In this document: positions 1-64,000 of the stretch, one piece after another
Numbering within the stretch: the stretch's first letter is position 1
Layout of the letters: each line of letters starts with the position of its first letter
Source: Acidimicrobiales bacterium
Lineage (GTDB): Bacteria; Actinomycetota; Actinomycetes; Mycobacteriales; QHCE01
Reading direction: 5' to 3'
Length of the DNA: 64,000 nucleotides
Assembly: GCA_003243955.1 (NCBI GenBank)
Contig: QHCE01000043.1
Location: forward strand, 5,475 to 69,474
The notes under the pieces: model-generated
Databases searched by the model: none
Told to the model about the DNA's origin: nothing
Seen by the model: the letters and a program-made list of their open reading frames with translations, nothing else
Translations under genes and position numbers: made by a program

Positions 1-542
1 ACCACCATGTCCGATCGGGCTTCGAGGTCGCCTACTTTCACGTTCTCGATGACGGCTTCCGCATCGAAGGATGCACGACCGCCATCGAGAATGGCCAGAC
101 CTGGACTGTCGACTACGAAATCCAACTGGCTGCGACCTGGACGGCCCGCAGCGGACGGATCGTTGGCCGCTCGGTCTCTGGGTCGTATTCCACAACGCTC
201 GAAACAGACGGCGCGGGACAATGGCAGATCAATGGTGCACCCGCGCCCTACCTGGACGGCTGCTTCGATGTGGACCTGGAATCCTCGGCACTGACCAACG
301 CCCTGCCGGTGCGGCGAATGGGCCTGAGGGTCGGCGAACACTCTGCCGCCCCGGCAGCGTATGTGCGAGCTCTGGACCTCGCGGTCGAGCGGCTCGAGCA
401 GACTTACGTTCGCGGCAACGACCAAGACTCCCATCAGCGCTATAACTACATTGCTCCTGCTTTCGGGTTCACGTGCCAGCTGATCTACGACCATTCCGGC
501 CTCGTCCTCGACTACCCCGGAATCGCCGTTCGCGCCGGATGA
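1..542 (+). CDS. Glycolipid-binding domain protein (DUF1089-like), 5-prime end outside window
   Basis: Frame 3 is open from the window edge to TGA 540-542. The translation ..DYEIQLAATWTARSGRIVGRS..LESSALTNALPVRRMGL..LDYPGIAVRAG resembles the putative glycolipid-binding family. Confidence 0.5.
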   Translation, partial: HHVRSGFEVAYFHVLDDGFRIEGCTTAIENGQTWTVDYEIQLAATWTARSGRIVGRSVSGSYSTTLETDGAGQWQINGAPAPYLDGCFDVDLESSALTNALPVRRMGLRVGEHSAAPAAYVRALDLAVERLEQTYVRGNDQDSHQRYNYIAPAFGFTCQLIYDHSGLVLDYPGIAVRAG

Positions 543-801
543 CCCGCCCTGGATCCGTCCAACCCGCGTGGCGAGCAGCAGCTCCGCCCGCCCACTGATC
601 TCCTCGGTTCACAAGCGCAGCGTGGTCTGCACTGCGTAGGCCGCCACGACCAGGCCGGTGATGCCAAACACCGCGGCCAGGTACGAGTCTACGATTTCTC
701 GGCTGCCGCCCATTCGGGCCAGTAGGTCACGAAATCTGCTGATTGGTGTGGCCGACTGTTCCTGCAAACCCTGGCGTTGGTTGATGGGCAGTCGTGGCGG
801 G

Positions 802-1482
802 TCAACAGCAGTCGTCGCCGCGCCAGGATTGGATGCCTTCCCATACCGACCAGCCGGCGATTGCCAAGCCGACGGCCGGGTCGATCCACCAGCCGCTGGG
901 CCAAGCTGCAATGACCGCGAGCCCGGTCAGGACGGCGGCAGCTTGGGTGGCGCACAGGTAGTTCTGCACACCCTCACTTGCGGTGGCGCCGGAGCCCAGG
1001 CGAGCGCCGAGTCGTCGCTTCGAGAACCCGAGGACGGGCATGACGATAAGACTGGACGCGGCGATAGCCATGCCTAGCACGCTGACCACGGCCCGATGGG
1101 CGGTGACCAGGTCATGGACCGCTTGTACAGCCACGTACGGGGCAAGCAGCCAGAAGCTGACTGCGACCGCCTTCTGCGCGGTGTGTTCGGCGGTCTCGGA
1201 CAGGGTGCGCGCACCGGTGAAGCGCCACACGACAATGATGCTGGCCAGGCCCTCCACAACGCTGCCCAAGGCCCAGCCGATCAGGGCGATCGAGCCGGTT
1301 GCGGATCCTTGCCAGACACCGATGACACCTTCGATACCCATCCATACCAGCGAGAACCAGGCCAGGGCTCGGGCCCACCGGGTGGCCCGCAGCCAGCCCG
1401 CATCCGTGGCGACCGTGGCGCCACTGCTAGTGCAACAGTCCCCGACGCGCGCGGCGGCTGTGTTGCGGGTGGAGTCGGTCAC
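802..1482 (-). CDS. Cation-efflux-like membrane protein (CDF transmembrane domain only)
   Basis: Lies in ORF 802-1578. Multiple hydrophobic segments, SETAEHTAQKAVAVSFWLLAPYVAV core and C-terminal WRGDDCC typical of short actinobacterial cation transporters. Start placed at GTG 1482 after GGAG; the Arg-rich upstream extension is judged non-coding. Confidence 0.65.
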   Translation of the reverse strand: MTDSTRNTAAARVGDCCTSSGATVATDAGWLRATRWARALAWFSLVWMGIEGVIGVWQGSATGSIALIGWALGSVVEGLASIIVVWRFTGARTLSETAEHTAQKAVAVSFWLLAPYVAVQAVHDLVTAHRAVVSVLGMAIAASSLIVMPVLGFSKRRLGARLGSGATASEGVQNYLCATQAAAVLTGLAVIAAWPSGWWIDPAVGLAIAGWSVWEGIQSWRGDDCC

Positions 1483-1584
1483 GACGGTTACTCCTGTGGG
1501 CAGGGGTGGGTGCCGGTCTCGTGATGGGCTCGGCCGGAGACGACGGCTAACCGCACTCCACAGCCTCCACATCCGCACTCATGC

Positions 1585-1770
1585 TCAGATGACAATGTAA
1601 CGTGGGTGGGATGCCCGGACCAACCAGTACTGCCCACCAGTTGGTACAGGCAGGAAGGATTGGTGGAACACGGCGGGTTCCTCGGCGAGCTGTTCGACTA
1701 AGTCACCGCACCGGTTGTTTAATCGCCGGTCGATCAGGGGTGAGAGTCGGGCGGCGTGCTCATTAGGCAT
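1585..1770 (-). CDS. Hypothetical small protein (61 aa)
   Basis: ATG 1770 to TGA 1585, inside the longer ORF 1585-1986 whose 5-prime part is antisense to the next gene. No family recognised. Confidence 0.25.
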   Translation of the reverse strand: MPNEHAARLSPLIDRRLNNRCGDLVEQLAEEPAVFHQSFLPVPTGGQYWLVRASHPRYIVI

Positions 1771-1789
1771 ACGATGCGCAACTCGACGT

Positions 1790-1811
1790 CTAACCTTAAC
1801 TCTAGGGTTAG
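1790..1811. promoter_or_regulatory. Imperfect palindrome, candidate operator
   Basis: CTAACCTTA-ACTC-TAGGGTTAG, with 8 of 9 arm positions complementary. It lies 20 nt upstream of ATG 1770 and 45 nt upstream of the start at 1856. Confidence 0.3.
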
Positions 1812-1855
1812 AGAATGTGGTGAGATGCTCGTTGAAAACAGGATGAAGGCAGCCG

Positions 1856-2494
1856 ATGGAGCTCAAGGTCAAGCCGAGCTTAAGTGATCCAGAGCAGGTA
1901 GACTTTGAACGGTCACGCATAATCACGGTACCCAACGCGCTGAGTATGCTCAGAATCGCCGGAGTTCCGTTGTTCGTGTGGCTCATCGTGGGTCCTGCCG
2001 CCTACGAATGGGCCGCGGTTGTGCTTATGGTTAGTGGTTTCACTGATTGGTTAGACGGTTACCTTGCTCGTCGTCTGAGCCAAACCAGTCGGCTCGGGCA
2101 GTTCCTTGATCCGCTCGCTGATCGGCTCTACATTTTCGCGTCGCTGGTGGCGCTGCTTGTCTCTTCGATCACGCCAATTTGGTTGGTGGCCGCGATTGTG
2201 GTTAGAGATGTGTTGCTGCTATGCACAGGACCAATTTTGTTCCGCCGGGGGTACCGATCGCTAGCTGTGAACTTCGTGGGAAAAGCCGGGACGATGGGGC
2301 TACTCATCGCAATACCGATGCTGCTGTTAGGCGCATCGCAGGTACCGTTACATGCGGCGATAGCAATTGCCGCCTGGGCCTTCGCGCTGTGGGGAGTGGC
2401 GCTGTACTGGGTGGCTGCGGCACTGTACTTCACGCAACTACTTCAAATTATGCGCGGCACGCTTCCGTCAGCCTTGGGCTCATCAAACGGATAG
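1856..2494 (+). CDS. CDP-alcohol phosphatidyltransferase (PgsA2/cardiolipin synthase-like)
   Basis: DWLDGYLARRLSQTSRLGQFLDPLAD matches D-x2-DG-x2-AR-x8-G-x3-D-x3-D. Same position as Rv1822 relative to gcvH. Confidence 0.85.
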   Translation: MELKVKPSLSDPEQVDFERSRIITVPNALSMLRIAGVPLFVWLIVGPAAYEWAAVVLMVSGFTDWLDGYLARRLSQTSRLGQFLDPLADRLYIFASLVALLVSSITPIWLVAAIVVRDVLLLCTGPILFRRGYRSLAVNFVGKAGTMGLLIAIPMLLLGASQVPLHAAIAIAAWAFALWGVALYWVAAALYFTQLLQIMRGTLPSALGSSNG

Positions 2495-2538
2495 CAAAAG
2501 ACACCTGACCAGCTCTGATCCACGGCAAAGGAAAACCT

Positions 2539-2955
2539 ATGGCACACACCTTCGCAACTCCACAGGAGCTGCGCTACACCCCAGAACATGAATGGGTAGC
2601 CCCCCCGAAAGACCTAGGAGAGAACAAAACGCTCCGGATCGGAATAACCGACTTCGCACAAGATGCGCTCGGTGACGTCGTGTACACCAATCTCAGTCCG
2701 GTCGGCACAAAGGTGATCGCCGGCGAGCCTCTAGGGGAGATTGAATCCACCAAAAGTGTCTCTGACATATATTCCCCGCTCAGCGGCGTTGTCACCAACC
2801 TAAACCCTGCGCTACAAGATCAGCCTGAACTGATAAACCGTGAACCTTACGGTGAGGGTTGGCTGCTTGAACTGCGCGTGGAAGAGCTGGCTGGTATGGA
2901 CGCGCTGCTGGATTCCACGGAGTATGGCAAGCTAACAAGTAACCAAGCTCAGTAA
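2539..2955 (+). CDS. gcvH: Glycine cleavage system protein H
   Basis: 138 aa with lipoyl-lysine motif ESTKSVSDIYSPLSG and AAGGA upstream of the ATG. Confidence 0.95.
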   Translation: MAHTFATPQELRYTPEHEWVAPPKDLGENKTLRIGITDFAQDALGDVVYTNLSPVGTKVIAGEPLGEIESTKSVSDIYSPLSGVVTNLNPALQDQPELINREPYGEGWLLELRVEELAGMDALLDSTEYGKLTSNQAQ

Positions 2956-2976
2956 CGACAAGTGAGGCGTTTCACT

Positions 2977-3450
2977 ATGGCCAGCAGCTCCGACCGCTCT
3001 CAGGAGCGGGACGCACCCCAGCTCGACACCACCTCCACTATGATGCTCGGTGCAATAGAGGAACTGGATTCCGACAGCGCTGCCGGCACGGAGAATGCTC
3101 AACACGCTGCGAGTCTGCCAGCTAATGCCGCGTTGCTTATTGTGCGTCGTGGACCTAACGCAGGCAGCCGCTTTCTGCTAGATAACGAGCTGACGAATGC
3201 GGGGCGGCACCCCGATAGCGATATTTTTCTCGATGATGTCACTGTTTCCCGCCGACATGCCGAGTTTCAACGTGAAAACTCAGTGTTTACCGTACGAGAC
3301 CTTGGCAGTTTAAATGGGACATACGTTAATCGCGAGCGGGTTGAGTCAGCAACATTGGCCAGTGGAGATGAAGTTCAGATCGGCAAGTTCCGACTGAGCT
3401 TCCTGCTCAGTGCGGCCGCTGGGCGTGGCAGCCGTTCTGTGACGCGTTAA
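2977..3450 (+). CDS. garA: FHA-domain regulator GarA/OdhI
   Basis: C-terminal FHA domain (GRHPDSDIFLDDVTVSRRHAEF..VRDLGSLNGTYVN) and an N-terminal TTST phospho-threonine motif. ATG 2977 is preceded by GAGG. Confidence 0.9.
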   Translation: MASSSDRSQERDAPQLDTTSTMMLGAIEELDSDSAAGTENAQHAASLPANAALLIVRRGPNAGSRFLLDNELTNAGRHPDSDIFLDDVTVSRRHAEFQRENSVFTVRDLGSLNGTYVNRERVESATLASGDEVQIGKFRLSFLLSAAAGRGSRSVTR

Positions 3451-3490
3451 TCCGGTTCGAGATGAGTACTACAAGAATGAACACGCCAGA

Positions 3491-4297
3491 GTGAACACCG
3501 AACGCGCAGCGGTGCCTTCGTGCTCCAGCATTGGTGAGGTACTCGCTGAGTTGCGCACCGATTTTCCGGATACCACGATCTCCAAGCTACGTTTCTTGGA
3601 GTCTGAGGGTCTGGTTGAGCCTGAGCGCACCGCCGCCGGCTACCGTAAATACTCTGACCAAGACATAGCACGACTGCGATATGTGTTAACGGCGCAGCGG
3701 GACCATTACTTGCCGTTGAAAGTCATTCGTGACCATTTAACCTCCATAGACCAAGGCGTGCTGCCGCGTGTGCAAACCACCCCATCTGGCAGTGAAACCG
3801 CTATCCCGCGAATTCTGCGAGCATTAGAGCCGCTCGCAGAGCTAAACCGACCGGATGAACCAGAGGTAATGCATCCGCAGGCAGCATCTAACCCCGAGGA
3901 GAGCCAGTCAGGTTTATTCACTCGTGAGCAGCTGGTGGTCCTTGCCGGAGTCGATGAGGAGTTGCTCGGGCTCCTAGAGCAGTTCGGCCTCATTGCCGCC
4001 GACCGTGACGGCGGCTTTGCCGAGCACGATGTCGAAATTGCGCAGGCAGCGGTAGGGTTGGCGGGCTACGGCATTGAACCTCGGCATTTGCGGGCGTTCC
4101 GTGGCGCCGCTGACCGAGAAGTCGGTTTATTCAAACAGGTCATTGCACCGTTGGTACGTCGAAGCAAACGACGAGACCTATCCCAAGTTGCCGAAGGTGA
4201 CGGCGACCTGGCACGCAGTACAGCCACTCAGCTGTGTGCGCTCTCAGTGCAGCTGCATGCCGCACTGACGCGCTCGGCGCTCCGCCGAATCCTCTAA
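3491..4297 (+). CDS. MerR-family regulator (Rv1828/FtsR-like)
   Basis: N-terminal MerR HTH SIGEVLAEL..TISKLRFLESEGLVEPERTAAGYRKYS. Conserved position after garA. Confidence 0.8.
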   Translation: MNTERAAVPSCSSIGEVLAELRTDFPDTTISKLRFLESEGLVEPERTAAGYRKYSDQDIARLRYVLTAQRDHYLPLKVIRDHLTSIDQGVLPRVQTTPSGSETAIPRILRALEPLAELNRPDEPEVMHPQAASNPEESQSGLFTREQLVVLAGVDEELLGLLEQFGLIAADRDGGFAEHDVEIAQAAVGLAGYGIEPRHLRAFRGAADREVGLFKQVIAPLVRRSKRRDLSQVAEGDGDLARSTATQLCALSVQLHAALTRSALRRIL

Positions 4298-4467
4298 CGG
4301 ACGAGGGGCTCGTCGGAAGCAGGTGTTGCGGTGTGGGGTTCCTCCTAGCCCAGTGTAGGTTCGGAACAGACACAAGGGACTCGGCTAGATGTACGTGCAC
4401 TAGATAAAAGTCCTACGTGCATACGACATAGCTGGTGTTTCAGGGCCTCTCAACAGCTGGAGCGGGA

Positions 4468-4968
4468 GTGAAAGAGCTCAACGTGGTGGGCGTTAGGGTC
4501 GAGCTGCCCTCTAATCAGCCCATTGTTTTGCTGAAGGAGGTCGATGGCGAACGCTACCTACCGATCTGGATTGGACCAGCCGAGGCCACAGCTATAGCGC
4601 TTGTTTGTGACCCCCCGGATCATCCCGCGGCGCGACCGTTGACGCACGATTTGTTCACCGACGTACTCAAAAAACTAGATGCGCCGCTGCGCAAGGTAGA
4701 AATTACTGAACTCACTGAGAACGTGTTTTATGCTGACCTGTTACTGGGTGAGGGGAAGCTTCGTATCAGCGCTCGGCCATCAGATGCCATCGCGCTCGCA
4801 CTACGCGCTGACGCGGAGATTTTCTGCTCTGAAGAAGTGCTCAAACTAGCTGGAATCCTCATTCCTGAAGATCAGAAGGACGACCAGGAAATCGAGGTGG
4901 AGCGGTTCCGCGAATTTCTGGATAATATTTCCCCCGAAGACTTCGCCGGACCGAACGCTACTTCGTAA
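4468..4968 (+). CDS. Bifunctional nuclease family protein (DUF151, Rv1829-like)
   Basis: VVGVRVELPSNQPIVLLKE..RYLPIWIGPAEATAIA..SARPSDAIALALR is colinear with Rv1829-type proteins. GTG 4468 follows GGAG. Confidence 0.8.
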   Translation: MKELNVVGVRVELPSNQPIVLLKEVDGERYLPIWIGPAEATAIALVCDPPDHPAARPLTHDLFTDVLKKLDAPLRKVEITELTENVFYADLLLGEGKLRISARPSDAIALALRADAEIFCSEEVLKLAGILIPEDQKDDQEIEVERFREFLDNISPEDFAGPNATS

Positions 4969-5283
4969 CAATGTAAGCACCCATCCTGGTTTGACTACAA
5001 TTTGCTCATGATATCGATTACGACTTCCTGCCATAATTACTGAACATGGCAAGGGCTATATGTGCCGCTAACGGCCAAAATAACTCCGACAGGTTGTGGC
5101 GGTGGGGACGAATGAGTGATGAAAAAGCGCCGGCTTTGCCAGACACGCCGAGCCAACAAGTTTGACCAGCGGGCAACCTACGAATACCGTCAATCAGGCT
5201 CGTCACTGATAGCAAGGAACGTCCGCTCTGGGCAGTCTCAGCGTTAGTTCGACGTAGCGCGAAACGCGAAAGGTCGTCAACAC

Positions 5284-5811
5284 GTGAGCGAGCACCAACA
5301 GCACAACTCTCCGCTCGGGTATCGAGGCCCTACGGCTTGTTCAGCAGCTGGCATCACGTACCGGCAGCTCGACTACTGGGCGCGCACCAAGCTCGTTGAG
5401 CCTAGTGTGCGGGACGCGCGAGGATCAGGCTCGCAACGGTTGTACGCATTTCGTGACATTTTAGTACTTAAGGTTGTTAAACGCCTCTTGGACGCTGGAG
5501 TTTCGCTGCAAAATATTCGGACCGCGGTCAATCAATTGCATGCCCGTGGAGTTGAAGACTTATCGCACATCACGCTACTTTCCGATGGCACTACGGTGTA
5601 TGAATGTACATCGCCGGAGGAAGTTGTTGACCTGCTGCAGGGCGGCCAGGGTGTATTTGGCATTGCGCTTGGCGGCGCATATCGCGAGGTCGAGGGCAGT
5701 TTGGCGCAGTTACCGGGAGAACGCGTTGATGGCGCCCCGCAACAGTCAGTCCCCAGTCAGGTTGGACTTACTGATGAACTGGCGGCGCGCCGGGCACTTC
5801 GCGCCAGCTAA
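5284..5811 (+). CDS. MerR-family regulator (Rv1830-like)
   Basis: GITYRQLDYWARTKLVEPS..GSGSQRLYAFRDILVLKVVKRLLDAGVSLQNIR. Confidence 0.8.
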   Translation: MSEHQQHNSPLGYRGPTACSAAGITYRQLDYWARTKLVEPSVRDARGSGSQRLYAFRDILVLKVVKRLLDAGVSLQNIRTAVNQLHARGVEDLSHITLLSDGTTVYECTSPEEVVDLLQGGQGVFGIALGGAYREVEGSLAQLPGERVDGAPQQSVPSQVGLTDELAARRALRAS

Positions 5812-5892
5812 AGCTCATAAGGCCTGGGGTGCGCCAGCGTTAATGGGCCCCTGTCCGTACAGCCCAGAAACACCGGACGGCATACTGCAACG

Positions 5893-8784
5893 GTGACCAC
5901 TTTCATGCCGTTGGAGAGCTCATTCGCAGACCGTCATATCGGCCCTAGCCCAGCCGATCTAGCCCACATGCTGCGCACCGTTGGTTATGACTCGCTATCG
6001 GAGCTGATGGTCGCTGCTTTGCCGCCAGCAATCATTGAGTTAGGTTCTAGTGAGGCTGCTGGACTACCCGAACCAGTCACCGAGTCGGCCATGCTAGACG
6101 AGCTGCGTCACATTGCGAACCGTAACCGGGTTACGGTGCCGATGCTCGGCCTGGGGTACTACGGAACGCACACGCCAGCGGTGATTGCACGCAACGTTAT
6201 TGAAAACCCCGCGTGGTACACGGCCTATACGCCATATCAACCAGAAATCTCACAGGGACGACTGGAAGCCCTGCTGAACTTTCAAACCATGATTTCACAG
6301 CTCACCGGTGTCGCGGTTGCGGGCGCGAGCATGCTGGATGAGGCCAGCGCAGCAGCCGAAGCCATGACTTTAGCTAGGCGAGCCACACGTGCGGCAGACT
6401 CAGCGGCTTTCGTAGTGGACTCGGATGTGCTGCCGCAAACCATCGCGGTGCTACGAACCCGTGCTGAACCGCTGGATATTCCCATCATCGTGGCTGATCT
6501 GCGTAACGGCCTACCGGCCGGAGAAATTTTCGGTGTGCTCATGCAATACCCCGGCGCCTGTGGCCGAGTTGATGACCACACGGCGATAGTGTCGGCAGCA
6601 CATGAACGCGATGCGCTGTGCATCGTAGCCGCGGACTTGTTGTCGCTGGCGCTGCTGCGACCGCCGGGCGAGATAGGCGCGGACATAGTGGTCGGCTCCG
6701 CACAGCGATTCGGTGTGCCACTGGGGTTCGGCGGACCCCACGCGGGTTATCTTGCCGTGCGGGAGTCGCTGACGCGATTCTTGCCGGGCCGCCTGGTTGG
6801 AGTGTCTCGAGACGCTGCCGGTGAGCCCGCGTACCGGTTGGCATTGCAGACTCGTGAGCAGCACATCAGACGCGAAAAAGCCACCAGCAACATTTGCACT
6901 GCTCAGGTTCTCCTGGCTGTGGTAGCCGGAATGTATGCGGTGTGGCATGGCCCTGAGGGGCTAAGGGCCATCGCGCGGCGCACCCACCAGCACGCTCTGA
7001 CGCTTGCAGTTGGTCTGCGCGTCGGCGAGGTCACAGTAGAGAATGAGTGTTTTTTCGACACTGTGTCGACTCATGTGCCGTCACGGGCAGCACTGGTCGT
7101 GGCCGAGGCCGATCGGCTAGGGATCACCCTCCGATTAATTGACGCTGATCATGTGGGAATCGCCTGTGATGAGACAACGACGTTGGAACACTTGCATGCG
7201 GTGTGGCAGGCCTTCGACGTGACTGCGGTTGATCTGGTCGCACTCGATACCAGCCCATTGTTGGAAGCATTCGATCGCGGCAGTGCGCCGTTGACACATC
7301 CCGTTTTTCAGACATACCGCTCTGAGACTGCGCTTATGCGATATTTGCGGCGGCTCAGCGACTCCGACTACGCACTCGACCGCGGCATGATTCCGCTGGG
7401 CTCATGCACGATGAAGCTCAATGCTGCCGCCGAGCTAGCCCCGATCAGCTGGCCTTCTTTCGCCGCGATTCACCCCTTTGCTCCGACCGAGCACACGGCC
7501 GGCTATGCCCAGTTGATCGGTGAACTGGAGCAGTGGTTAGCGGTGCTCACCGGGTATGACGCAGTGAGCGTGCAGCCCAATGCAGGCTCACAGGGTGAGC
7601 TTGCGGGTTTGCTTGCTATCCGGGCCTACCATCGTTCTACGACACCATCGCATGAGCCGCCGCGTGATGTGTGCTTGATCCCGGCATCGGCACACGGCAC
7701 AAACGCGGCGTCGGCGGTGATGGCCGGCATGCGAGTGGTGGTGGTGGCCTGCGATTCCAAGGGAAATGTGGATCGAGCTGACCTTGCGGTCAAACTCGCT
7801 GAGCACGGCCAGGCGTTAGCGGCGCTGATGGTCACCTATCCGTCTACTCACGGTGTCTACGAAGACTCGATCGACAGCATCTGCGAATCCGTGCACCAAG
7901 CCGGCGGGCAGGTCTATGTGGATGGCGCAAACCTTAACGCGTTACTCGGATACGCCCGACCGGGACGCTTTGGCGCCGATGTCAGCCACCTGAATCTGCA
8001 CAAGACGTTCTGCATACCGCACGGCGGTGGTGGCCCAGGTGTGGGACCGGTGGCCGTACGATCGCATCTAGCGCGGTATTTACCTGGCCATCCCCTCCAG
8101 CCACAAGACCCAGCCTTTGGGGGCGCAGGCCCAGTAACAGCCGCACCCTGGGGTTCAGCCGGGATTCTTCCCATCGCCTGGGCATACATCCGCATGATGG
8201 GGGCAGCGGGTCTGGCGGCGGCTACCGGCACAGCAGTGCTAGCGGCGAACTATGTTGCATGTCGCCTCAAAGAACACTACCCGGTGCTTTACACGGGGCG
8301 AAACGGTTTGGTCGCTCACGAGTGCATTTTGGATCTACGCCCGCTCACTCAATCTGTCGGGGTAACAGCCGAGGACGTGGCAAAGCGGCTCATCGACTAC
8401 GGTTTCCACGCTCCCACCATGTCGTTTCCGGTACCCGGCACGCTGATGGTGGAACCCACTGAATCCGAAGATTTGACTGAGCTCGATCGTTTTATTGCCG
8501 CAATGATCGCGATTCGCGCTGAAGCTGACCGGATTGCGGCAGGGGAGTGGTCGCTGGAGCAGAGCCCGCTGCGCAACGCTCCCCATACCGCGGCGATGCT
8601 TACCGGGCCATGGCCCTATCACTACGAACGGCAAACTGCAGTGTTTCCGCTCCCCAATGTGACCGGCGGTCAACCGAGCGCTCGGGCAGCCAAATACTGG
8701 CCGCCAGTCAGACGGATCGATAACGCCTATGGGGACCGGAATTTGGCCTGTTCGTGTCCTCCCGTCGCCGAACTCGGGGCATAG
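5893..8784 (+). CDS. gcvP: Glycine dehydrogenase (decarboxylating), P protein
   Basis: 963 aa, full length. PLP-lysine region [19 protein letters not shown]. Confidence 0.97.
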
Positions 8785-8880
8785 CAGTCTTGCCAAGTTA
8801 GGAGAACTTGTGGCAAAAATTTTTATCGCGCCACATCTTTAGGGTTCCATCTCTCACTCCATGCCCTATGCTCTTCGAGC

Positions 8881-9666
8881 ATGATGGACAGCGCCCCCGC
8901 AGTTAAAGCTGTTGCCGCCAATGGGAATGACGCCCCGCTCGTTGAGCTCAAAAATGTCAACAAGTATTTCGGCTCGGTGCACGTCCTCAAGGACATTGAC
9001 CTAGTCGTGCGCCGAGGCGAGGTCGTGGTGGTTATTGGCCCCTCCGGCGGCGGAAAGTCGACCTTGTGTCGCACGATCAACCGGCTAGAGTCCATCGATG
9101 AGGGAACGATCCTCATTGATGGGCAACCGTTGCCTATCGAGGGAAAGGCCCTGGCCAGACTCCGTTCTGAAGTCGGCATGGTGTTCCAGTCGTTTAATCT
9201 TTTCGCTCACAAGACAATTCTTCAAAACGTCACGCTGGGTCCGACTAAAGTACTCAAACTTTCCAAGGCGCAAGCCAAGGAAGAGGCTATGAGACTGCTG
9301 GAACGCGTGGGTATTGCTCATCAGGCGGAGAAGTATCCTGCCCAACTCTCGGGTGGCCAGCAGCAGCGCGTGGCTATCGCTCGAGCGCTTGCTATGCACC
9401 CCAAAGTAATGCTTTTCGACGAGCCAACCTCAGCACTGGATCCGGAAATGATCAAAGAAGTACTCGACGTCATGACAGACCTAGCCCGCGAGGGCATGAC
9501 CATGGTTGTGGTGACGCATGAGATGGGGTTCGCGCGTAACGCGGCAAACAGAATCGTCTTCATAGCCGACGGCCAGATCGTAGAGGAGAACACGCCGGAA
9601 GAGTTCTTTACCAATGCGCAGAGTGAACGTGCGAAGGATTTTCTTTCCAAAATCTTGGTCCATTAA
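8881..9666 (+). CDS. gluA: Glutamate/polar amino-acid ABC transporter ATP-binding protein
   Basis: Walker [10 protein letters not shown], signature [15 protein letters not shown], Walker [12 protein letters not shown]. Confidence 0.9.
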
Positions 9667-9711
9667 TCCTCGAATTTCCTGATTCTTCAGAAGAAAGTAT
9701 AGGTAACGGGC

Positions 9712-10566
9712 GTGCGAAAAGGTCGATATGGCGCGGCGCTGGCCGCTTTAGCTGCAGTGGCTGTGTTACTCACGGCGTGTAGTACCAAAAAAGACTCAAG
9801 TGTGGTCGAAAGGGCCAAGGAGAACAACAAGCTCACCATCGGGGTGAAGTTTGATCAACCAGGGATTGGATTGAAAAAACCCGATGGCAGCGTAGAAGGC
9901 TTCGACATAGACGTCGCAACGTACATCGCTAAACAGCTTGGTGTCGATGCCAAGAACATCGCGTGGAAGGAAACCCGGTCGGTCAACCGCGAATCATTCC
10001 TCCAAAATGGCAACGTTGACCTGGCGGTGGCAAGCTACACGATTAACCCGAACCGGAAGAAGAAGGTCGGCTTCGCTGGACCGTACTACATTGCCCATCA
10101 GGACATTATGGTTCGCTCGAACGACAACTCAATCCAGTCGTTTGCGGATCTCAAAGGTAAACGGCTATGCCAGGTGGCCGGTTCCAATTCCTGGGAGAAC
10201 ATCACCCGAGGCACGAATAAGCTGAACCAGAAGCAAGACGTCGTTCTCTTTCCGGCTAATAGCTATGACGAGTGCATGACAAAACTCAGAGGTAAAAGCG
10301 TGGATGTGGTCTCCACCGACGACGTCATTCTTGCGGGTTTCGCGGCTCGAGATCCACAGAATTTCAAGGTTGTCGGCGCACCCTTTACGGATGAGAAGTA
10401 CGGCGTCGGCATGAAGAAGGGCGACAAGAAGTCCTGTGAGGCCGTCAACATGGCCATAAAGAAAATGTATGAAGACGGCTCGGCTCAACGCTTTCTGGAA
10501 AAGAACTTTGGGGCCGCAAAGTTCAAATATGCGGACACTCTGCCTGCCTTTGAGCCGTGTAGCTGA
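9712..10566 (+). CDS. gluB: Glutamate ABC transporter substrate-binding lipoprotein
   Basis: Lipobox LLTACST. Family-3 solute-binding fold signature (KLTIGVKFDQPG..). Confidence 0.85.
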   Translation: MRKGRYGAALAALAAVAVLLTACSTKKDSSVVERAKENNKLTIGVKFDQPGIGLKKPDGSVEGFDIDVATYIAKQLGVDAKNIAWKETRSVNRESFLQNGNVDLAVASYTINPNRKKKVGFAGPYYIAHQDIMVRSNDNSIQSFADLKGKRLCQVAGSNSWENITRGTNKLNQKQDVVLFPANSYDECMTKLRGKSVDVVSTDDVILAGFAARDPQNFKVVGAPFTDEKYGVGMKKGDKKSCEAVNMAIKKMYEDGSAQRFLEKNFGAAKFKYADTLPAFEPCS

Positions 10567-10631
10567 TTTCGTGCGGCGTGTGGTGCTGGTGAGTTCCGTT
10601 AGGTCTCACCAGCACCCATCCAACCGGTGGG

Positions 10632-11339
10632 ATGGTTATGGACTGGAATAACTTCTACGACAAGCTGCTCAACTTTGGGCCGTTCCTCGAACATAGCAAT
10701 GAAATCTGGTCCGGCTTCTTGGCCACTATCCGACTATCTGCGATGGCCGCGGTACTGGCGTTGGTCCTCGGCACACTCCTCGCGGCAATGCGTGTCTCAC
10801 CTGTTTCGGTGATGCGTGCCACCGCGACCATGTACGTCAACACGTTACGCAATACGCCGCTTACCCTCATTCTGTTGTTCTGCGGCCTTGGGCTTCGGGA
10901 CACACTCGGGTTTATGGCCCAGGCAGCCCCTACGGTCAGTGGCTATTGGCTAGCGGTCGCCGGGTTGTCCGCCTATACCGCGGCGTTTGTCTGCGAGACG
11001 CTGCGGTCGGGCATCAACACGGTGCCGATCGGTCAGGCCGAGGCAGCCCGATCAGTGGGGCTGCCTTTCTCGCAATCTCTGCGCCTGGTGATACTCCCGC
11101 AAGCATTTCGCGCAGTGATTGCACCGCTGGGAAGCGTGCTCATCGCCATGATCAAGAACACCTCCGTGGCGCTAGTGGCCGGCTACTTTGAAGCAACCGC
11201 AACGATGAAGCAACTGTTCGACGATGTAGGCGCTACCGTGCCCCTATTTTTCGGGTTCGCGATCGGATACATGATCCTTACTTTGCCAACTGGGCTGTTG
11301 TTCGGTTGGTTGGCTAAGCGAATGGCGGTGACCCGGTGA
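10632..11339 (+). CDS. gluC: Amino-acid ABC transporter permease
   Basis: 235 aa polytopic permease with GQAEAARSVGL EAA-type loop. Overlaps the next gene by 4 nt. Confidence 0.85.
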   Translation: MVMDWNNFYDKLLNFGPFLEHSNEIWSGFLATIRLSAMAAVLALVLGTLLAAMRVSPVSVMRATATMYVNTLRNTPLTLILLFCGLGLRDTLGFMAQAAPTVSGYWLAVAGLSAYTAAFVCETLRSGINTVPIGQAEAARSVGLPFSQSLRLVILPQAFRAVIAPLGSVLIAMIKNTSVALVAGYFEATATMKQLFDDVGATVPLFFGFAIGYMILTLPTGLLFGWLAKRMAVTR

Positions 11340-12277
11340 CAGAGGGTTCAGTGCGTATCCGGCAGCCGCGGAAACAACAGGGATCAGTGCTCTTTGACGC
11401 CCCTGGACCACGCGCCCGCTGGTTGAACCGGGTTCTGGGCGTCGTGACCGCGATCGTCGTGCTCGGTGTCGTAGGTTTGTTTGTCTGGCAGCTCGATAGG
11501 AAGGGCCAATGGGCTTGGGCACTATGGGAGCCATTTACTGAGGCCAAGGTATGGCAAAGCTTCATCCTCCCGGGGCTGAAGAACACGCTGAGCGCAGCGG
11601 TGGTCGCGGCCGCTCTCGCATTGGGGTTCGGCGTCATATTCGGTTTCGGTCGACTCTCTGAGCGTAGATGGATCCGGATGCCGTGTGGTGCCGCTGTGGA
11701 ATTCTTCCGCGCGATTCCAGTTCTCATCATGATCTTCTTTGCCCAAGCCGGACCGCCGGTGATCGCGGATGCATTCAACCGGTCTATTGAGCCCATCTCG
11801 GCCTTCGAGGCGGTCGTGATCGGCTTGACGCTCTATAACGGTTCTGTGTTCGTCGAAATTTTCCGAGCAGGTATCCGTGCGATACCAGCGGGTCAAGCCG
11901 AGGCCGGGTATGCGATCGGACTTCGTAAAAGTGCTGTAATGCTGCGGATTTTGCTACCCCAAGCCGTTACCACGATGATGCCAGTCATCGTGAGCCAAGT
12001 CGTGGTACTGCTCAAGGATTCCGCACTTGGCTACGTTATCGCCTACGAAGATCTACTCAATGCTGGTTTTGTGCAGATCAAATCTAATTTTAACAATCTG
12101 ATTCCCGCGGCGATAGTAATTACCGGCATCTACGTGGCCATTAACCTGACAGTTAGCTATTTAGCAGGCTGGCTTGAGCGTCGTAGTCGACGTAGCCGTA
12201 AGAGCGCTGCTGTCCCGCTCCCAGCTGATGCCAGCGCGCTTCTGGCCACTCCTTTCAGTAAGGGGCCGAGCATATGA
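11336..12277 (+). CDS. gluD: Amino-acid ABC transporter permease
   Basis: 313 aa polytopic permease with GQAEAGYAIGL loop. Fourth gene of the operon. Confidence 0.85.
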   Translation: MTEGSVRIRQPRKQQGSVLFDAPGPRARWLNRVLGVVTAIVVLGVVGLFVWQLDRKGQWAWALWEPFTEAKVWQSFILPGLKNTLSAAVVAAALALGFGVIFGFGRLSERRWIRMPCGAAVEFFRAIPVLIMIFFAQAGPPVIADAFNRSIEPISAFEAVVIGLTLYNGSVFVEIFRAGIRAIPAGQAEAGYAIGLRKSAVMLRILLPQAVTTMMPVIVSQVVVLLKDSALGYVIAYEDLLNAGFVQIKSNFNNLIPAAIVITGIYVAINLTVSYLAGWLERRSRRSRKSAAVPLPADASALLATPFSKGPSI

Positions 12278-12292
12278 GATGCATAATCAGCG

Positions 12293-12322
12293 ATGAGGGA
12301 TCGATGTAAGGAAATCCCTCAT
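12293..12322. terminator. Hairpin between convergent gluD and MFS genes
   Basis: ATGAGGGAT-12 nt-ATCCCTCAT, a perfect 9-bp stem. The right arm overlaps the MFS stop codon. Confidence 0.4.
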
Positions 12323-13542
12323 TTCAAGGTCTGGGCGTGGGGTAGCTGACGGACAGCGCAGGAGGCCAGGGGGATCACAGCCGCGATCATGTAGATGATG
12401 CCGGCGATCATGGTCAGGCGGAAAGCGCCAAACGTTTGGGCAAGCGGACCGACGCAGAGTTGGCCGATGGGGATCGAGGCGAAGGACAGTAGATTGTCAT
12501 AAGACGAAATACGTGAGAGCGCATGCGAGGGAACGTGTTCCTGCAGTGAGGTATCCCAGCTGATGCCTAGTGCCGAGGAACCCAGCCCAGCGAGAAAGGC
12601 GGCGGCGATTAGCCAGGGGGTATGCAGGTGTGCGCCGAGCGCAAGCAGAGGCAGTGCGCCGAGTGCACCCATCAATAGCCCCAGCCGCAGTAGGTGCCGG
12701 ACCACCATTCTATACATCAGCGCGCCCATGACCAGCAGGCCGATGCCGCGGGCGCTGAGTACAAATCCCCAGGCCGCCTCGCTACTGATCTGTTTGGTGA
12801 GCTCGGGCCCCAAAATTTGCCACGTGCCGGTTTGCACCAGGTTCACCAGGCAGAAAGACACGGTCACTACCCACACCCAGGGAGTGCGGCAGAACTCGGC
12901 CCACCCGTAGCAAATGTCAGTCAGCATGCCGGTTAGCATCGTGGCCGATCGGGGCCGAGTCGCGCTTGTAGAGAGGGACAGACGGGCGAGGCAACCAGCC
13001 GCAACTAGGTAAGTCAACGCGTCGAAGGCGATGGCCGGACCGCTGCCGACTATCACGACGAGCACACCAGACAGGCTCGGCCCAAGGATCTTTGTGGCGT
13101 TGCGCACCGACCCCAACAGAGAATTCGCCTCCTGGAGCTGGGTCTTGTCGACGAGCTGGGGTACAACCCCGCGTAGCGCCGGCATGGTAAACGCGGTAAG
13201 TACACCGTTGATGAGCTCCAACGCGGCCACGAAGAACAGAGAGTAGTGACCGGTCAGCAGTAGCAGTGCGACGCCACCCTGTGTGAGTCCTGAGCCCAGG
13301 CTGCCAGCCACCAATACAGTCCGTCGCGAGAACCGATCGGCCACGGCCCCGCCCACGAGTAGAAACGCTAGCAGCGGCAGCATATGAGCAGCGAGAATGA
13401 TGCCGAGGTCGCTGGCGCTCCCAGAGGCGTCCAGAACCGCGAACGCTAGCGCGACCGGTGCCATCGAACTGCCGAGCAGGGACACCAGCTGCCCGGTGAG
13501 GAACCAGCGAAAATCTTTTTGCCTGATCAGGGATGAGCTCAC
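12319..13542 (-). CDS. MFS transporter
   Basis: 407 aa, about 12 hydrophobic spans, D-R-x-x-R-R-like loop ADRFSRRTV. Confidence 0.85.
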   Translation of the reverse strand: MSSSLIRQKDFRWFLTGQLVSLLGSSMAPVALAFAVLDASGSASDLGIILAAHMLPLLAFLLVGGAVADRFSRRTVLVAGSLGSGLTQGGVALLLLTGHYSLFFVAALELINGVLTAFTMPALRGVVPQLVDKTQLQEANSLLGSVRNATKILGPSLSGVLVVIVGSGPAIAFDALTYLVAAGCLARLSLSTSATRPRSATMLTGMLTDICYGWAEFCRTPWVWVVTVSFCLVNLVQTGTWQILGPELTKQISSEAAWGFVLSARGIGLLVMGALMYRMVVRHLLRLGLLMGALGALPLLALGAHLHTPWLIAAAFLAGLGSSALGISWDTSLQEHVPSHALSRISSYDNLLSFASIPIGQLCVGPLAQTFGAFRLTMIAGIIYMIAAVIPLASCAVRQLPHAQTLK

Positions 13543-13601
13543 CGATCACAGTCTTAGCTCAGCGCCAGAGCCGGCGCTATAGTTTCGGCGGGAGGCGAAA
13601 G

Positions 13602-14588
13602 GTGACGCTGCTGCGACTAAGCTCGATGGCCCTTTCTCGCTCACGCTTCGCGCTCTCCCCACTCGCCGAGACTCTGGGGTCGATGATCGTATTGGGCAAG
13701 CCACACTCCGATCCGTGGCTAGGCTCCTGGCATGCTCGCCACCACGCCGGGTTCAACGTCATTCTCAACGCGGATCCGTTTGCCAAAGGCCTGGTTGGGT
13801 TGCTCGGCTCGACGAAGTGGCTGCCCCGCTTCGTCGCCATCCCGCCGCCGGGCGGCATGCATACCACGCTCACCTGCGAGCTGACGAACGTAGCCGGTGC
13901 GTCTGACGGGCAGGTGCGCAACGAGCTGGAAAAGTCGGTAGCGCACAGCTGGGCGCAGCACGATCTGGGCTGGTTGTCCCGTCAGGGGTGGGGGGCCAGA
14001 ACAGCCAGTCTGTTGAACTTCGTGTGGGAAACCTACGTGTCCCCGGACTGGCCGCGCCGGCGGGCGCTGCTAGAACGAGACGTTACCTATCGGGCGGGGC
14101 TACTAGCTGCTTACGGTTGGCCTCGCGCCCTGCAACACATGAGCCGTCGAAGCGCCTGGGTCGGCACCGACGCGATCCGCTTCAGCAACCAAACCACCCC
14201 AGACCTCGTCGTTGACGACGAGGGAATGCTGTTCGTGCCGGTCAGCGTGTCGAGCGGCTCATGGCTGTGCCAGGCACCCCCAGCGCGGTACGCGCTGGTC
14301 TATCCGGCGCGCGGATTAGCCTCGGGCGCGCCAGAGCGGCCGGATGGTGCCTTGGAGCGGTTGATCGGCACCGGCCGCGCAGCAATTCTCTACGAACTTG
14401 AACGCCCAGCTACTAGCAGTGAACTCGCCGCGCGGCTCGGCCAGTCACTCGGCACTATCGGAGGCCACCTAGCTGTACTACGCAACGCAAACCTGATCAT
14501 TGGAACGAGAGTCGGCCGACGTGTAGTTTACCGGCGCACTGAGACCGGCGATCGGCTTGCTAATCAGCGCGAAGCTTGTGGTGGTTAG
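13602..14588 (+). CDS. ArsR-type winged-helix regulator with N-terminal DUF5937-like domain
   Basis: C-terminal RAAILYELERPATSSELAARLGQSLGTIGGHLAVLRNANLI. GTG 13602 follows GGGAGG. Divergent from the MFS gene. Confidence 0.7.
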   Translation: MTLLRLSSMALSRSRFALSPLAETLGSMIVLGKPHSDPWLGSWHARHHAGFNVILNADPFAKGLVGLLGSTKWLPRFVAIPPPGGMHTTLTCELTNVAGASDGQVRNELEKSVAHSWAQHDLGWLSRQGWGARTASLLNFVWETYVSPDWPRRRALLERDVTYRAGLLAAYGWPRALQHMSRRSAWVGTDAIRFSNQTTPDLVVDDEGMLFVPVSVSSGSWLCQAPPARYALVYPARGLASGAPERPDGALERLIGTGRAAILYELERPATSSELAARLGQSLGTIGGHLAVLRNANLIIGTRVGRRVVYRRTETGDRLANQREACGG

Positions 14589-14682
14589 GATTTAACTGTG
14601 CGTCCCCCATGGCGTTGGACCAGTTCTGGGGCGGCCAACCTTCGATTTTGCGCGACATCTGCGGTTGTGACTCCGAAGAAGC

Positions 14683-14736
14683 TAACGCCCGGTTGTCCAG
14701 CGAATCGTGAGTTTTTCGCTGGACAACCGGGCGTTA
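14683..14736. terminator. 22-bp perfect-stem hairpin between convergent genes
   Basis: TAACGCCCGGTTGTCCAGCGAA (14683-14704) pairs perfectly with 14715-14736 around a 10-nt loop. Confidence 0.5.
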
Positions 14737-14810
14737 ATGCAGACGTAGTGATATTTACCGCTACGTCATCCTCCAAGACAGTACTCGTGCAACCGACTAC
14801 GAAATCAGGG

Positions 14811-15263
14811 TTACTTGGATAGCTCTCGTTTGGGTGTGGCGATGAGTACCCCTAAGGCAACCATGCCAACGCCTAGTGCAAGGTGGAGCCAATTGTCGGC
14901 AGTGTTAAGAGGTACGAAGTTTGCGGCACTGTCGTAGTCAACGACCAGGCCATAGACCCACAGCACCAGGTAGATGGCGCCGCCTCCGATAAGAAAGGTA
15001 CGGGCGCCGCGCAGAGTACTCGCCATTGCTAGGCCAGCTACCCCAAAGGCCGCATGCACGAGATTATGCAGAATCGATACTTTGAATAGACCCAGTAGCA
15101 TGGCTGAGGAATTGTGTCCAGCGAAACTAAGTTGGTCGTAATGGGTAGTGATCCCAGGAATGAAACCAGCGATGCCCACCAGCAAGAACACAGCGCCCAC
15201 TCCTAAGGCAACAAGTTGCCCTAGCTCGCGATTTTTAACATCGGTATTCTGCAGCCGAGTCAT
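14811..15263 (-). CDS. DUF4383 membrane protein
   Basis: GFIPGITTHYDQLSFAGHNSSAMLLGLFKVSILHNLVH is typical of DUF4383. Confidence 0.75.
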   Translation of the reverse strand: MTRLQNTDVKNRELGQLVALGVGAVFLLVGIAGFIPGITTHYDQLSFAGHNSSAMLLGLFKVSILHNLVHAAFGVAGLAMASTLRGARTFLIGGGAIYLVLWVYGLVVDYDSAANFVPLNTADNWLHLALGVGMVALGVLIATPKRELSK

Positions 15264-15297
15264 GATTTCTCCTTCGTGATGCTTTGTGTGGGAACGA

Positions 15298-15321
15298 ACA
15301 TTGATGCCTGAACATCAATGT
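15298..15321. promoter_or_regulatory. Hairpin/dyad in the 5-prime region of the DUF4383 gene
   Basis: ACATTGATG-CCTGAA-CATCAATGT, a perfect 9-bp dyad 35 nt upstream of start codon 15263. Confidence 0.3.
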
Positions 15322-15351
15322 ATCAATTATGTCGGATTTGGTACCCAAACG

Positions 15352-15390
15352 AAAGAAAAAGATGCGCGCCGTGTGCACATCTTTTTCTTT
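15352..15390 (-). terminator. Hairpin downstream of the DUF5999 gene
   Basis: AAAGAAAAAGATG-13 nt-CATCTTTTTCTTT, a 13-bp stem with T-rich flanks. Confidence 0.5.
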
Positions 15391-15474
15391 TTGAAGCTGA
15401 AAATGTTTTTTTCGGCTTCACGGCAATAGTCTGCACCTGAGCTGAGCTCGTGACGATGGGAATTCAGTAAGCCT

Positions 15475-15672
15475 TCACGCCGCGGCATGGCATGGTTCAG
15501 GTCGCGCAGGCGCGACCGAGCGGCCGTCGGGCAGTAGCTCGCCGGTATCGTCGAACACAATGACACCGTTGCACAGTAGATTCCACCCTTGCTCAGGATG
15601 GAAGGCCACAATGCGAGCGGCTTCTCGATCAGCTGCAGCGGAAGCCGGACACAGTGGTTGATGCGGGCACAT
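15475..15672 (-). CDS. DUF5999 family protein
   Basis: MCPHQPLCP..DREAARIVAFHPEQGWNLLCNGVIVFDDTGELLPDGR matches the conserved actinobacterial DUF5999 pattern. Confidence 0.7.
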   Translation of the reverse strand: MCPHQPLCPASAAADREAARIVAFHPEQGWNLLCNGVIVFDDTGELLPDGRSVAPARPEPCHAAA

Positions 15673-15832
15673 GATGTGCGCTCCTAGTACATAGCTGGTG
15701 TGTGGTTTCCATCACACACCATATTGTCTCGAAAAAGCTGCCGTAGCGGTACAAGACAGGCATTTAGGGGATAACGAAATGGATACTTGGTCACCAGCAG
15801 GTGCCAATCGGTGCTGGCTTGGGCCAACCTGA

Positions 15833-17026
15833 ATGGTCACGTTGGTGGAAGTCGCGCGCTGGGAGTGGCAGCTCCAGGATGGCGGCGATCCCGCGCAACT
15901 ATTGCAAGACTTCGTCATCTCGCAAGGTTTCTCCGCTCAGCAACTAGTGTTGCTGGGAAAAGGATACAACGCCGCATTGGGGGGCAAGCGGTGCCACCGA
16001 CGTGCCGCGCTATTATTCTCCGCCGCGGGTGCCGCGGTGATGGCCGCAGCTCGGTTAGGCTATGCGGCTAGACAAACCGCCACATCCAATCCTGCGTCAT
16101 TCAACCCAACGCCACAGCTCCCCGATGTTGCGGTCGTGGTCTACGACGCGGCGCCAGCTCGTAGTGGCACGGCGGTTGTTGGCAAGCCACGTGGAGGTTA
16201 CCGCATCGGTGCTTGGAAATCCTCTTGGAGCTCAACTGAGTACAAGCGGGCTATAGAGCATGTGCGCAGCGCGATTGCTGATGGGCAGGTGTATCAGGCC
16301 AATGTTGTGGGGCATCTCAGCGCGTCCTACGAGGGTGATCCCAGCGCTGGCCTGCGCGCCGTGTCAGAGCTTCCTGGGGCACGGTTTGGTCAGCTGTTGA
16401 GCGGGCACGGCTGGGCGGTAGCTATGGGTTCACCCGAGCTGTTAGTGCGAGCTACCAATGGAGTGGTAACTACCAAGCCAATCAAAGGCACCCGTCCTCG
16501 CACAGCCACGGGGCGCCGTGAGCTCGCGACTTCGGCCAAAGAACATGCCGAGCACATCATGATCGTGGATATGGCTCGCAACGATGTTGCTCAAATAGCC
16601 ACAGTTGGCTCTGTGGTTGTGCGGGAGCTTTTCGTCGCACAACCGTGGTGTGATTTGTGGCAGGCCGAATCCACGGTTGAAGCGGAGCTGCGACCAGACG
16701 TGGGTATCGCTGATCTCCTGAGCGCGCTCTGTCCTGCCGCTTCGGTGACTGGGGCGCCCAAACTTGCTGCTCTGCGATTGCTCAATGAACTGGAGCCGGT
16801 TGGTCGCGGGCCCAGCATGGGAGCCATAGGTTGGCTTACTAGCACGAAACTCGAGCTAGGGGTGAGTATCCGCACGCTGGCCGCAGTTGATGGTCGGTTT
16901 CATCTATGGGCTGGTGGCGGTATCACGTGGGGGAGTGACCCGGCCGAGGAGGTTGCGGAAGCTGAAGCAAAGTCTCTGCCTATTCGTCGCATCTGTACCC
17001 TTTTGGGCGGCAATGGGGTACACTGA
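15833..17026 (+). CDS. Chorismate-binding enzyme (aminodeoxychorismate synthase component I-like)
   Basis: PELLVRATNGVVTTKPIKGTRPR, EHIMIVDMARNDV, SVTGAPK, RGPSMGAIGW, GGGITWGSDP motifs. N-terminal boundary uncertain. Confidence 0.8.
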   Translation: MVTLVEVARWEWQLQDGGDPAQLLQDFVISQGFSAQQLVLLGKGYNAALGGKRCHRRAALLFSAAGAAVMAAARLGYAARQTATSNPASFNPTPQLPDVAVVVYDAAPARSGTAVVGKPRGGYRIGAWKSSWSSTEYKRAIEHVRSAIADGQVYQANVVGHLSASYEGDPSAGLRAVSELPGARFGQLLSGHGWAVAMGSPELLVRATNGVVTTKPIKGTRPRTATGRRELATSAKEHAEHIMIVDMARNDVAQIATVGSVVVRELFVAQPWCDLWQAESTVEAELRPDVGIADLLSALCPAASVTGAPKLAALRLLNELEPVGRGPSMGAIGWLTSTKLELGVSIRTLAAVDGRFHLWAGGGITWGSDPAEEVAEAEAKSLPIRRICTLLGGNGVH

Positions 17027-17071
17027 CACATCATGTAGTGGCCACGGCGCAACCTCGCCCCGACTGATTGT

Positions 17072-17140
17072 TTTTCCACAGGATTGCCCACAGGACGATC
17101 CCCAGCTCAGCCGCGCCTAGCATCGGCGCGCTGTGGATAA
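17072..17140. promoter_or_regulatory. Cluster of three DnaA-box-like 9-mers
   Basis: TTTTCCACA (17072-17080), TTGCCCACA (17084-17092) and TTATCCACA on the minus strand (17132-17140). Confidence 0.35.
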
Positions 17141-17194
17141 TTCGGATATGTAAAACGCTGCCCTGGCAAGGACTTATTAGCGTAGATTCGTCGC

Positions 17195-18400
17195 ATGAGC
17201 GCGATGAATCCAGTAATGAGCGGTTTACGGTCTAACCGACTTGGCCCGCTTGGCCGCGTGATTAACGCGATGCGCCCGCATCCGCTTCGAAAAGAAGCTA
17301 GGCAGGAGATCATCGCGCTTCAGAATGGGCTCCAGGCGTTCGCCGCACGATACGGCCTCGAGGACTCATCAGGGGCTGTGGGGGAGCAGACTACGAGCTC
17401 TGGTGCTCCGCCAATCGATCACGAACTCAACGAGCAGCTGCGCGTCGTACTCGAGCAAGCGTGCGCCTATTTAACAGAACTGGAGACCGGCAAGCTCCCG
17501 CGTGAAGTTCCCGATTTCGCGCAGCTAGTCGCAGATCTCGAGGATGGCGGCTCGGGGTCGCCCGCAGGGTTGACGGCTCGGGCCGAACTTGCCGGCTTGC
17601 TTCGGAAAATTGACCAACTGGACAACTCCTGGCTCACGGAAGCTCGCCGGAATCGACGAGGTCGCAAACTATGGGCGGCCCGAGACGTCAACCGCGACAA
17701 CATTGATGACGCGGTGCAGCGGCGGCGAACCGAACCTGAGCCCTTAGCCAGGTCACAACTTTCTAGTGCACCCGATTTCACTGAGGCTACCCAAGCGCTG
17801 ATGGCACAGGCCACACAACGCAGGAATGACCTTGCGTCGCAGCTGAAGCGTGAGCAAGCAAAACTCGAGGCTGAACGTGACGAGCGCGATGACGAACCTC
17901 CAATCGGTTATACAGCATTTTGGAATCGTTACGGCCACGAGGTAACACTGCTCCTTATCGCGCTGGAATACGTCGGAGAGGGTGTCGAAGTCACCACACC
18001 AGCGGCGGCCGCCGAACTGCTACACCTGCCGCCTAACGTGCCACCACAGCAGATTCTGGAACGGCTAAGAAGCGAGTTCGAGGGGCGCTACCTGCCGTTT
18101 GGCACAGACTATGACGTTGCAATACTCGAGGCTGTGGCGTCCGGTATGCCCATCGCAGACGCTGTTTTGTTGTCTCAAGAACATGTACTCAAAGCCAATG
18201 GGACTCTCAATACCGCCGCCATGAGGGAACCCGAACTAGCCATACGGCCTCAGGCAGCCGTGCTGGAGCATGGGATCCCGCCAAGCATTCAGGAACGTGC
18301 GCCATGGCGTGCGGTAAATCCGCTAGAGATCGCTCGCGCGGCTCGTAACATGCCCGCACCTCAGCGGTCACTAGCGGATAGTGCTGGTGGGGGAGACTGA
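17195..18400 (+). CDS. Hypothetical acidic protein (401 aa), no family recognised
   Basis: Long ORF with protein-like composition. Charged coiled-coil-like middle (QLKREQAKLEAERDERDDE). Confidence 0.6.
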   Translation: MSAMNPVMSGLRSNRLGPLGRVINAMRPHPLRKEARQEIIALQNGLQAFAARYGLEDSSGAVGEQTTSSGAPPIDHELNEQLRVVLEQACAYLTELETGKLPREVPDFAQLVADLEDGGSGSPAGLTARAELAGLLRKIDQLDNSWLTEARRNRRGRKLWAARDVNRDNIDDAVQRRRTEPEPLARSQLSSAPDFTEATQALMAQATQRRNDLASQLKREQAKLEAERDERDDEPPIGYTAFWNRYGHEVTLLLIALEYVGEGVEVTTPAAAAELLHLPPNVPPQQILERLRSEFEGRYLPFGTDYDVAILEAVASGMPIADAVLLSQEHVLKANGTLNTAAMREPELAIRPQAAVLEHGIPPSIQERAPWRAVNPLEIARAARNMPAPQRSLADSAGGGD

Positions 18401-18487
18401 CATAGCTTTGCCTTTAGGCGTGCCAGGGTAGGCTAAGTGACACAAGCTTGATCGCGCTTATCACATTGCTATCGAGGAGATTTCGGT

Positions 18488-19339
18488 ATGGCATCTGAGG
18501 TTAATGGAACTTTTTTTATCGGGGGAGATCTAGAGGTACGCCGACTCGGCTTTGGCGCTATGCGGCTGACGGGTGAAGGTATTTGGGGCCAACCTCGTGA
18601 TCGAAGGGCGGCAGTTTCAACCGCGCGGCGCACGGTAGAGCTCGGCATCAACTTCATCGACACTGCCGACTCGTACGGACCAGGTGTCAGCGAGGAAATT
18701 CTCGCAGAGGCACTGTATCCATATCCAGAAGGTTTGGTCATCGCGACAAAAGCGGGCCTAGCTCGGACTGGGCCCGACCAGTGGGAGCCGTTGGGCCGTC
18801 CTGAGTATCTACGCCAGCAGGCGGAGCTGAGTTTGCGCCGGCTGCGGTTGGATCGCATCGATTTGTTTCAGTTGCACCGTATTGACCCCCAGGTTCGACT
18901 GGAAGACCAGCTGGGCGCGTTGCGTGAGTTGCAACAAGAGGGCAAGGTGCGGCACATCGGGCTGTCGGAGGTCTCAGTGAAGGAGCTCAAAGAAGCACGC
19001 AGCATTGCCGAAATTGTCAGCGTGCAGAATCTGTTCAACCTCACTAACAAGCAGTCCGAGGACGTCTTGGAGTACTGCGAGGCGGAAAACCTAGCCTTTA
19101 TTCCGTGGTTTCCCATAGCTAGCGGTCAGCATGCTGGTCCCGACAGTCCCATAGCTGATATCGCTCAAGAAGTGGGTGCTACACCTAGTCAAGTTTCACT
19201 GGCCTGGCTGCTGCGCCGCTCTCCTGTGATTCTGCCGATTCCAGGCACGAGCTCCGTAGCGCATTTGGAAGAGAACACCGCGGCCAGCCGAGTCTCGCTC
19301 TCGGACGAGCAGTTTCAGCGCCTGTCGCAGCTGGCCTAA
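18488..19339 (+). CDS. Aldo/keto reductase
   Basis: 283 aa with [12 protein letters not shown].. and ..LEENT.. AKR signatures. Confidence 0.9.
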
Positions 19340-19370
19340 CCAAATTCGCTTCGAAGGTAGTGGCCTAGTA

Positions 19371-19655
19371 CTAGGCGATCATGCGGGTCAGGGCTGCTTG
19401 TAGTAGGTGAATGTGATTGTTATCAAGGCTGCCGATGGGTTTGTGGCCGATGAGTCGCTCGCAATCGATAGTGATGATTTGTTCAGTGATCGCGTAGCTC
19501 GCGGGCTTAAGGAAGGGCAGATCGATGGGCACACGGAAATCCAAATCTCGCGCACGAGTGGTCACTGGGACGACAAGGGTTACAGAGGTGGACAGCCGGC
19601 AATGAAAAGACGAAGCAACGATGATGCCGGGACGGCATAACGAGCCAAGAGGGCC
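19371..19655 (-). pseudogene. mazF: MazF/PemK-family toxin remnant lacking its N-terminus and any antitoxin gene
   Basis: The frame reads RPGIIVASSFHCRLSTSVTLVVPVTTRARDL..QIITIDCERLIG (MazF core). An in-frame stop at 19656-19658 leaves no room for the first ~25 residues, and no mazE-like ORF lies upstream. Confidence 0.6.
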
Positions 19656-19782
19656 TCAGCTTCGACTACTTGACATAATGTATATTATCGGCACTAGGTA
19701 ACAGGTGGGGGGCGGGGCTCAAAGTTCGGCTAACCATGGATCCAAAATCCGTATTGGCAGGATTTGGGGTAGCCTAATCCTG

Positions 19783-20868
19783 ATGCGAAGTCCGGCTAAA
19801 AGTATTACAGGCATAGAGCTTTCTCGACAGTTCTACGAGTCCGTCGTTCGACCTCGAATCACCGCGGCCTTGGGAGCAGTGCCGCATGCCGTGGCACTGC
19901 TGGGTGATGGCTCAGAAGTTTTAGGATTCGATGACGCCGTTTCTACCGATCATGACTTTGGCCCACGCTTACAACTGTTCTTGCCTCTAGAGTGTGACCC
20001 AAGCCCTTTAGCGGCGGTACTCAATGAACTTCCAGCTCAATTTAAAGGTTTCCCGGTCCGCTATCGAGATTCGGATAACCACGATGGCGATGTTCAACAT
20101 CAAGTTGACATAACTACCGCGCCGGAATTCTTCATAGCGATTTTAGGCGTAGATCCTTCCACTGGAATGAGCTTAGGTAACTGGTTATCTACCCCTACCC
20201 AAGTTCTCGCGACACTTACTGGGGGTGAAGTCTTCTTCGACCCCACGAACCTTCTAGGCGATCGACGATCCGCCCTGCGGTGGTATCCCCCAAATGTCTG
20301 GCGTTACGTGCTTGCCAGCGCTTGGCTCCGCATTTCCCAAGGAGAATCGTTCGTGGGCCGAACTGGCGCAACCGGTGATGACCTAGGTTGCGCGCTTGTA
20401 ACAGCGCAACTCGTTCGCGATTTGGTGCGCCTGACGTTTCTCATTGATCAACGATGGGCACCGTACACCAAATGGCTAGGACGGGCTTTTACCGAGCTGC
20501 CACACTCCCCCGGCGTCGCCCCGGCGCTGGCTACAGCGCTCACCGCCAGCACGTGGCGTGAGCGCGAAACGGCGCTATGCAACGCCTCTAGCGCATTAGG
20601 CGAAGCGACGAATCTGCTAGGTCTTGCCGAAACGGTCGACTCCACGCCACGCCAATTCCACACTCGAGACATTCGAGTTATCGGTGCGGAACGTTTCACG
20701 CAAGCACTCATCGAAGCGATCACAGATCGGCAGCTGCACAAACTCGTCAGCACGGTGGGTACACGAGCCGATGGCGTTTATCAGCTGTCTGGCGCTATTG
20801 ACCAAATGAACGTCGATGTTCTTAACCGTCGCTCCCAATGGGCCACCATTGCACGAGGCCTGTGGTGA
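19783..20868 (+). CDS. DUF4037 domain protein (nucleotidyltransferase-like)
   Basis: GIELSRQFYESVVRP..LLGDGSEVLGFDDAVSTDHDFGPRLQLFL. ATG 19783 is chosen inside ORF 19705-20868. Confidence 0.7.
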   Translation: MRSPAKSITGIELSRQFYESVVRPRITAALGAVPHAVALLGDGSEVLGFDDAVSTDHDFGPRLQLFLPLECDPSPLAAVLNELPAQFKGFPVRYRDSDNHDGDVQHQVDITTAPEFFIAILGVDPSTGMSLGNWLSTPTQVLATLTGGEVFFDPTNLLGDRRSALRWYPPNVWRYVLASAWLRISQGESFVGRTGATGDDLGCALVTAQLVRDLVRLTFLIDQRWAPYTKWLGRAFTELPHSPGVAPALATALTASTWRERETALCNASSALGEATNLLGLAETVDSTPRQFHTRDIRVIGAERFTQALIEAITDRQLHKLVSTVGTRADGVYQLSGAIDQMNVDVLNRRSQWATIARGLW

Positions 20869-20882
20869 AAGCGCGAGCCGTT
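20828..20882 (+). repeat. Left copy of exact 55-bp direct repeat
   Basis: TCGCTCCCAATGGGCCACCATTGCACGAGGCCTGTGGTGAAAGCGCGAGCCGTTA. Covers the last 41 nt of the DUF4037 gene (stop 20866-20868) plus 14 nt. Confidence 0.95.
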
Positions 20883-20899
20883 ATCAGATTAATTTTAAG

Positions 20900-21241
20900 C
20901 TATGCGTCGCTACCGAAGCGCAGCACGAACCGGCGCTGCCAAGGTGTTTCTACAGCGCGGGGATGGTAGCGCTGGCGAACGCAGGCCACAACAGCTGCCC
21001 GAGTCCGGGCCTCTTCGAGTAGCTTCCGGGCTTCTTTCCGGTCGCTGGGAAGCCAGAAATCCGGCCACCGTAACCATCGGGCCTCCCATGAAGTGGGTGG
21101 CGGTTGCTTACCTAGCAGGTAAAGGGCGAAGGAAGGCGCTGGTCCGTCAGGCAACGGATGCCGCAGTCCTCGGCCGCGCACCAGCAAACCAGAGGGGAAC
21201 TCCATGACTCCCGCGTTAGTCGAACACCACTTTTCGGTCAC
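20900..21241 (-). CDS. Protein-tyrosine-phosphatase-like protein apparently lacking the catalytic CX5R loop
   Basis: LVRGRGLRHPLPDGPAPSFALYLLGK..WEARWLRWPDFWLPSD..RAVETPWQRRFV matches a remembered actinobacterial phosphatase family. The expected C-GGGRGRTG segment between VVAC and VRQRY is absent. Confidence 0.4.
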   Translation of the reverse strand: MTEKWCSTNAGVMEFPSGLLVRGRGLRHPLPDGPAPSFALYLLGKQPPPTSWEARWLRWPDFWLPSDRKEARKLLEEARTRAAVVACVRQRYHPRAVETPWQRRFVLRFGSDA

Positions 21242-21282
21242 CTGGCGTCCTCTATCGAGGTGCAGATCATGGGCTCACCTCA

Positions 21283-21436
21283 GTAGGACAAAATTCCGCC
21301 TCAGCCGCAGCGGCAACAGACTCCCCCGCGGCCAACGCGCGCTGCTCATGGCTGAGACCACTTGTTGCCCAGCTTACTGAAAGCAGCGTCAAGCTCTTGA
21401 CGTACGAGCCTGCTCGGGCCAAAGCGGCCGTCATGC
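21283..21436 (-). pseudogene. Decayed partial copy of the LuxR-type gene at 25849-26370
   Basis: Hand alignment to 25952-26123 gives 136 identical of 154 aligned positions, one 12-nt indel and five 1-nt indels. It reads ..GESVAAAAEAEF then stop, and both gene ends are missing. Confidence 0.65.
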
Positions 21437-21537
21437 TGGGAATGGGCGCTCCGAAGAGAGCTGGGAGGTCACCTCGCTTGCTGAGAAGTCAACGCGCGGA
21501 ATGGGCGGTGTCGCAGTTTCGACGCGTCGGGGACTGC

Positions 21538-23058
21538 TTAGGCGGGAACGCTAGCGGTTTCGGCTTGCTTCGTGGGCAGGTTCAGCGGGGTGCTGCTGGG
21601 GCGGATGAGCACATATGCCAATAGTCCGGCCACTACTGCGGCGATCCCCGCGATCAGGAATACGGCGTGCAGGCCCGACAGAACAGCGTGGTGCAGGGCG
21701 GTTTCCAGCTGGTGACGGTCGGTGCCGGCGCTGGCCAGCACCTCCTGGGCTCGGCCGGCAGACAGTGCGTTTGCGAGCGGGCCCGGGTCGGGCAGTCCGG
21801 CTTCGGTGAGTGAGTTGGCGGCGAAGTGGGCGAATGCGCTACCGAGCGACGCGATCCCAATCGCGAAACCGAGCTGGCGGACTGTGCTTACCGCTCCCGC
21901 GGCCATGCCGCCGCGCTGTGCTCGAACCGCGCCCATCGCGGCGGACGTGAGGGTCGGCATCGCCAGGCCCACTCCGACTCCGGCCACGGCAAGCCCCGGC
22001 ATGAGCCGGGGCCAGCTCGCGTCGCCAGTGAGCAGCAACGCGTCCAGCAGCGACCCCGCGCCGATCAACACCATGCCGACGGCGATGATCGGGCCTGCCG
22101 AGCGGTGCAGGTATCGGCCGATGCCTGCCGAGACCATGAACGATGCCCCCGCGAGAGGCAGGAACGTTAGCCCAGTTTCGATGGGCGACAGACCCATCAC
22201 GGACTGCAGCCAGATCGTGGAGTAGGTCAGACCGGCGAACGCTGCGAAGGTGACAAACAACGAGGCGATCATGGTGCCGGTGAAAGCTCGCCCGCGAAAC
22301 AGCGACAGGTCCAGCATCGGCTGTTCAGCTCTTACCTCGATCGCCAGGAAGGCGAGCAGTGCCACGGCCGCGATCCCGACCAGACACCACGTGGAAGTCG
22401 TGGCCCAGCGATGCTCGCCAGCCCGGATCAGGGCGTAGGTCAGGGACGTGACGAACACAGTGAAGGTGACGGTGCCGCTGAGGTCCACCCGTCGCCCGAC
22501 CTGACGGACATCGACGGCCAGATACCGCACAGTCATGCCGATCGCCAGCACGCTGATCGGAAGATTGACGAAGAAGATCCAGCGCCAGGAGATCCCCTGC
22601 ACGAGCACCCCGCCGAGCACCGGTCCGATGGCGGTCGCGGCTCCGGCGATCGCGCCCCAGATGCCGAACGCGGAGCCGCGGTCCGCGCCCTGGTAGGTGC
22701 TGTTGAGCAGGGCGGTAGAGCTGGCCATCATCGCCGCGGCGCCGACGCCCTGCACGGCGCGTGCCACGTCCAGGATGCTGGCGTTCGGGGCCAGCCCGCA
22801 CGCCAGCGATGACACCGCGAACAGCGCCAGGCCGGCGAGGTATGCCCGGCGGTGTCCGATCAGGTCAGCAAACGAGCCGATTCCCAGTAGTAGCCCGGCC
22901 AGGGCAAGGGTGTACGCGTCGATCACCCACTGCAGGGAGGAGAAGGAGGCATGCAAAGCGTCCGCGATCTGTGGCAACGCTACGTTCACGATGCTCACGT
23001 CGATGAGCAACATGATCGTCCCGAGACAGATCGCTACCAACGGCAGCCACTTACGCAC
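21538..23058 (-). CDS. DHA2-family (EmrB/QacA-type, 14-TMS) MFS efflux transporter
   Basis: 506 aa. N-terminal LLIDVSIVNVALPQI.. and GSFADLIGHRRAYL motifs. Confidence 0.9.
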   Translation of the reverse strand: MRKWLPLVAICLGTIMLLIDVSIVNVALPQIADALHASFSSLQWVIDAYTLALAGLLLGIGSFADLIGHRRAYLAGLALFAVSSLACGLAPNASILDVARAVQGVGAAAMMASSTALLNSTYQGADRGSAFGIWGAIAGAATAIGPVLGGVLVQGISWRWIFFVNLPISVLAIGMTVRYLAVDVRQVGRRVDLSGTVTFTVFVTSLTYALIRAGEHRWATTSTWCLVGIAAVALLAFLAIEVRAEQPMLDLSLFRGRAFTGTMIASLFVTFAAFAGLTYSTIWLQSVMGLSPIETGLTFLPLAGASFMVSAGIGRYLHRSAGPIIAVGMVLIGAGSLLDALLLTGDASWPRLMPGLAVAGVGVGLAMPTLTSAAMGAVRAQRGGMAAGAVSTVRQLGFAIGIASLGSAFAHFAANSLTEAGLPDPGPLANALSAGRAQEVLASAGTDRHQLETALHHAVLSGLHAVFLIAGIAAVVAGLLAYVLIRPSSTPLNLPTKQAETASVPA

Positions 23059-23128
23059 CAGCGCGGATTCCTTTCGACGGAGAGGGGCGAGATCACGGTG
23101 GACATGGTGAACGGTTGCGGCGTCGGGT

Positions 23129-23494
23129 TTAGTCGCCGGTAGATTCCTGAAGCAGCCAGAGCCGTCCGTCGGGATCTCGGACGGTCATCTCCTTCGACCC
23201 GTGATGGGTCTGTTCGAACGGAGTGACTACGTCGATTGCGGCATCGGGCTCAAATGAGTCCGCGGACGCGACCTTCAAGACGAGCTGCATCCCGGTCGGC
23301 TGAGCCTCAGGCACCTCAGCGATGAACAAGTACGGGCCGGGGCCGTTCCTCAGCATGCCTGAGCTGTGGTCCGTCTCGAACTCCAACTTGAAGCCGAGCG
23401 ACTGGAAGAACTTGGCCGCCTTCCCCCAGTTGTGTGTCTCGAGGTACACAGCCTCGATGCCGTCTGTCGTCATGTCATTTCCCTTCTGAGTCAA
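23129..23494 (-). CDS. VOC/glyoxalase-family protein
   Basis: 121 aa with an [34 protein letters not shown] beta-alpha-beta-beta-beta pattern. The start could instead be the internal ATG (MTTDG). Confidence 0.8.
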
Positions 23495-23658
23495 CGGTCG
23501 TTTCTGCTGTCTTCGCGAGGTTTCGCGAGGTATTGCCGTAGCGCATCGGTCACGAGGGCCGACAGCGACTGCTCGGTGTCGATCGCGTGATGCTTAACCT
23601 GACGAACCAAGTCGGTCGACAGATACACGTTGAACTGCTTGACGCTATGATCGACCAC
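23491..23658 (-). CDS. Ribbon-helix-helix (CopG-like) protein, 55 aa, not in the ORF track
   Basis: My translation: [55 protein letters not shown]. The TGA overlaps the TTG of the VOC ORF (TTGA). Confidence 0.6.
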
Positions 23659-23664
23659 GACAGT

Positions 23665-23674
23665 ATGCTAGCAT
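23665..23674. promoter_or_regulatory. Perfect 10-bp palindrome ATGCTAGCAT upstream of the RHH gene
   Basis: Lies 7 nt upstream of GTG 23658. On the minus strand TAGCAT could be a -10 element for a leaderless transcript. Confidence 0.3.
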
Positions 23675-23739
23675 GCTTGTACACTAGGTGGCTAGCTGAC
23701 TAGTATTGGAGACTCCGAACCAGGGAAGGATGCAACGCC

Positions 23740-24213
23740 ATGTCTGCTTACGCAGCTGCCACGCACGACCCAGTCATTGTCCGCGCCGACGCCGCTGAGC
23801 ACTTACCCGAAATCGGTCACATTTTGCTCGCCGACGCCAGCGCCAGCAAGGGCGCGCTCAGTGCCCACCGCATCCAACTCGCACGTGGAGCCGACGGCGC
23901 TCTGCCTCACCGCCACAACGGATCTTCCGAGCTGTTCTTCATCATCGATGGAGCGCTGGACCTCCTCATCGAGTCAGAAATTGTCACCGCACGATCGGGA
24001 GACCTCCTGATCGTTCCGCCGCGCTCTGACCATGCGTTCCGGACGCATCCCAACAACACAGCCGATGCGCTGATCTTGATCACGCCCGGGATTGAGAGGT
24101 TCGACTACCTCCGCCACGTCGCCCGAATCCGACGCGGCGAGGCCAGCCGCGACAGCATCCTTCACGAACAAGATCGCTACGACACGCACTTCGTCCACAG
24201 CTCAATCTGGTGA
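23740..24213 (+). CDS. Cupin-domain protein
   Basis: GALPHRHNGSSELFFIIDGALDL..GDLLIVPPRSDHAF are cupin motifs 1 and 2. Confidence 0.75.
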   Translation: MSAYAAATHDPVIVRADAAEHLPEIGHILLADASASKGALSAHRIQLARGADGALPHRHNGSSELFFIIDGALDLLIESEIVTARSGDLLIVPPRSDHAFRTHPNNTADALILITPGIERFDYLRHVARIRRGEASRDSILHEQDRYDTHFVHSSIW

Positions 24214-24404
24214 CCAGTCATCACGGGATGCCCTCCACAGAAGCCTGGCCGAGGCAGATCGTCCAATCGCAGGACTCAGGCGGGCCACTGCCCGATAGTC
24301 GAACCCCCACCGGACACGCCTCACCGCCCGTACGAACGAATCGTGAGCTGGACCTGCGATGTCTCAGATACGTAGTCCGATGAATTTTCACTGAGCGACG
24401 GCTA

Positions 24405-24790
24405 ACCGTTACGCCCGCACAATCGGCGACGACCTCGCCGCGCTCAGCATCAAGCTCTCGTGGCAGGCAGGTCTACGACCCCACCGACCCGATAGGGAAG
24501 ATGTTCTTCAACATTTTGGACGCCTTCGCAGAGTTTGAGGTCGACCTGCTGCGGATGAGAACTCGGGAGACATGGCCGTCGCGCGGGCGAAGGGCAGACT
24601 GTGCGGCAAGCAACCAAAACTCTCGGCGAAGCAGCAAACCGAACTGCGGCGCATGCACGGCACCGGCTACTTTGCACTTCGGGTCAGCTTCGGGAGTTTC
24701 GGCCCTTCACTGAACGCATCAACGGTGTGAACCGATCGGTCGGGCGCCTGAACCGTCAACCAGCAAAGTCCGCGCCTGGGCCCGCGACGC
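24405..24790 (+). pseudogene. Serine recombinase (resolvase/invertase) remnant
   Basis: VYDPTDPIGKMFFNILDAFAEFEVDLLRMRTRE, then a frameshift to GDMAVARAKGRLCGKQPKLSAKQQTELRRMHGTG, then a further frame change in the HTH part. The catalytic N-terminal domain is absent. Confidence 0.7.
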
Positions 24791-24993
24791 CGGGCTGCAC
24801 GTGACCGACCGTGGCTGCCTTCGTCCTGAGATACTGGCGAAACGCCAACCAGTCGTAGAGAGCGCCGAGCCACAAGATCGCGAAAGCAACCAGCCTCGTT
24901 CGGTTGCCACCTTTTCGGTTCACCCCCACCCACCTCGTGCTACTCGAGCAAAGGGACCAGATTCGCTCCGCTGCTAAGGCGACCCCCTAATCA

Positions 24994-25048
24994 TCGCTCC
25001 CAATGGGCCACCATTGCACGAGGCCTGTGGTGAAAGCGCGAGCCGTTA
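24994..25048 (+). repeat. Right copy of exact 55-bp direct repeat
   Basis: Identical base for base to 20828-20882. An orphan 3-prime fragment of the DUF4037 gene. Confidence 0.95.
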
Positions 25049-25447
25049 CCAGATGGTTTTAAGGCTACTGACACTACGAGCAAATTCGTGAATTTTCCCA
25101 TCTTTGGTAGCCAAAGGCACTGAAAGTTCCTGTGCGGTAGCGTACAGGATTCGGTCAGCCGGATCGCCATGGAAACCCACTTCACCAAGCAATGCTGCGC
25201 CAACTGCCGCCTGAGGAGTCAACGGTGCAAGCTCAATTTGTTCCTCGCGGAATAAGTCACGCATCCACGTATACAGCTCACGGTCGAGTTCAACACGGCC
25301 CTTCACAAGGAGCTCGCCGATCTCCCAACACGAGATCGGACTGATAAGTATAGTGTCAGCTTTAGCAATTTCACGTGCCACCCGATGAGAAAGGCGCCCA
25401 CCACCAGCCTGCCACCACAGCACCACGTGAGTATCGAGCAGGATCAC
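25046..25447 (-). CDS. vapC: PIN-domain toxin VapC
   Basis: MILLDTHVVLWW.., 133 aa. 4-nt overlap with the upstream antitoxin gene. Confidence 0.85.
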   Translation of the reverse strand: MILLDTHVVLWWQAGGGRLSHRVAREIAKADTILISPISCWEIGELLVKGRVELDRELYTWMRDLFREEQIELAPLTPQAAVGAALLGEVGFHGDPADRILYATAQELSVPLATKDGKIHEFARSVSSLKTIW

Positions 25448-25701
25448 GCTGAGCGCCTGTATTCAGTATCTAACTCGGCTTCCCAGGCTTCACCTGAGGA
25501 GAAGTACACCAGGTCGTCTGCAGCGATCAGTCGGACGCTGCCCATTGTTGAAGCGTGTACTGGCTCATCCAAAGGTGCTAACCGAGCAACGGGGCGACCA
25601 TACTTGGTCACGATCACAGATATTTTAGTGGCCTCAACCTGATCAAGAATCGCCAAACACTGTGTCTTGAACGTGCTGGCTTGAATCCTTCGCGGCTCCA
25701 T
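25444..25701 (-). CDS. Phd/YefM-type antitoxin partner of VapC
   Basis: 85 aa. ..FKTQCLAILDQVEATKISVIVTKYGRPVARLAPL is the Phd/YefM N-terminal fold pattern. Confidence 0.8.
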   Translation of the reverse strand: MEPRRIQASTFKTQCLAILDQVEATKISVIVTKYGRPVARLAPLDEPVHASTMGSVRLIAADDLVYFSSGEAWEAELDTEYRRSA

Positions 25702-25752
25702 AAACTATAGCCCCCTCTTTGAAGTAAGGGATAGTTTAGCATGAAATGGCTT

Positions 25753-25766
25753 ATGACTATAGTCAT
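25753..25766. promoter_or_regulatory. Perfect 14-bp palindrome ATGACTATAGTCAT upstream of the vapBC operon
   Basis: Lies in the AT-rich 148-bp region upstream of start 25701. Candidate autoregulatory operator. Confidence 0.3.
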
Positions 25767-25848
25767 TGGTTACATCTACCCTCATTAAACCAAATGCCAG
25801 AAAACCGAAATTCGGGTGAGAACAATCAGAGCATTAGACTGATATCTG

Positions 25849-26370
25849 TTAACTCCGCGACCTGATCAGCCGTATATAGGCGTGTACCGCCTGCTGGGTC
25901 GTATCAACCCCGAGCCGCTCACGAGCTTGTGCAAGTCGGCGGTTAGCGGTTCGTAGGGACAAAAATTCCGCCTCAGCCGCAGTGGCAACTGACTCCCCCG
26001 CGGCCAACCGTGACAGTAGTGCGCTCTGTTCACGGCTGAGACCGCTCTGCTGCCCAGCTTGTTGAGAAGAGGCGTCAAGCTCTTGACGTACGACCCCAAT
26101 TCGGGTCAGAGCGGCCGTCATGCGGCCAGCCAGTTGCATGTTGGAGCACTGCACCACGACTCCAGCTCCACGAGCAGCCGCGGAGGCTACCACCGCAACT
26201 GCCTGTTGGTCCTCGGCGAAGCCGGTGACTACGAGTTTGCGTGCTGCTACGTCCCAGGGCTCCCTGGGTAACGCCAGACCCCGCTGCACACACCAGCCTG
26301 CGTTTGTTAGCTGACGCACTGCCGTAGCCGTTGCGTCCGCGGAGAGTGTCACTAGTAGAGGCACCGTCAT
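25849..26370 (-). CDS. LuxR-type HTH transcriptional regulator
   Basis: C-terminal GLSREQSALLSRLAAGESVATAAEAEFLSLRTANRRLAQARERLGV. Confidence 0.75.
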   Translation of the reverse strand: MTVPLLVTLSADATATAVRQLTNAGWCVQRGLALPREPWDVAARKLVVTGFAEDQQAVAVVASAAARGAGVVVQCSNMQLAGRMTAALTRIGVVRQELDASSQQAGQQSGLSREQSALLSRLAAGESVATAAEAEFLSLRTANRRLAQARERLGVDTTQQAVHAYIRLIRSRS

Positions 26371-26618
26371 GGGCCGCTACCCAGCGGGTGTTTTACCATG
26401 CAACCCCCTCTGCCATCGGACTGGCACCGTGAGAACTTTCCAGCATGCCAGTTTTAGCGCGTGCTGGTAAGGGTCAGTTCACAGCTCATCCGCAACTCGC
26501 GCTAGATGGCGAGATTAAAGTGCGCACTCCAATAAGGAATACTGCTGTACAACGCAGCGCATCAGGTCATGCGCTGCGAAAAAACTGTGGCATCAGGGAG
26601 CACGAGGAGCACAGGTTC

Positions 26619-27599
26619 ATGAACACTCAGCAGGCCCGCCTGGTCGGTATCTGTGTCAGCTTTCTGCTTGCGATAATTGTCGGTACGTTGACTGGCTGGA
26701 TAGCCTCTGATCGTAACTCTGACTCTGTGGTCACCCCAAACAGGGAAACGTCTACTACTCAAGCGCCTGCTACAAAGGACACTCCATCCAAGCTCCCACC
26801 CGTTCCGAGCGTGAAACCTAAAATCCTACCCAGCGTCGGACCTTCCAAATCCGATCCACCGCCGATCCCTAATGCCAGCCCACAGCCGACGGCTTCCGTC
26901 TCAACCCCGCCTTCACAGAGCAGCAAGACGGGGACGTCACCTCAGCAAACATCAGCCGCTAAGCAGCCTGAAACCGCGGCTACCACGTCGTCCACTCCTG
27001 CCAGCGCCGCGGCGAATTTTACTGGCGAGTTAGCTGGCTACACCACAGATGCAACCGGGGAGCCACTCTCTTCCTGGGTCTCCTTTTCACTCCCCGCGGC
27101 AGCGGTGAGCTTTTTAGGAGCACTGCTTACTGGATTGGCAATGGTTGCGTTGTTCAGCGCTGTTGCGCGTCGCAACCAGGCAGCACAAGCACGCTTGAGT
27201 GGTCTTGCACATCCCTCCCCTGCCGCTTCAGATGTCGGTTCTGCCGGCACCTACGTGCTATCCACAGCTGATTCCGTGGCTACCGTCGGATCGAGCCAAG
27301 AACGCGACCAGCTGGTGGAAACACTGATATACGTCCGCGATCGGGCCACCAGCAGCGCAATTAACGATCGGGTTGGCGCGGCGCTTAGTGCGGCGGGTGT
27401 TATTGAGCTGAACCCAACCGGGCAACGCTTCGATGCAACGTCTCATGAAGCAGGAGGCACCGAACCCACCGATAACCCTCAAGTACATGGCATCATTGCC
27501 GGTGTGGAAGTAGCAGGGTATGCCGACCGTGACGGTCGGACTTTGCGCGTACCGATAGTAACCGTGTACCAGCACAGCGTCGGACGGGCCAACGTGTAG
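26619..27599 (+). CDS. Membrane-anchored protein with Pro/Ser/Thr-rich linker and C-terminal GrpE-like domain
   Basis: ATG 26619 follows GAGGAG. TM segment LVGICVSFLLAIIVGTLTGWI. C-terminus reads ELNPTGQRFDATSHEAGG..IIAGVEVAGYADRDGRTLRVPIVTV. Confidence 0.6.
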   Translation: MNTQQARLVGICVSFLLAIIVGTLTGWIASDRNSDSVVTPNRETSTTQAPATKDTPSKLPPVPSVKPKILPSVGPSKSDPPPIPNASPQPTASVSTPPSQSSKTGTSPQQTSAAKQPETAATTSSTPASAAANFTGELAGYTTDATGEPLSSWVSFSLPAAAVSFLGALLTGLAMVALFSAVARRNQAAQARLSGLAHPSPAASDVGSAGTYVLSTADSVATVGSSQERDQLVETLIYVRDRATSSAINDRVGAALSAAGVIELNPTGQRFDATSHEAGGTEPTDNPQVHGIIAGVEVAGYADRDGRTLRVPIVTVYQHSVGRANV

Positions 27600-27686
27600 G
27601 GAATATTAGATAGTTAACGGCTGTTACATAACTGAGGCACTTTGAGTAGTGCACCCTGAGCTTCACACTCACCGGGAGTGAACAGC

Positions 27687-28025
27687 ATGGCGGATCGCAC
27701 ATTACGAGGTAGCCGGCTAGGTGCGGTCAGCTACGAGACAGATCGGCACACCGAGCTTGCTCCCCGTAGCGTCGGCGAATATCAGTGCCCACAGGGGCAT
27801 CGCTTTACGGTGCCGTTTGCCGCCGATGCCGAGCTTCCCGCCACGTGGGAATGTCGAGCTGACGGCATGGTGGCTCATCTAGCCGATGGCGAAACGCCAG
27901 AGGACACAAAGCTCCGGCCAGCACGCACCCATTGGGACATGCTGTTGGAACGTCGCAGCATGGGCGAGTTGGAAGAAGTTCTCGCGGAGCGCTTAGAAGT
28001 GTTACGGGATCGGCGCGGACGGTAG
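27687..28025 (+). CDS. rbpA: RNA polymerase-binding protein RbpA
   Basis: MADRTLRGSRLGAVSYETDR..THWDMLLERRS..LEEVLAERLEVLRDRR is colinear with mycobacterial RbpA. Confidence 0.9.
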   Translation: MADRTLRGSRLGAVSYETDRHTELAPRSVGEYQCPQGHRFTVPFAADAELPATWECRADGMVAHLADGETPEDTKLRPARTHWDMLLERRSMGELEEVLAERLEVLRDRRGR

Positions 28026-28250
28026 GTACGCTGTTGAAGACATCAGAACGACCCGTAGCGGCTGTTCTTGCCGCGCCCATACTCATCGATGTTCGCGGCG
28101 ATCGCTTCGACTCGTTTCTTGACCTAGCCGTATTCGGCTCTCAGCTTGGAACTGACGTGCTCAATACTAGAAATGGAGCACCAGCGGCGCTCATTGCGGT
28201 CGTGTGCTCGCCGCGCAGCCTTTCGAACCGGTGAGGCCAGCTGGGTCATA

Positions 28251-28280
28251 GTCCACATACGGTGGTCACCGTATGTGGAC
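28251..28280. terminator. Hairpin just downstream of fxsA
   Basis: GTCCACATACGGTG-GT-CACCGTATGTGGAC, perfect complementary arms, 11 nt after the fxsA stop. Confidence 0.55.
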
Positions 28281-28290
28281 GCCAAAACGC

Positions 28291-28869
28291 TCATGTCTCA
28301 CGGGGTGGCTCATCCTTGGGCAATTCAGAACGTTTAGGCGTAGGCTCCGGCGCGATGATGGTCATGTGCTCCGCCTCGGCAACGCCACCCTCCCCTTCCG
28401 GCTCAGTAACAGCCCGATCAGCCGTTTCACGCACCGAGCCAGATTCGCCCCGGTGCGAGCGTACCCGAATAGGCTCGTTGAGACGTTCGCTAACTGAATC
28501 TGGCATCCACCTGGTCAGCCGGCGTAGCGTCCTACGCGCAGCCCACTGCCTTACAGGCGACAGTAATAGCACGCCTGCTGCGATGCTACTTCCAAATCCT
28601 GGCAGGATGAGCAAACTCCCTGCTATTGCGCCCAGCAATGAGTCCGCTACCGCCGTGGGGGCATGAGCCGCGCTGTCCCGCTCGTGCAGTACGCGCCACG
28701 CTCGGCGTCCCTGGTAGCGCAGCACCCACATACCCGCTACCGCGGAAGCCAAAAGCAAAATTACCGTGGCGCTATTGCCCAACCACTTTGCTACCAGCAC
28801 GATCCCAGTGATTTCAGCGAATGCTAGCAGTACGGCTAGCAATCCCGCGAAGCTTGCTAGCCGTCGCAT
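28291..28869 (-). CDS. fxsA: FxsA family membrane protein
   Basis: LLAFAEITGIVLVAKWLG..GMWVLRYQGRRAW is the typical FxsA N-terminus. Confidence 0.8.
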   Translation of the reverse strand: MRRLASFAGLLAVLLAFAEITGIVLVAKWLGNSATVILLLASAVAGMWVLRYQGRRAWRVLHERDSAAHAPTAVADSLLGAIAGSLLILPGFGSSIAAGVLLLSPVRQWAARRTLRRLTRWMPDSVSERLNEPIRVRSHRGESGSVRETADRAVTEPEGEGGVAEAEHMTIIAPEPTPKRSELPKDEPPRET

Positions 28870-28872
28870 ACT

Positions 28873-31461
28873 TCATTCTCCAGCACGTTTACGGGGTTGT
28901 CCTCTAAGCAGCCGTGCAATACGACGCAGGCGGCCCTTAATTCCCCACAAAGTAACCAGCCACAGCGCCTCCAGCACGATCTTCGAGCTCATTTTGCTGT
29001 TGCCATGTTCCCGGTCAGTAAACGTTATCGGAGCTTCAGTAATAGTGAACCCGGCCTGGAAGGCGCGCCACGTGAGATCAACCTGGAAACAGTAACCTTG
29101 CGAAGCCACGGCTGAGAAGTCAATAGCATCTAGCACTGTTCGGCGATACGCTCTAAACCCACCCGTGGCATCCTTGACTTGGAACCCTAGGGCAAGCCGG
29201 ACATATACATTTGCTAACCGTGACAACAGCAACCGGTGTTTAGGCCAGTTCAAGACTTGGCCGCCAGGCATCCAACGTGAACCAATGACTAGATCTGCGT
29301 TCTCTAGTGCGCTCAACAGCCGAGGTAGCTCCTCAGGCGCGTGTGAGCCATCGGCATCCATCTCGACAACCACGTCGTAGTTGTTCTCGCGCGCCCAGGA
29401 AAATCCGGCAATATAGGCCGCACCCAGGCCTTTTTTGCCTTCGCGGTGCAGCACGTGGAGTGCCTTGTCCTCGTTGGCGAGCGCGTCAGCGATCTCGCCG
29501 GTGCCATCAGGACTATTGTCATCGACAATCAGTAGTGCCACATCGGGCGCAGCCACGCGCATCCGCTGCGTGATCTGCGTAAGGTTCTTAGCTTCGTTGA
29601 ACGTGGGCACCACAACGAGCACTCGCGCTGGTACTCGCTCTTGCGCGCTAGCAGCGGTTGCTGCCGAACCCGAGGCGGCCGCAGCTAGCGAGTGCAACGC
29701 TGGGCTCTCGTCTGTTGCTGGCTCAGCCTCGGAAACAGTAGTAGGTTGTTCCGCCAACACCATGGCATCTCCCTCTGAAGCTCGTAATTTCTCTCGGGCT
29801 GGTGTGGCATTGCTGGTCACTGAGGTTCGAGCCGCCACAAACGCCAAAACGATCGAGAAAGCAGCCAGCAACGACATGATCCAAGTTGGCCACGAGCCCA
29901 CTTTTGTGGCAAGAGTACGCGATGGGTCAAGTTCTATTTCACGCAGCAATGCTGCGGGAGTAAATAGCTGCGTGGCGGCCAACACCACTCCTTGCGGCGA
30001 GACGATCGCTGAAATTCCGGTCGTCGATGCCATGACGGCGTACCGATGATATTCCACGGCGCGCAGCCGCACCATGGCCAGCTGTTGAGCGCTTTGGGCG
30101 GAACGACCAAACGTTGCATTGTTGGTTTGCACGACGAACAGCTGAGCTCCAGGCCTTAGCACATCGGCCGATAGCTGATCGTAGGCAACTTCAAAACAAA
30201 TGACGTCCCCAATGCGGACGGGCCCCAGTTGGAGCAGACCGGGACGTTTCCCAGCTACGAAGTTCCGCCGCACGAGATCCACTTTGCCGCTGATCTGCCG
30301 GAAAAAGCTTCTGTAGGGCACATACTCGGCAAATGGCACCGGATGGCGCTTGACGTATTGCTCTCCTGGCCCGGTCGCTGGATCCCAAACGATGCCGGTG
30401 TTACGCAAAGTGCCCTGTGGACCGTCTAGCACCGCGCCGACCAAGATCGGCGCACCTATCTTGGCGGCCGCGCTACTGATCAGATCGGCGGCTGTCGGGT
30501 CTTGATACGGGTCAATGTCGGAGGAGTTCTCTGGCCAGATCACCAGATCGGGCTGCCGGACCTCACCACGCTGGATTCGCTCAGCCAGGCGTCGCGTTTG
30601 CGTTACATGGTTGTTCAGTACGGCGCGGCGCTGTGCGTTGAAAGCCAGACCCGCGCGCGGCACGTTGCCTTGTATCACCGCAACAGTTACCCGCTGGTTG
30701 GGTGATCTTGAATGAGTGGAGGGCAGGCTCAGCCGTGCACCCTCGAGGCCCCCGATGAGCACCCCAAAAATGACCGTTAAGACCAGTGCCCCACTAACGA
30801 ACCACTGGCGCAGGCCCAGCGCTGGAATACGCGCCCATAGGTAATAAGCCGCCACCGCAACACAGCCACCACATAGCGCTACCGTGAAGCTCACCGCGGG
30901 AGCACCGCCCAGCGCGGCCCACCACATCAGAGGACTATCCGCTTGACTAAAGGCTAATCGACCCCACGGAAAACCGCCCCACGGCAGTGCTGAACGCAGC
31001 GTCTCCTGGGCCACCCAGGCTGCCGCAATCAGCACCGGCAGCAACAGCCGAAGCTGTGGCCATCGGGCTGGTATCCGGGCAAGTGATGCCAGAACCACGC
31101 CGAGTAACGCCATGTACAACGCCTCGAAGGCTGCGAGGGTGAGCCATGGGAACCATCCGACATACAGCCCGGTCCAGTACAGCAACGGCACAAAGAAAGC
31201 CAGGCCGTGCACGCCTCCCAAGAGCAGCGCCCATCGCCACGACTGGCCCAACGATATTGCCGAGAGAAGCCCTACAGCTACGAGAGCGTTCCACCACCAG
31301 TCCAAGGGCGCAAATGCGGTCAGGGCGCACCCGCCAGACACCGCGGCCAGCAGGAGCGACCAGCCAGGAGCGCACAGCGTGCGATAGGAAGAGCTTGAGG
31401 GCACCCAGATCCTTGCCATTAACGTTGACGCTAGATATTGGCGAAGCGCTGGGGTGGACAT
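28873..31461 (-). CDS. ppm1: Bifunctional apolipoprotein N-acyltransferase / polyprenol-phosphate mannose synthase (Lnt-Ppm1 fusion)
   Basis: The N-terminal polytopic CN-hydrolase part (DLVIWPENSS, IGDVICFEVAY) is fused to a C-terminal GT2 domain (VVVPTFNEAKN, LIVDDNSPDGT), as in Rv2051c. Confidence 0.9.
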   Translation of the reverse strand: MSTPALRQYLASTLMARIWVPSSSSYRTLCAPGWSLLLAAVSGGCALTAFAPLDWWWNALVAVGLLSAISLGQSWRWALLLGGVHGLAFFVPLLYWTGLYVGWFPWLTLAAFEALYMALLGVVLASLARIPARWPQLRLLLPVLIAAAWVAQETLRSALPWGGFPWGRLAFSQADSPLMWWAALGGAPAVSFTVALCGGCVAVAAYYLWARIPALGLRQWFVSGALVLTVIFGVLIGGLEGARLSLPSTHSRSPNQRVTVAVIQGNVPRAGLAFNAQRRAVLNNHVTQTRRLAERIQRGEVRQPDLVIWPENSSDIDPYQDPTAADLISSAAAKIGAPILVGAVLDGPQGTLRNTGIVWDPATGPGEQYVKRHPVPFAEYVPYRSFFRQISGKVDLVRRNFVAGKRPGLLQLGPVRIGDVICFEVAYDQLSADVLRPGAQLFVVQTNNATFGRSAQSAQQLAMVRLRAVEYHRYAVMASTTGISAIVSPQGVVLAATQLFTPAALLREIELDPSRTLATKVGSWPTWIMSLLAAFSIVLAFVAARTSVTSNATPAREKLRASEGDAMVLAEQPTTVSEAEPATDESPALHSLAAAASGSAATAASAQERVPARVLVVVPTFNEAKNLTQITQRMRVAAPDVALLIVDDNSPDGTGEIADALANEDKALHVLHREGKKGLGAAYIAGFSWARENNYDVVVEMDADGSHAPEELPRLLSALENADLVIGSRWMPGGQVLNWPKHRLLLSRLANVYVRLALGFQVKDATGGFRAYRRTVLDAIDFSAVASQGYCFQVDLTWRAFQAGFTITEAPITFTDREHGNSKMSSKIVLEALWLVTLWGIKGRLRRIARLLRGQPRKRAGE

Positions 31462-31483
31462 GCTTCTCCGGAGACCTTAGAGG

Positions 31484-31987
31484 TTATACCGCGGCCCAGT
31501 TTGATTCGCGGATCGCGCGCATGGCGGCTTTGCGCTCTGGAGGATCAAGGCGATCGAGGTAGAGCAGCCCGTTGAGGTGATCGACTTCGTGTTGTAAGCA
31601 GCGCGCCATTAAACCTGAGCCGGAGATAGTGATCGGTTCGTTGTTCAGGTCGACGCCACGAACTGTGGTGTGAGCGGCACGAGTCGTCGGATACCACAGG
31701 TCCGGCACCGAAAGGCATGCCTCTTCGTCGCGTTGTGTCTCCTGTGAGATCTTCACAATTTCAGGGTTGAGTACGTAACCACGTTTATCATCTACGTTGT
31801 AGCTGAACGCACGCAGATCCACCCCGATTTGAGTGGCAGCCAGACCTGCCCGACCTGGGGCATTTACCGTATCGAGCAGATCGGTAACCAGCTGCCGTAG
31901 CCGCTGGTCGAAAACCGTCACCGGCTGGGTTGGGCTTCGCAACACTGGATCGCCAAACAGGACGATAGGACGCACCGCCACGGTCAT
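31484..31987 (-). CDS. def: Peptide deformylase
   Basis: EACLSVP and QHEVDHLNG metal-binding motifs. Confidence 0.95.
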   Translation of the reverse strand: MTVAVRPIVLFGDPVLRSPTQPVTVFDQRLRQLVTDLLDTVNAPGRAGLAATQIGVDLRAFSYNVDDKRGYVLNPEIVKISQETQRDEEACLSVPDLWYPTTRAAHTTVRGVDLNNEPITISGSGLMARCLQHEVDHLNGLLYLDRLDPPERKAAMRAIRESNWAAV

Positions 31988-32035
31988 GCTCCTTTTCTTC
32001 TTTTCTACCGCTAAGTGCGGCCATCACATAAGCGA

Positions 32036-33178
32036 CTACAAATACACCAGACTGTGCGTGGTGGTGTTGAGCCGCTCCACGCCAGATTCTGTGCAGGCCA
32101 CGATATCTTCTATTCGAGCACCATGAGCGTTGGGCAAGTAAATACCAGGCTCGACACTAAAGACCATGCCTGGTTCAAGGATCAACTGGTTGCCCGCAAC
32201 CAAATACGGTTCTTCGTGGGTCTGTAAACCAATGCCATGGCCGGTTCGGTGAATGAAAAAACTGCCGTAGCCAGCTTGATCGATCACCTCTCGGCATGCG
32301 GCATCTACCGACTCGGCGGTGACACCGGGTTTGACTGCCGCCACACCCGCCTGCTGTGCGTCATACACCACCTGGTAGTACTCGACGAATGGCATAGGCG
32401 GCTGCCCTACGGCGTAGGTACGGGTGGAATCCGAACAGTATCCGCTGGGCATACGGCCCCCGATATCGACTACGACCGGATCTCCGGACTCTATTACCTG
32501 GCCACCTGGAACGTGATGCGGCGAGGCGCTATTACTGCCCGCGGCCACGATCACGAAGCTGGCGCTGGCGTGCCCCTCGTCAATGATGGCATTACTAACA
32601 TCGCGTGCCACTTCCCGTTCGGTCCGCCCGGGAAGCAACCACTCCGCCATCCGCTCGTGAACTCGATCGATGGCGGCAGCCGCGGCGGTCAGCTCGGCAA
32701 TTTCTTCGGCTGATTTTCGAGTTCGCAAAGTATGGATAATTTCTCCCGCCAAGCTGAACTCAGACTTCGGCAGAGCGGCACGCAAACTGAGCAGCTGCTC
32801 GGCAGCCATGTGATTAGTCACCGCCAGCCGTGACGGCGCTACAGGAAGGGACTCCCCGAGTACATGCCGGACAAGGTCATAGGGGTCTACGGTCTCTGAC
32901 CACGGGATCACAGCGATGCCTAGCGCCGGAATGGGCGAATCCTGTACCGCTCGAACTTCCAGCTCGGGTAAAATGAGGCTGACTGGACCCTCAGCAGGCA
33001 AAAGCAGGCAGGTGAGTCGCTCCAGAGCCATCGCATCGTAGCCCGTTAGGTATCGTAGATCAGCACCTGGAGTAATCAGTAGCGCCTCCACGCCAGCCGT
33101 GTGTGCCGCTCGCGCGGCCGCGTTGATTCGGTCGTTGTTGTAGAGAGATGTCACAGGTCGAAGCTTAGCCGGCGCCAC
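32036..33178 (-). CDS. M24-family Xaa-Pro dipeptidase/aminopeptidase
   Basis: VVDIGG.., HRTGHGIGLQTHEEP, SVEPGIY, ARIED metal-ligand motifs. Confidence 0.9.
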   Translation of the reverse strand: MAPAKLRPVTSLYNNDRINAAARAAHTAGVEALLITPGADLRYLTGYDAMALERLTCLLLPAEGPVSLILPELEVRAVQDSPIPALGIAVIPWSETVDPYDLVRHVLGESLPVAPSRLAVTNHMAAEQLLSLRAALPKSEFSLAGEIIHTLRTRKSAEEIAELTAAAAAIDRVHERMAEWLLPGRTEREVARDVSNAIIDEGHASASFVIVAAGSNSASPHHVPGGQVIESGDPVVVDIGGRMPSGYCSDSTRTYAVGQPPMPFVEYYQVVYDAQQAGVAAVKPGVTAESVDAACREVIDQAGYGSFFIHRTGHGIGLQTHEEPYLVAGNQLILEPGMVFSVEPGIYLPNAHGARIEDIVACTESGVERLNTTTHSLVYL

Positions 33179-33283
33179 AGATCGTTATTTCACGAAGAGG
33201 CCAACACGGATAAACGCTCACTTCTACACTCCCTACGCTGGTAGGGCATTTCAGGCACCGTTTAATCATTAGCTGATCATAAA

Positions 33284-34864
33284 ATGATCAGTAACGATAA
33301 GGATTCCATGACTACGTCTTTGGCCACAGCACTAATTGACGTTCCAGAAGGTTCATCGGCCCAGGATTGCGTGCCCACCCGGTTTGAGTCTGCGGTCAGG
33401 ATCAGACTAAAAAAGTCACTGCCGCTCTGGCTGACTGTAAACACATACTGGTGGCTTCCCACCCTGATGGCGCTTGTGATCATTAGATATGGAGCCGGCC
33501 GACCAGTGTTGGGCTGGGATGAACTGGCCACTCTGAGTGCCGCTCCACGCTCGGTGGGAGAGCTGGTGGGGTTGGCCTCCAATATTGACGCGGTGCTTAC
33601 CCCGTACTACCTCTTCATGCACTTCTGGATACAGCTCTTCGGCGACTCCGAAGTCGCCCTACGAATGCCATCAATACTAAGTACTGCCGCCGCTGTTGGC
33701 GTTACCTCGATGCTGGCCCGCCGCCTGTTTTCGTCTAAAGTCGCTTTGCTCACCGGGCTACTACTCGCCGTGATGCCGGCTATCACACACTACGGACAGC
33801 AGGCTCGTCCCTACGGTTTTTCGCTCTTCTTTGCTGTCCTGGCAACGCTGCTGCTGTTTCGCGCACTGGATCATCCGTCATGGTGGCGTTGGGCCGGTTA
33901 CGGAACTGCCACCGCACTGCTTGGGCTCTTCCATGTGCTGGGGCTGTTGCTACTCCTTGGCCACGCCGCGGTAATGGCTGATCACTGGCGACGGGAGGGG
34001 AGCTGGAAAGAACGCATTGCCCAGCGTGGTCCTTACCTGCGCTGGATCGCTGCCGTTGGTGTGGCCGTGTTGTTCTGCCTACCACTGGCCTCCATCGGGT
34101 TGGGACAACGAAGCCAGCTGTTTTGGCTTCCTCCTATGGAGTGGCGCTCGTTGGAAAATCTTCCCGACGGTCTGTTCGGCTCGTCCGCTATTGGTCTAGT
34201 CCTGATGGGAGTGGCGTTATCCGCCCGCAGTCACAACCGTCTGGTAATCGGCCAGTTGACCGCGATAGCGCTGCTACCCGTGGCAGGGCTGTACCTCATG
34301 TCGTTTGCTACCCCGATGTGGGTGCCGCGTTATCTGATTTACACCCTCGCGGTGTGGTGCCTACTCGCCGCTGTCACGATGGCGGGCAATCGACTAGGCA
34401 CCTTGGTGATCTTCGCGCTTGTGCTAGCAATTGGCGTACCTAGCCACCAGCTACTTCGCCAAACTGTTGGCCAGCAACAGATTGACTACCGAGTCGCTAT
34501 GCGCGTTATTGGACAGAACTACCAGCCCGGGGACGGTATAGTCTATGATCCGGCATCAGCATGGAGCGTCCGCCCGGCAGTACGGTACTACTTACCCAAA
34601 AACCGCCCACGCGATGTGCTGGTAACGAAAACCGCCGCTCAGGACCACTCTCTTGACGCCCAAGAATGTGCACGCTCAGAAGATTGTCTGCGCGGGGTGC
34701 CTCGGGTATGGATTTTTCGTCCGGTGAGCTACAACTCAACCCTCGACGATTTTTCCGGCCAGGTACCAAGGACACTGCGGCGCGAGTACACCCTCACCAT
34801 GACCTGGCGTGTCGCCAATAGCACAATCGAAGTGTATTCGCGAGCAAGCGGCTCAGTAACTTAA
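33284..34864 (+). CDS. Polytopic glycosyl(mannosyl)transferase, GT39/PMT_2-like
   Basis: 526 aa with many TM segments. GWDELATLSAA..LRMPSILSTAAAVGVTSMLARRLF is typical of ArnT/PMT-like lipid-linked sugar transferases. Confidence 0.7.
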   Translation: MISNDKDSMTTSLATALIDVPEGSSAQDCVPTRFESAVRIRLKKSLPLWLTVNTYWWLPTLMALVIIRYGAGRPVLGWDELATLSAAPRSVGELVGLASNIDAVLTPYYLFMHFWIQLFGDSEVALRMPSILSTAAAVGVTSMLARRLFSSKVALLTGLLLAVMPAITHYGQQARPYGFSLFFAVLATLLLFRALDHPSWWRWAGYGTATALLGLFHVLGLLLLLGHAAVMADHWRREGSWKERIAQRGPYLRWIAAVGVAVLFCLPLASIGLGQRSQLFWLPPMEWRSLENLPDGLFGSSAIGLVLMGVALSARSHNRLVIGQLTAIALLPVAGLYLMSFATPMWVPRYLIYTLAVWCLLAAVTMAGNRLGTLVIFALVLAIGVPSHQLLRQTVGQQQIDYRVAMRVIGQNYQPGDGIVYDPASAWSVRPAVRYYLPKNRPRDVLVTKTAAQDHSLDAQECARSEDCLRGVPRVWIFRPVSYNSTLDDFSGQVPRTLRREYTLTMTWRVANSTIEVYSRASGSVT

Positions 34865-34911
34865 CTGACCCAGTAGCTTGACGGGCCTAACGCTGTTGGC
34901 ATACTCGGGTC

Positions 34912-35997
34912 ATGATGAGTGAGGTGACCGAGACAGCGGTTCTACTGGCTACGTTGGGCGAACAGGCGCTGAGCCGGCAGCCTCCGGACAGAGCGCAGGC
35001 GTTGGCATTGTTGGCTCTAGGAGACGACCACGTGCTGGATGTGGTGGCTGCCGCCAGTCGAGTACGCCGGAAGTTCTTTGGTCGCCGGGTAAAGCTGAAC
35101 TTGATCGTGAACATGAAGAGTGGGCTGTGCCCGGAGGATTGCTTCTACTGCTCGCAGCGGCTCGGATCGGCCTCTGATGTGTTGAAGTATTCATGGATCA
35201 GCCCAGCTGCGGTAGCCGACACCACAGACCAGGCAGTGGCCGGTGGCGCGAAGCGGGTGTGCTTGGTCGCCAGTGGCCGCGGCCCCAGTGACCGGGATAT
35301 CACGCGGGTCACGGACACGATTGACGTGATTAAACAGCGGCAACCCAACGTAGAGGTCTGTGTCTGCCTCGGGCTACTCAAGCCCAATCAGGCCGAGCGG
35401 CTACGCGATGCCGGAGCGCTGGCTTACAACCATAATCTCAACACCAGCGAGGAAAACTACGCCAAGATCTGTACTACTCACACCTACGACGATCGCGTGG
35501 ATACTGTGCAGCGGGCACAGACAGCTGGTTTGTCGCCATGTTCCGGAGCAATTTTTGGCATGGGCGAGAGTGACAGCGACGTCGTGGACCTGGCGCTGCG
35601 ACTACGCGAGTTGGATCCGGACTCAGTTCCGGTGAATTTTCTCATCCCGTTTGAGGGCACCCCGCTTGGGTCGCAGTGGGAACTCACCCCGCAGCGTTGT
35701 CTGCGGATCCTGGCGCTATTCCGCTTCACTTTCCCCGACGTAGAGGTTCGCCTTGCCGGCGGTCGGGAAATTCATTTACGGACGCTACAACCACTGGCAC
35801 TGCATATTGTCAACTCCATATTTCTCGGTGACTATCTCACCAGTGAAGGGCAGGCCGGCTCCGCCGATCTGCAGATGATTGCCGATGCTGGTCTCGTTGT
35901 GGAGGGCCAGGACGAGCAGACGCTGCCCGACGCTCGGCACGACCTGGTCGTGCTCCGTCGCCGTGGACCGGGCACCGAGCTACCCGTCAACGCTTGA
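34912..35997 (+). CDS. bioB: Biotin synthase
   Basis: Radical-SAM [10 protein letters not shown], with NHNLNTSE and GAIFGMGES motifs. Confidence 0.9.
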
Positions 35998-36932
35998 CGC
36001 GCGTAATGACGGCGATGCTGCTCGACGCGGCGAGTATGTATTTTCGGGCATACCACGCGCTACCTACCTCCATCACCGCTTCCGACGGCAGCCCGGTGAA
36101 CGCGGTTCGGGGTTTCCTTGACATGCTCGCGGTCCTGGTGAAACGTTCTCGACCGAGCCAGCTGGTGGCTTGCCTAGACCAGGACTGGCGGCCGGCATGG
36201 CGGGTGGAACTTATTCCAAGCTATAAAGCTCAACGCGTTGACGCCGCTAGACCTGAGCAAGAAGCGGCTCCCGATGCGCTCGGTCCACAAGTGCCGATAC
36301 TGCTCGAGGTGCTTGCCGCACTCGGGGTGCCCGCGATAGGGGCACCAAATTATGAAGCCGATGATGTGATTGGCACTCTTGCTTTCCGCCTCGCAGCAGA
36401 ACACACCGTTGAGGTGGTGACTGGGGATCGCGATTTGTTCTCGCTGATTCGGGCAAGTACCGGCAGCAGCAAAGCCATTACCGTACTCTACATCGCTCGG
36501 GGCATAGCAAACCTGGCCGAAATGGACCCAACCGAGCTGCAACAGCGCTACGGGGTAAGCCCAGAGCAATATGCTGACGTGGCTGTACTACGTGGGGATT
36601 CCTCCGACGGCCTGCCTGGGGTACGCGGCATCGGCGAGAAGACCGCGACTCGGCTGATCACCACATTCGGCTCGCTGACCCAGTTGCAGGCAGCGGTGAA
36701 GTCCGGAGATGACCGGATCAGTGCACGCCTGACCGCCAGCATCGCCGAACATGGGGATTACCTCGCCGCTGCTAGGCGGGTGGTCACCATCTGCACCGAA
36801 GTGCCCATACAAACGCCGAACATCGCCACACCACTGGCACCCCCCAACGCGGCCCGGCTAGCCGAGCTTGCGCAATGTTACAACCTTGGCAGCTCAATCA
36901 CCCGCGTCTCTACGGCGCTGTACGCGCGCTAA
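35994..36932 (+). CDS. 5-prime to 3-prime exonuclease (FEN/PIN + H3TH, Rv2090-like)
   Basis: [42 protein letters not shown]. Confidence 0.85.
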
Positions 36933-37002
36933 ACACTGCCATCCCGGGGACAGGATGCGTTCCTGCTACTCGAGGCCACCGTCGTCGCTGGCCTCGATCG
37001 CC

Positions 37003-37515
37003 CTAAACAGCGGTCGAGTCGAGGCTGGGGACCGCGGGCTGCTGGTCGAGATTGTCTGCACAGGAGCGCAGCCACGCCAAGATCGTCCCGGTGCTCTCCG
37101 GCCCGGCGTGCTCGACCAGGAGATCTTCAAGCTGCTGTACGTGAACTGCAGCCGCGGCAAGGCGGGCGTGACCTTTCTGGGTGAGCGTCAACCGTCTGAC
37201 CCGTTCCTCGGCTGTGCGCTCGGCGCGTGCGATCAGCATGGCCTCACTCAAGGTCGTGATAATCCGGATCATGGTCGGCGCGGTGACGAAGGAGCGCCGT
37301 GCCAGTTCGGCGTTGGAGATGTTCGGATGCTCAGCCAGTAGCGCGAGTACGGCGTACTGCGGGCTCGTCAGTCCGTACTCGGCCAGACTCGACCCGTCCC
37401 GACAAGGCGATCTCGTCGAGGCCCTCAACGACTCCACCGCGGCGCTGTTCGTGAGCGTACCCGGCTTCGTGTCAGCGAACTTCCACGGCAGCCTGGACGG
37501 AACGCGTGTAATCAA
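37003..37515 (-). CDS. MarR-family regulator (N-terminal boundary doubtful)
   Basis: GLTSPQYAVLALLAEHPNISNAELARRSFVTAPTMIRIITTLSEAMLI..RRLTLTQKG. The first ~45 codons are antisense to the ABM-like ORF. Confidence 0.65.
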   Translation of the reverse strand: MITRVPSRLPWKFADTKPGTLTNSAAVESLRASTRSPCRDGSSLAEYGLTSPQYAVLALLAEHPNISNAELARRSFVTAPTMIRIITTLSEAMLIARAERTAEERVRRLTLTQKGHARLAAAAVHVQQLEDLLVEHAGPESTGTILAWLRSCADNLDQQPAVPSLDSTAV

Positions 37516-37672
37516 CTATGCGCAGTGGGCCAGCGAGACGCACTTCCAGGAGATGATGGAACGATCCGATGTGCGTGAGCACATGGCCGAGATCATGGCG
37601 ATCGCGGAGAAGGCCGAGCCCCGCATGTTCAGGGTGCGCTCCATTCACCACGCGCTGGCAAATAAAGCATGA
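37319..37672 (+). CDS. Antibiotic-biosynthesis-monooxygenase (ABM)-like protein, possibly N-terminally damaged
   Basis: Homology starts near 37385 (RLDPSRQGDLVEAL..VPGFVSANFHGSLDGTRVINYAQWASETHF..). No start codon lies close to the domain boundary, and the ORF overlaps MarR head to head. Confidence 0.45.
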   Translation: MFGCSASSASTAYCGLVSPYSARLDPSRQGDLVEALNDSTAALFVSVPGFVSANFHGSLDGTRVINYAQWASETHFQEMMERSDVREHMAEIMAIAEKAEPRMFRVRSIHHALANKA

Positions 37673-37764
37673 GCAATCCTGCCTCCGCTAGCACCGTCAT
37701 GGCGATCTTCAGCCGTAACGCCGCGTCGGCCAACGTCCTGTTCAGGCAAGCCCGTTGCATCGCA

Positions 37765-38874
37765 TTACAGCTGCTCAATGCCACGGGCTTGTTCTAGCGT
37801 GGCTATGCCCGCTCGGTCCAGCCGGGCCAACAAACCGCACTGAATGCGGAGCGGCCATAACGGGCCACCATAGATGAAGCCCGTGTAGCCCTGCAGCAAC
37901 GTAGCACCAGCACAAATACGCTGCCAAGCATCCTCGGGGCTGGAAATTCCGCCAACGGAAACCAGTGTGATCCGCTCCCCCACCTGAGCTCTGAGCCGGC
38001 GCAGCACTTCCAGAGAGCGCTGCTGAAGCGGAGCGCCAGATAAACCGCCAGCACCAAGCGCATCGACCTGCTCGGAGGTACTGCGAAGTCCCTCGCGACT
38101 CAAGCTGGTGTTGGTGGCAACTATGCCATCGAGTTCAAGCTCTAGCGCCAGATGCGCCACCTCGTCGATGTCGGAGTCAGCAAGGTCGGGAGCTATTTTC
38201 ACCAGTAACGGAACCGGAGATGCGCTCCGCGCTATCGCGTCATCGGCAATCACTTGTTTCATAGCGAGTAGGAGCGGGCGCAGCAGCGACACCGCTTGCA
38301 GGTTTCGTAAGCCAGGGGTGTTGGGAGAACTGACGTTTACTACCAGAAAATCAGCGTACGGCACTAACTGCCGGGCGCTCGACACATAATCGTCAACAGC
38401 GCCTGACTCCTCAACAGTCTTGGTCTTCCCGATATTCACACCGATGATCAGTCGATTCCGACCCGAAACTTGAGCTAAACTTCGGACCGCCGCCGCGGCA
38501 CCAGCGTTGTTGAAGCCCATGCGATTGATGAGTGCGGCATCAGCGGGTAGTCGAAACAGGCGAGGCTTTGGATTGCCTGGCTGCGGTGACGCCGTGACAG
38601 TGCCAACTTCGATGAATCCAAAACCGAGCGCGGTCAGCGCGGCGGGGCCACGCGCATCCTTATCGAATCCGGCCGCGAGTCCTAACGGGTTATCGAATCG
38701 GCGGCCGAACGCGTGCACCGCCAGTCGCGGGCTGCGCACTCGACACATGGCCCTCATCACGTTGCGCGCCCCTGGGATCGCAGCGACTGCACGGAGGAGC
38801 CCAAAGCTCAGCCTGTGCGCAGCCTCTGCGGGGAGTCGGCTCAGGATTAGCCAAAACAGGAATCGATAAATCAT
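37765..38874 (-). CDS. pyrD: Dihydroorotate dehydrogenase (quinone)
   Basis: [22 protein letters not shown].. N-terminus, [25 protein letters not shown] motifs. ATG 38874 lies inside ORF 37765-38904. Confidence 0.9.
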
Positions 38875-38952
38875 AATAAGTACGCACCGTAACAGCGAGC
38901 GCACATAGCGATGAGCACGAGTCCGACAGCAGCTGAGGTAGGGAGATCACCT

Positions 38953-39564
38953 ATGACCGTCGCCGCAATAGCCACCCAACGCAGATCGTTTGTACTCGCC
39001 GATCTGCTCCCCGGTGAGTTAACCCGCGACATCGCCCTAGTCTTAGCCGGAGCGGGACTGGTTGGTCTAACGGCACAGTTGGCGGTGCCAATCCCTGGGA
39101 CACCAGTGCCCGTGACCGGACAGACTTTCGCCGTACTGCTCATAGGTGCCGCGTTAGGAACCATCCGGGGAGCCGCAAGTCTTATCACCTACCTGCTCAT
39201 CGGACTCGCGGGAGTGCCATGGTTTGCCGAGGGAAACTCTGGCTTTGTCAACCCGACATTCGGCTACCTCATCGGGTTCATACTCGCAGGTGCAGCGGTG
39301 GGCAAACTCGCTGAGCGAGGCGCCGACAGATCAGTAGTCCGCATCCTTGGAGCGATGGTGCTGGGAAACGTCATCATCTTCGCCATTGGCGTGTCATGGC
39401 TGATGGGAGTAACCCATATCGGGCTCGCCGAAGGCTGGGCGCAAGGCGTGCAGCCCTTCTTGATCGGTGGTGCAATCAAAACCGCACTGGCTGCTGGCCT
39501 ACTTCCCGGCACCTGGGCACTGCTGGACCGGTCAGGCCGTGGAAGACCCAGTGACATTCCATGA
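38953..39564 (+). CDS. bioY: Biotin transporter BioY
   Basis: VPIPGTPVPVTGQTFAVLLIGAALG..GYLIGFILAG. ATG 38953 follows GGGAGA. Confidence 0.8.
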   Translation: MTVAAIATQRRSFVLADLLPGELTRDIALVLAGAGLVGLTAQLAVPIPGTPVPVTGQTFAVLLIGAALGTIRGAASLITYLLIGLAGVPWFAEGNSGFVNPTFGYLIGFILAGAAVGKLAERGADRSVVRILGAMVLGNVIIFAIGVSWLMGVTHIGLAEGWAQGVQPFLIGGAIKTALAAGLLPGTWALLDRSGRGRPSDIP

Positions 39565-39644
39565 GGGCGCAGCGTTGAGCGTCTCCGCTACCCATGTCGA
39601 TATAAATCTGCGTTGTACGTCTGCTTCACGGTAGGTTGGTCACC

Positions 39645-40295
39645 ATGAGCAGCTGGGCTAAAACTGAACGCGCCGATCTTGCCGCGACGTTGCATGAGCT
39701 GGGCTCACAAGCGCCAACGCTGTGCGGGAACTGGCGGGCTCTCGAGCTGGTATCGCATCTGGTGCTTCGTGCCAGCCGCCTGGATGGTCTGATAGGCATA
39801 GTGCTACCGGTAGCGGCCGGCTACACCCAGCGATTGCAGCGTCAGCTCGAACAGCGGTATGGATTTGACGGTTTAGTGCAGCGGTTTGCAGCCGGTTCGC
39901 CGCTATGGCATCCACTGGCGATACCGGCGCTCGATGAAGCCGCCAACGTCGTGGAATATTTCGTTCATCACGAAGACTTGCGGCGAGCCGCTACTACATG
40001 GAAGCCGAGAGAACTACAGCCTGGGCATCAGGCCGAGCTGTGGAATCGGACACGGCGCCTTGCGAAGGTACTTGTCCGCCAAGCCACGCCGTTGCACCTG
40101 GTAGCACCTGGATACGGTGAACTGCTGCTGCCCGCCCGTTCAGCAGTGGGTAATGTCGCTCCGCTGACCACTGTGAGCGGGCTCCCTAGCGAACTGGTGC
40201 TCTTCTGCTATGGGCGGCAGGCGCATAGCCTGGCCGACGTCAGCGGAGATCCCGAACGCATCGCCGCAGTGAAAGCAGCCAAGCTCGGTCTGTAG
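39645..40295 (+). CDS. TIGR03085-type (mycothiol maleylpyruvate isomerase-like DinB fold) protein
   Basis: WAKTERADLAATLHELGSQAPTLCGNWRALELVSHLVLR. Confidence 0.7.
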   Translation: MSSWAKTERADLAATLHELGSQAPTLCGNWRALELVSHLVLRASRLDGLIGIVLPVAAGYTQRLQRQLEQRYGFDGLVQRFAAGSPLWHPLAIPALDEAANVVEYFVHHEDLRRAATTWKPRELQPGHQAELWNRTRRLAKVLVRQATPLHLVAPGYGELLLPARSAVGNVAPLTTVSGLPSELVLFCYGRQAHSLADVSGDPERIAAVKAAKLGL

Positions 40296-40345
40296 CGAGC
40301 CAACCTGTTCATTTGCAGGTTCAACACGTCCTGGTATAAGTAGCC

Positions 40346-41251
40346 ATGTACTTCGATGTTCCTCGCCGTATTACCGGACATCGTGGCTCGGGGGCAAACC
40401 ACGTTGTGCAACGCGAAATAGAAAACACTGCCGCTTCCTGCCGCCTGGCTCTTGTCCACGGCGCAGACAGTGTGGAGATCGATGTCCAGGTCAGCGGTGA
40501 CGATAAGCTTGTGGTGTATCACCATGCCCGCACGCCGGATGGTCTGCGGGTTGCCGAGCAGCCGCTGAACCAGCTGCAAGCGCTAGGGATCGAAACGCTA
40601 GCGGAACTAACGGCTGCGCTGCCAAGTCACAGCAATGGCATGCAGGTAGGGCTGAATCTAGAACTCAAAACCGGCTATGACCGAAACGAGTTAAAGCTTG
40701 ATCACCGAGTTGCAGATGCCCTCACCGAGCTACTACCAACGTTGACCGCCCGACACACAGTGCTGCTGTCGTCCTTCGATCCAATCGTGTTAGGTCGTTA
40801 TAGAGTGCTACGGGATACAGGCACGGCAACGGCATTACCTTTCAGCTACGTGTGCGCACATCCGCATCGGCGGGACCGCACTCTACCGGTAACAGTGAGT
40901 GATGGCGTTATCGAGGCCTCCAAGCTTGGAGCTGATTCAGTGCATCTCAACGCCGGCCAACTGGGGCTTGGACCGCCAGAGACTGACCCTCAGTTCACCG
41001 AACCCGGTCAAAACTGGGCTCCGCAGGAACGCATTGCTGCCGCGGTGGCCGCTGCCCGCGACGCTGGTCTTGCGCTGAACGTGTGGTGCCCCGAACCCGA
41101 GGACGCGGCGATCCTGCTGCGGGCTGGAGTTGACGGGGTATGTGTGAATTGGGTTCCCGAAACCGTGAGCCGCACAGCTGAGTTGCTGGCAGGGGCTGAA
41201 CCGACTGCCGATGCAATTCCGGTTCAGGCTGCCACTCCGCGCACCGAGTAG
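40346..41251 (+). CDS. Glycerophosphodiester phosphodiesterase family protein
   Basis: [11 protein letters not shown].., [18 protein letters not shown]. The 3-prime end overlaps convergent hisF by 28 nt. Confidence 0.8.
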
Positions 41252-42009
41252 CCGGCGGTACTCAGCGCTGCTTTTACCTGTCCAACGCTGATCTGTTGAA
41301 AGTGGAACACGCTGGCTGCCAGAACGGCGTCGGCGCCGGCAGCCAGCGCGGGCGCGAAATGTTCCACGGTCCCAGCACCTCCGCTGGCTATTACCGGCAT
41401 GCAGACGCGCTCGCGCACTTGCGCGATCAGGTCCAGGTCATACCCGTCCTTGGTACCATCGGCGTCCATTCCGTTAAGCAAGATCTCCCCAACACCGAGC
41501 TCCTGCCCACGTGTGGCCCACGCAACAGCGTCGATACCGGTACCTCGGCGACCACCGTGGGTGGTAACCTCGAAGCCGCTCTGCGTAGCCGGCTCGCCTT
41601 CGGGTACTCGGCGGGCGTCGACGGAGAGCACCACGCATTGAGCGCCGAAACGCCGTGAAGCCTCAGACAGCAGCTCCGGTCGGCTAATCGCGGCAGTGTT
41701 GATGCTCACTTTGTCCGCGCCGGCGCGCAACAGCGCGTTCACATCGTCAGTTGAGCGAACGCCACCACCAACCGTTAACGGGATGAATACCTGCTCCGCG
41801 GTGCGTCGTACAACATCGAACATTGTTGCTCGCTCTGATGACGATGCGGTCACATCGAGGAACACCAGCTCGTCAATGCCGGCCTCGTCATACGCGCGCG
41901 CAAGCTGCACCGGATCTCCGGCGTCGCGAAGCCCAGCGAAACGGACACCTTTCACAACCCGGCCAGCATCAACGTCCAGACACGCGATCACGCGCACCGC
42001 TAGGCTCAC
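41224..42009 (-). CDS. hisF: Imidazole glycerol phosphate synthase cyclase subunit
   Basis: [19 protein letters not shown].., ..[19 protein letters not shown].., 261 aa. Confidence 0.95.
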
Positions 42010-42779
42010 TGTGGTTCTCCAGAACGGCTCGCACCAGCAACAGTGAGGGCTTCGCTAAGGGTAAAAGCCTCCGCATACAACGCCTTACCAACGATTGCGC
42101 CCTCAACACCTAGCGGTACCAGCTCTCGCAGCGCCGCAATGTCATTCACGCTGGACACTCCCCCGGATGCGATCACTGGTGCCGTCGTCGCCGCGCACAC
42201 GTCGCGCAACAACTCAAGGTTGGGGCCGCGCAACGTGCCATCTTTAGTCACGTCAGTTACCACGTAGCGTGCGCAACCTTCTGAATCCAGCCGCGCGAGT
42301 GTCTCATACAGTTCGCCGCCTTCGGAGGTCCAACCGCGCGCCGCAAGAGTAGTGCCGCGTACGTCGAGCCCCACCGCAATTTTTTCACCGTACTCGGCAA
42401 TCGCCTCAGCGCACCATTGCGGATCTTCTAGCACAGCAGTACCCAGATTTATCCGGGCGCAGCCGGTGGATAGCGCCGCATTCAGCGATTGGGCGTCTCG
42501 GATTCCGCCAGAGAGCTCCACCTGAACGTCCAGCGCACCCACCATCTCGGCGAGCAGCTCTCGATTGGAGCCACGACCGAACGCAGCGTCGATGTCTACT
42601 AGGTGGATCCACTCCGCGCCCTGCCGCTGCCATTCCATTGCCGCGGCCAGTGGCTCGCCATAGGCGGTTTCTGAACCTGCCGCACCTTGCACTAGCCGGA
42701 TTGCCTGCCCCTGCGACACGTCCACGGCGGGGAGCAGAGTGAGCGGGGGCTTCGGTGTCGCTTGAAGGGTCATCATCAA
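42006..42779 (-). CDS. hisA: Phosphoribosyl isomerase A (HisA/PriA type)
   Basis: [20 protein letters not shown].., ..GGIRD.., ..ASGGVSS... Start is TTG 42779 or ATG 42776; both overlap the yoeB stop. Confidence 0.9.
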
Positions 42780-43042
42780 CTTTCGTAGTGGTAGCGGCAG
42801 GCGGCGATGCGTATCTCTGTTTCATCAGCGGTGATCTGGTAGATCAGGCGGTGTTCGGAAGTGATTCGACGCGACCAATAGCCACTGAACTCGTTTCGAA
42901 GCGGTTCGGGCTTACCCAGCCCTTCGTTACCGTTGCGAGCGATGTCAGCAATCAAGGCGTTGATCCGTTTGACCATCTTGCGGTCCTGAGCCTGCCACCA
43001 CAGGTATTGTTCCCAACTACGTTTGTTCCAGATGAGAATCAT
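42776..43042 (-). CDS. yoeB: YoeB/Txe-family toxin
   Basis: ..[61 protein letters not shown]. Confidence 0.9.
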
Positions 43043-43290
43043 TCGAGCAGTTCCCGCCGGATACCTCTCCCGGCCTCAAGTTCCTTGATCGACTCAAGTA
43101 TCCAACGCGCATTGGCGGGGCTCCGTTGCAGATACTCCGTCTCCTTCATCGACTCGTACTCATCGAGTGGGATGATGACCACCGATTCGTGGCCGGCCCG
43201 AGTGATCACGACTTCTTCGCGGTCGTCGATGACCGAATCCAGTGTTTCGGCATAGTGCGCGCGGGACTGCGAATACGTCATGACTTTCAT
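43039..43290 (-). CDS. yefM: YefM antitoxin
   Basis: MKVMTYSQSRAHYAETLDSVIDDREEVVITRAGHESVVIIPLDEYESMKETEYL. GGAGG lies 5 nt upstream of ATG 43290, and an ATGA overlap links it to yoeB. Confidence 0.9.
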   Translation of the reverse strand: MKVMTYSQSRAHYAETLDSVIDDREEVVITRAGHESVVIIPLDEYESMKETEYLQRSPANARWILESIKELEAGRGIRRELLE

Positions 43291-43310
43291 GGCAACCTCC
43301 AACTCAGAAA

Positions 43311-43326
43311 GTACATCCTATTGTAC
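43311..43326. promoter_or_regulatory. Candidate YefM-YoeB operator
   Basis: GTACATCCTATTGTAC has two GTAC cores 12 bp centre to centre, 21 nt upstream of the yefM ATG. This recalls the TGTACA-core operator described for E. coli yefM-yoeB. Confidence 0.45.
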
Positions 43327-43343
43327 GTCGAGGGTTCGTGAGT

Positions 43344-44120
43344 TTATCCCCCTCCGGGCGAAAGTTCGGCGGCGAGCAGCGCGGTGACCCGCGCAAACGC
43401 GTCGTCGGGCGCCGCGGGTCGGTAGGTATCGCGTTCGTGACAAAAGAAGCCGTGTGGGGTGTCGGGGTAAACCACCAGCTCGTGGTCGACACTGTCCCGC
43501 TGCAACCGTTCGGCGATCTGATTACGCTGCTCAGCGGTGACCAGATGGTCCCCGTCACCGATCAAGAACAGCACGCGAGTGCCGAACTCCGCGATGCCCG
43601 CGGTGAGGGCCAACGTCGGTTCTGGGCGGCTCAGTGCGATATCAGTGCCTGTGAGCCAGCCGGGGTAGAACACCGCGAGAGCGGCCAGCGATAGCTGGGT
43701 GGCGGCGTAATAGGCGATGTGGCCCCCAAAGCTCAGGCCGACCATCGCAGTCCGGTCGCTGCCGCCCTCACGATCACGCAGGTAATCCAGTAACGACTGC
43801 ATATCTTGCCGCACCTCGGCACGTTTTATGCCTTGCAGCAGCTTTAGACCGCGGTCGCGGCCCTCGGCGCTGGCGGGTAAGTCGATGTGATCTCCGAGCC
43901 GGTGATAGAAGTCGGGTGCGACCGCGGTGTAGCCCAGGTGCGCAATGCGGTCAGTGACAGCTCGAATATAACCGGTGACCCCGAACATCTCGAAGCCCAC
44001 AATCACATTCGGGTACATGCCAGGATTGACTGGTCGCGCCAAATAGGCCGGCATTGTCAAGGCCTCAGAATCGCAGGTGACCGGGACGTCGATCCAGCTG
44101 TTGGTGATCTCGTGTCGCAT
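43344..44120 (-). CDS. Dienelactone hydrolase family protein
   Basis: MPAYLARP..VIVGFEMFGVTGYIRAVTDRIAHLGYTAVAPDFYHR. ATG 44120 follows AGGAG. The upstream part of ORF 43344-44384 is judged non-coding. Confidence 0.8.
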   Translation of the reverse strand: MRHEITNSWIDVPVTCDSEALTMPAYLARPVNPGMYPNVIVGFEMFGVTGYIRAVTDRIAHLGYTAVAPDFYHRLGDHIDLPASAEGRDRGLKLLQGIKRAEVRQDMQSLLDYLRDREGGSDRTAMVGLSFGGHIAYYAATQLSLAALAVFYPGWLTGTDIALSRPEPTLALTAGIAEFGTRVLFLIGDGDHLVTAEQRNQIAERLQRDSVDHELVVYPDTPHGFFCHERDTYRPAAPDDAFARVTALLAAELSPGGG

Positions 44121-44205
44121 GCATGCTCCTGTCAGGTGGGTTCCACAACGGGTGGCGCACAAGCAACGCAACGACAGCCAAGTAGCCGCACAACGCCCTA
44201 AATGT

Positions 44206-45192
44206 TCAGGCCGGTGTGCGGACGGTGCCATGTGCGGCGAAGGATTGCCGGTCGCCGGCCCATGCCGTGCGGGGTGCCACGGTTTGCAGTCGGTCCAGAT
44301 CGTCCGGTGAGAGTTCCAGCATCGCTGCCCTAGCGTTCTCCTCCAGCCGCTCCCGGCGTCGGGTACCAGGGATGGGGACGACATCCTCCCCCTGACCGAG
44401 CAGCCATGCCAACGTAAGCTGCGCGGGAGTCACGCCGTGGGCTACCGCCAGTCGAGCCACCTCTTCCACGATCGTCTGGTTGCGCGTAAACTCAGTACCA
44501 ACAAAGCGCGGGTCGTTGCGGCGAAAGTCATCGACGCTAAACTCGTTCGTCTTAACGGTACCCGTGAGGAACCCGCGGCCGAGTGGGCTGTAAGCGACAA
44601 GCCCGATTCCGAGGCGCCGTGCCGCGGGCACAACATCGTCCTCGGCCTCGCGCCACCACAGCGACCACTCGCACTGTAATGCGCTGATCGGGTGAACGGC
44701 GGCTGCGCGCTCAAGCTCATCGGCGCTGGCCTCAGATAACCCCAGGTAGCGCACTTTCCCCTGGTCGACCAGCTCGGCCATCGCCCCGACGGTCTCCTCG
44801 ATCGGGATGTTTGGGTCGACCCGGTGTTGATAATAAAGATCTATGTGCTCGACGCCAAGCCGGGCAAGCGATGCCTCACAGTATCCGCGGACGTTCTCAG
44901 GACGACCGTCTACCCGGACACCGCCGTCCTCACCTCGTACGATCCCGAACTTCGTGGCCACAACGACGTGTTCCCGGCGACCGGCGATAGCTCGACCGAC
45001 CAACTGTTCGTTGTGGCCGCGGCCGTAACTCATCGCGGTATCCAAAAATGTGACACCGAGCTCAATCGCTCGCCGCACCGTGGCCACGGATTCGTCGTCA
45101 TCGGCCAGCCCATATGCCTGAGAAAAGCCCATGCAACCCAGACCGAGCGAGGAGACAGTGAGGCCGGCAGGGCCAAGGATTCGAGTCTTCAT
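44206..45192 (-). CDS. Aldo/keto reductase
   Basis: 328 aa. [12 protein letters not shown], ..GLSEAS.., ..[13 protein letters not shown]. Confidence 0.9.
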
Positions 45193-45284
45193 AGAGCCAA
45201 ACTAGCGCAATAGGAAACTGGTATCCTTACTCAGTTAATACTGATGAGTTATTCATAAGTCAGCAATGATCTCGAGGAGGAAAC

Positions 45285-45506
45285 ATGATAATCATCCAGA
45301 ATTCGTCTCCGGCCAGTGAGGGGCCGCGCAGACCCCCGAGGCGGTCAGCATATCAACGCATCGTAAAAGGAGCCGCGATGCTGGCCCTGGCCACCACCGT
45401 CTTCCTGTTCGTGGAAGCTCCTACTGCGGCGTATGCCGATCCAAATCCGGGGTGTGGTTATCCCTGCACCTACGATTGCCCGGACTGCTACCCCTCCAGT
45501 AGGTAA
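45285..45506 (+). CDS. Small secreted Cys-rich peptide precursor (73 aa)
   Basis: GGAGGA lies 6 nt upstream of the ATG. Basic n-region, h-region AAMLALATTVFLFV and an AYA cleavage motif. Predicted 22-aa mature peptide DPNPGCGYPCTYDCPDCYPSSR with 4 Cys. Confidence 0.5.
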   Translation: MIIIQNSSPASEGPRRPPRRSAYQRIVKGAAMLALATTVFLFVEAPTAAYADPNPGCGYPCTYDCPDCYPSSR

Positions 45507-45785
45507 GGTAATTAGTGCCGATGAAAATCCTGGGGTGCGTCAGGGGCTCCTGGGTCTGCGGAACGCAGGGGTGAACAACTGACTGGTGGTGCCGAGAGGT
45601 GTCGCTGGAACAATGGCATATATGCCTAAGCCCTATCCGTGGGACGTGGGCTAACCTGGCGAGGCTCTGCGCCAGCAAGCTTCAGCGTGGCCAGAGCGGT
45701 TGCGCAGCCACGGCCCCGGCAAAGTCGATAGCAGCGAACTTTACCGGCGCACTGCGGATGGAGGATCGCCGAACCTTCAGCGGTT

Positions 45786-45813
45786 TGGTAAACAGGTCTG
45801 CAGCCCTGTTTAC
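45786..45813. terminator. Hairpin 12 nt downstream of the TipA-like MerR gene
   Basis: GGTAAACAGG-8 nt-CCTGTTTACC, a perfect 10-bp stem. Confidence 0.5.
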
Positions 45814-45824
45814 CGAAAGGGTCA

Positions 45825-46589
45825 CTACCCGCGTTGGTCGCTAAGCTTGCGTTCGGCATACACCTTCATCGCGTCGCGGATGAAAGCCGCGGTACCTTCG
45901 CCATGCTTATCGTAATTCGCGGTGAAGCGCGGATCATCGACATACATCTGTCCCAGTCCCGCGAACTGCTCCGCAGTCGGATGTTTGCCCTGCCAGCCGG
46001 CCACGATCCACTCGTAGTGACGCCGGGTGATCGCCGCTACCTCGTCACTGTCCGGCGATCGGCCAGCCGCGTGCGCTGTGCCGTAGTCGGAGGCAATGTC
46101 GGACTGTCGCTGCTGGAATCGGTTCTTCTCCTCCTTGGATAGCGAACTCGACCACCTGTCGCCCTTCTCGTAGGCATCGCGGCCCCAGCGTTGGACCACC
46201 TCTTGCTCGTACTGTGTGTGGTCGAAACCGTCTAATGCTTCCTCTATCATGAGTTTTTCACCCTTCTCAGTTTTGCGTAGCGTTATTTTCACCGACTCGA
46301 TCTGTCGTCCAATGCGCTGACGTTCCTGCTCCAGCAACATCAGATGGGTGCGCAGCGCGGCAGCAGTGTCACGTTGTCCGTCTAGCACCTCAGCAATAGC
46401 CGGCAGACTCAGGCCGAGCTCTCGCAGCAAGAGAATCCGCTGCAAGCGCAGGAGGCCGTCTTGGTCGTAATAGCGGTAGCCGTTACTTCCCACCCTGCTA
46501 GGCTCAAGTAGCCCTACCTCGCTGTAGTGGCGCAAAGCGCGGTTGGTAGTTCCCGCCGAACGTGCAATCTCTTGAATAGACCACTCCAT
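45825..46589 (-). CDS. MerR-family regulator with TipAS-like C-terminal domain
   Basis: WSIQEIARSAGTTNRALRHYSEVGLLEPSRVGSNGYRYYDQDGLLRLQRILLLRELGLSL plus a long C-terminal TipAS-type domain. Confidence 0.85.
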   Translation of the reverse strand: MEWSIQEIARSAGTTNRALRHYSEVGLLEPSRVGSNGYRYYDQDGLLRLQRILLLRELGLSLPAIAEVLDGQRDTAAALRTHLMLLEQERQRIGRQIESVKITLRKTEKGEKLMIEEALDGFDHTQYEQEVVQRWGRDAYEKGDRWSSSLSKEEKNRFQQRQSDIASDYGTAHAAGRSPDSDEVAAITRRHYEWIVAGWQGKHPTAEQFAGLGQMYVDDPRFTANYDKHGEGTAAFIRDAMKVYAERKLSDQRG

Positions 46590-46630
46590 GACGCACCTTC
46601 CCTACTCTCGTCGGTGAAACTAGGTTAAAT

Positions 46631-46653
46631 CTTGACGTAGCGTTAAAGTCAAG
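46631..46653. promoter_or_regulatory. Dyad CTTGAC-N11-GTCAAG between the MerR gene and the divergent kinase gene
   Basis: Perfect 6-bp arms in the 85-bp divergent intergenic region. Candidate MerR-type operator. Confidence 0.3.
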
Positions 46654-46674
46654 TCTCAGAGGTACGCTCATCAT

Positions 46675-47673
46675 GTGACAGAACGCAGCGCTTTCAACGT
46701 CATCGTGTGTGGTGAAGCACTGATCGACCTATTGGAGCAGCCTGATGGTTCGTTCCTTGCTCGCCCCGGCGGAAGTCCGACGAATACTGCCGTTGCGCTC
46801 TCGCGGCTGGGTATCCGCACGGCGTTGGTCGCTCGCTTGGCGGCAGATCGGTTCGGCAATCTGTTGCGAACGCATCTCACTGAGTCTGGCGTGGACCTTT
46901 TCTCTGCAGTACATAGCGCAAAGCCCACGACGCTCGCTGTTGCGTCTCTGGATGAAACAAAAAATGCTAGTTACAGCTTCTACATCGATGGATGCGCTGA
47001 TGGTTCGTGGTCTACAGCCGATATTCCTAACGCTCTAGACGCCACCGATGTTCTAGTGGTAAGCGGATCCCTGGCGCTTCCGACGCCGGCAATGGCCGAG
47101 GTCATGGAGAACCTTCTCCATCGTGCTCAGGGGCAGCTGGTCGTTGTCTTCGATCCGAATATTCGCCCAGCCCTGATTACTGACAAAAGCACAGTTACTA
47201 ATCGCTTAGATCGATGGATAACGCAATCAACGATTGTTAAAGCAAGCGCTGAAGACGTCGCTTGGCGGTGGCCGGATAAAACGATAGAAGAGGTGGCGCA
47301 CGAGTGGATTGAGCAAGGCGTGGCACTGATCGTAATCACCGACGGAGCACGCGGCGCCTACGGATACACCACCAGCGCATCCACCCGGTGCGAGGCGCCA
47401 GCGGTGGACGTCATCGACACAATCGGAGCAGGTGACACCTTCACCGCGGGTTTGATCAACTGGCTTGCCGAACACAGCTTTACGACTTCCGACGCGCTGC
47501 GTTCCTTGACCTCCAGCCAGCTGAAGGCTGCCCTGGATGCGGCCATAGCGCTGGCCTCTGACACCTGCACTCGTCCAGGGGCGGATCCACCGTGGGCCAC
47601 AGCGTCTAACTCAGGTAGCATCGCCGTCTTCAGTGGTAACGGACCGAGGAAGGTGAGAACCCATGACCGCTAG
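46675..47673 (+). CDS. PfkB-family carbohydrate kinase (fructokinase-like)
   Basis: VIVCGEALIDLL.., GGSPTNTA, DTIGAGDTFTAG. Confidence 0.85.
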   Translation: MTERSAFNVIVCGEALIDLLEQPDGSFLARPGGSPTNTAVALSRLGIRTALVARLAADRFGNLLRTHLTESGVDLFSAVHSAKPTTLAVASLDETKNASYSFYIDGCADGSWSTADIPNALDATDVLVVSGSLALPTPAMAEVMENLLHRAQGQLVVVFDPNIRPALITDKSTVTNRLDRWITQSTIVKASAEDVAWRWPDKTIEEVAHEWIEQGVALIVITDGARGAYGYTTSASTRCEAPAVDVIDTIGAGDTFTAGLINWLAEHSFTTSDALRSLTSSQLKAALDAAIALASDTCTRPGADPPWATASNSGSIAVFSGNGPRKVRTHDR

Positions 47674-47765
47674 TTCAGGCCGGGTGCTCTCACCTCACGG
47701 CCATACGGTCCACTCACCATAGTTGACCCAGAGAGCACCTGTCGGTATTCCCGAAAGGTACTCTT

Positions 47766-48115
47766 ATGTCATCTTCTTCGTCACTTCGTGCTCAATCCGT
47801 CATCGTCACCAGGCTTCGGGCCGTTGGTTGTGTCTTCGCCGAGGACGAGGCGCGGTTGCTCATTTCCGCCGCCCCACACCTGCTGACCTCGCCGGCATGG
47901 TGGACCGGCGAGCAGCTGGCCTGCCTCTGGAAATCGTCCTCGGCTGGGTCGAGTTTTGCGGTCTGCGGATCGCTGTAGACCCCGGGGTCTTCGTACCCCG
48001 CCGGCGTACCGAGTTCCTTGCCTACCAGGCAGCCACTCTCCTCCAGCCAGGAGCTGTCGTCGTTGACCTGTGCTGCGGCTCGGGCGCCGTGGGCGCGGCT
48101 CTAGTGCAGCTGAGA
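47766..48115 (+). pseudogene. Putative protein N5-glutamine methyltransferase (TIGR03704-like), frameshifted and 3-prime truncated
   Basis: VTRLRAVGCVFAEDEARLLISAA is in one frame. After the C-run at 47872-47875 it continues in another frame (TPADLAGMVDRRAAGLPLEIVLGWVEFCGLRIAVDPGVFVPRRRTEF..VVDLCCGSGAVG). Homology stops near 48110, before the catalytic half. Confidence 0.65.
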
Positions 48116-48135
48116 GGTCCAGAGACCCGGCCTGG

Positions 48136-48604
48136 TTACCGGGGCTTATCGAGGTGCACCAGGATCACGCCTGGTTTGAGTTCTCTCGCCGAACCTCGAC
48201 GTAGCCAAGCCGCTCGTAGAGACGGCGGTTACGAGGTGGTGCACGATAAAAATTTTTGCACAAGTTCTCTTAACTTGGCAAAAACACGTTGCCGCTGATC
48301 TGGTCGCTTCATCGACGATGATGGCAGGAACTTCCAATCGTGCACCATGTCATTAGCGATACTGAGGTGTCCGGTGAACAAGGTGAAGCGGCGCACCTCC
48401 GCCGGTGCTCGCTGTTCTAGTGCCGCGAGCAGCCGGGTTCCGATCCCGCGGCCCTGCAGATCGGGTGCGATGACTAGGCGACTTATGTAGAGGACGGAAC
48501 CCTCGCAGCGGGCGCCTCCAGCTCCCACCATGCGATGTCCCAGCGTCACCTTCAGCGCAAGACTTGACGACCGGCATGTCGATGATTTCCTGCTGCATCA
48601 GCAA
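48136..48604 (-). pseudogene. GNAT acetyltransferase remnant with several frameshifts
   Basis: RLVIAPDLQGRGIGTRLLAALE in one frame, NRRLYERLGYVEVRRE in a second, GVILVHLDKPR-stop in a third. Confidence 0.6.
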
Positions 48605-48671
48605 ACCCCAATCATCGATGCATACTTGAGAAAGTTGTGCATGTCATACCCGCGTATTACAATACATAGAT

Positions 48672-48956
48672 ATGTCGGAGGATGTAGCCTGGTCCGTTGA
48701 AGCCGTCATGCATATGTGGGCCAGACACCAGATCAGACCGGATGAAGCAACGGAAGCCGTACAAGATTCCGATGCAGTCTGGTACGACCCTGACCCGCAT
48801 AGTAAGTCAGGACTTAGCGTTCGCGTGATCGGCTATTCGACGATGCGTAAAGAAATCCTCGTCGTCATTTTGCTCCGCGTGAGCGGAGCCTGGGAAGGTG
48901 TAAATGGGTGGACTGCGAACAGTACTCACCAACGGATCTATCGGCAGGGATTGTGA
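48672..48956 (+). CDS. brnT: BrnT-like (DUF497-type) toxin
   Basis: W..EAVMHMWARHQIRPDEATEAVQDSDAVWYDPDPHSKSGLSVRVIGYS..ILVVILLR..WTANSTHQRIY. The toxin-first gene order is typical of brnTA. Confidence 0.55.
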   Translation: MSEDVAWSVEAVMHMWARHQIRPDEATEAVQDSDAVWYDPDPHSKSGLSVRVIGYSTMRKEILVVILLRVSGAWEGVNGWTANSTHQRIYRQGL

Positions 48957-49267
48957 TGACTATCAGCAAACGAGAGAAAGACGCACTGATTGCTGCAGAA
49001 ATCGAGCAATCTGAGGCGACACGCGACGAACCCCTGTCGGCCGAAGCCGGCGTTCGTCGCAACAAATCTCCGGTTTACTCACTTCGGCTGGCGCCGATTG
49101 ACGTTGCACGTATTGAGAAAGTAGCAGCTCGGATGGGCGTCCCGGCCTCGTCACTGGTACGGGGGTGGATCCAGTCAGCTATAGCTGACGAAGGCACCAC
49201 CGACGTTGCAGGCGCGGTTGCGCGATTGGAAGTAGACCTGCAGCGCCTCAAAGGACTCGTCGCATAG
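48956..49267 (+). CDS. brnA: BrnA/CopG-like antitoxin
   Basis: ATG 48956 shares one base with the brnT stop (TGATG). C-terminal RHH-like SLRLAPIDVARIEKVAARMGVPASSLVRGWI. Confidence 0.55.
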   Translation: MTISKREKDALIAAEIEQSEATRDEPLSAEAGVRRNKSPVYSLRLAPIDVARIEKVAARMGVPASSLVRGWIQSAIADEGTTDVAGAVARLEVDLQRLKGLVA

Positions 49268-49537
49268 CGATCTAGGCGGCACACGACATTTAACTAAGCA
49301 CACATGCCGAGGCGGCAACGGCAGATCAAGACCGCATCGGTCCAAAGGGCCGCAGAACCAGCCGGCGTGGCGGGCTCAGGCAATGGTCGTCCGCGAAAGT
49401 CATTCACAGTTTGCGTATACCGTTCACTTTCTGGCAGGTTCTGTATAAAGTTTACACCATTGTGCACAGGCCAGCCGTTTACAGCAATTCAGACCGTGGT
49501 GTGGTTGCGTACTAAGCCTCCCGGCTGGAGGCTGTCA

Positions 49538-50951
49538 TCATATCTTCACCGCCCGCTCGAAGAAGGCTCCGACAACCACAGCACCGATCAACAGCAGCAG
49601 CCCAGCGATGACGAGGGCGACGGCGCTACCGTTCGCCGCGCTCGATTCGGCAGCGAACACGCTGCCCAGCAACGCAACGCCGAGGACCGAGCCAGTTTGC
49701 CGCGCGGAATTCAAAGCACCGGCACCAATGCCCGGCTGCTCCTTGGGCACAGCGGAGACCACTCCCATCATCAGCGATGGAATCGCAAAGGACACACCGA
49801 AGCCGAGTAGTACTAGGCCGACCACCGTCATCACAACGTCAAAGGCAGAGCCGCCGGTGAACGGTGCCAACAGCAGCGTACCGGCCGCCATCAGTAGAAA
49901 TCCGACCACAGCCGGTAGCCGCGGTCCGATCTTTGCCACTAGTCGGCCGGTAAAGATGGGGTTGAAAGCTGTCGGCAAGGTAAGCGGTAAGAACGCCAAG
50001 CCAGCCACAAACGCGGAATAGCCTCTAGACTGCTGAAAGAACAATGACAGTACGAACAGCACGCCGCTGAGCCCGAAGTTAACGAGCAAGCCGGCGAACA
50101 GGCCGGCGGAGAAAGTTGAACTGCGAAACAGCGTAAGCGGTAACATCGGCGAACCATGCCGATGCTCATTGCGAGCTTCAATCGACATGAACGCCGCCAA
50201 CGCCAGAACCGCGACAACCAGTGATCCAATGATCTCTGGTGAGGACCATCCCAGCGGCCCACTTTGAATCAGGCCATAGGTCAGACCGGTCAGCGCCACA
50301 ATAGCGGCGAGCTGTCCACCAATGTCGGCGCTGCGTTTGATGTTGCATCCGGTCTCCGGAGCGAGCTTGCTGGTCAGAGCGGCGCTAAAAAGCGCGACTG
50401 GAACGTTGATCAAAAAAATGACCCGCCAACCGAAAGTGTCAGTCAGTACGCCACCAACGACAGGACCGGCGGCCAGCGCGACGCCAGTGATAGCTGCCCA
50501 GGATCCCAAAGCCTTGGCCCGCCGCGCGGGATCGGTAAACGCATGGACGATGATCGCCATTGAGCTTGGCAGCAGCGCCGCGCCGGCGACGCCAAAAGGC
50601 CCGTGCTGCGATAAGCAATCCCATCGACCAGGCCGCCGCTGAAAGCGCAGAGATCACCGCGAAAGCCCAGAGACCAATCAGAAATATTCGACGGCCACCG
50701 AAGCGGTCCGCCAATGCACCCGCGGTGAGTAGTAGGGCGGCAAAAGTCAGTGTGTAGCCGTTGGACACCCACTGCAGCTGATTCACATCGCCGCCTAGGC
50801 TCTGACCTATTGCTGGCAGCGCAACTACTACGATGGTGGTGTCCAACAGCACCATGAAATACCCGAGTGAGAGGCCAAACAGCAGGAGCCTGCCATGCTG
50901 CACTGCGGATTTGCTCCCGCGGCGAGCTGCCCGGATCGATTGGGTTGTCAT
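49538..50951 (-). pseudogene. DHA2-type MFS transporter split by one frameshift
   Basis: ORF 50439-50951 is transporter-like up to ..LLIAARAF. The continuation GVAGAALLPSSMAIIVHAF.. is in the frame of ORF 49538-50560. The shift lies at the A/T run 50594-50597. Confidence 0.7.
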
Positions 50952-51074
50952 GTTTCTCCATCAGATGATTAAGCTGGGCTGCCGTTGGGGGCTCCGAGGT
51001 CGGAGGGTGCGTCAACTGCTTTCACCTTCGCAGCGGATGAGTGGCAGCGGAAGCGGGCGATTACGATGACGTGT

Positions 51075-51089
51075 ATCGGGAAATCCGAT
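51075..51089. promoter_or_regulatory. Palindrome ATCGG-N5-CCGAT in the LysR/MFS divergent region
   Basis: T-N11-A-compatible dyad 76 nt upstream of the LysR start. Confidence 0.3.
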
Positions 51090-51164
51090 AGTGGTGTTCG
51101 CGGCCGAAAGCGGGTTTTCTTCCACCCAGACAGCAAGCGAGTCTTTTGGGAAGGTCGATAGCGG

Positions 51165-52055
51165 ATGGAGCTTCGGCATTTACGCACATTCCGAGCCGTC
51201 GCCGGCACCTTGAACTTCACGCGAGCCGCACACGAGTTGCATTACGCCCAGTCCAGCGTGACCGAGCAGGTCCAGGTGCTGGAAACCGAGCTTGGCGTGG
51301 CGCTCTTTGACCGTACAGGCCGCAAGCTCGGGCTGACTGTCGCTGGTCAACGGCTAGTCGAGTATGCCGACCAGATACTCACATTGGCCGAGCAGGCACG
51401 CACCGTTGCCGAAGACAGCGCCAATGAGCCCGCGGGTGAGCTTGTGATCGGCGCCCTGGAAACCCTGTGTGCGACGCAGATTCCGCCTGTTCTCACCAAC
51501 TACCGGAATCGCTGCCCCCAAGTTCGGGTCACGGTACGACAGGCCAACCGCGGGGAGCTGTACAACGCGGTACGGCGTGGCGAGCTAGATCTATGTTTTA
51601 CCTTTGGCGCTGCACCGGCCGATCCAGTTCTCTCTAGCGAGATTCTGGCTGTCCAACGGCTGCTGATCGTTGCCCCGATAGGGCACCGGCTGACCAAGCT
51701 CGATCACGTGACCGTCCGTGACCTACGCGAGGAGCCGTTCCTCGTGACCGAAGCCGGCTGCGGTTTCCGTGACATGTTCGACCGCTCGCTAGGCCTGCTC
51801 GGTGCAGACGGTCCGCGCATTGAAGCCGAGGTAAACAGCATTGCCGCGCTCTGTACCTGCGTTGCATCCGGAATGGGCTGCGCGTTGCTGCCAGAATCGG
51901 CGGTTGAAAGTCACCTGGACAGAGGAACCGTAGCAGCGCTAAGGCTGGAAGACCTGGAGTACGAAACCACAGTGACCGCAACCTGGCTTCGTCGCTGGGA
52001 GCACAAGCCCAGCGTCGTGACGTTTCTGAACACTGCTCGCAGCACATTGGCTTAG
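51165..52055 (+). CDS. LysR-family transcriptional regulator
   Basis: MELRHLRTFRAVAGTLNFTRAAHELHYAQSSVTEQVQVLE. Confidence 0.9.
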   Translation: MELRHLRTFRAVAGTLNFTRAAHELHYAQSSVTEQVQVLETELGVALFDRTGRKLGLTVAGQRLVEYADQILTLAEQARTVAEDSANEPAGELVIGALETLCATQIPPVLTNYRNRCPQVRVTVRQANRGELYNAVRRGELDLCFTFGAAPADPVLSSEILAVQRLLIVAPIGHRLTKLDHVTVRDLREEPFLVTEAGCGFRDMFDRSLGLLGADGPRIEAEVNSIAALCTCVASGMGCALLPESAVESHLDRGTVAALRLEDLEYETTVTATWLRRWEHKPSVVTFLNTARSTLA

Positions 52056-52170
52056 TTAGAATACCTAGCGCGGCGGCAGCGGAGAACTGCTCAGCGGCCG
52101 CGATACTCCGTCGCGGTGAGACATAGCGTGCCCCGTAGGATTGCCTACCTAAGCAAATCTGGGAGGCAGA

Positions 52171-55041
52171 ATGCCACATCAGTTCTCACACAGCACCGCG
52201 AACAGCTCCCCGAGCGCCGCCCAGCTGCGGGTAGGTGATCAGGATTATCAGATTCATCGCATTACCGCCATACCCAGCCATGAACGGCTGCCTTACAGCC
52301 TAAAAATCCTGCTGGAGAATGTGCTTCGCACGCATGATGGTGTACACGTTACCGACGACCATGTCCAGGCACTTGCCCGCTGGCAGCCCACGGCGCCCCC
52401 GGATACCGAGATTGGGTTCACCCCGGCCAGGGTCATCCTGCAAGACTTCACCGGCGTCCCGTGTGTGGTGGATTTGGCCGCGATGCGCGAGGCGATGGTC
52501 GCACTTGGTGGGGACCCTGCCGCGATCAATCCACTAGCGCCAGCTGAGCTGGTGATCGATCACTCGGTGATCGCGGACGTGTTTGGTCGACCAGACGCCT
52601 TCGAACGCAACGTTGAGCTGGAGTATCAGCGCAATCGTGAGCGCTACCAATTCCTTCGCTGGGGTCAAACCGCGTTCAACCAGTTCACGGTCGTGCCTCC
52701 GGGCACTGGGATCGTGCATCAAGTCAACATTGAACACCTGGCCCGCGTAGTCATGACCCGTCAAACCGATACGGGCATGCTGGCCTATCCCGACACCGTC
52801 GTGGGTACCGATTCCCACACCACCATGGTGAATGGCTTGGGTGTGCTGGGCTGGGGGGTGGGCGGAATCGAAGCCGAGGCAGCAATGCTCGGTCAGCCAG
52901 TAAGCATGCTCATTCCACAGGTAGTGGGCGTTAAACTGCACGGGGAACTTGGTAGCGGAACGACCGCAACTGACCTGGTTCTCACCATCACGCAGCAGCT
53001 ACGGCAGCTTGGGGTGGTTGGTGAGTTCGTGGAGTTCTTTGGAGCTGGCGTAGCGGCGGTACCGCTGGCCAACCGAGCAACCATCGGCAACATGAGCCCA
53101 GAGTTCGGTTCCACGTGCGCTATCTTCCCGATCGATTCCGAGACGCTGCGCTATCTGCGCTTTACCGGACGCATGCCTGAGCAGGTAGCGCTGGTAGAGG
53201 CATACGCCAAGGAGCAAGGCCTGTGGCATGACCCAGCAACGCCTGCGCAGTATTCGCGTGTACTGGAGCTGGATCTAGCCGATGTGCAGCCCTCCATTGC
53301 TGGGCCCAAACGTCCGCAGGATCGGGTAGCGCTCGCAGATGCAAAGGCCGCGTTCCGTCGGAGTGTGCGCGGCTACGTGGTGTCGGCTAATACCTCTAGT
53401 CCTGTTGCAGCCTCCCCTATCCCGAGCGTTATCGATGAAGGTGTAGAAGAATCCTTTCCGGCCAGCGATCCGCTGTCGGTGATTAACGGTGGCGGAGAGC
53501 CGCCAGCAGCGCCGGTGCCTTCTGCCATGCCTGCCCCATCGAACGCGCCTGTTGGTGTCACGCTCGACACCGGTGAGCAGATCACGCTCGACCACGGCGC
53601 AGTGGTGATCGCCGCGATAACTTCCTGCACGAACACGTCCAACCCGCAGGTGATGATGGCCGCGGCGCTGCTGGCCAAGCATGCGGTGGAACGGGGGTTA
53701 CGTACCAAACCATGGGTGAAGACCACTCTGGCGCCGGGCTCACGAGTGGTCACCGATTACTTCGAGCGGGCCAGTCTGACGCCCTATCTGGAAAAGCTTG
53801 GCTTTCACCTGGTCGGTTACGGCTGCACCACGTGTATCGGAAACTCTGGACCACTGCCGGATGCGATCTCGAAGGCTGTCAACGATCGCGATCTCGCGGT
53901 GGTTTCTGTGCTGTCGGGCAATCGCAATTTCGAGGGTCGGATTAATCCAGACGTAACCATGAACTACCTGGCATCCCCACCGCTGGTAGTGGCATACGCA
54001 CTGGTGGGTAGCATGGACGTCGACCTACTCACCGAACCTCTAGGGTATGGGGCTGACGGCGAGCCGGTGTATTTGGCTGACATTTGGCCGACGCCGGAGC
54101 AGATCGCAACCGCGATTGCCGAATCGGTATCGCCACAGATGTACACCGACGGCTACGCCGACGTGTTCGCCGGTGATGATCGCTGGCGAGCGCTTGCCAC
54201 ACCTGAGGGCGACACATTCACCTGGGACGCGGAGTCCACGTATGTCCGCAAACCGCCGTACTTCGATGACATGCCCACTGAGCCGACCTCGGTCACCGAT
54301 ATTGCCGCCGCCCGAGTGCTGGCGCTGCTCGGCGATTCGGTGACCACCGACCATATCTCCCCCGCGGGTTCGATCAAAGCCGATTCCCCCGCCGGCCGAT
54401 ACCTGACCGAGCACGACGTGGAGCGCGGCGATTTCAACTCCTACGGCTCGCGGCGCGGAAACCACGAGGTGATGATCCGGGGCACGTTTGGCAATATCCG
54501 GCTACAAAACCAGCTGGGTGACTCCGCCGGGAAACCGCTGCCACGAGGTGGATTTACCCGCAACTTCCTCACCGGCAAGCAGAGCACCATCTATGCTGCC
54601 GCGCAGGCTTACCAGCGTGAAGGCATTCCGCTGGTGGTACTGGCGAGGAAAGAGTACGGCTCGGGGTCATCGCGAGACTGGGCAGCCAAAGGCACGGCGC
54701 TGCTGGGCGTCAAGGCCGTGATCGCGGAATCGTTCGAGCGGATTCACCGCTCGAACCTGATCGGCATGGGCGTGTTACCACTGCAGTTCCCAGCTGGAGA
54801 GAACGCCGAATCGCTGGGGATCACTGGCGAGGAAACGTTCGAGATCGCGGGCATTACGGTACTTAACGAGGGGCAGACGCCAAGGGCAGTGCACGTCACA
54901 GCAACGCGAGCAGGAAGCAATGTGGAAGGGCAACCAGTCGAATTTGACGCGATAGTCAGAATCGACACCCCCGGCGAGGCTGATTACTTCCGCCATGGCG
55001 GAATTCTGCCGTACGTGCTCCGCTCACTGCGGGGACAATAA
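52171..55041 (+). CDS. acnA: Aconitate hydratase A
   Basis: 956 aa. Fe-S ligand regions [11 protein letters not shown] and [10 protein letters not shown]. Confidence 0.97.
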
Positions 55042-55160
55042 TTCGCGTTTTCGCTGTACCGAAGCTGTTCCGTGCGTCACTATAAGAAGCAGACACCTAA
55101 CAGCTCGCTATTCTCCCCGCGGGGTTAGAACTAGTTGTGTAATGGCTATCGGAGCATGTC

Positions 55161-58100
55161 TTGTCAGATACCGGTGCATCGCAGTCCGATGCCGCCCCCC
55201 ATAGCCGAGAGCAACAGGCACTTGCTTCAGCTTTGGCTGAAACCCGTATAGCCCTCGGGCTATACCAGCACGATGTCGCGAATGGCCTAGGGCTGGGGAT
55301 CCATAGGATCAGAGAGGTTGAAGGCGACTGGACGAGTGCCCAACTTACAAGAATTGGATTTTCCTTTCGAATACTGAGCTATTTTGTTGAGCAGGCAGCT
55401 GACCCAAACCGCCTACTTGCCGATAAAAATCGTACTGCTGTTGATCAGGGCCTTGAGAGCATCCGCAGTCATGCAGAAATTGTGCGCAATCAGCTTCGCG
55501 AGGAGCGGCGGGACGAGCTAGGCGCCATTTTATCTGTGGACGAAGAACTCGCTGAGCATAAGTTGCGTTTAGCTTTCTCGCTACGAGAGCTGCGAGAAGT
55601 CAACCATGTAAGTAAAAAAAATATTGTGGAAAAAGTCTCAAAGCTCGAGCTAGTTTCTCTAAAAGAGTACGAGATGGGCATCGGTTACCAAATAGCGGAC
55701 CTTATCTTGATAAGAGAAATAATAGAAAAATTTCCTAGCCAGCATTCAAGCTACAGCTACATATATGAAGATTTAATAGCCAGTGTTGGTGCCCTCACTG
55801 GGAATAGGCGAAGAGCCACGCTCGCAGCAGAACAAAGACGCGCTAGAGCGGATCAGGTAGCTAGCCCGCAAGCTGCTAAAGAAAAGAGTAGCGGAGTATC
55901 GCAAAACCTGTTGGACACCGATCCGTCGTTAGCTGGTATTACTAACGCTTCATTGCTCGACGATTCACCGGACAATGAGACACAAGTCGTTAGTACGGCT
56001 ATCGTAGCTGGAAGAAAAGCTTGTAAAGAAACGCAAAGCGGCGCGGCGCGCTTTCTAGCTGATGAACTAAACCCTAGCGAATTTCGACATTTCATAACTT
56101 TCATTCAAGAGTTTGAGCGTCACGGAATAATTAAAAGTTTTTCTGGTGTGTTCTACACTAGATTTCTGCTTAATCGGTATATGCCTTATCTGGATGCCCC
56201 TAAAACCCAGCTGGATGATTTTAAGGAAATACTTGACAAACGAGCTAGTGAGATACGGCAAGAGCGCACTGTAAAGCTGCTGGCTCGCTTGGGTTATTCT
56301 GTAGAAGATGCAGTTCATCTAAATGATGAAACCATGCGAGCCGTAGAAATCGCCATTTCACTGCAGCACGTTCGGGAGATTCCTTTTCTTACACTTTCCA
56401 CAGTGGCTAAAAAAATAAATACACTAGCTGGCAATAAACCCCTTGCCAACGTTGGTAAGCTCTCCTACCTCGAAAACACAGCTCGATACAATCTTCGCCA
56501 GATTAAACTGGCTCAACTATTTTTAGAGGCGTGTCAAGTTTCTGAAGATATCAGTGCTGACCCAACTCTTATCCATGAAGCGGTCATTGCTCTGCTAACA
56601 GCACAGAGTCGTCGGCCTCCACGGCGAATACGCCATCGGATAGGTGATCCGTCCACTGAAGACAAGCGTCGAGGCGCTGTTGATACTCGGTATGCTTCTT
56701 TAACTGCCGTGCAGGCTCAAATACTCGGTGATCTAACGAGCGCTGGATTCACGGTAGAAGAATTTTTCCCTCATGTGAAAAACCTGATATCCGACCAAGA
56801 GAAGAAAATAGATAGCGACCGAAGGACTGCACTACGAAGAAAACTTAGAAAGTTTACCGAGCTTTTTCCGGAAGTTCCTCACACTTCTTGGGAAGATATC
56901 TACGGCGAGGAAGTGGATCATCGACTCTACATTGCGCTCGCTCTCAACAAGCTGCGAATAACTTCTGACCCAGTGCTTACAAAGGATCAACTTACCCGCG
57001 CCTGTGCTATCAAAGGTGAAGATATAGCCTATTTTTATCAGTACATAAAGTCCATAGAGGAGGCAACATGGCCGGATCTTCCCCCACAACACGCGGTCAA
57101 CCGTGTTTTGGAGATCCTCGTCGCCGACGAAGATACTATTGAAGAAGTCAATAAAAGAATTGTTGCTCTACATACAAGAAAGCGACGAGGGATAGAAACC
57201 ATCCCTGTGCCAAGCGAGAGCTCTGTTTCAGTAGACCCACAGGAAAATCTACACTATAGTTTAGAAATTTTTAGCTGGCTTGCCGCAATGCATCTCGAGC
57301 ACAGACATCTGCAAAGCGGCCGCCAGGGTGACTACATCGCCGCATTTGCGGCAGAGATTGAACTTAATGAGGCTCAACTCAGGCATCTTTTAGACCCGTA
57401 CAGCCGTGAAGAGCATACTGTAGATAACAAAATTTCCGAGCCTAACGCAACTATGGCAGAGCGATGGTACGCAACCAACGCGACTATTGAACAAATTACT
57501 TCTTACGTAGCGCCGGATTTAGCGGAACATCTTCCAGAGGCCCGCGAAGAGCATACAGTAAATCAGGGTTCTGATGAGTCCGATGAAGAATACCGCGCAA
57601 TATGGCGAAATATCGGCAGACTGGTGAATGCTCATTCAAACTATCTCGGGGATATGATTCCAGAGGGTGCATCCCGTAGAGAAGATCAGATACGCGGATT
57701 CCTTAAGCGTGAGCCCTTCCAAAATATCGTTAGCGGAAATGGTGCGGGTGATCGAGAATCGTTACTAGTCCTTTTAAACAGCTGGCGCGAAATCTTGGAC
57801 GCAACCCGCTTTACTCGTGGGCACGGTTCTTCCGGAGTGACCGATCCCGCCCCTGCTCGCCAGACCTCTTCTGATTCCGACCCATCTGCACCAAGCCCTC
57901 TCCAACCAGCAGCGGAAGGATCACCAGCTCTAGGCCCAGCTCCCGCTGGCCCGGTAGCAACATCACCGGTGCTTCCGGTGGCCGATGCTTCGGGCTGGAA
58001 GGCATATGGACGAGTCTTTGCCGAGTATCAGCGAGTTATGCGTATAAGAAATATCAGTCTGGCCCACTATCTAGGCTGCTCGTCGCGCGAGATTATCGAT

Positions 58101-59579
58101 ATCCACAACGGTCACGGTTATCAACGTCCTGAGCTTATCGCCGGCGCTACCTCATTTTGGTTAGATCCTGACGCGACGTATCAACGCCGGGCCACGGCGG
58201 TATCAGATTCCGGCTGGGACGAGTTCGGGCAGCTGGTGCGGACACTCCGCGAGGTAAACGGACACTCAAGAGGTGCGTTCGCCGAGATTATCAACAGCTT
58301 CGATGTGGCCGTGGCGGAGATCGAGAGCGGCGCCGGCGCCCAATACCCCTCCGAGGTTTCCGCCATTACTGCGAGCGTTTCTCAGTTTGTGGCTGTTCAT
58401 GAAAGACCTCGAGGACAAGCCGCTGCCGCACCCGCCCCGCCAGACGTGAGTGCCCCGGTCGTTGCTCCCGTCGCGCGGCAGCCTGCCAGCGAGCGCGACG
58501 ATGAGGCTTATCAGCGGTCTCTTGAAGGCCGCATAGGTGATCGAACAATAGTCGACGCCGGATGGCCTAACCTCATAGTGCTGCTCCGCCGACAGCGGCT
58601 AAACACCAAGCTAACTGTCGAAGGCTGGGCAACCAGTACGGGCACCTCGGCGGAACTTGTGCGGCGGATGGAAGAATCGGGAGGGGGTCATGAGAACAAG
58701 AACCTGCGCGCCGTACTACAACTCGCACAGGAATTAGGCGAGGAAGATCGCGCTCGGGCGATGTTGATCGTAGGCGAGGTGAAACGATTAAAAAGGGCCA
58801 ACATTGAGCGGCAGCTACGCCGCACACAGATTGTGCTCCATTTCCCCGGGTGGGATCGAACCGCGTGGCCCGGATGTGGTGCGTTCCTCCAGCAGCAACG
58901 CGAGCTCGCCGAGCTAACCGTCGAAGAGCTGGCAAACCTCTGTGGGGTGCCAGTAGCCGCATTTCAAGAGATATGGTGCGGCGGGGGCTACGAGCCATCC
59001 TTCCGAGACGCAATCGATCCGGGCCGGATAGCCTTTCGTGATCTTCGGAACGACAGCGCTACGGTTTTAGACAAACTCCGTGAGCTCAATAACAGCACGG
59101 GCAACGATCCCGACCCGCTATGGGAGGAACTACATACTCTTCTACATAACGAGCAGACCCGCGATTACCACAGCTATCGACAGATACTCGAAAGCCGGAA
59201 GCAGTCTCCGGTGAGAGCAGGAGACTGGCAAGACCTGATCGTGCTTGCCTACCAAGCTCGCCGGCGTAGCGGCCCACGACGAGAGCCTGTAGCGACAACC
59301 GCTGGACTACCAGTGGCCACACTGAAAGACATCGAGAGCGGCGTAGCCCCACTTGACCACGTTAGCTACCAGGCCATTGTAGCGCTGTTTTGGGCTACTA
59401 AGTCTGGCGACGATATACCGACAGACATCAAAGAGAAACTTCAGCGGCTCAAAACGGCCCTCGCCAACCAAGCCGGCGGTGAGCTACCCCCTTCGGCTCC
59501 ACCGAGCTTCCGCCCCAGAGCTCTTCCCGATTTCCCATCTTCTAAGCATTGCCTTAGCGGGCACTCGCATCGCAGATAA
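55161..59579 (+). CDS. Giant (1472 aa) protein of tandem degenerate XRE-type helix-turn-helix-like units; function unknown
   Basis: An uninterrupted 4419-nt ORF running through a ~39% GC core. Five clear W-prefixed HTH units at residues 946-1415, at least five weaker units in the N-terminal 640 residues and two P/A/S-rich linkers. TTG start follows CGGAG; the start is uncertain. Confidence 0.75.
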   Translation: MSDTGASQSDAAPHSREQQALASALAETRIALGLYQHDVANGLGLGIHRIREVEGDWTSAQLTRIGFSFRILSYFVEQAADPNRLLADKNRTAVDQGLESIRSHAEIVRNQLREERRDELGAILSVDEELAEHKLRLAFSLRELREVNHVSKKNIVEKVSKLELVSLKEYEMGIGYQIADLILIREIIEKFPSQHSSYSYIYEDLIASVGALTGNRRRATLAAEQRRARADQVASPQAAKEKSSGVSQNLLDTDPSLAGITNASLLDDSPDNETQVVSTAIVAGRKACKETQSGAARFLADELNPSEFRHFITFIQEFERHGIIKSFSGVFYTRFLLNRYMPYLDAPKTQLDDFKEILDKRASEIRQERTVKLLARLGYSVEDAVHLNDETMRAVEIAISLQHVREIPFLTLSTVAKKINTLAGNKPLANVGKLSYLENTARYNLRQIKLAQLFLEACQVSEDISADPTLIHEAVIALLTAQSRRPPRRIRHRIGDPSTEDKRRGAVDTRYASLTAVQAQILGDLTSAGFTVEEFFPHVKNLISDQEKKIDSDRRTALRRKLRKFTELFPEVPHTSWEDIYGEEVDHRLYIALALNKLRITSDPVLTKDQLTRACAIKGEDIAYFYQYIKSIEEATWPDLPPQHAVNRVLEILVADEDTIEEVNKRIVALHTRKRRGIETIPVPSESSVSVDPQENLHYSLEIFSWLAAMHLEHRHLQSGRQGDYIAAFAAEIELNEAQLRHLLDPYSREEHTVDNKISEPNATMAERWYATNATIEQITSYVAPDLAEHLPEAREEHTVNQGSDESDEEYRAIWRNIGRLVNAHSNYLGDMIPEGASRREDQIRGFLKREPFQNIVSGNGAGDRESLLVLLNSWREILDATRFTRGHGSSGVTDPAPARQTSSDSDPSAPSPLQPAAEGSPALGPAPAGPVATSPVLPVADASGWKAYGRVFAEYQRVMRIRNISLAHYLGCSSREIIDIHNGHGYQRPELIAGATSFWLDPDATYQRRATAVSDSGWDEFGQLVRTLREVNGHSRGAFAEIINSFDVAVAEIESGAGAQYPSEVSAITASVSQFVAVHERPRGQAAAAPAPPDVSAPVVAPVARQPASERDDEAYQRSLEGRIGDRTIVDAGWPNLIVLLRRQRLNTKLTVEGWATSTGTSAELVRRMEESGGGHENKNLRAVLQLAQELGEEDRARAMLIVGEVKRLKRANIERQLRRTQIVLHFPGWDRTAWPGCGAFLQQQRELAELTVEELANLCGVPVAAFQEIWCGGGYEPSFRDAIDPGRIAFRDLRNDSATVLDKLRELNNSTGNDPDPLWEELHTLLHNEQTRDYHSYRQILESRKQSPVRAGDWQDLIVLAYQARRRSGPRREPVATTAGLPVATLKDIESGVAPLDHVSYQAIVALFWATKSGDDIPTDIKEKLQRLKTALANQAGGELPPSAPPSFRPRALPDFPSSKHCLSGHSHRR

Positions 59580-59606
59580 ACCGCGTCGACGGCTGGGCCC
59601 TCAGTG

Positions 59607-60770
59607 CTACTTTCGGCGGGATTTTCTCTTTCCCGTTCCGCTGGGTGCATTGGAACTCCGCGGAGCGGCGTAACCTTCTGAGTACTGGGTCGTGACTTTT
59701 TCCGGGTCATCCGGTAGGCCAAGGGCTTCGATCAAATTTGGCACAATCTTGGTTGGTGGCGCTATTTCCCCCGATTGATACCGTGAGAAAGTCGATGGAG
59801 CGATTCCCAGTTTTCCAGCCACTGAGGTAGCGGTCCTGCCACCACGTTTCAGAGCTGCCTTGATCCAATTCCCCATGTGCCCAGCGGGAAGAACCCTCGA
59901 CTGGCTCGGGGTTAACTGTCTCACTGGCGGAACAACAGCGAGCTGAGCATCGAACTCATCCTGCCCGAGACGCCGAATCGCTTCGGGCGCCAGCGTCTCT
60001 ATCAGAGCGCTCACTTCTGGCGGAGGTCCAACACGCCCTAATTCATAGCCAGAAAGCATTGCGGCGCCGCATCCGAGCAGCTCCGCGCATTCCTTTTGAC
60101 TCAAACCCAAAGCCCGTCGGATCACCCCAATACGATGCCCTTGTGTCCGGTACGCCAGCGATTGCGACAAGCGCTTACCTCGAGGAACCGATCTTCTATT
60201 CAAGTTCGCGATATGCCCTGGTCTACCGTGACCGTGGGGATATCGCTCCTTAACTTGCTCCACAGCTTCCATGACCTGTTTCGCCGTAAGCGACGGTTTC
60301 GTGGCTTTGACAATTCGGCGTATGACTTCCTCTGGTACGTCCGACTTTCTGCTCCGATATCGGGATAGCTGCGAAGCGGAGATTTTGATGATTCCCGCCA
60401 GCTCTTCCGCGGTCATCCCGCTATCGCCTAAGGTTTCATGGATCCAACGGGCCGCATATCCTGCCGACGGGGTCCTCGTCCGTGAATAACCTCGCCGCGG
60501 TTGCGGAGCCGGGACATCGGCTAACCTAACAGCGAATTCCTCTTGGCCGATTCTGGCTATCACAAGCCCGGCAAGGTAATTGATTGTGGCTACCGTCTCG
60601 GGATGTAGGGGTATTTTGCCGGATTCATATCGCGACACAGTTGCGGCATCGCGACCAAAGAACGCACCGAAAGGGCCTTGCTTTAGGTCCATAGCTTGAC
60701 GGATGACTCGGACGCGATGACCCAGGCGGCTATCCCCCCTGTTAGCCATCGGCGTAGAGGGCTGCGTCAC
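59607..60770 (-). CDS. Four-HTH (XRE-type) protein built from an internally duplicated two-HTH module
   Basis: Residues 17-160 and 210-352 align unit for unit (GHRVRVIRQA../GHRIGVIRRA.., ..GQEEFAVRLADVP/..GQDEFDAQLAVVP, AGYAARWIHE../AGHMGNWIKA..). The GTG start overlaps the ABC gene stop (GTGA). Confidence 0.8.
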   Translation of the reverse strand: MTQPSTPMANRGDSRLGHRVRVIRQAMDLKQGPFGAFFGRDAATVSRYESGKIPLHPETVATINYLAGLVIARIGQEEFAVRLADVPAPQPRRGYSRTRTPSAGYAARWIHETLGDSGMTAEELAGIIKISASQLSRYRSRKSDVPEEVIRRIVKATKPSLTAKQVMEAVEQVKERYPHGHGRPGHIANLNRRSVPRGKRLSQSLAYRTQGHRIGVIRRALGLSQKECAELLGCGAAMLSGYELGRVGPPPEVSALIETLAPEAIRRLGQDEFDAQLAVVPPVRQLTPSQSRVLPAGHMGNWIKAALKRGGRTATSVAGKLGIAPSTFSRYQSGEIAPPTKIVPNLIEALGLPDDPEKVTTQYSEGYAAPRSSNAPSGTGKRKSRRK

Positions 60771-62635
60771 GGCACGCTAACCACTGCGAATTGGGCCGCG
60801 TACAGCTCGTTGTACAACCCACCTTCGGCTAGAAGCTGCTCGTGGGTGCCCCGCTGCGCGATCCGCCCATCGTCGACCACCAGAATCTGGTCAGCACCCC
60901 GAATAGTGGAGAGCCGGTGGGCGATCACTAGCGCGGTACGGTCGGCCAACGCCTCCTCCAGCGCCCGCTGCACCGCTAGCTCGGATTCTGAATCCAGATG
61001 TGAGGTAGCTTCGTCGAGAATCACAATGGACGGCGACTTGAGCAGCAGCCTCGCGATGGCCAGGCGCTGCTTCTCCCCACCGGAGAGCCGATAGCCGCGC
61101 TCCCCCACTACCGTGTTGAGTTTGTCGGGAAGAACACGCACCATATCAGCAATCTGAGCACGGCCAAGCGCTTCCCATATCTGCTCGGCGCTGGCGTGCG
61201 GCGCCGCATATCGCAGGTTTGCCTCAATCGTGTCGTGGAACATGTGGGGGTCTTGCGAAACCACGCCGATGCTGCCTCGCAGTGATTCTTGAGTTACATC
61301 TCGCACATCCAGGCCATCGAGGAGTATCGCGCCGCCGGTGACGTCGTACAGCCGAGGTACCAGCTGCGCGATGGTGGTCTTTCCCGCGCCCGAGGGGCCT
61401 ACTAGCGCGATGATTTGGCCCGGTTCGGCCAGGAAACTCACCCCGCGCAGCACCGGCCGGTTCGAGGTACGGTCAAGAATCGCGACGTCCTCCAGCGAAG
61501 CCAGCGATACCTCTTTTGCTGTGGGGTAGGTGAATTGCACGTCGTTAAATTCGATCCGTCTGGCGCCCAAAGGTAGCTTTTTTGCGCCAGGCTTATCCGT
61601 CACCATCGGTGGCAGATCCAGTACTTCGAATACGCGCTCGAATGACACCAGCGCACTCATCACGTCCACCCGCACGTTCGACAGCGCAGTAAGCGGCCCA
61701 TACAACTGGGCCAGCAGCAACGCCAGCGCGACCACCGTGCCGGCATTGAGCTGGCCGTCAAACGCTAGCCACCCACCCAGGCCGTACACCAGTGCCTGTG
61801 CCAGGGCGGCCACCAGCGTCAACGCAATGAAGAACATTCTGCTGTACAGCGCAGACTGCACACCGATATCGCGCACTCGAGTGGCGCGTTTACCAAATGA
61901 TTGATTCTCCTCATCCGCGCGCCCGAACAACTTCACCAACATGGCACCGGAAACGTTGAACCGCTCGGTCATGGTGGTGTTCATCGACGCGTTGAGTTGC
62001 AGCTGTTCCCGGGTAATAGCTTGTAGCTTGCGCCCAAACCAGCGAGCTGGCAGCACGAAAACCGGTACTAGTATCAACGACAGCAGCGTGATCTGCCAGC
62101 TCAGCGTGGCCATCACGCCCACGGTCACGATCAGTGCGATGAAGTTAGAGCCGACACCCGATAATGTGCCGGTAAACGCCCGCTGCGCTCCGATCACGTC
62201 GTTGTTCAGACGAGAGATCAACGCGCCGGTCTGCGTCCGGGTGGAAAACGCTATCGGCATACCGAGCACATGATCGAAAACTTTGCGGCGCAGATCCAGA
62301 ATCAAGCTCTCCCCAATGCGGGAGCTGTACCAACGCTCAGCCATGGATAGCACGGCAGCCAGTAGCGCCAAGCCCGCAATGACGGCGGCAATGGTCACCA
62401 CCAGACCGCGGTCGCGGTGTTGCACGATGGCGTTGACCACCCGGCCAGCTAGCACTGGAGTTGCCACCGAGGCTAGCGCGGCGGCGGCCAAAATTACGAA
62501 CATCACGATCAGTTGCCGGCGGTATGGCTTCGCATACTCTAAAACCCGGCGCACGGTGACCTTGGATACCGCTTGATTGGCCACCACTGAATCGTCGCGG
62601 TACGCCATGCGCCGAAGCGATGAATGACCCATCAT
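60767..62635 (-). CDS. ABC exporter, fused permease/ATPase (MsbA-like half transporter)
   Basis: 622 aa with six N-terminal TM segments. Walker A GPSGAGKTT, signature LSGGEKQRLAIARLL, Walker B IVILDEATSHLD. Confidence 0.9.
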   Translation of the reverse strand: MMGHSSLRRMAYRDDSVVANQAVSKVTVRRVLEYAKPYRRQLIVMFVILAAAALASVATPVLAGRVVNAIVQHRDRGLVVTIAAVIAGLALLAAVLSMAERWYSSRIGESLILDLRRKVFDHVLGMPIAFSTRTQTGALISRLNNDVIGAQRAFTGTLSGVGSNFIALIVTVGVMATLSWQITLLSLILVPVFVLPARWFGRKLQAITREQLQLNASMNTTMTERFNVSGAMLVKLFGRADEENQSFGKRATRVRDIGVQSALYSRMFFIALTLVAALAQALVYGLGGWLAFDGQLNAGTVVALALLLAQLYGPLTALSNVRVDVMSALVSFERVFEVLDLPPMVTDKPGAKKLPLGARRIEFNDVQFTYPTAKEVSLASLEDVAILDRTSNRPVLRGVSFLAEPGQIIALVGPSGAGKTTIAQLVPRLYDVTGGAILLDGLDVRDVTQESLRGSIGVVSQDPHMFHDTIEANLRYAAPHASAEQIWEALGRAQIADMVRVLPDKLNTVVGERGYRLSGGEKQRLAIARLLLKSPSIVILDEATSHLDSESELAVQRALEEALADRTALVIAHRLSTIRGADQILVVDDGRIAQRGTHEQLLAEGGLYNELYAAQFAVVSVP

Positions 62636-62972
62636 CCAGATGTCTCCTGGGATTTTTACAGCTCTACGTTGAGCAACCCCAAGCCGGCAGTATAACTTCC
62701 CGTGTGACCAGACTCAGCCGCAGGTCAGTTTCGAACTTAGGACTCACCGATCCACCGCCGGGTAGGTCAACTGTCCGTCCTTGACGTGCAGGTGTTTGTG
62801 CAACACGGCAGGCTTCACCACCGTCATCGACATGATGTCCACAACCTCCACACCCGATACCCGATTACTACCCACTCTGTTGATCGACAGAACCAGCCGC
62901 GGGTACCACTTAAGGGCTGACTGGTCATTATCAACCTAGCCACTGACCAAAGGTTGGATTAGAATAACGGTC

Positions 62973-63248
62973 ATGCGAACCTTTCCGTTATCTGAAGCTA
63001 AAACTCACCTTTCCGAGATCGTCGAGGAGGCCGAAAATACCCATGAGCGGGTCACTATCACCAAACATGGCCATCCCGCGGTGGTACTGGTCTCCGCCGA
63101 TGATCTAGACGCGCTAGAGGAAACCCTGCATTGGCAATCCGTCCCGAATATTCGCAAGCGGATATCTGAAGCCGAGGTCGCGATTGAGGACGGCGAGGTG
63201 TACTCCACCAACCAGGTGCGCAACGAACTTGGGTTCCCACTGCGGTGA
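62973..63248 (+). CDS. Phd/YefM-family antitoxin
   Basis: MRTFPLSEAKTHLSEIVEEAENTHERVTITKHGHPAVVLVSADDLDALEETLHW. Confidence 0.85.
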   Translation: MRTFPLSEAKTHLSEIVEEAENTHERVTITKHGHPAVVLVSADDLDALEETLHWQSVPNIRKRISEAEVAIEDGEVYSTNQVRNELGFPLR

Positions 63249-63520
63249 GTAACCGCTATACCGTCGAAATAAGCGCCCCGGCCTTTCGTGACCTGCAACG
63301 CATTCCACGAAAGGTTGCTGAGGCCATTCTAGCTTTCTGCGATAGTCTGCTGACGGAAAATCCTCGACGAGTCGGAAAGCCACTTCGTGGTGAGTACGCT
63401 GGGCGTTTCAGCGCTCGCCGTGGCGACTATCGCGTGATGTATTCCATCACAGAAGAACTTAAGAAAGTGCGGGTGCTCGTCATCGATCACCGCTCTCAGG
63501 TGTACCGCTCTGGTCGATGA
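63245..63520 (+). CDS. RelE/ParE-family toxin
   Basis: 91 aa. ..NPRRVGKPLRGEYAGRFSARRGDYRVMYSI..VRVLVIDHRSQVY. 4-nt overlap with the antitoxin gene. Confidence 0.85.
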   Translation: MSNRYTVEISAPAFRDLQRIPRKVAEAILAFCDSLLTENPRRVGKPLRGEYAGRFSARRGDYRVMYSITEELKKVRVLVIDHRSQVYRSGR

Positions 63521-64000
63521 GTGAGGTTGAGCCAGCGGTTACGACGGAGCTGGCAAGGTGGCGCTGTAGCCATGAAACCGTGTGTCGATCGGCTTTGGCC
63601 GCATGAGCGGTTTGTGGGGCAGGCTCGACGCCAGGCTCCTCAGCTAGGGCATGCGCCATGCCCGGTATCAGCATAAGCTGAACCCTCGCGGGATCCACAT
63701 ACTGTTTGGCCAGCTCCTGGCACATCCGTGTAGCCGGTGTGCGGATAGCGTCTCGGTCATCATCCTCGCCGACCACGAGAAGTATCGCGGGCTGGCTTGG
63801 CAGAGCGATCTCCTGGACGCGGGCCACAAAGTCCAACCTGTGAGCTATCGCCAGCGATGGTTGCGACCAGGGGTAGGTAATGCCAAAGTGGCGGCCCAGT
63901 GCCTCTACGACTGGATGCAGTTGCACCAGCGGACTGACAAGCACGGCGGCGGCAATCTCGACGTCGCTTTCGGCGATGACAAGCTGAGCGACCGCAGCAC
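63480..64000 (-). CDS. Alpha/beta-hydrolase-like protein, 5-prime end outside window
   Basis: The frame stays open to the window edge. ..AILLVVGEDDD..MLIPGMAHAL resembles the C-terminal Asp/His part of a hydrolase fold. Its 3-prime end overlaps the convergent toxin gene by 41 nt. Confidence 0.5.
   Translation of the reverse strand, partial: AAVAQLVIAESDVEIAAAVLVSPLVQLHPVVEALGRHFGITYPWSQPSLAIAHRLDFVARVQEIALPSQPAILLVVGEDDDRDAIRTPATRMCQELAKQYVDPARVQLMLIPGMAHALAEEPGVEPAPQTAHAAKADRHTVSWLQRHLASSVVTAGSTSLIDQSGTPESGDR

Follow-up and report, generated by a model that had tools for sequence, protein, structure and literature searches.

Gene content of the locus

The window, which is the whole 64-kb stretch of DNA that was analysed, contains an interval bounded by a DUF4037 gene on the left and by the gene of a LuxR-like regulator on the right. 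The features of this interval, with its two anchors, are the following.

19783-20868, + strand: DUF4037 gene (Pfam PF13228, E=5.9e-28), the left anchor of the variable interval
20829-20883, no strand: left copy of a perfect 55-nt direct repeat, inside an ~80-nt homologous patch (20823-20902)
20884-20902, - strand: dead stub of a vapC 3' end, reading SLKLI-stop-stop against SLKTIW-stop in the intact vapC
20900-21241, - strand: PTP/DSP-like phosphatase relic (ORF113), whose CX5R P-loop is lost through an in-frame deletion of 32 aa
21286-21436, - strand: pseudogene fragment LuxR', frameshifted and with 12 nt deleted, covering about residues 83-138 of the LuxR-like protein
21447-24317, no strand: foreign cargo, collinear with the sister cassette L025; maximal extent 21437-24987
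21538-23058, - strand: intact DHA2-family MFS efflux pump, 506 aa (Pfam MFS_1, E=4.4e-51; GC3 0.82)
23129-23473, - strand: VOC/glyoxalase-like protein, 114 aa, with a weak likeness to bleomycin-binding proteins (GC3 0.81)
23491-23658, - strand: CopG/ribbon-helix-helix (RHH) protein, 55 aa (Pfam RHH_1, E=3.7e-7), in an operon with the VOC gene
23740-24213, + strand: Cupin_2 protein, 157 aa (Pfam E=2.3e-11)
24413-24679, + strand: remnant of a small serine resolvase, split over at least two frames and corresponding to residues ~81-170 of a 196-aa protein
24994-25048, no strand: right, orphan copy of the 55-nt repeat, inside the patch 24988-25067; its final 3 nt are the vapC stop codon
25046-25701, - strand: intact vapC-vapB toxin-antitoxin pair (vapC 25046-25447, vapB 25444-25701)
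25849-26370, - strand: intact LuxR-like regulator, 173 aa, the right anchor; its block 25957-26123 is paralogous to the left fragment

The DUF4037 reading frame is open from 19705, and its homologs begin near 19783; an alignment with 15 homologs lends no support to the N-terminal extension and indicates that the C-terminus is native. The tail fits the conserved C-terminus of the family, in which R376 and G385 are invariant and L386 is conserved in at least 90% of sequences, so that the gene truly ends in the left repeat copy and the right one is an orphan, as the initial annotation had proposed. DUF4037 is an accessory gene without conserved synteny, and its C-terminus has been kept intact here. 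No tRNA lies at or within ~10 kb of the insertion site.

On the right side, vapC encodes a PIN protein (Pfam E=3.8e-12) and vapB a Phd/YefM-like protein (Pfam PhdYeFM, E=2.3e-6). The LuxR-like gene is syntenic with RbpA-FxsA-Lnt in sister lineages, which keep the Lnt-FxsA-RbpA-...-LuxR backbone. On contig L021 the genes between LuxR and a DUF4037 gene 3.6 kb beyond it are wholly different; this unlike gene content between the anchors marks the DUF4037-LuxR interval as a variable region.

The foreign cargo and its limits

The cargo is matched by a sister cassette on Logan contig L025 (67% GC), from another high-GC organism, with 85.2% nucleotide identity over 21447-23677 and 88.4% identity over 23715-24317. 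This homology begins at 21447, ~10 nt past the end of LuxR' at 21436. GC3 shifts there as well, from 0.50-0.62 in the backbone to 0.71-0.82 in the four cargo genes, so that foreign DNA begins at ~21437-21447 and not at 20884. The right limit lies within 24318-24987; L025 itself ends at 24317. The initial annotation had described a GC-rich insertion of 4.1 kb. Its hand counts of G+C (84 of 120 in 22561-22680 and 28 of 60 in 20041-20100) are exact, and foreign DNA does lie between the repeats, but by composition no more than ~2.7-2.9 kb of the 4.1 kb is foreign.

Profile matches agree with the DHA2 pump, VOC, RHH and cupin genes named there, weakly in the case of VOC. The MFS gene scores 252.9 bits against TIGR00711 (cutoff 230.2). 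For the VOC protein, Pfam Glyoxalase gives E=0.018 and NCBIfam ZbmA/BLMA give E=0.017-0.05, none of which reaches its cutoff, and the Streptomyces homologs are annotated as VOC family. The RHH-VOC pair is found again on many Streptomyces plasmids, the cupin has 75% amino acid identity to a Streptomyces plasmid homolog, and the MFS-VOC-RHH-cupin order is matched on the Streptomyces megaplasmid NZ_CP108735 at ~69% identity, among IS elements. The cargo is a conserved actinobacterial module that was acquired horizontally and probably derives from a plasmid. An inverted-repeat scan revealed no terminal inverted repeats at the cargo ends, and Pfam searches of the ORFs and remnant frames detected no transposase domain; the flanking repeat measures 55-80 nt, not 5 bp.

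A perfect repeat within a decayed duplication

The direct repeat is identical at 55 of 55 nt, with its left copy at 20829-20883, its right copy at 24994-25048, and a spacing of 4165. The existence of an exact repeat had been recognized in the initial annotation, with left coordinates that are off by 1 nt (20828-20882 and 24994-25048 are not identical). The left copy consists of the last 13 DUF4037 codons (RSQWATIARGLW), the stop codon, and 15 nt. A repeat of this length is far above chance expectation, and exact direct repeats of at least 20 nt occur in the window at offsets of 4165, 4672, and 4686 only, all in these two regions. The homology widens to ~80 nt (20823-20902 versus 24988-25067, 92% identity). 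Rightward of the 55-mer it runs 19 nt further through the vapC stub, which matches ungapped and in register at 13 of 19 positions (binomial ~2e-4), or at 15 of 18 with two gaps. Leftward, the right copy keeps only 6 nt of homology and then ends abruptly.

The ~550 nt adjoining the left repeat (20884-21436) resemble the backbone in composition. Next to the vapC stub lies the phosphatase relic ORF113, which has a backbone-like GC3 of 0.64 and 345 homologs, mostly of ~100-250 aa; these match Pfam PTP-SAK and Y_phosphatase. Its 32-aa deletion is visible in the homolog alignment, and matches in two stretches form a minority of the matches listed, yet are found for most of the eight aligned homologs (142-167 aa). 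The LuxR' fragment at 21286-21436 matches 25957-26123 of the resident gene (blastn E=7e-38), with 135 of 149 positions identical (90.6%) and 20 gap columns. A 12-nt lineage-specific insertion that is absent in L020, L021, and L023 is common to LuxR' and the resident LuxR, which identifies the fragment as a genuine paralog.

The two sides are collinear. The order of tail, vapC stub, and LuxR' on the left mirrors that of tail, vapC, vapB, and LuxR on the right, in the same orientation and at offsets of 4165 and 4672-4686. The duplicated target segment spans ~1.1 kb, from the DUF4037 tail to mid-LuxR, and flanks the cargo with its left copy decayed. On the right copy it extends over 24988-26123, including the 3' two-thirds of LuxR; on the left, the 380-nt phosphatase relic stands in place of ~890 nt (vapC, vapB, and the 3' end of LuxR). 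On the left, foreign DNA abuts the inner edge of the duplication at 21436/21447; on the right, the corresponding edge of the duplication is at 24988, and the cargo ends somewhere in the 24318-24987 stretch before it.

The perfect identity of the 55-mer stands against ~11% substitutions plus indels in the remaining homologous blocks. The probability of an identical run of at least 55 nt is 0.005-0.03 over the surviving 228 nt and 0.03-0.18 over the 1.1-kb tract, and the run therefore needs gene conversion or luck. The 55-mer is best read, on the evidence of these alignments, as the best-preserved part of a larger duplication that the insertion site underwent and that has since decayed, and not as the footprint of a recombinase.

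The resolvase relic and site-specific integration

The resolvase remnant covers positions 103-144 of 145 in the Pfam Resolvase profile (E=4.5e-9), and a tblastn search with the Hoyosella pAS9A-1 resolvase matches it in separate frames (E=2e-20 and 5e-17). This 196-aa small resolvase is the nearest intact relative of the relic, and the closest relatives are small resolvases that sit on Mycobacteriales and other plasmids. The N-terminus with the catalytic serine is unrecognisable in the remnant. A minus-strand piece that might have been the N-terminus was examined and rejected. The relic can be classed as a non-functional fragment of a plasmid-type small resolvase. The initial annotation was right that the end of the flanking gene is duplicated and that the sole recombinase is dead; the decayed serine recombinase that it placed immediately inside the right repeat is indeed a Resolvase-domain remnant, but ends ~315 nt before that repeat.

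Small resolvases carry out strand exchange at a 2-bp stagger in res sites. The class is not known to make long target duplications, which argues against the relic as the maker of the 55-bp duplication. In Pfam searches of all ORFs and remnant frames of 20884-24993, this Resolvase-domain fragment is the only recombinase match, with no integrase, xis, rep, or tra, and the gene tables contain no tyrosine or large serine integrase or xis within ~10 kb on either side.

The initial annotation had taken the 55-mers for attL and attR, a target duplication produced by that recombinase. On this reading, an integrative element (a genomic islet or AICE-like remnant) that brought its own copy of the gene end may have inserted site-specifically into the DUF4037 3' end, with its integrase lost or supplied in trans. 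Perfect 55-nt repeats do cover the 3' end of a gene that is preserved, and the perfect run somewhat exceeds the prediction from background divergence. Att identity segments measure tens of bp, and elements with a captured gene end, e14 and phage 21 at icd among them, can show diverged homology past the core. In actinomycete integrative elements, the att identity segments likewise lie at gene 3' ends (PMC2440964).

Such an integration is nevertheless unlikely. The insert and the surrounding ~10 kb hold neither the expected integrase, xis, rep, and tra nor a remnant of them, the sole recombinase is a relic of the small resolvase class without its catalytic N-terminus, and the target is no tRNA. 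The 550 nt next to the supposed attL are backbone-like in composition, and the sister cassettes on L025 and the Streptomyces plasmid lack both the 55-mer and the relic zone. Homology is not confined to an identity segment, as it continues rightward and returns in the LuxR' block, and LuxR' and the vapC stub would need an added step of imprecise excision that turns this explanation into one based on homology. The attL/attR claim is not supported in view of the collinear LuxR' block, the start of the cargo, the small-resolvase class, and the lack of integrase and tRNA. The repeat belongs to a larger segmental duplication comprising the ~80-nt patch, the vapC stub, and LuxR' 400 nt inside, an outcome that the initial annotation had itself named as refuting its reading. 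The collinear second block of homology and the limits of the cargo instead point to a homology-driven insertion-duplication.

Relatives and assemblies

Every contig with an exact copy of the DUF4037, VapC, or MFS protein matches the window at ~100% identity, and each either contains the insertion or breaks off at the repeat. The public copies of the locus all represent one clone, and no empty site or circular form was found among them. The nearest relatives are at most 64-69% identical in amino acids and differ in gene content, and the search for a donor with a homologous chromosomal segment found none. The arrangement is identical in three separately deposited NCBI assemblies, one of which, GCA_036726005.1, has the indel-rich error profile typical of a different technology. 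Among the Logan contigs, L002 ends at 20883 and covers the whole repeat, L009 starts at 25019, and L015 spans 20854-24979, stopping 14 nt before the right repeat.

De Bruijn assemblers could in principle have threaded a separate 4.1-kb circle sharing 55 nt into the chromosome. The repeat is as long as a k value in common use, since metaSPAdes by default goes up to k=55, and the Logan contigs (k=31) all break at the repeat. An artefact of this kind is extremely improbable: the arrangement recurs in the three assemblies, one apparently of different technology, the homology is longer than the 55-mer, the LuxR' block does not depend on k, and such a repeat is resolved once reads exceed 55 nt.

There is a slim chance that the 55-mers are kept identical by continued use, the 4.1-kb cassette excising and reinserting, or amplifying, as RecA or a trans-acting recombinase recombines the two copies. 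Drug efflux would then be switched on and off, or changed in copy number, at the level of the population, and the Logan contig ends might mark co-existing empty-site or circular forms.

Origin of the arrangement

What is established at the locus comprises its anatomy, the foreign nature of the cargo and its limits, the resolvase class, and the variability of the interval. The best model, to which we assign about an even chance, is a homology-driven insertion-duplication of the Campbell type. A plasmid-derived cassette, loaded with the DHA2 pump, the RHH-VOC pair, the cupin, and a passenger small resolvase, would have entered the naturally variable interval between DUF4037 and the LuxR-like regulator. 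A circular molecule carrying a copy of the target segment (24988-26123) would have integrated by a single homologous crossover that was presumably RecA-dependent and needed no integrase. The circle is hypothetical, since no empty site, circle, or donor was found, and the part of RecA and the order of events are likewise inferred. The outcome would be a single intact DUF4037 gene at the left border and a single intact vapBC-LuxR at the right border, and the intactness of both flanking genes is what an insertion-duplication leads one to expect. The redundant left copy may have decayed afterwards, or may have arrived already decayed or diverged. Its remains would be the 6-codon vapC stub, the P-loop-deleted phosphatase relic in place of vapCB, and the frameshifted LuxR', with the 55-mer as the longest surviving tract of identity, either the crossover site or a later patch of gene conversion.

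Several features count against this model. The two copies are not near-identical throughout, only 55 nt being identical, and they fit a Campbell insertion only with later decay or a diverged donor segment. The left copy is also not simply mutated, and the exchange of ~890 nt for 380 nt calls for an extra event or a diverged donor locus. With just 6 nt of homology left of the 55-mer, the crossover would fall at the very end of the shared homology.

The same anatomy would result from two steps in situ, in which the stretch between the DUF4037 tail and mid-LuxR was long ago duplicated, in tandem or segmentally, the cassette arrived later and independently at or near the joint, and gene conversion within the chromosome kept the 55 nt identical. 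The decay of the left copy, with its phosphatase relic, frameshifts, and ~10% substitutions, looks older than the cargo, which has intact genes and shows no drift of GC3 toward the backbone. The sequence of events is quite unlikely, since the cargo must have hit the joint of the duplication exactly (21437, 24987), an improbable match compared with a single event. Unselected tandem duplications are unstable, and a 55-nt conversion tract within ~80 nt of homology would be unusual.

Alternatively, homology-facilitated illegitimate recombination may have brought in a sibling lineage's form of this locus, with the order DUF4037 tail, vapC stub, phosphatase relic, LuxR' fragment, and cassette. The DUF4037 tail would have anchored one end, and the other would have been joined illegitimately just upstream of the recipient tail, thereby duplicating it. 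The relic zone is ~10-25% diverged from the resident copy, yet has lineage-specific features in common with it, and the abrupt end of right-copy homology 6 nt upstream of the core would suit a perfect tract that served as the anchor. This origin is very improbable; such a locus is absent from every collection searched, and homology-facilitated illegitimate recombination as a rule removes DNA from the recipient and leaves no duplication.

The case is one of ordinary genome plasticity. It records the acquisition of a module (DHA2 pump, RHH-VOC, cupin) by an uncultured Mycobacteriales-like lineage, which is of modest biological value, and it presents the DUF4037-LuxR interval as a recombination hotspot with relics of vapC, a phosphatase, LuxR, and a resolvase. 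It also calls for caution, as a perfect 3'-end repeat beside a recombinase pseudogene mimics attL/attR.

Comparison with known systems

The res-resolvase modules of the Tn3 family and of plasmids have, like this locus, a small serine resolvase beside accessory efflux or resistance-like genes. Unlike the Tn3 family, the locus contains no DDE transposase, ~38-bp terminal inverted repeats, or 5-bp target duplication, and its resolvase is fragmentary.

As at this locus, the att identity repeats of pSAM2, SLP1, and pMEA300 overlap the 3' end of a functional gene in an actinobacterial host (PMC2440964). These elements differ in their tRNA target, in the tyrosine integrase next to attP, and in the presence of xis, rep, and tra (PMC2440964). 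The insertion described here is only 4.1 kb long, contains host relics, and has no tRNA, integrase, xis, rep, or tra.

At the icd 3' end of E. coli, e14 and phage 21 leave an intact hybrid gene and an orphan 3' fragment. They also carry a diverged 3' end of the target gene, with homology that extends past the crossover. Both are full prophages with their own integrase, whereas here LuxR' lies 400 nt inward and phage genes are absent.

A Campbell insertion-duplication differs in that the left copy here is missing ~890 nt, has gained the phosphatase relic, and is ~10% diverged outside the 55-nt tract; the circular intermediate and the source of the homologous segment are hypothetical here. The likeness lies in the overall plan, with foreign plasmid-like DNA between direct duplicates of one unbroken stretch of chromosome that agree in order and orientation, and with both border genes reconstituted intact by a process that requires no integrase or transposase.

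The 55-nt repeat and the wider duplication

The DUF4037 gene ends in a 55-nt sequence that recurs perfectly and in the same orientation beside vapC, at a spacing of 4165 nt. The initial annotation correctly reported an exact repeat here; its left coordinates, 20828-20882, are one base off, and the strings compared at that position are not identical. Exact direct repeats of at least 20 nt in the 64-kb window occur only at offsets of 4165, 4672, and 4686, all in the same two regions, and the 55-nt repeat is far beyond chance. The main features are as follows.

20829-20883, left 55-mer; flanked by CTTAACCG on the outer side and TCAGATTA on the inner (cargo-facing) side
20900-21241, minus strand, phosphatase relic (ORF113)
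21286-21436, decayed LuxR fragment (LuxR')
24413-24679, resolvase remnant
24994-25048, right 55-mer; flanked by CCTAATCA on the inner (cargo-facing) side and CCAGATGG on the outer side
25046-25447, minus strand, vapC
25444-25701, minus strand, vapB
25849-26370, intact LuxR-like regulator, to the right of the right repeat

The left copy comprises the last 13 residues of DUF4037 (RSQWATIARGLW), the stop codon, and a further 15 nt. Aligned with 15 homologs, this tail fits the family C-terminus, in which R376 and G385 are invariant and L386 nearly so (kept in at least 90% of sequences). The left copy thus carries the true end of the gene, as had been proposed, and its counterpart on the right is an orphan. 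The convergent vapC gene takes its stop codon from the last 3 nt of the right copy. A structural or RNA reason for conservation of the 55-mer was rejected, as no unusual fold was found (z-scores of approximately -0.2 on both strands) and the interval 17000-29000 contains no Rfam match.

Judged by alignment, the 55-nt repeat is not an isolated core. Same-register similarity spans ∼80 nt (20823-20902 versus 24988-25067), and the 19 nt past the left 55-mer correspond to the C-terminus of vapC, reading SLKLI-stop-stop versus SLKTIW-stop in the intact gene (13 of 19 in-register matches; binomial probability ∼2e-4). Approximately 400 nt deeper in the supposed insert, LuxR' is homologous to 25957-26123 (E=7e-38), with 135 of 149 positions identical plus 20 gap columns. 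LuxR' is an internal piece, covering residues ∼83-138 of the regulator, with a frameshift, a deletion of 12 nt, and neither end of the gene. A 12-nt insertion common to LuxR' and the LuxR gene of the window is absent from the orthologs of the three nearest lineages, so LuxR' is a true paralog, derived from the window's lineage or one very near to it. Illegitimate recombination, facilitated by homology and with a sibling locus as its source, is a possible alternative to the integration described below, and a less well supported one.

The stretch from the vapC stub to LuxR' is occupied by ORF113, a member of the PTP/DSP-like phosphatase family (345 matches). Aligned with eight full-length members of 142-167 aa, it is missing the CX5R P-loop through a clean 32-aa in-frame deletion and is on this account read as another relic. 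The 550 nt from the left repeat to 21436 represent the host locus a second time, in decayed form. The initial annotation had counted a larger segmental duplication unrelated to the cargo as evidence against its inserted element; a larger duplication does enclose the repeat, and it is tied to the cargo. The perfect 55-mer itself is only mildly surprising, given that the probability of a perfect run of 55 is 0.005-0.03 in the surviving 228 nt and 0.03-0.18 in a 1.1-kb tract, assuming ∼11-14% differences per site as in the other homologous blocks.

Content and limits of the foreign DNA

The gene calls made for the cargo are upheld: a DHA2 MFS pump (TIGR00711 above cutoff), a CopG/RHH protein, a weak VOC protein, a cupin, and a remnant with a Resolvase domain. 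The two hand counts of GC content are exact on recount. GC3 is 0.82 in MFS, 0.81 in VOC, 0.71 in RHH, and 0.73 in cupin, against 0.50-0.62 in backbone genes and 0.64 in the phosphatase relic beside the left repeat. The closest MFS relative (85% amino acid identity) lies on a 4.2-kb Logan contig, L025 (run SRR22405841), from an organism of 67% GC. Nucleotide homology to this sister cassette covers 21447-23677 (85%) and 23715-24317 (88%), starting ∼10 nt beyond the end of LuxR' and extending past the cupin stop. As the extent of this homology and GC3 agree, the foreign DNA is confined to ∼21437/47 through at least 24317, and at most 24987.

The same gene order of MFS, VOC, RHH, and cupin is found on plasmid NZ_CP108735 of Streptomyces sp. 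NBC_00984 (∼69% identity), where IS elements surround the module. An 'HTH protein' downstream of cupin on the Streptomyces plasmid was considered as an intact counterpart of the recombinase and rejected, having no similarity to the window; by eye it looks like a transposase fragment. L025 carries an extra 133-aa glyoxalase-family gene between RHH and cupin (reverse complement, 3075-3574; window 23677-23715) that is absent from the window, and the module itself is therefore variable. The RHH-VOC pair alone (window 23129-23658) recurs at ∼68-72% nucleotide identity on many Streptomyces plasmids and even Burkholderia replicons, pointing to a two-gene unit of wide mobility. The VOC protein is weakly similar to bleomycin- and zorbamycin-binding proteins.

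Geometry and proposed origin

The order of the locus is the DUF4037 body; a first set of tail, vapC stub, phosphatase relic, and LuxR'; the cargo; a second set of tail, vapC, vapB, and LuxR from its 3' end to the middle; and the rest of LuxR. This geometry is that of insertion-duplication: a ∼1.1-kb target segment (24988-26123) stands on both sides of foreign DNA, and the bordering genes are intact. The simplest single event giving this anatomy is a Campbell-type integration, in which a circular plasmid-derived molecule carrying a copy of the 24988-26123 segment would have integrated. The left copy, being redundant, would have decayed afterwards or have been diverged from the start, and the perfect 55-mer could mark either the tract of the crossover or a patch of later conversion. 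Two separate steps, a duplication followed by an insertion, are also possible and less well supported.

The initial annotation had proposed an integrated element that duplicated its target (attL/attR) and subsequently lost its recombinase. The resolvase remnant, spread over at least two reading frames, fits residues ∼81-170 of small resolvases and shows no recognisable N-terminus with the catalytic serine. Small recombinases of Mycobacteriales and other plasmids are its best intact relatives (78-80% amino acid identity over 69 residues), among them a protein of 196 aa encoded by pAS9A-1, a mobilizable 17.9-kb plasmid of Hoyosella. Enzymes of the resolvase/invertase class act at res sites or inversion sites, use a 2-bp stagger, and are not known to make long target duplications. 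The surroundings of the repeats contain no tyrosine or large serine integrase and no transposase, the cargo ends have no terminal inverted repeats, and the window has no tRNA. Site-specific att integration by an integrase since lost or acting in trans is possible, and less well supported than Campbell-type integration.

Two further candidates were discarded. An inverted N-terminal resolvase piece (minus strand, 24676-24882; tblastn E=0.014) is spurious, with no Pfam and no plasmid tblastn match. A 5' truncation of the resolvase shared with L025 through a common ancestor was dropped, as the nucleotide alignment of the L025 tail is no better than shuffles.

Searches for an empty site and a donor

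A scan of genome contigs with DUF4037 gave a best match of 55% and no empty site, and exact-protein look-ups with DUF4037, VapC, and MFS returned the same clone only, again without an empty site. The clone is represented by three NCBI MAGs, all named Mycobacteriales bacterium, and by several Logan runs; its contigs match the window at ∼100% identity and share its arrangement or break at the repeat, the latter expected for k=31. An assembly artefact is a possible explanation, less well supported than Campbell-type integration. In metagenomes, a 40-nt core gave zero matches, and VapC matches did not exceed 62% identity and had none of the DUF4037, LuxR, or PTP genes in their vicinity. The suggested BLAST of the insert against plasmids yielded no near-identical donor (best ∼69% over 32% of the query).

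Contig L015 (Logan SRR33880236), which lies between the repeats, ends at 24979, 14 nt before the right repeat rather than k-1 nt into it; L002, a left-flank contig from another run (SRR31090146), ends at 20883, with the whole 55-mer read through. These ends could stem from a branch in the assembly graph, from low coverage, or from a variant immediately inside the right junction. Proteins 100% identical to those of the window are assigned to 'Mycobacteriales bacterium' in one NCBI MAG and to 'Acidimicrobiales bacterium' in another; the taxonomic assignment of the clone is inconsistent between deposits.

The locus in related lineages

The nearest lineages, reached through the LuxR-like protein (67-69% amino acid identity), keep the backbone Lnt-FxsA-RbpA-...-LuxR. 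In L021, one of these lineages, DUF4037 is found 3.6 kb past LuxR with the relative orientation unchanged, and the genes between them are quite different (PfkB, cation-efflux protein, methyltransferase, glyoxalase), marking the LuxR-DUF4037 interval, on this comparison, as a variable region. No synteny surrounds the DUF4037 homologs of ∼60% identity (L018, L019), and VapC homologs (at most 62% identity) sit in unrelated contexts. In L023, a Tn3-family transposase fragment is fused to, or lies next to, an aminoglycoside phosphotransferase (APH) domain (214-2031), ∼5.6 kb from the LuxR-like gene and on the opposite side from the LuxR-DUF4037 interval, which shows mobile-element activity near the LuxR locus in another lineage.

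Upstream of DUF4037, where the variable interval has its far edge, the window has a 27-28-nt AT-rich, partly palindromic motif, CTACTTGACATAATGTATATTATCGGC (19666-19693). Copies occur at 12729-12756 in L021, 10222-10248 in L023, and 6620-6646 in L024; the motif is exactly conserved in three lineages in surrounding DNA only ∼65-75% identical, and is present once per genome. In L023 and L024 it lies ∼175 nt upstream of a cation-efflux gene. Rfam contains no match to the motif, which probably serves as an operator or promoter. The DUF4037 reading frame is open from GTG 19705 (387 aa); since the starts of all 15 homologs fall near residue 40 and the product annotated in one NCBI assembly has 361 aa, the true start is probably ATG 19783. 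Just upstream, 19371-19625 (minus strand) is annotated as an 84-aa PemK/MazF-like toxin in GCA_050999955.1 and as a 75-aa plus-strand ORF in another assembly, and is possibly another toxin-antitoxin relic in the variable region.

Comparison with known systems

The feature works like a plasmid insertion-duplication. Its likeness to AICE or e14-type integration is limited to the gene-end repeat: AICEs are defined by a tyrosine integrase encoded beside attP, integration at a tRNA, and att sites with sharp edges (PMC2440964), none of which the feature has, and the defining traits of transposons are missing too. It adds one more example of an already known type of event, from a lineage that has been little sampled.

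Follow-up and report, generated by a model that had tools for sequence, protein, structure and literature searches.

A G+C drop inside a giant multi-HTH gene of an actinobacterium that may reflect AT enrichment in place rather than domain acquisition

The 5' 2.9 kb of ORF 55161-59579 form the strongest compositional outlier within the 64-kb window, i.e. the whole stretch of DNA that was analysed, and this drop in G+C is genuine and lies inside one gene. Our leading explanation, put forward tentatively and with its cause unproven, is that a hypervariable and weakly constrained native gene became richer in AT in place. The product of the ORF is identical to NCBI DLM55_06185 from an actinobacterial MAG, annotated as 'hypothetical protein'. 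The ORF and its immediate surroundings are as follows:

55042..55160, + strand: intergenic region between acnA and the ORF, compared by pairwise DNA alignment
55161..59579, + strand: giant multi-HTH (XRE-type) ORF, 4419 nt, 1472 aa, TTG start
55161..58058, + strand: low-G+C / low-GC3 segment (GC3 0.416) with A/T-ending codons throughout, enriched in AGA and ATA
59607..60770, - strand: convergent neighbour, 387 aa, four XRE HTH domains, GC3 0.55 and thus likewise under host level

The ORF is a real coding gene, since it forms a single open frame and is conserved at the protein level among its homologues, and the original prediction was therefore right in taking the low-GC stretch for coding. 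A Shine-Dalgarno sequence (GGAG) located 7 nt upstream of the TTG start is conserved, and the neighbour gene at 59607..60770 shares a 4-nt overlap with the upstream ABC-exporter gene. No overlapping antisense ORF of more than 90 aa was found in the low-GC part, and no RNA family (Rfam) matched within 54800-61000. An overlapping gene and an RNA element were both rejected.

The sole run of 600-nt windows below 50% G+C is this stretch, compared to a mean of 58.6% (sd 4.0%) for the 64-kb window. GC3 amounts to 0.416 in codons 1-940 versus 0.594 in codons 946-1472, and the mean GC3 of the other ORFs in the window, 32 in number, is 0.648 (sd 0.065, minimum 0.52). The sliding-window and codon-usage check proposed beforehand thus revealed a significant shift outside the range of these ORFs. 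The hand counts behind the prediction were exact (70 of 180 G+C in 55621-55800, 38 of 60 in 58381-58440 and 37 of 60 in 54001-54060), and the drop that they indicated is real, but the ~39% ascribed to the whole of 55400-57780 is just a local minimum of a stretch with an overall G+C of 46.5%. The switch that had been placed near 57780 agrees with a change-point at codon positions 1+2 after codon 880 (~57801), just upstream of the P/A/S-rich linker, which reflects the amino-acid composition of that linker. The maximum-likelihood change-point of GC3, in contrast, lies after codon 966 (~58059), within the first W-prefixed HTH unit; its likelihood-ratio statistic is 46.5, compared to a 95th percentile of 9.0 and a maximum of 17.1 in codon shuffles. 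Similarly, the first ~200 nt of the ORF are GC-richer at codon positions 1 and 2, as had been noticed, but not at position 3, where GC3 is already 0.46-0.47 from codon 1. All of GC1, GC2 and GC3 are lowered in the low-GC part, A/T-ending codons are favoured for nearly every amino acid, and the amino-acid composition is shifted as well (FYMINK from 16% to 20%, GARP from 34% to 28%). Host-rare codons occur at 32 per 1000 in the N-terminal part versus 11 per 1000 in host genes, roughly a 3-fold excess, and AGA accounts for 15 of 939 codons versus 30 of 12218 in the host set (~6-fold). Slower translation of the N-terminal (N) module would follow from this excess. Some of the codon signature, an excess of ATA, AGA and CTA, is kept in the C-terminal part.

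The protein has an unusual architecture with at least five clear and several degenerate XRE-type HTH units, roughly 10 in all. The following segments were distinguished:

55215..55340, + strand: N-terminal XRE-like HTH unit, residues ~19-60 (best HTH_25 stretch 25-59; hhalign P = 8e-4)
55563..55730, + strand: second, degenerate HTH-like unit, residues ~135-190 (hhalign P = 1.4e-4)
55950..57260, + strand: core, residues 264-700, all-alpha in the AF2 model, with XRE-like helical bundles linked by long helices
56607..56633, + strand: basic loop SRRPPRRIR, residues 483-491, the same in the query (P0001) and in P0002
57816..57992, + strand: P/A/S-rich low-complexity linker, residues ~886-944
57996..58160, + strand: W-prefixed HTH unit 1, residues 946-1000, containing the GC3 change-point at ~58059
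58215..58382, + strand: W-prefixed HTH unit 2, residues 1019-1074 (Pfam HTH_31 E = 0.0032 as isolated segment)
58440..58505, + strand: junction where the homologues P0002, P0003 and P0006 end
58563..59393, + strand: three further W-prefixed HTH units, residues 1135-1191, 1236-1284 and 1356-1411
59478..59576, + strand: C-terminal tail 'LPPSAPPSFRP...', a motif read by eye

The predicted C-terminal array of W-prefixed HTH units appears to be of XRE type, and its five units could be aligned to the four bona fide XRE domains of the neighbour 59607-60770; BLAST of the ORF against this neighbour gave only one short single-unit match (E = 9e-4). The first unit differs strongly from its counterpart in the relatives, the GWRTYGWLH unit. 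The three units in 58563..59393 together make up a ~350-aa super-repeat, which is also present in the homologue P0007 and in a 1809-aa paralogous ORF (at least two copies). The tail aligns with the FPGW start of another repeat unit, and similar tails close P0002, P0003, P0004 and P0006; it may thus be read as a truncated repeat unit.

Upstream of the linker, the units are more degenerate. Residues ~135-190 are the best-conserved block among the orthologues (67% identity). The AF2 model of the core, based on a five-sequence alignment, reached a pLDDT of 76.6 and a pTM of 0.65, and a model of residues 1-900 from a two-sequence alignment had a pLDDT of 35. The SRRPPRRIR loop opens the stretch of lowest confidence (model residues 220-244, with pLDDT below 50 at 227-244). 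A Foldseek search with the core model yielded local matches only, to C.AhdI, C.Esp1396I, ClgR and POU, at probabilities of at most 0.97 and E > 0.3; the target-normalised TM-scores were 0.65-0.70 for the first three structures. The best Pfam HTH_3 stretch was residues 469-510 of P0007, which align to ~607-650 of the query. What points to an HTH identity of the core units are thus local structural matches with non-significant E-values and sub-threshold Pfam matches. Two core blocks used as profiles matched nothing among PDB sequences other than designed proteins, and a Pfam scan of isolated N-module segments gave no HTH match.

At the level of the whole protein, the Pfam gathering cut-offs were exceeded for HTH_31 (45.6 bits versus 27) and HTH_25 (29.0 versus 24.6), both scores being the sum of several weak stretches. 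Isolated segments gave three HTH_31 matches short of the cut-off, two with an E-value of 0.003 and one with 0.06, and P0007 has three HTH_31 stretches at E <= 0.1. Two known families were rejected: RodZ, since NF008109 scored 15.8 bits versus a cut-off of 208 with the match confined to residues 15-63, and HipB / Y4mF-type type II antitoxins, since the NCBIfam match of the N-terminal unit (TIGR03070) was limited to residues 20-64 and below cut-off (49.8 versus 71.65 bits) and no HipA-like gene is adjacent. PADLOC reported only HTH_VI (E = 4e-4 over 37 residues) and no defence family beyond this generic HTH, PHROGs gave no phage-family match, and a literature search found no paper on multi-HTH XRE proteins or on Lsr2 in Acidimicrobiia.

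Shared Pfam scores, the alignment of the units and the local Foldseek matches relate the protein to XRE / Cro-C1 (lambda-repressor-like) regulators (HTH_31, HTH_3, HTH_25; C.AhdI, C.Esp1396I, ClgR). These regulators typically have 70-300 aa and one HTH, whereas the 1472 aa of the present protein comprise roughly 10 units, none of which passes the Pfam domain threshold on its own, its N-terminal units are too degenerate for profile searches of PDB sequences, and no typical sensor or oligomerisation domain was detected. Tandem HTH in one polypeptide are likewise found in multi-HTH XRE proteins such as the neighbour 59607-60770, the two-HTH Wmk and the POU domain, but here they are part of proteins of 1472-1809 aa with a ~350-aa super-repeat in a family of seven members. 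The protein is probably a multivalent DNA-binding regulator or an architectural protein, and some of its HTH units may bind proteins instead of DNA.

When 1.84 billion representative proteins were searched exhaustively with phmmer, only these seven family members were retrieved, the named ones of which come from actinobacterial MAGs; none of the seven could be traced to a phage, a plasmid or a host of demonstrably low GC. Among the matches listed by a word-indexed protein search, the full-length query retrieved itself and P0002, a seven-sequence profile again retrieved two proteins, and the C-terminal half retrieved none, itself included. Scans for related loci in GTDB genomes, JGI metagenomes and viral contigs found no relative, and BLAST against phage and plasmid collections gave no match to the N module. 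The contigs of the family have 52-64% G+C overall; the three contigs with low-GC orthologues consist mostly of the gene itself, and the flanking genes of each member are high-GC.

P0007 is a positional orthologue (acnA-X-ABC) in which a single protein unites both modules, arranged as in the query, with 26% identity in the core and 31% in the C-terminal array. Its composition is uniform, with a GC3 of 0.69 and no significant change-point; this is still below the 0.74-0.85 of its neighbours. A homologue with uniform composition and the same architecture had been named beforehand as evidence against a fusion, and P0007 is such a homologue. Three further members are high-GC: P0004, a paralogue in the same genome that carries the N module without the array at host-like composition (65% G+C, GC3 0.72), and the fragments P0005 and P0006 (GC3 0.70-0.77; 43-49% identity to the query). 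The 1809-aa multi-HTH ORF adjacent to P0004 is host-like as well (GC3 0.72). The low-GC orthologue P0003, at 39-47% identity, is no closer to the query than the high-GC P0005 and P0006. The GC3 change-points of the low-GC orthologues are located at codon 966 in P0001, 608 in P0002 and 677 in P0003, corresponding to query residues ~966, 439 and 636. Thus the shift affects all three codon positions, is specific to a clade, and has a 3' boundary that varies among orthologues.

The gene also differs from its flank in the rate or depth of divergence. In an alignment with the related contig L001, no aligned base differs over the first ~45 nt past the acnA stop, and similarity collapses from ~55085. 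Compared to this single relative over 96 acnA codons, the acnA tail has 89% protein identity and 75% identity at 4-fold sites, versus 47-52% and 45-48%, respectively, for the ORF. Since similarity to a close relative collapses so soon beyond the acnA stop, the slot between acnA and the ABC exporter appears to behave as a hypervariable locus that is fixed in position. A mobile element or island was rejected: no integrase or tRNA gene was found in the gene neighbourhood, no meaningful DNA repeats were found at the locus, and the slot downstream of acnA is occupied both in L001 and in the distant L006. Divergence is also uneven within the gene. The post-linker units of P0001 share 21-25% identity with those of P0002, P0003 and P0006, which are 38-56% identical among themselves, and the N module is less diverged.

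The locus resembles AT-rich, fast-evolving lineage-specific ('ORFan') genes and low-GC hypervariable loci, for which a study by Daubin and Ochman in 2004 is said to be an example. The features in common are a G+C below the genome average, a very narrow taxonomic range and a divergence far above that of the flanking housekeeping gene. In contrast to such genes and loci, the anomaly concerns only part of a very long gene that has deeply diverged positional orthologues, and mobility genes, tRNA genes and flanking repeats are absent. Atypical base composition and codon usage are shared with horizontally acquired genomic islands, but the slot is filled in distant relatives and all known homologues come from related actinobacterial MAGs of high GC.

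We consider AT enrichment in place the best of the available explanations, though we hold it with less than firm confidence. According to it, the whole 4.4-kb ORF would be one native, lineage-restricted gene for an all-helical giant of XRE/Cro-type units, with clear units in the C-terminal part, degenerate ones over the N-terminal two-thirds, and long helices and the P/A/S-rich linker between them. Within the family, one sub-clade would most likely have lost G+C in place over the first ~2.9 kb of the gene. The proposed cause is AT-biased mutation under weak codon selection, possibly together with scant GC-biased repair or recombination, as diverged alleles recombine poorly. Such AT pressure would have moved synonymous sites first and then the amino-acid composition. 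Genome-wide mutational bias alone is insufficient, since P0004 in the same genome has not drifted. An equation of fast evolution with AT-richness fails within the gene, since the C-terminal units diverge faster at near-host GC3. The confinement to the 5' part, for which nothing in the analysis accounts, counts against this explanation.

The strongest alternative, unlikely in our view, is that an orthologous allele of lower G+C was imported from a related lineage by homologous recombination, with breakpoints at ~55085 and ~58059; this would be allelic replacement and not domain fusion. It would account for the abrupt drop in DNA identity to L001 past acnA, and the excess of synonymous divergence over acnA, which suggests a coalescence deeper than that of the flank, could equally come from a different history of the cassette such as this one. 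The parts of P0001 may also differ in history, as its post-linker units are aberrant and its N module is not, but these units resemble an accelerated decay of the GWRTYGWLH unit and not its replacement. Moreover, no low-GC donor was found among the seven members, and the three low-GC orthologues have ~45% mutual identity and differing change-points. The import would therefore have to be repeated several times from an unseen pool, or be a single old event that never drifted back to host composition.

Somewhat less likely again is that AT-richness was selected, at the level of DNA or RNA, as a tract for a nucleoid-associated, Lsr2-like silencer, as the binding tract of the protein itself or as a rare-codon throttle that limits or paces translation of the N module. 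The maintenance of low GC3 in three lineages at ~45% protein identity and the excess of host-rare codons including AGA are consistent with this idea. The trait is missing, however, from P0004, P0005, P0006 and P0007, its boundaries are not conserved among orthologues, and the region has neither conserved DNA repeats nor an RNA family, nor is it enriched in promoter- or terminator-like sites (one promoter-like site found, 3.9 expected). A bolder version, to which we give a still smaller chance, is that the acnA-linked slot is a cassette under diversifying selection, in which the giant poly-HTH array would act as multivalent sensor, decoy or architectural DNA binder, e.g. in anti-phage defence or self/non-self recognition, and the AT-rich, rare-codon 5' body would be kept actively by nucleoid-protein silencing or translational throttling, so that the protein stays under tight control.

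The original prediction itself, a foreign low-GC N-terminal module joined to a resident HTH array by fusion at the P/A/S linker, has become very improbable. It has in its favour a sharp and significant change in composition close to the linker and the separate occurrence of the halves, the N module without the array in P0004 and part of the array at the P0003 locus (L012), where a separate ORF in another frame lies downstream of the equivalent of junction 58440..58505. However, the stand-alone N module is high-GC and resides in the same genome, P0007 unites both modules at uniform GC, the N module lacks homologues in phages and plasmids and contains XRE-like units itself, and no low-GC donor was found. 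Nor is the linker the joint: the synonymous switch lies away from it, inside the first HTH unit, and P0002, P0003 and P0006, too, have units 946-1090 attached to their N module. A fusion or fission did occur, but its actual point is near residue 1100, inside the GC-normal part. The prediction had also allowed for 'very different constraints' on the N-terminal module, and this fallback remains by elimination. A mis-assembly that joined the DNA of two organisms, conceivable because the source is a MAG, has a negligible chance of being correct, since the 4419-nt ORF and its flanks occur as identical DNA in four further independent assemblies (two from NCBI and two from Logan, from different sequencing runs), which excludes an assembly chimera, the frame is open through the switch, and the same arrangement is found in orthologues from other samples.

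Intragenic breaks in composition are often taken for scars of domain acquisition. The break described here is sharp and strong and yet no such scar, since the homologues reveal an old and native architecture and a break whose position moves among orthologues. This calls for caution in composition-based calls of horizontal transfer, and provides a small natural case of regional AT drift or maintenance within a GC-rich genome. At the same time, the gene represents a family of giant XRE-type proteins of about ten units that has hardly been sampled so far. This family occupies a conserved but hypervariable site, and its modules fuse and split between adjoining ORFs. If the slot were indeed a diversifying cassette, the ~10 or more XRE units, the 350-aa super-repeat, the fusing and splitting modules and the part-gene composition would be functional traits of an undescribed system. 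If it is true that these proteins bind many DNA sites simultaneously, they would form a class that is unusual among the regulators or nucleoid proteins of actinobacteria.

The gene under study, annotated by NCBI as the 'hypothetical protein' DLM55_06185 of a MAG labelled Acidimicrobiales, and its neighbours are arranged as follows.

52171-55041: acnA, upstream of the large ORF
55161-59579, + strand: large ORF with a TTG start, encoding the 1472-aa query P0001
59607-60770, - strand: gene of a 387-aa protein, convergent with the large ORF

The original prediction that the AT-rich stretch is coding was borne out, both by the conservation of the protein in homologues and by an arithmetic estimate of about 1e-19 for the chance that a frame of ~790 codons is free of stops at the observed composition. 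The three hand counts of G+C were exact on recount and the shift is real, but its size was overstated, as the 39% is a local minimum at 55621-55800 and the mean over the 2.4 kb of 55400-57780 is 46.5%. This stretch is the sole run of 600-nt windows below 50% G+C in the 64-kb window, which has an overall G+C of 58.6% (sd 4.0% across 600-nt windows). Synonymous sites are also affected: G+C at third codon positions (GC3), calculated per 100-codon window, was 0.34-0.48 as far as about codon 940 and 0.57-0.64 beyond it. For codons 1-940 together it was 0.416, compared to 0.648 ± 0.065 (minimum 0.52) for the remaining ORFs of 250 aa or more in the window (n = 32), a range that includes the C-terminal part of the ORF (0.594).

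Change-points were located by likelihood analysis, separately for GC3 and for codon positions 1+2, with codon shuffling as the null. GC3 switched after codon 966 (~58059) with a likelihood-ratio test statistic of 46.5 (codon-shuffle 95th percentile 9.0, maximum 17.1), and positions 1+2 switched after codon 880 (~57801), where the P/A/S-rich linker begins. A switch near 57780, as first proposed, is thus correct for positions 1+2 but not for GC3; similarly, the 'GC-richer first 200 nt' of the ORF are richer at positions 1 and 2 but not at position 3. A/T-ending codons were favoured for almost every amino acid in the N-terminal module (fractions of 0.40 vs 0.12 for ATA, 0.19 vs 0.03 for AGA and 0.70 vs 0.34 for TTT in the comparison), and the residues shifted in the same direction (FYMINK 20% vs 16%, GARP 28% vs 34%). 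A weaker form of this signature persists in the C-terminal part.

An exhaustive phmmer search with residues 1-900 against 1.84 billion representative proteins retrieved a family of only seven members. GTDB species genomes, JGI metagenome contigs, viral contigs, phages and plasmids yielded no relatives.

Relatives of the query P0001 and the ORF preceding its paralogue.
P0002: 1301 aa, contig L001; directly downstream of an acnA with 89% identity to the window acnA at its C-terminus; 49% (residues 1-235) and 38% (residues 264-1109) identity to the query; low-GC 5' part
P0003: 1194 aa, contig L012; orthologue; low-GC 5' part
P0004: 1108 aa, L007:6918-10244, + strand; paralogue from the same genome assemblies as the window, a stand-alone N-terminal module lacking the C-terminal array; follows the 1809-aa ORF with a 4-nt overlap; host-like (65% G+C, GC3 0.72)
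P0005: 262-aa fragment, N-terminus; GC3 0.70-0.72
P0006: 459-aa fragment, residues 695 onwards; GC3 0.76-0.77
P0007: 1380 aa, contig L006 of a distant relative, between acnA and the orthologous ABC exporter gene; core 274-670 with 26% and C-terminal array 1074-1420 with 31% identity to the query, order unchanged; uniform composition (61.6% G+C, GC3 0.69), yet below its neighbours (0.74-0.85)
Multi-HTH ORF: 1809 aa, L007:1492-6921, + strand; host-like (64.5% G+C, GC3 0.72)

These relatives do not support the interpretation that a foreign low-GC N-terminal module was fused at the linker to a resident array of W-prefixed helix-turn-helix (HTH) units. P0007 carries the modules in the same order at uniform composition, the outcome named beforehand as refuting this interpretation, and in P0004 the window's own genome has an N-terminal module of host-like composition. 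Low G+C is limited to the sub-clade of P0001, P0002 and P0003; P0005 and P0006 resemble P0001 and P0002 (43-49%) as closely as the low-GC P0003 does (39-47%). Since a single seam would sit at one place, the GC3 change-points, at codon 966 in P0001, 608 in P0002 (~query residue 439) and 677 in P0003 (~query residue 636), argue against a shared fusion seam. P0002, P0003 and P0006 have two W-units and then stop, near query residue 1100, and on L012 a separate ORF in another frame, 34% identical to query residues 1213-1403, starts beside the P0003 stop. This arrangement marks a genuine fusion or fission at about residue 1100, away from the composition break, with the junction (~58440-58505) in the GC-normal part. 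The two-module idea therefore survives insofar as both modules occur independently, but both are native and their seam is not the composition break.

The five W-prefixed units of the query (residues 946-1000, 1019-1074, 1135-1191, 1236-1284 and 1356-1411) align with the XRE domains of the adjoining 387-aa protein, all four of which are bona fide. Whole-protein Pfam scores for HTH_31 and HTH_25 exceeded the cut-off as sums of several weak stretches, and isolated segments of the N-terminal two-thirds gave no Pfam match. Profile-profile comparison placed HTH-like units at residues 19-54 and 141-177 (P 1e-4 to 1e-3), and the best Pfam HTH_3 stretch of P0007 (residues 469-510) aligned to ~607-650 of the query. 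AF2 reached a pLDDT of only 35 for residues 1-900 with a two-sequence alignment; residues 264-700 with five family sequences gave an all-helical model (pLDDT 76.6, pTM 0.65). Its structural neighbours were only local matches to XRE-type HTH proteins (C.AhdI, C.Esp1396I, C.BclI, ClgR, POU and phage XRE proteins), with target-normalised TM-scores of 0.65-0.70 and non-significant E-values. With moderate confidence, sequence and model together suggest that the N-terminal module is built of units like those in the C-terminal array but degenerate, with long helices between them, and is not a categorically different domain.

A ~150-aa segment (YSGxISSVxHYLVA...LAWLVNQA) that P0002, P0003 and P0004 have in conserved form is missing from the query at residues 252-262 (55914-55946), a lineage-specific deletion. 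P0001 is further derived by this loss and by its first two W-units, which are unusually diverged. A ~350-aa super-repeat occurs at least twice in the 1809-aa ORF, in copies that are homologous to query residues 1115-1472 (31% and 25% identity). The same ORF has a GWRTYGWLH unit resembling the one that comes first after the linker in P0002, P0003 and P0006. In the other assembly, L008, this ORF is called as two genes (1331 and 495 aa), reflecting a frameshift or an assembly difference. The C-terminal tails of the query (59478-59576), P0002, P0003, P0004 and P0006 share a proline-rich 'LPxPSPxxF(R/K)PG' followed by basic residues; they look like truncated repeat units because the motif opens the next unit in the 1809-aa paralogue (PFPGW). 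P0007 has an extra C-terminal ~230 aa (residues ~1150-1380, L006:13450-14143) that is absent from the window protein and has no Pfam, PADLOC or PHROG match.

DNA alignment with L001 showed high conservation of the last part of acnA and identity at every base of the first ~45 nt past its stop, followed by a collapse from ~55085, beyond which similarity is left only in short stretches, the GGAG ribosome-binding site among them. The acnA tail has 89% protein identity and 75% identity at 4-fold degenerate sites, compared to 47-52% and, in conserved codons, 45-48% for the large ORF. By this single comparison with a short flank, either the cassette is evolving much more rapidly than the flanking DNA or its history goes back further, and the locus appears hypervariable.

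We inferred a ranking of four causes of the low G+C. The first, the most probable of the four though slightly less likely than not, is that a gene under weak constraint and in fast evolution became enriched in A+T where it stands. All three codon positions shift together, the signature of directional mutation pressure; the low-GC state is clade-specific with boundaries that drift among orthologues, GC3 is depressed in the positional orthologue P0007 too, and the searches gave no donor. It sits less well with the paralogue P0004, which shows no such drift, and with the C-terminal part, which evolves faster yet is not AT-rich. Import by homologous recombination, with a relative of lower G+C supplying an orthologous allele, would also fit the abrupt loss of identity at the 5' side and the surplus of synonymous divergence; we consider it unlikely given that no donor was found and that the three low-GC alleles are diverged and differ in their boundaries. 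Somewhat less probable again is that selection favours a gene body that is AT-rich or full of rare codons, via silencing or translational throttling: the trait persists in three lineages with a 3-fold excess of rare codons, but other family members lack it and no DNA-level signals were found. Fusion of a foreign domain is very improbable, and an assembly artefact has a negligible chance, a chimera being excluded by DNA that is base-for-base identical in four assemblies, two of them NCBI MAGs and the other two independent Logan assemblies.

The gene of the 387-aa protein, with four XRE HTH domains and a GC3 of 0.55, also below host level, overlaps the last 4 nt of an MsbA-like ABC exporter gene (60767-62635, - strand), which suggests translational coupling of the two; at the distant locus L006 the ABC gene is present and the four-HTH gene absent. 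Just past the exporter lies a PhdYeFM antitoxin/ParE toxin pair (62973-63520, + strand; coordinates carried over from genes called on L002, an identical contig). Sequences from four different samples or assemblies (L002-L005) are identical to the window across 7-19 kb except for one mismatch at 48299, and the organism appears clonal across samples. In an 862-aa ORF (28873-31461, - strand), apolipoprotein N-acyltransferase (Lnt) domains are fused to a family-2 glycosyltransferase, an arrangement known from Actinomycetes. This fusion and the Mycobacteriales labels of MAGs with family members, namely the sources of P0005 and P0006, raise doubt about the 'Acidimicrobiales' label.

The building block of the query is an ordinary XRE/Cro-C1 HTH, and the protein differs in having about ten units per chain; it presumably works like a DNA-binding regulator. 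Assignment to RodZ or to HipB-type antitoxins was rejected, the HipB/Y4mF-like and RodZ-like NCBIfam matches being sub-threshold and confined to residues 15-64, and PADLOC and PHROG families gave no match past generic HTH. A horizontally acquired island was likewise rejected, atypical composition being the only one of its features found. The part of the literature covered by our search holds no description of giant poly-HTH proteins. The compositional regime inside this rare, fast-evolving giant HTH-repeat gene is unusual but explicable; it is a useful negative result for attempts to infer horizontal transfer from composition, and the family flags a poorly sampled protein architecture.

Follow-up and report, generated by a model that had tools for sequence, protein, structure and literature searches.

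The window analysed here, a stretch of 64,000 nucleotides, carries near its end a gene for a protein of 387 amino acids (59607..60770 including the stop codon, minus strand). The reading frame starts with GTG and its translation ends in GTGKRKSRRK. Immediately upstream on the same strand is a conserved core gene encoding an ABC exporter of 622 aa (60767..62635, minus strand), and the GTG start of the 387-aa gene overlaps the TGA stop of this ABC-transporter ORF by 4 nt (GTGA). Because there is no intergenic space ahead of the 387-aa gene, the ABC exporter gene is its probable co-transcription partner. On the other side lies a giant ORF of 1472 aa (55161..59579, plus strand) that is convergent to the 387-aa gene, with the two stop codons 27 nt apart. 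There is no terminator-like hairpin between these convergent stop codons, promoter-like and terminator-like sites at the locus are no commoner than in shuffled sequence, and an Rfam scan of the locus returned nothing. A Phd/ParE pair is also present near the 387-aa gene.

We find that the 387-aa protein is made of four helix-turn-helix (HTH) units in the order A-B-A-B. The initial annotation had aligned residues 17-160 with 210-352; BLASTP of residues 1-195 against residues 196-387 recovers this as a single collinear alignment over a longer span (17-184 versus 211-370), in which 58 of 168 positions are identical (35%, 87 bits, E=2e-26). By this measure, the similarity between the halves is far above the level expected by chance. 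At the level of units, A1 and A2 are 45% identical (E=6e-17) and B1 and B2 are 32% identical (E=1e-9), whereas comparisons of A units with B units are marginal (E about 0.01-0.02). Since like units resemble each other and unlike units barely do, the layout, judged from these scores, is that of a duplicated heterotypic two-unit module, as had been proposed from the letters alone.

Membership in the XRE / Cro-C1 HTH superfamily was assigned where a profile score reached the curated gathering score (HTH_31, PF13560; HTH_3, PF01381; HTH_26, PF13443). The whole 387-aa protein contains four stretches matching HTH_31 (E=3.8e-28; 98 bits against a cutoff of 27) and four matching HTH_3 (E=2.3e-21). Each unit taken alone also passes the gathering score of a family in the XRE clan: A1, A2 and B2 score 28.6, 31.5 and 29.8 bits with HTH_31 (cutoff 27), and B1 scores 24.1 bits with HTH_26 (cutoff 22). 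The protein therefore belongs to the superfamily both as a whole and unit by unit. The significant self-alignment and the HTH_31 matches bear out the four XRE-type HTHs of the initial annotation, and the basic tail that it described is present as well, at residues 367-387 with a net charge of +7.

The four units are separated by short linkers. Unit A1 (residues 13-92; 60495..60734, minus strand) is an MqsA/YiaG-like five-helix XRE domain (HTH_31 E=1.8e-6) with a long helix 4/5 extension, ..GQEEFAVRLADVP. In an AlphaFold2 model its helices span residues 14-26, 31-36, 42-50, 57-74 and 76-84 with pLDDT above 90, and helix 42-50 is the predicted recognition helix. Linker 1 (residues 93-101, RGYSRTRTP; 60468..60494, minus strand) has a net charge of +3 and is predicted to be disordered, with pLDDT below 50. 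It leads to unit B1 (residues 102-180; 60231..60467, minus strand), an XRE domain matching HTH_26 (E=4.4e-5) and HTH_3 (E=9.2e-5), with predicted helices at 102-117, 121-127, 132-139, 147-157 and 163-176. B1 has Trp109 in helix 1 and the motif SRY in its recognition helix (132-139), and it terminates in YPHG. The two modules are joined by linker 2 (residues 181-196, HGRPGHIANLNRRSVP; 60183..60230, minus strand), which is likewise disordered and carries a net charge of +3. Unit A2 (residues 197-284; 59919..60182, minus strand) is the paralogue of A1 and matches HTH_31 (E=2.2e-7) and the HTH part only of MqsA_antitoxin (E=3.3e-7); its recognition helix is at 236-244, and the GQDEFDAQLAVVP extension is common to A1 and A2. 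Linker 3 (residues 285-292; 59895..59918, minus strand), disordered in the model, is followed by unit B2 (residues 293-366; 59673..59894, minus strand), the paralogue of B1 (HTH_31 E=7.5e-7), in which Trp302 is in register with Trp109, the recognition helix is at 325-333 and the last residues are YSEG. The disordered basic tail ending in GTGKRKSRRK (59610..59672, minus strand) completes the chain.

The predicted recognition helices are alike within each type and different between types. Those of the A units, AATVSRYE and AAMLSGYE, follow the pattern AA[TM][VL]S[RG]YE, and those of the B units, ASQLSRYR and PSTFSRYQ, follow [AP]S[QT][LF]SRY[RQ]. The closest database matches also differ: for the A type it is P0106, an MqsA/YiaG-like HTH protein of 98 aa, and for the B type it is the first HTH of P0145, a two-HTH phage-type repressor with an S24 peptidase.

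AlphaFold2 folds the 387-aa protein with a mean pLDDT of 80.5 into four five-helix bundles of the XRE kind, each with a core pLDDT above 90. Confidence is low at residues 93-101, 181-194, 285-292 and 364-381. The input alignment consisted of 133 generic relatives and paralogues, so the geometry between domains is uninformative, and with a pTM of 0.41 the model has no confident packing between them. As modelled, the layout is one of beads on a string. All PDB matches obtained with Foldseek were single-domain XRE proteins, namely ClgR (3f52), C.BclI (2b5a), an XRE protein of M. smegmatis (5woq), HipB and C.Esp1396I, with target TM scores of 0.7-0.83 and rmsd of 1.5-2.4 A. No PDB chain in this search matched the four-domain layout globally.

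The protein is strongly basic (pI 10.5, net charge +26), and each domain, each linker and the 21-residue tail is net positive. This charge, with the basic disordered linkers and tail, would suit an architectural, nucleoid-associated or silencing protein that binds DNA with low specificity and bridges or coats it, possibly DNA that is acquired and AT-richer. Such a role would fit the position of the gene, which adjoins a strongly low-GC acquired gene (the giant ORF, with its 47%-GC centre). It would also fit the composition of the protein: no extra domains were detected in Pfam, NCBIfam, PADLOC or PHROGs, and there is no sensor or oligomerisation domain. Moreover, an operator search of three intergenic regions and of the whole locus found only short two-copy repeats compatible with chance, leaving no discrete operator repeats near the gene. 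We nevertheless regard an architectural role as unlikely. All four units score above threshold and carry canonical XRE recognition-helix features, which are typical of sequence-specific binders, and the strong divergence of type A from type B, with each type conserved between its two copies, suggests distinct specificities. In addition, the gene is single-copy and lineage-restricted and not a conserved chromatin component.

To place the protein among its relatives we used several database searches. Among 5.8 billion clustered proteins, a word-indexed search recovered the 387-aa protein itself, a single generic eight-HTH protein and nothing else. Exhaustive HMMER over 1.84 billion representatives gave 152 matches at E<=1e-3; two of these are specific, namely the protein itself and a frameshifted fragment from assembly L003, and the remainder are generic tandem-XRE proteins that are about 20-35% identical and non-orthologous. 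Two metagenome scans, one with an alignment of the giant family and one with an alignment of the A-B module, added no useful further carriers, and two viral-contig scans and tblastn against plasmids and phages found no relatives. In the collections searched, specific orthologues are thus confined to one actinobacterial MAG lineage. The four-HTH architecture is not unique to the 387-aa protein, because at least four HTH units are found in 71 of 134 representatives of its nearest relatives (exactly four in 36 of the 134). Only 3 of these 36 four-unit proteins have an A-B-A-B similarity pattern, and the strongest contrast among them is that of the 387-aa protein itself (228 versus 89 and 82). Its units are also more widely spaced, at 89-103 aa against a median of 74 aa in the relatives.

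The gene model deserves comment. The NCBI annotation, PZS09633.1, is only 269 aa long and starts inside unit B1, so that A1 and half of B1 are missing; this model is almost certainly too short. An ATG at codon 8 of the 387-aa ORF is an alternative start, and all four domains are retained with either start. The gene is identical in assemblies L001 and L002, and in L005 it is intact across the 343 available codons with four nucleotide differences. The L003 allele differs at 15 positions, all within nt 306-1123, of which 8 are non-synonymous, giving 8 amino-acid changes, and 7 are synonymous. The resulting dN/dS is 0.40, and purifying selection is not statistically established (Fisher p=0.078). 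On the L003 contig, a 1-nt deletion in a run of four A (A4 to A3) at nt 385 of the gene splits the ORF; it may be an assembly error in a homopolymer of a single-run assembly, or a real strain-specific frameshift.

These observations bear on whether the gene is a decaying or non-functional acquired ORF that has no current role. In that case one would expect what is seen in part: orthologues limited to one lineage although about 15 billion proteins were covered, a frameshift in L003, a dN/dS not significantly below 1, and an NCBI annotation truncated to 269 aa. We consider decay very unlikely, for the 1164-nt frame is uninterrupted in four independent assemblies, the L003 lesion is a single-base deletion in a homopolymer that may be an error, and the four domains match HTH profiles and fold confidently. 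Given that the HTH fold is kept at 32-45% paralogue identity, it has been maintained over a long divergence.

We next consider the genomic neighborhood. Although the label of the source record is Acidimicrobiales, the ABC gene has its nearest relatives in Mycobacteriales MAGs (99%, 85% and 84% identity) and then in Jatrophihabitans and Frankiaceae. Synteny of the ABC exporter gene with the aconitase gene extends to at least 15 relatives, with an interval of 0.5 to 5.9 kb separating the two. In the sampled relatives this interval holds an MpaB-like oxygenase, argininosuccinate synthase, an FAD/methyltransferase fusion and UDG, together with further unrelated genes (TetR, TauE, ROK and an ABC permease). 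The 387-aa gene and the giant ORF occupy it only in the lineage of the window, and similarity to the relatives ends a few codons ahead of the ABC stop codon. GC at third codon positions (GC3) is 0.55 in the 387-aa gene and 0.41-0.59 in the giant ORF, compared with 0.68-0.71 in the aconitase and ABC genes. Based on the variable interval, the restriction to one lineage and the atypical GC3, the 387-aa gene and the giant ORF look like one insert, acquired together in a variable spot. No flanking direct repeats or tRNA genes mark mobile-element boundaries at the locus. In relative L006, a 315-aa ORF after the ABC gene was considered as a counterpart and proved to be unrelated to the 387-aa protein, and the 61 nt that follow the giant ORF of L004 show no sign of a partner resembling the 387-aa gene.

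The giant ORF has an N-terminal HTH, a low-GC helical centre (47% GC) and, at its C-terminus, five degenerate XRE-like units with a preceding Trp (about residues 939-1415). With HTH_31 these C-terminal units reach E=0.002-0.02, below threshold, and four of the five have hhalign probabilities of 60-93%. We found no support for the whole ORF being built of HTH units, as a sliding hhalign scan shows no HTH at residues about 200-920. The centre has no detectable domain: Pfam, NCBIfam, PADLOC and PHROGs show no effector domain and a PDB sequence profile search came back empty; the AlphaFold2 model of this region, with a pLDDT of 34, is unusable.

It had been suggested from the sequence that the B units share the Trp-prefixed layout of these C-terminal units and that the two convergent genes are built from related repeats. 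For the window, the first suggestion does not hold. In a joint alignment the Trp of the giant-ORF units and that of the B units fall in different columns, the former six columns further upstream, and in pairwise unit comparison the B units score 9-19 bits against the giant units, no higher than the A units (0-24 bits). The second fares differently in different alleles. Within the window the unit scores are at background: profiles built from A units only or B units only give about 0-4 bits with the giant units, and the closest resemblance of any part of the 387-aa protein to the giant ORF is that of A1 to residues 1018-1099 (E=0.003). The giant ORF of L003, recovered in truncated form, suggests more. 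Its last 545 aa are 83% identical to those of the window, whereas the 360 aa ahead of them have no relation to the giant ORF of the window. This upstream part contains two more Trp-prefixed units and a segment that can be aligned with A2-B2 and the tail of the 387-aa protein (residues 163-385, E=7e-9); the segment begins with TQWHRIGAL where A2 has TQGHRIGVI. Its B-like unit keeps the register of the Trp, contains the motifs SRY and Y-P-x-G-H and is followed by a basic tail; it scores 20.1 bits with the B profile (E=4e-6), the sole match that spans the whole profile. This unit ranks 18 of 472 against the B profile, beneath unrelated XRE units. A specific shared origin of the 387-aa and L003 giant-ORF units, closer than the superfamily, is therefore only suggested, because the core scores of unrelated XRE units in the database equal or exceed that of the L003 unit.

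The giant ORF is hypervariable between strains, with 38-48% identity where the aconitase is 88% identical, and its upstream region is mosaic between strains that share a 100% identical ABC gene. We count as signs of module turnover both the L003 allele, with its A-like and B-like module and basic tail, and the differing number of units at the C-terminus, which can be 2, 5 or at least 8. Such rapid change raises the possibility of a two-gene conflict cassette, either toxin-antitoxin-like or directed against phages. In it the giant protein would be the effector, the 387-aa protein would serve as antitoxin, immunity protein or regulator, and an arms race would account for the fast evolution and the turnover of modules. 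The strain divergence and the mosaic upstream region agree with this, as do the apparent joint acquisition of both genes into a variable gap with atypical GC3, the resemblance of the HTH units to antitoxin-type HTHs (MqsA and Xre-like-HTH) and the Phd/ParE pair nearby. However, Pfam, NCBIfam, PADLOC, PHROGs and the PDB profile search reveal neither a toxin, nuclease or ATPase domain nor any other effector domain in the giant ORF, and the two genes are convergent and do not form an operon. Matches to antitoxin families cover HTH portions only and lack the defining domains, those to PADLOC RmrA are confined to the HTH part, and viral contigs, phages and plasmids hold no relatives. On balance, a conflict cassette of this kind seems to us improbable. 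A more speculative form of the idea is that the two genes make up a co-acquired two-gene "poly-HTH cassette", in which HTH modules would be duplicated, lost and perhaps swapped between the genes, with fast diversification of DNA-recognition specificity as the result. The whole would be a hitherto unrecognised conflict system that, for example, recognises or silences invading DNA, rather than a simple regulator. To this we give very little weight.

Ordinary XRE repressors need to form a dimer or tetramer in order to set two to four HTHs on palindromic operators. We propose that the 387-aa protein dispenses with this step. It arose when a heterotypic two-domain module was duplicated in tandem, A being an MqsA/YiaG-like HTH and B a Trp-containing HTH like the N-terminal HTH of phage-type repressors. 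The outcome is four HTHs on one chain, joined by short, disordered and positively charged linkers, with no sensor, oligomerisation or enzymatic domain. Covalent linkage would take the place of oligomerisation and allow one monomer to occupy up to four half-sites (roughly 40-50 bp). Since the four recognition helices differ and stand in the order A-B-A-B, an asymmetric operator is predicted, in which a bipartite a-b element probably occurs twice in direct orientation, and the basic linkers and tail may add contacts to the backbone or minor groove. Judged by position, the likeliest targets would be the convergent giant multi-HTH gene, the ABC-387 transcription unit or both, and expression of the 387-aa gene would be coupled to that of the ABC gene through the 4-nt start/stop overlap.

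Our preferred reading, which we hold to be somewhat more probable than its negation, is therefore that the 387-aa protein is a lineage-specific, basic, monomeric and tetravalent XRE-type DNA-binding protein, most likely a repressor in its own acquired locus. In its favor we count the intact gene in four assemblies, the four units at Pfam gathering scores and the pI of 10.5; against it we count the lack of a candidate operator in the intergenic regions or elsewhere in the locus, the L003 frameshift and the Fisher p of 0.078. The architectural, conflict-cassette and decay explanations are each weaker than this one. The biological importance of the protein is probably local to one uncultured actinobacterial lineage, and the more unusual biology here is that of the neighboring hypervariable giant ORF.

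Comparison with known systems places the 387-aa protein most closely among the tandem-XRE (poly-HTH) proteins of the databases, which have several XRE HTHs per chain and little or nothing else. We assign to this class chains with at least three to four XRE units and no other domain, and the 387-aa protein consists of four units, linkers and a tail. Examples are P0056 (340 aa, 4 units), P0099 (345 aa, 4 units), P0002 (586 aa, about 8 units by eye) and P0010-P0012 and P0015 (560-736 aa). P0056 and P0099 also have an A-B-A-B pattern, whereas most tandem-XRE proteins are homogeneous arrays with a spacing of about 74 aa and lack the two strongly differentiated unit types seen here. Numerous as tandem-XRE proteins are in sequence databases, our literature searches found no functional studies of them and no characterised four-HTH XRE protein. 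We place the 387-aa protein in the XRE HTH superfamily and in the uncurated tandem-XRE class, and what is new is the orphan heterotypic A-B-A-B four-HTH chain. Its layout is unusual for a very common domain but does not amount to a new kind of system.

Several better-known families were considered and set aside. The HTH of the A units is similar to the C-terminal one of MqsA / YgiT-type antitoxins (PF15731, TIGR03830), including a Y-E-x-G-x-x-x-P motif, and the top PDB sequence match is MqsA (3fmy, E=0.002). The profile match covers only positions about 59-120 of 127-131 and the N-terminal zinc-binding CxxC domain is absent; the two Cys of the 387-aa protein, C228 and C234, are both inside A2. 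There is also no adjacent MqsR toxin gene, the neighbors being the ABC exporter and the giant HTH ORF. As for Xre-RES / ParS-type antitoxins (NF049845, PF20432), the NF049845 score is 28.6 bits against a cutoff of 90 and no RES gene is nearby. LexA/CI-type S24 repressors are excluded by the absence of a Peptidase_S24 match, unlike in the B-type relative P0145, and of the profile for PADLOC RmrA, a defence-system component, only positions about 7-66 (the HTH) of ~360-400 are matched.

A natural example of more than one HTH per chain is Wmk of Wolbachia prophage WO, which has two predicted XRE-family HTHs on one chain, possibly by fusion or duplication (PMC6736233). Wmk has two domains where the 387-aa protein has four, it is a phage gene of an insect endosymbiont with unrelated biology, and the 387-aa protein scores 16.4 bits with its profile (NF047948) against an equivalog cutoff of 300. 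ClgR (3f52), 5woq, C.BclI and C.Esp1396I have folds that superpose on each predicted domain of the 387-aa protein. However, the actinobacterial regulators ClgR and 5woq and the restriction-modification controllers C.BclI and C.Esp1396I carry a single HTH on each chain and work as dimers or tetramers, while here four domains share one chain; C.Esp1396I was solved as a tetramer on its operator according to the title of the PDB entry.

The closest model for how the 387-aa protein may work is provided by engineered tandems of the 434 repressor, lambda Cro and the LacI DNA-binding domain, in which covalent linkage replaces dimerisation. Duplicated HTH domains suffice for DNA binding by single-chain repressors (PMC10096509), and single-chain 434 repressors recognise symmetric or asymmetric operators according to the titles of work cited there (refs 40, 41). 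These constructs are artificial and join two identical or nearly identical domains with known operators, whereas the 387-aa protein is natural and has four domains of two types. If the proposed mechanism is true, it would be a natural counterpart of the engineered single-chain repressors, reading a long asymmetric site without oligomerising. Its clean A-B-A-B array of well-folded units would make it a convenient model for DNA recognition by tandem-XRE arrays and a possible scaffold for programmable binders.

The 1472-aa giant ORF (window 55161-59579, plus strand) combines very fast evolution with a mosaic make-up. Between the window and related strain L003, the neighbouring ABC-exporter gene is 100% identical across 1216 nt, whereas the giant ORF (L003 2403-5117) retains only 83% identity across its last 545 aa, with a dN/dS of 0.37 (p = 9e-8) for this stretch, and the 360 aa that precede it are non-homologous. 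In another relative, L004, the aconitase is 88% identical to that of the window but the giant ORF (L004 399-4304) is only 38-48% identical, and carries two C-terminal HTH units compared with five in the window.

In its central part (window 55341-57950; residues ~61-930), the giant ORF has a GC content of 0.47 and a GC3 of 0.41, against a background of ~0.60 and 0.68, respectively. This region is predicted to be all-helical, no domain was detectable in it, and an AF2 model of it was unusable (pLDDT 34). A database protein, P0158, keeps the central part at ~38% identity. Also within the giant ORF is a short direct repeat (window 57404-57425 and 57542-57563) whose copies are 86% identical, lie 138 nt apart and encode the duplicated peptide REEHTV. 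A Phd/YefM-ParE toxin-antitoxin pair (window 62973-63520, plus strand), located upstream of the ABC gene in divergent orientation, has a GC3 of 0.52-0.63, which is likewise lower than that of the core genes.

The publicly annotated product of the convergent 387-aa gene, PZS09633.1, is 269 aa long and begins at Met119, within unit B1. Because unit A1 and half of B1 (codons 1-118; window 60416-60770) are thereby omitted, the start of PZS09633.1 is probably mis-called. In L003, a 1-nt deletion within an AAAA run (L003 ~1596; gene nt 385; window ~60386) cuts the gene into ORFs of 208 and 187 aa. This deletion is found in one single-run assembly and is not present in the related-strain contigs L001, L002 or L005.

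The stretch that separates two conserved genes, those for the ABC exporter and aconitase, forms a variable spot in related actinobacteria (window 55042-60770; also relatives' loci L006, L008, L009, L014, L015, L020, L047 and others). In relatives it measures between 0.5 and 5.9 kb and, among the genomes sampled, its cargo is unrelated from genome to genome. For the window as a whole, the source label and the nearest relatives conflict in taxonomy. The source MAG proteins PZS09632/3 carry the name "Acidimicrobiales bacterium", but the ABC and aconitase loci nearest to those of the window come from MAGs of Mycobacteriales, Jatrophihabitans and Frankiaceae, and a 99%-identical contig among these bears a Mycobacteriales label.

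Lastly, the database searches contained P0013, an unrelated giant protein (1510 aa) of actinobacterial appearance. Its N-terminal region is Gly/Ala-rich and hydrophobic, and it also has a long stretch rich in Pro/Thr/Ser and six nearly regular repeats of ~92 aa, each containing a Trp-containing XRE HTH with the motif G-x-W-L-A-D-I-R. P0013 represents a further uncharacterised poly-HTH architecture.
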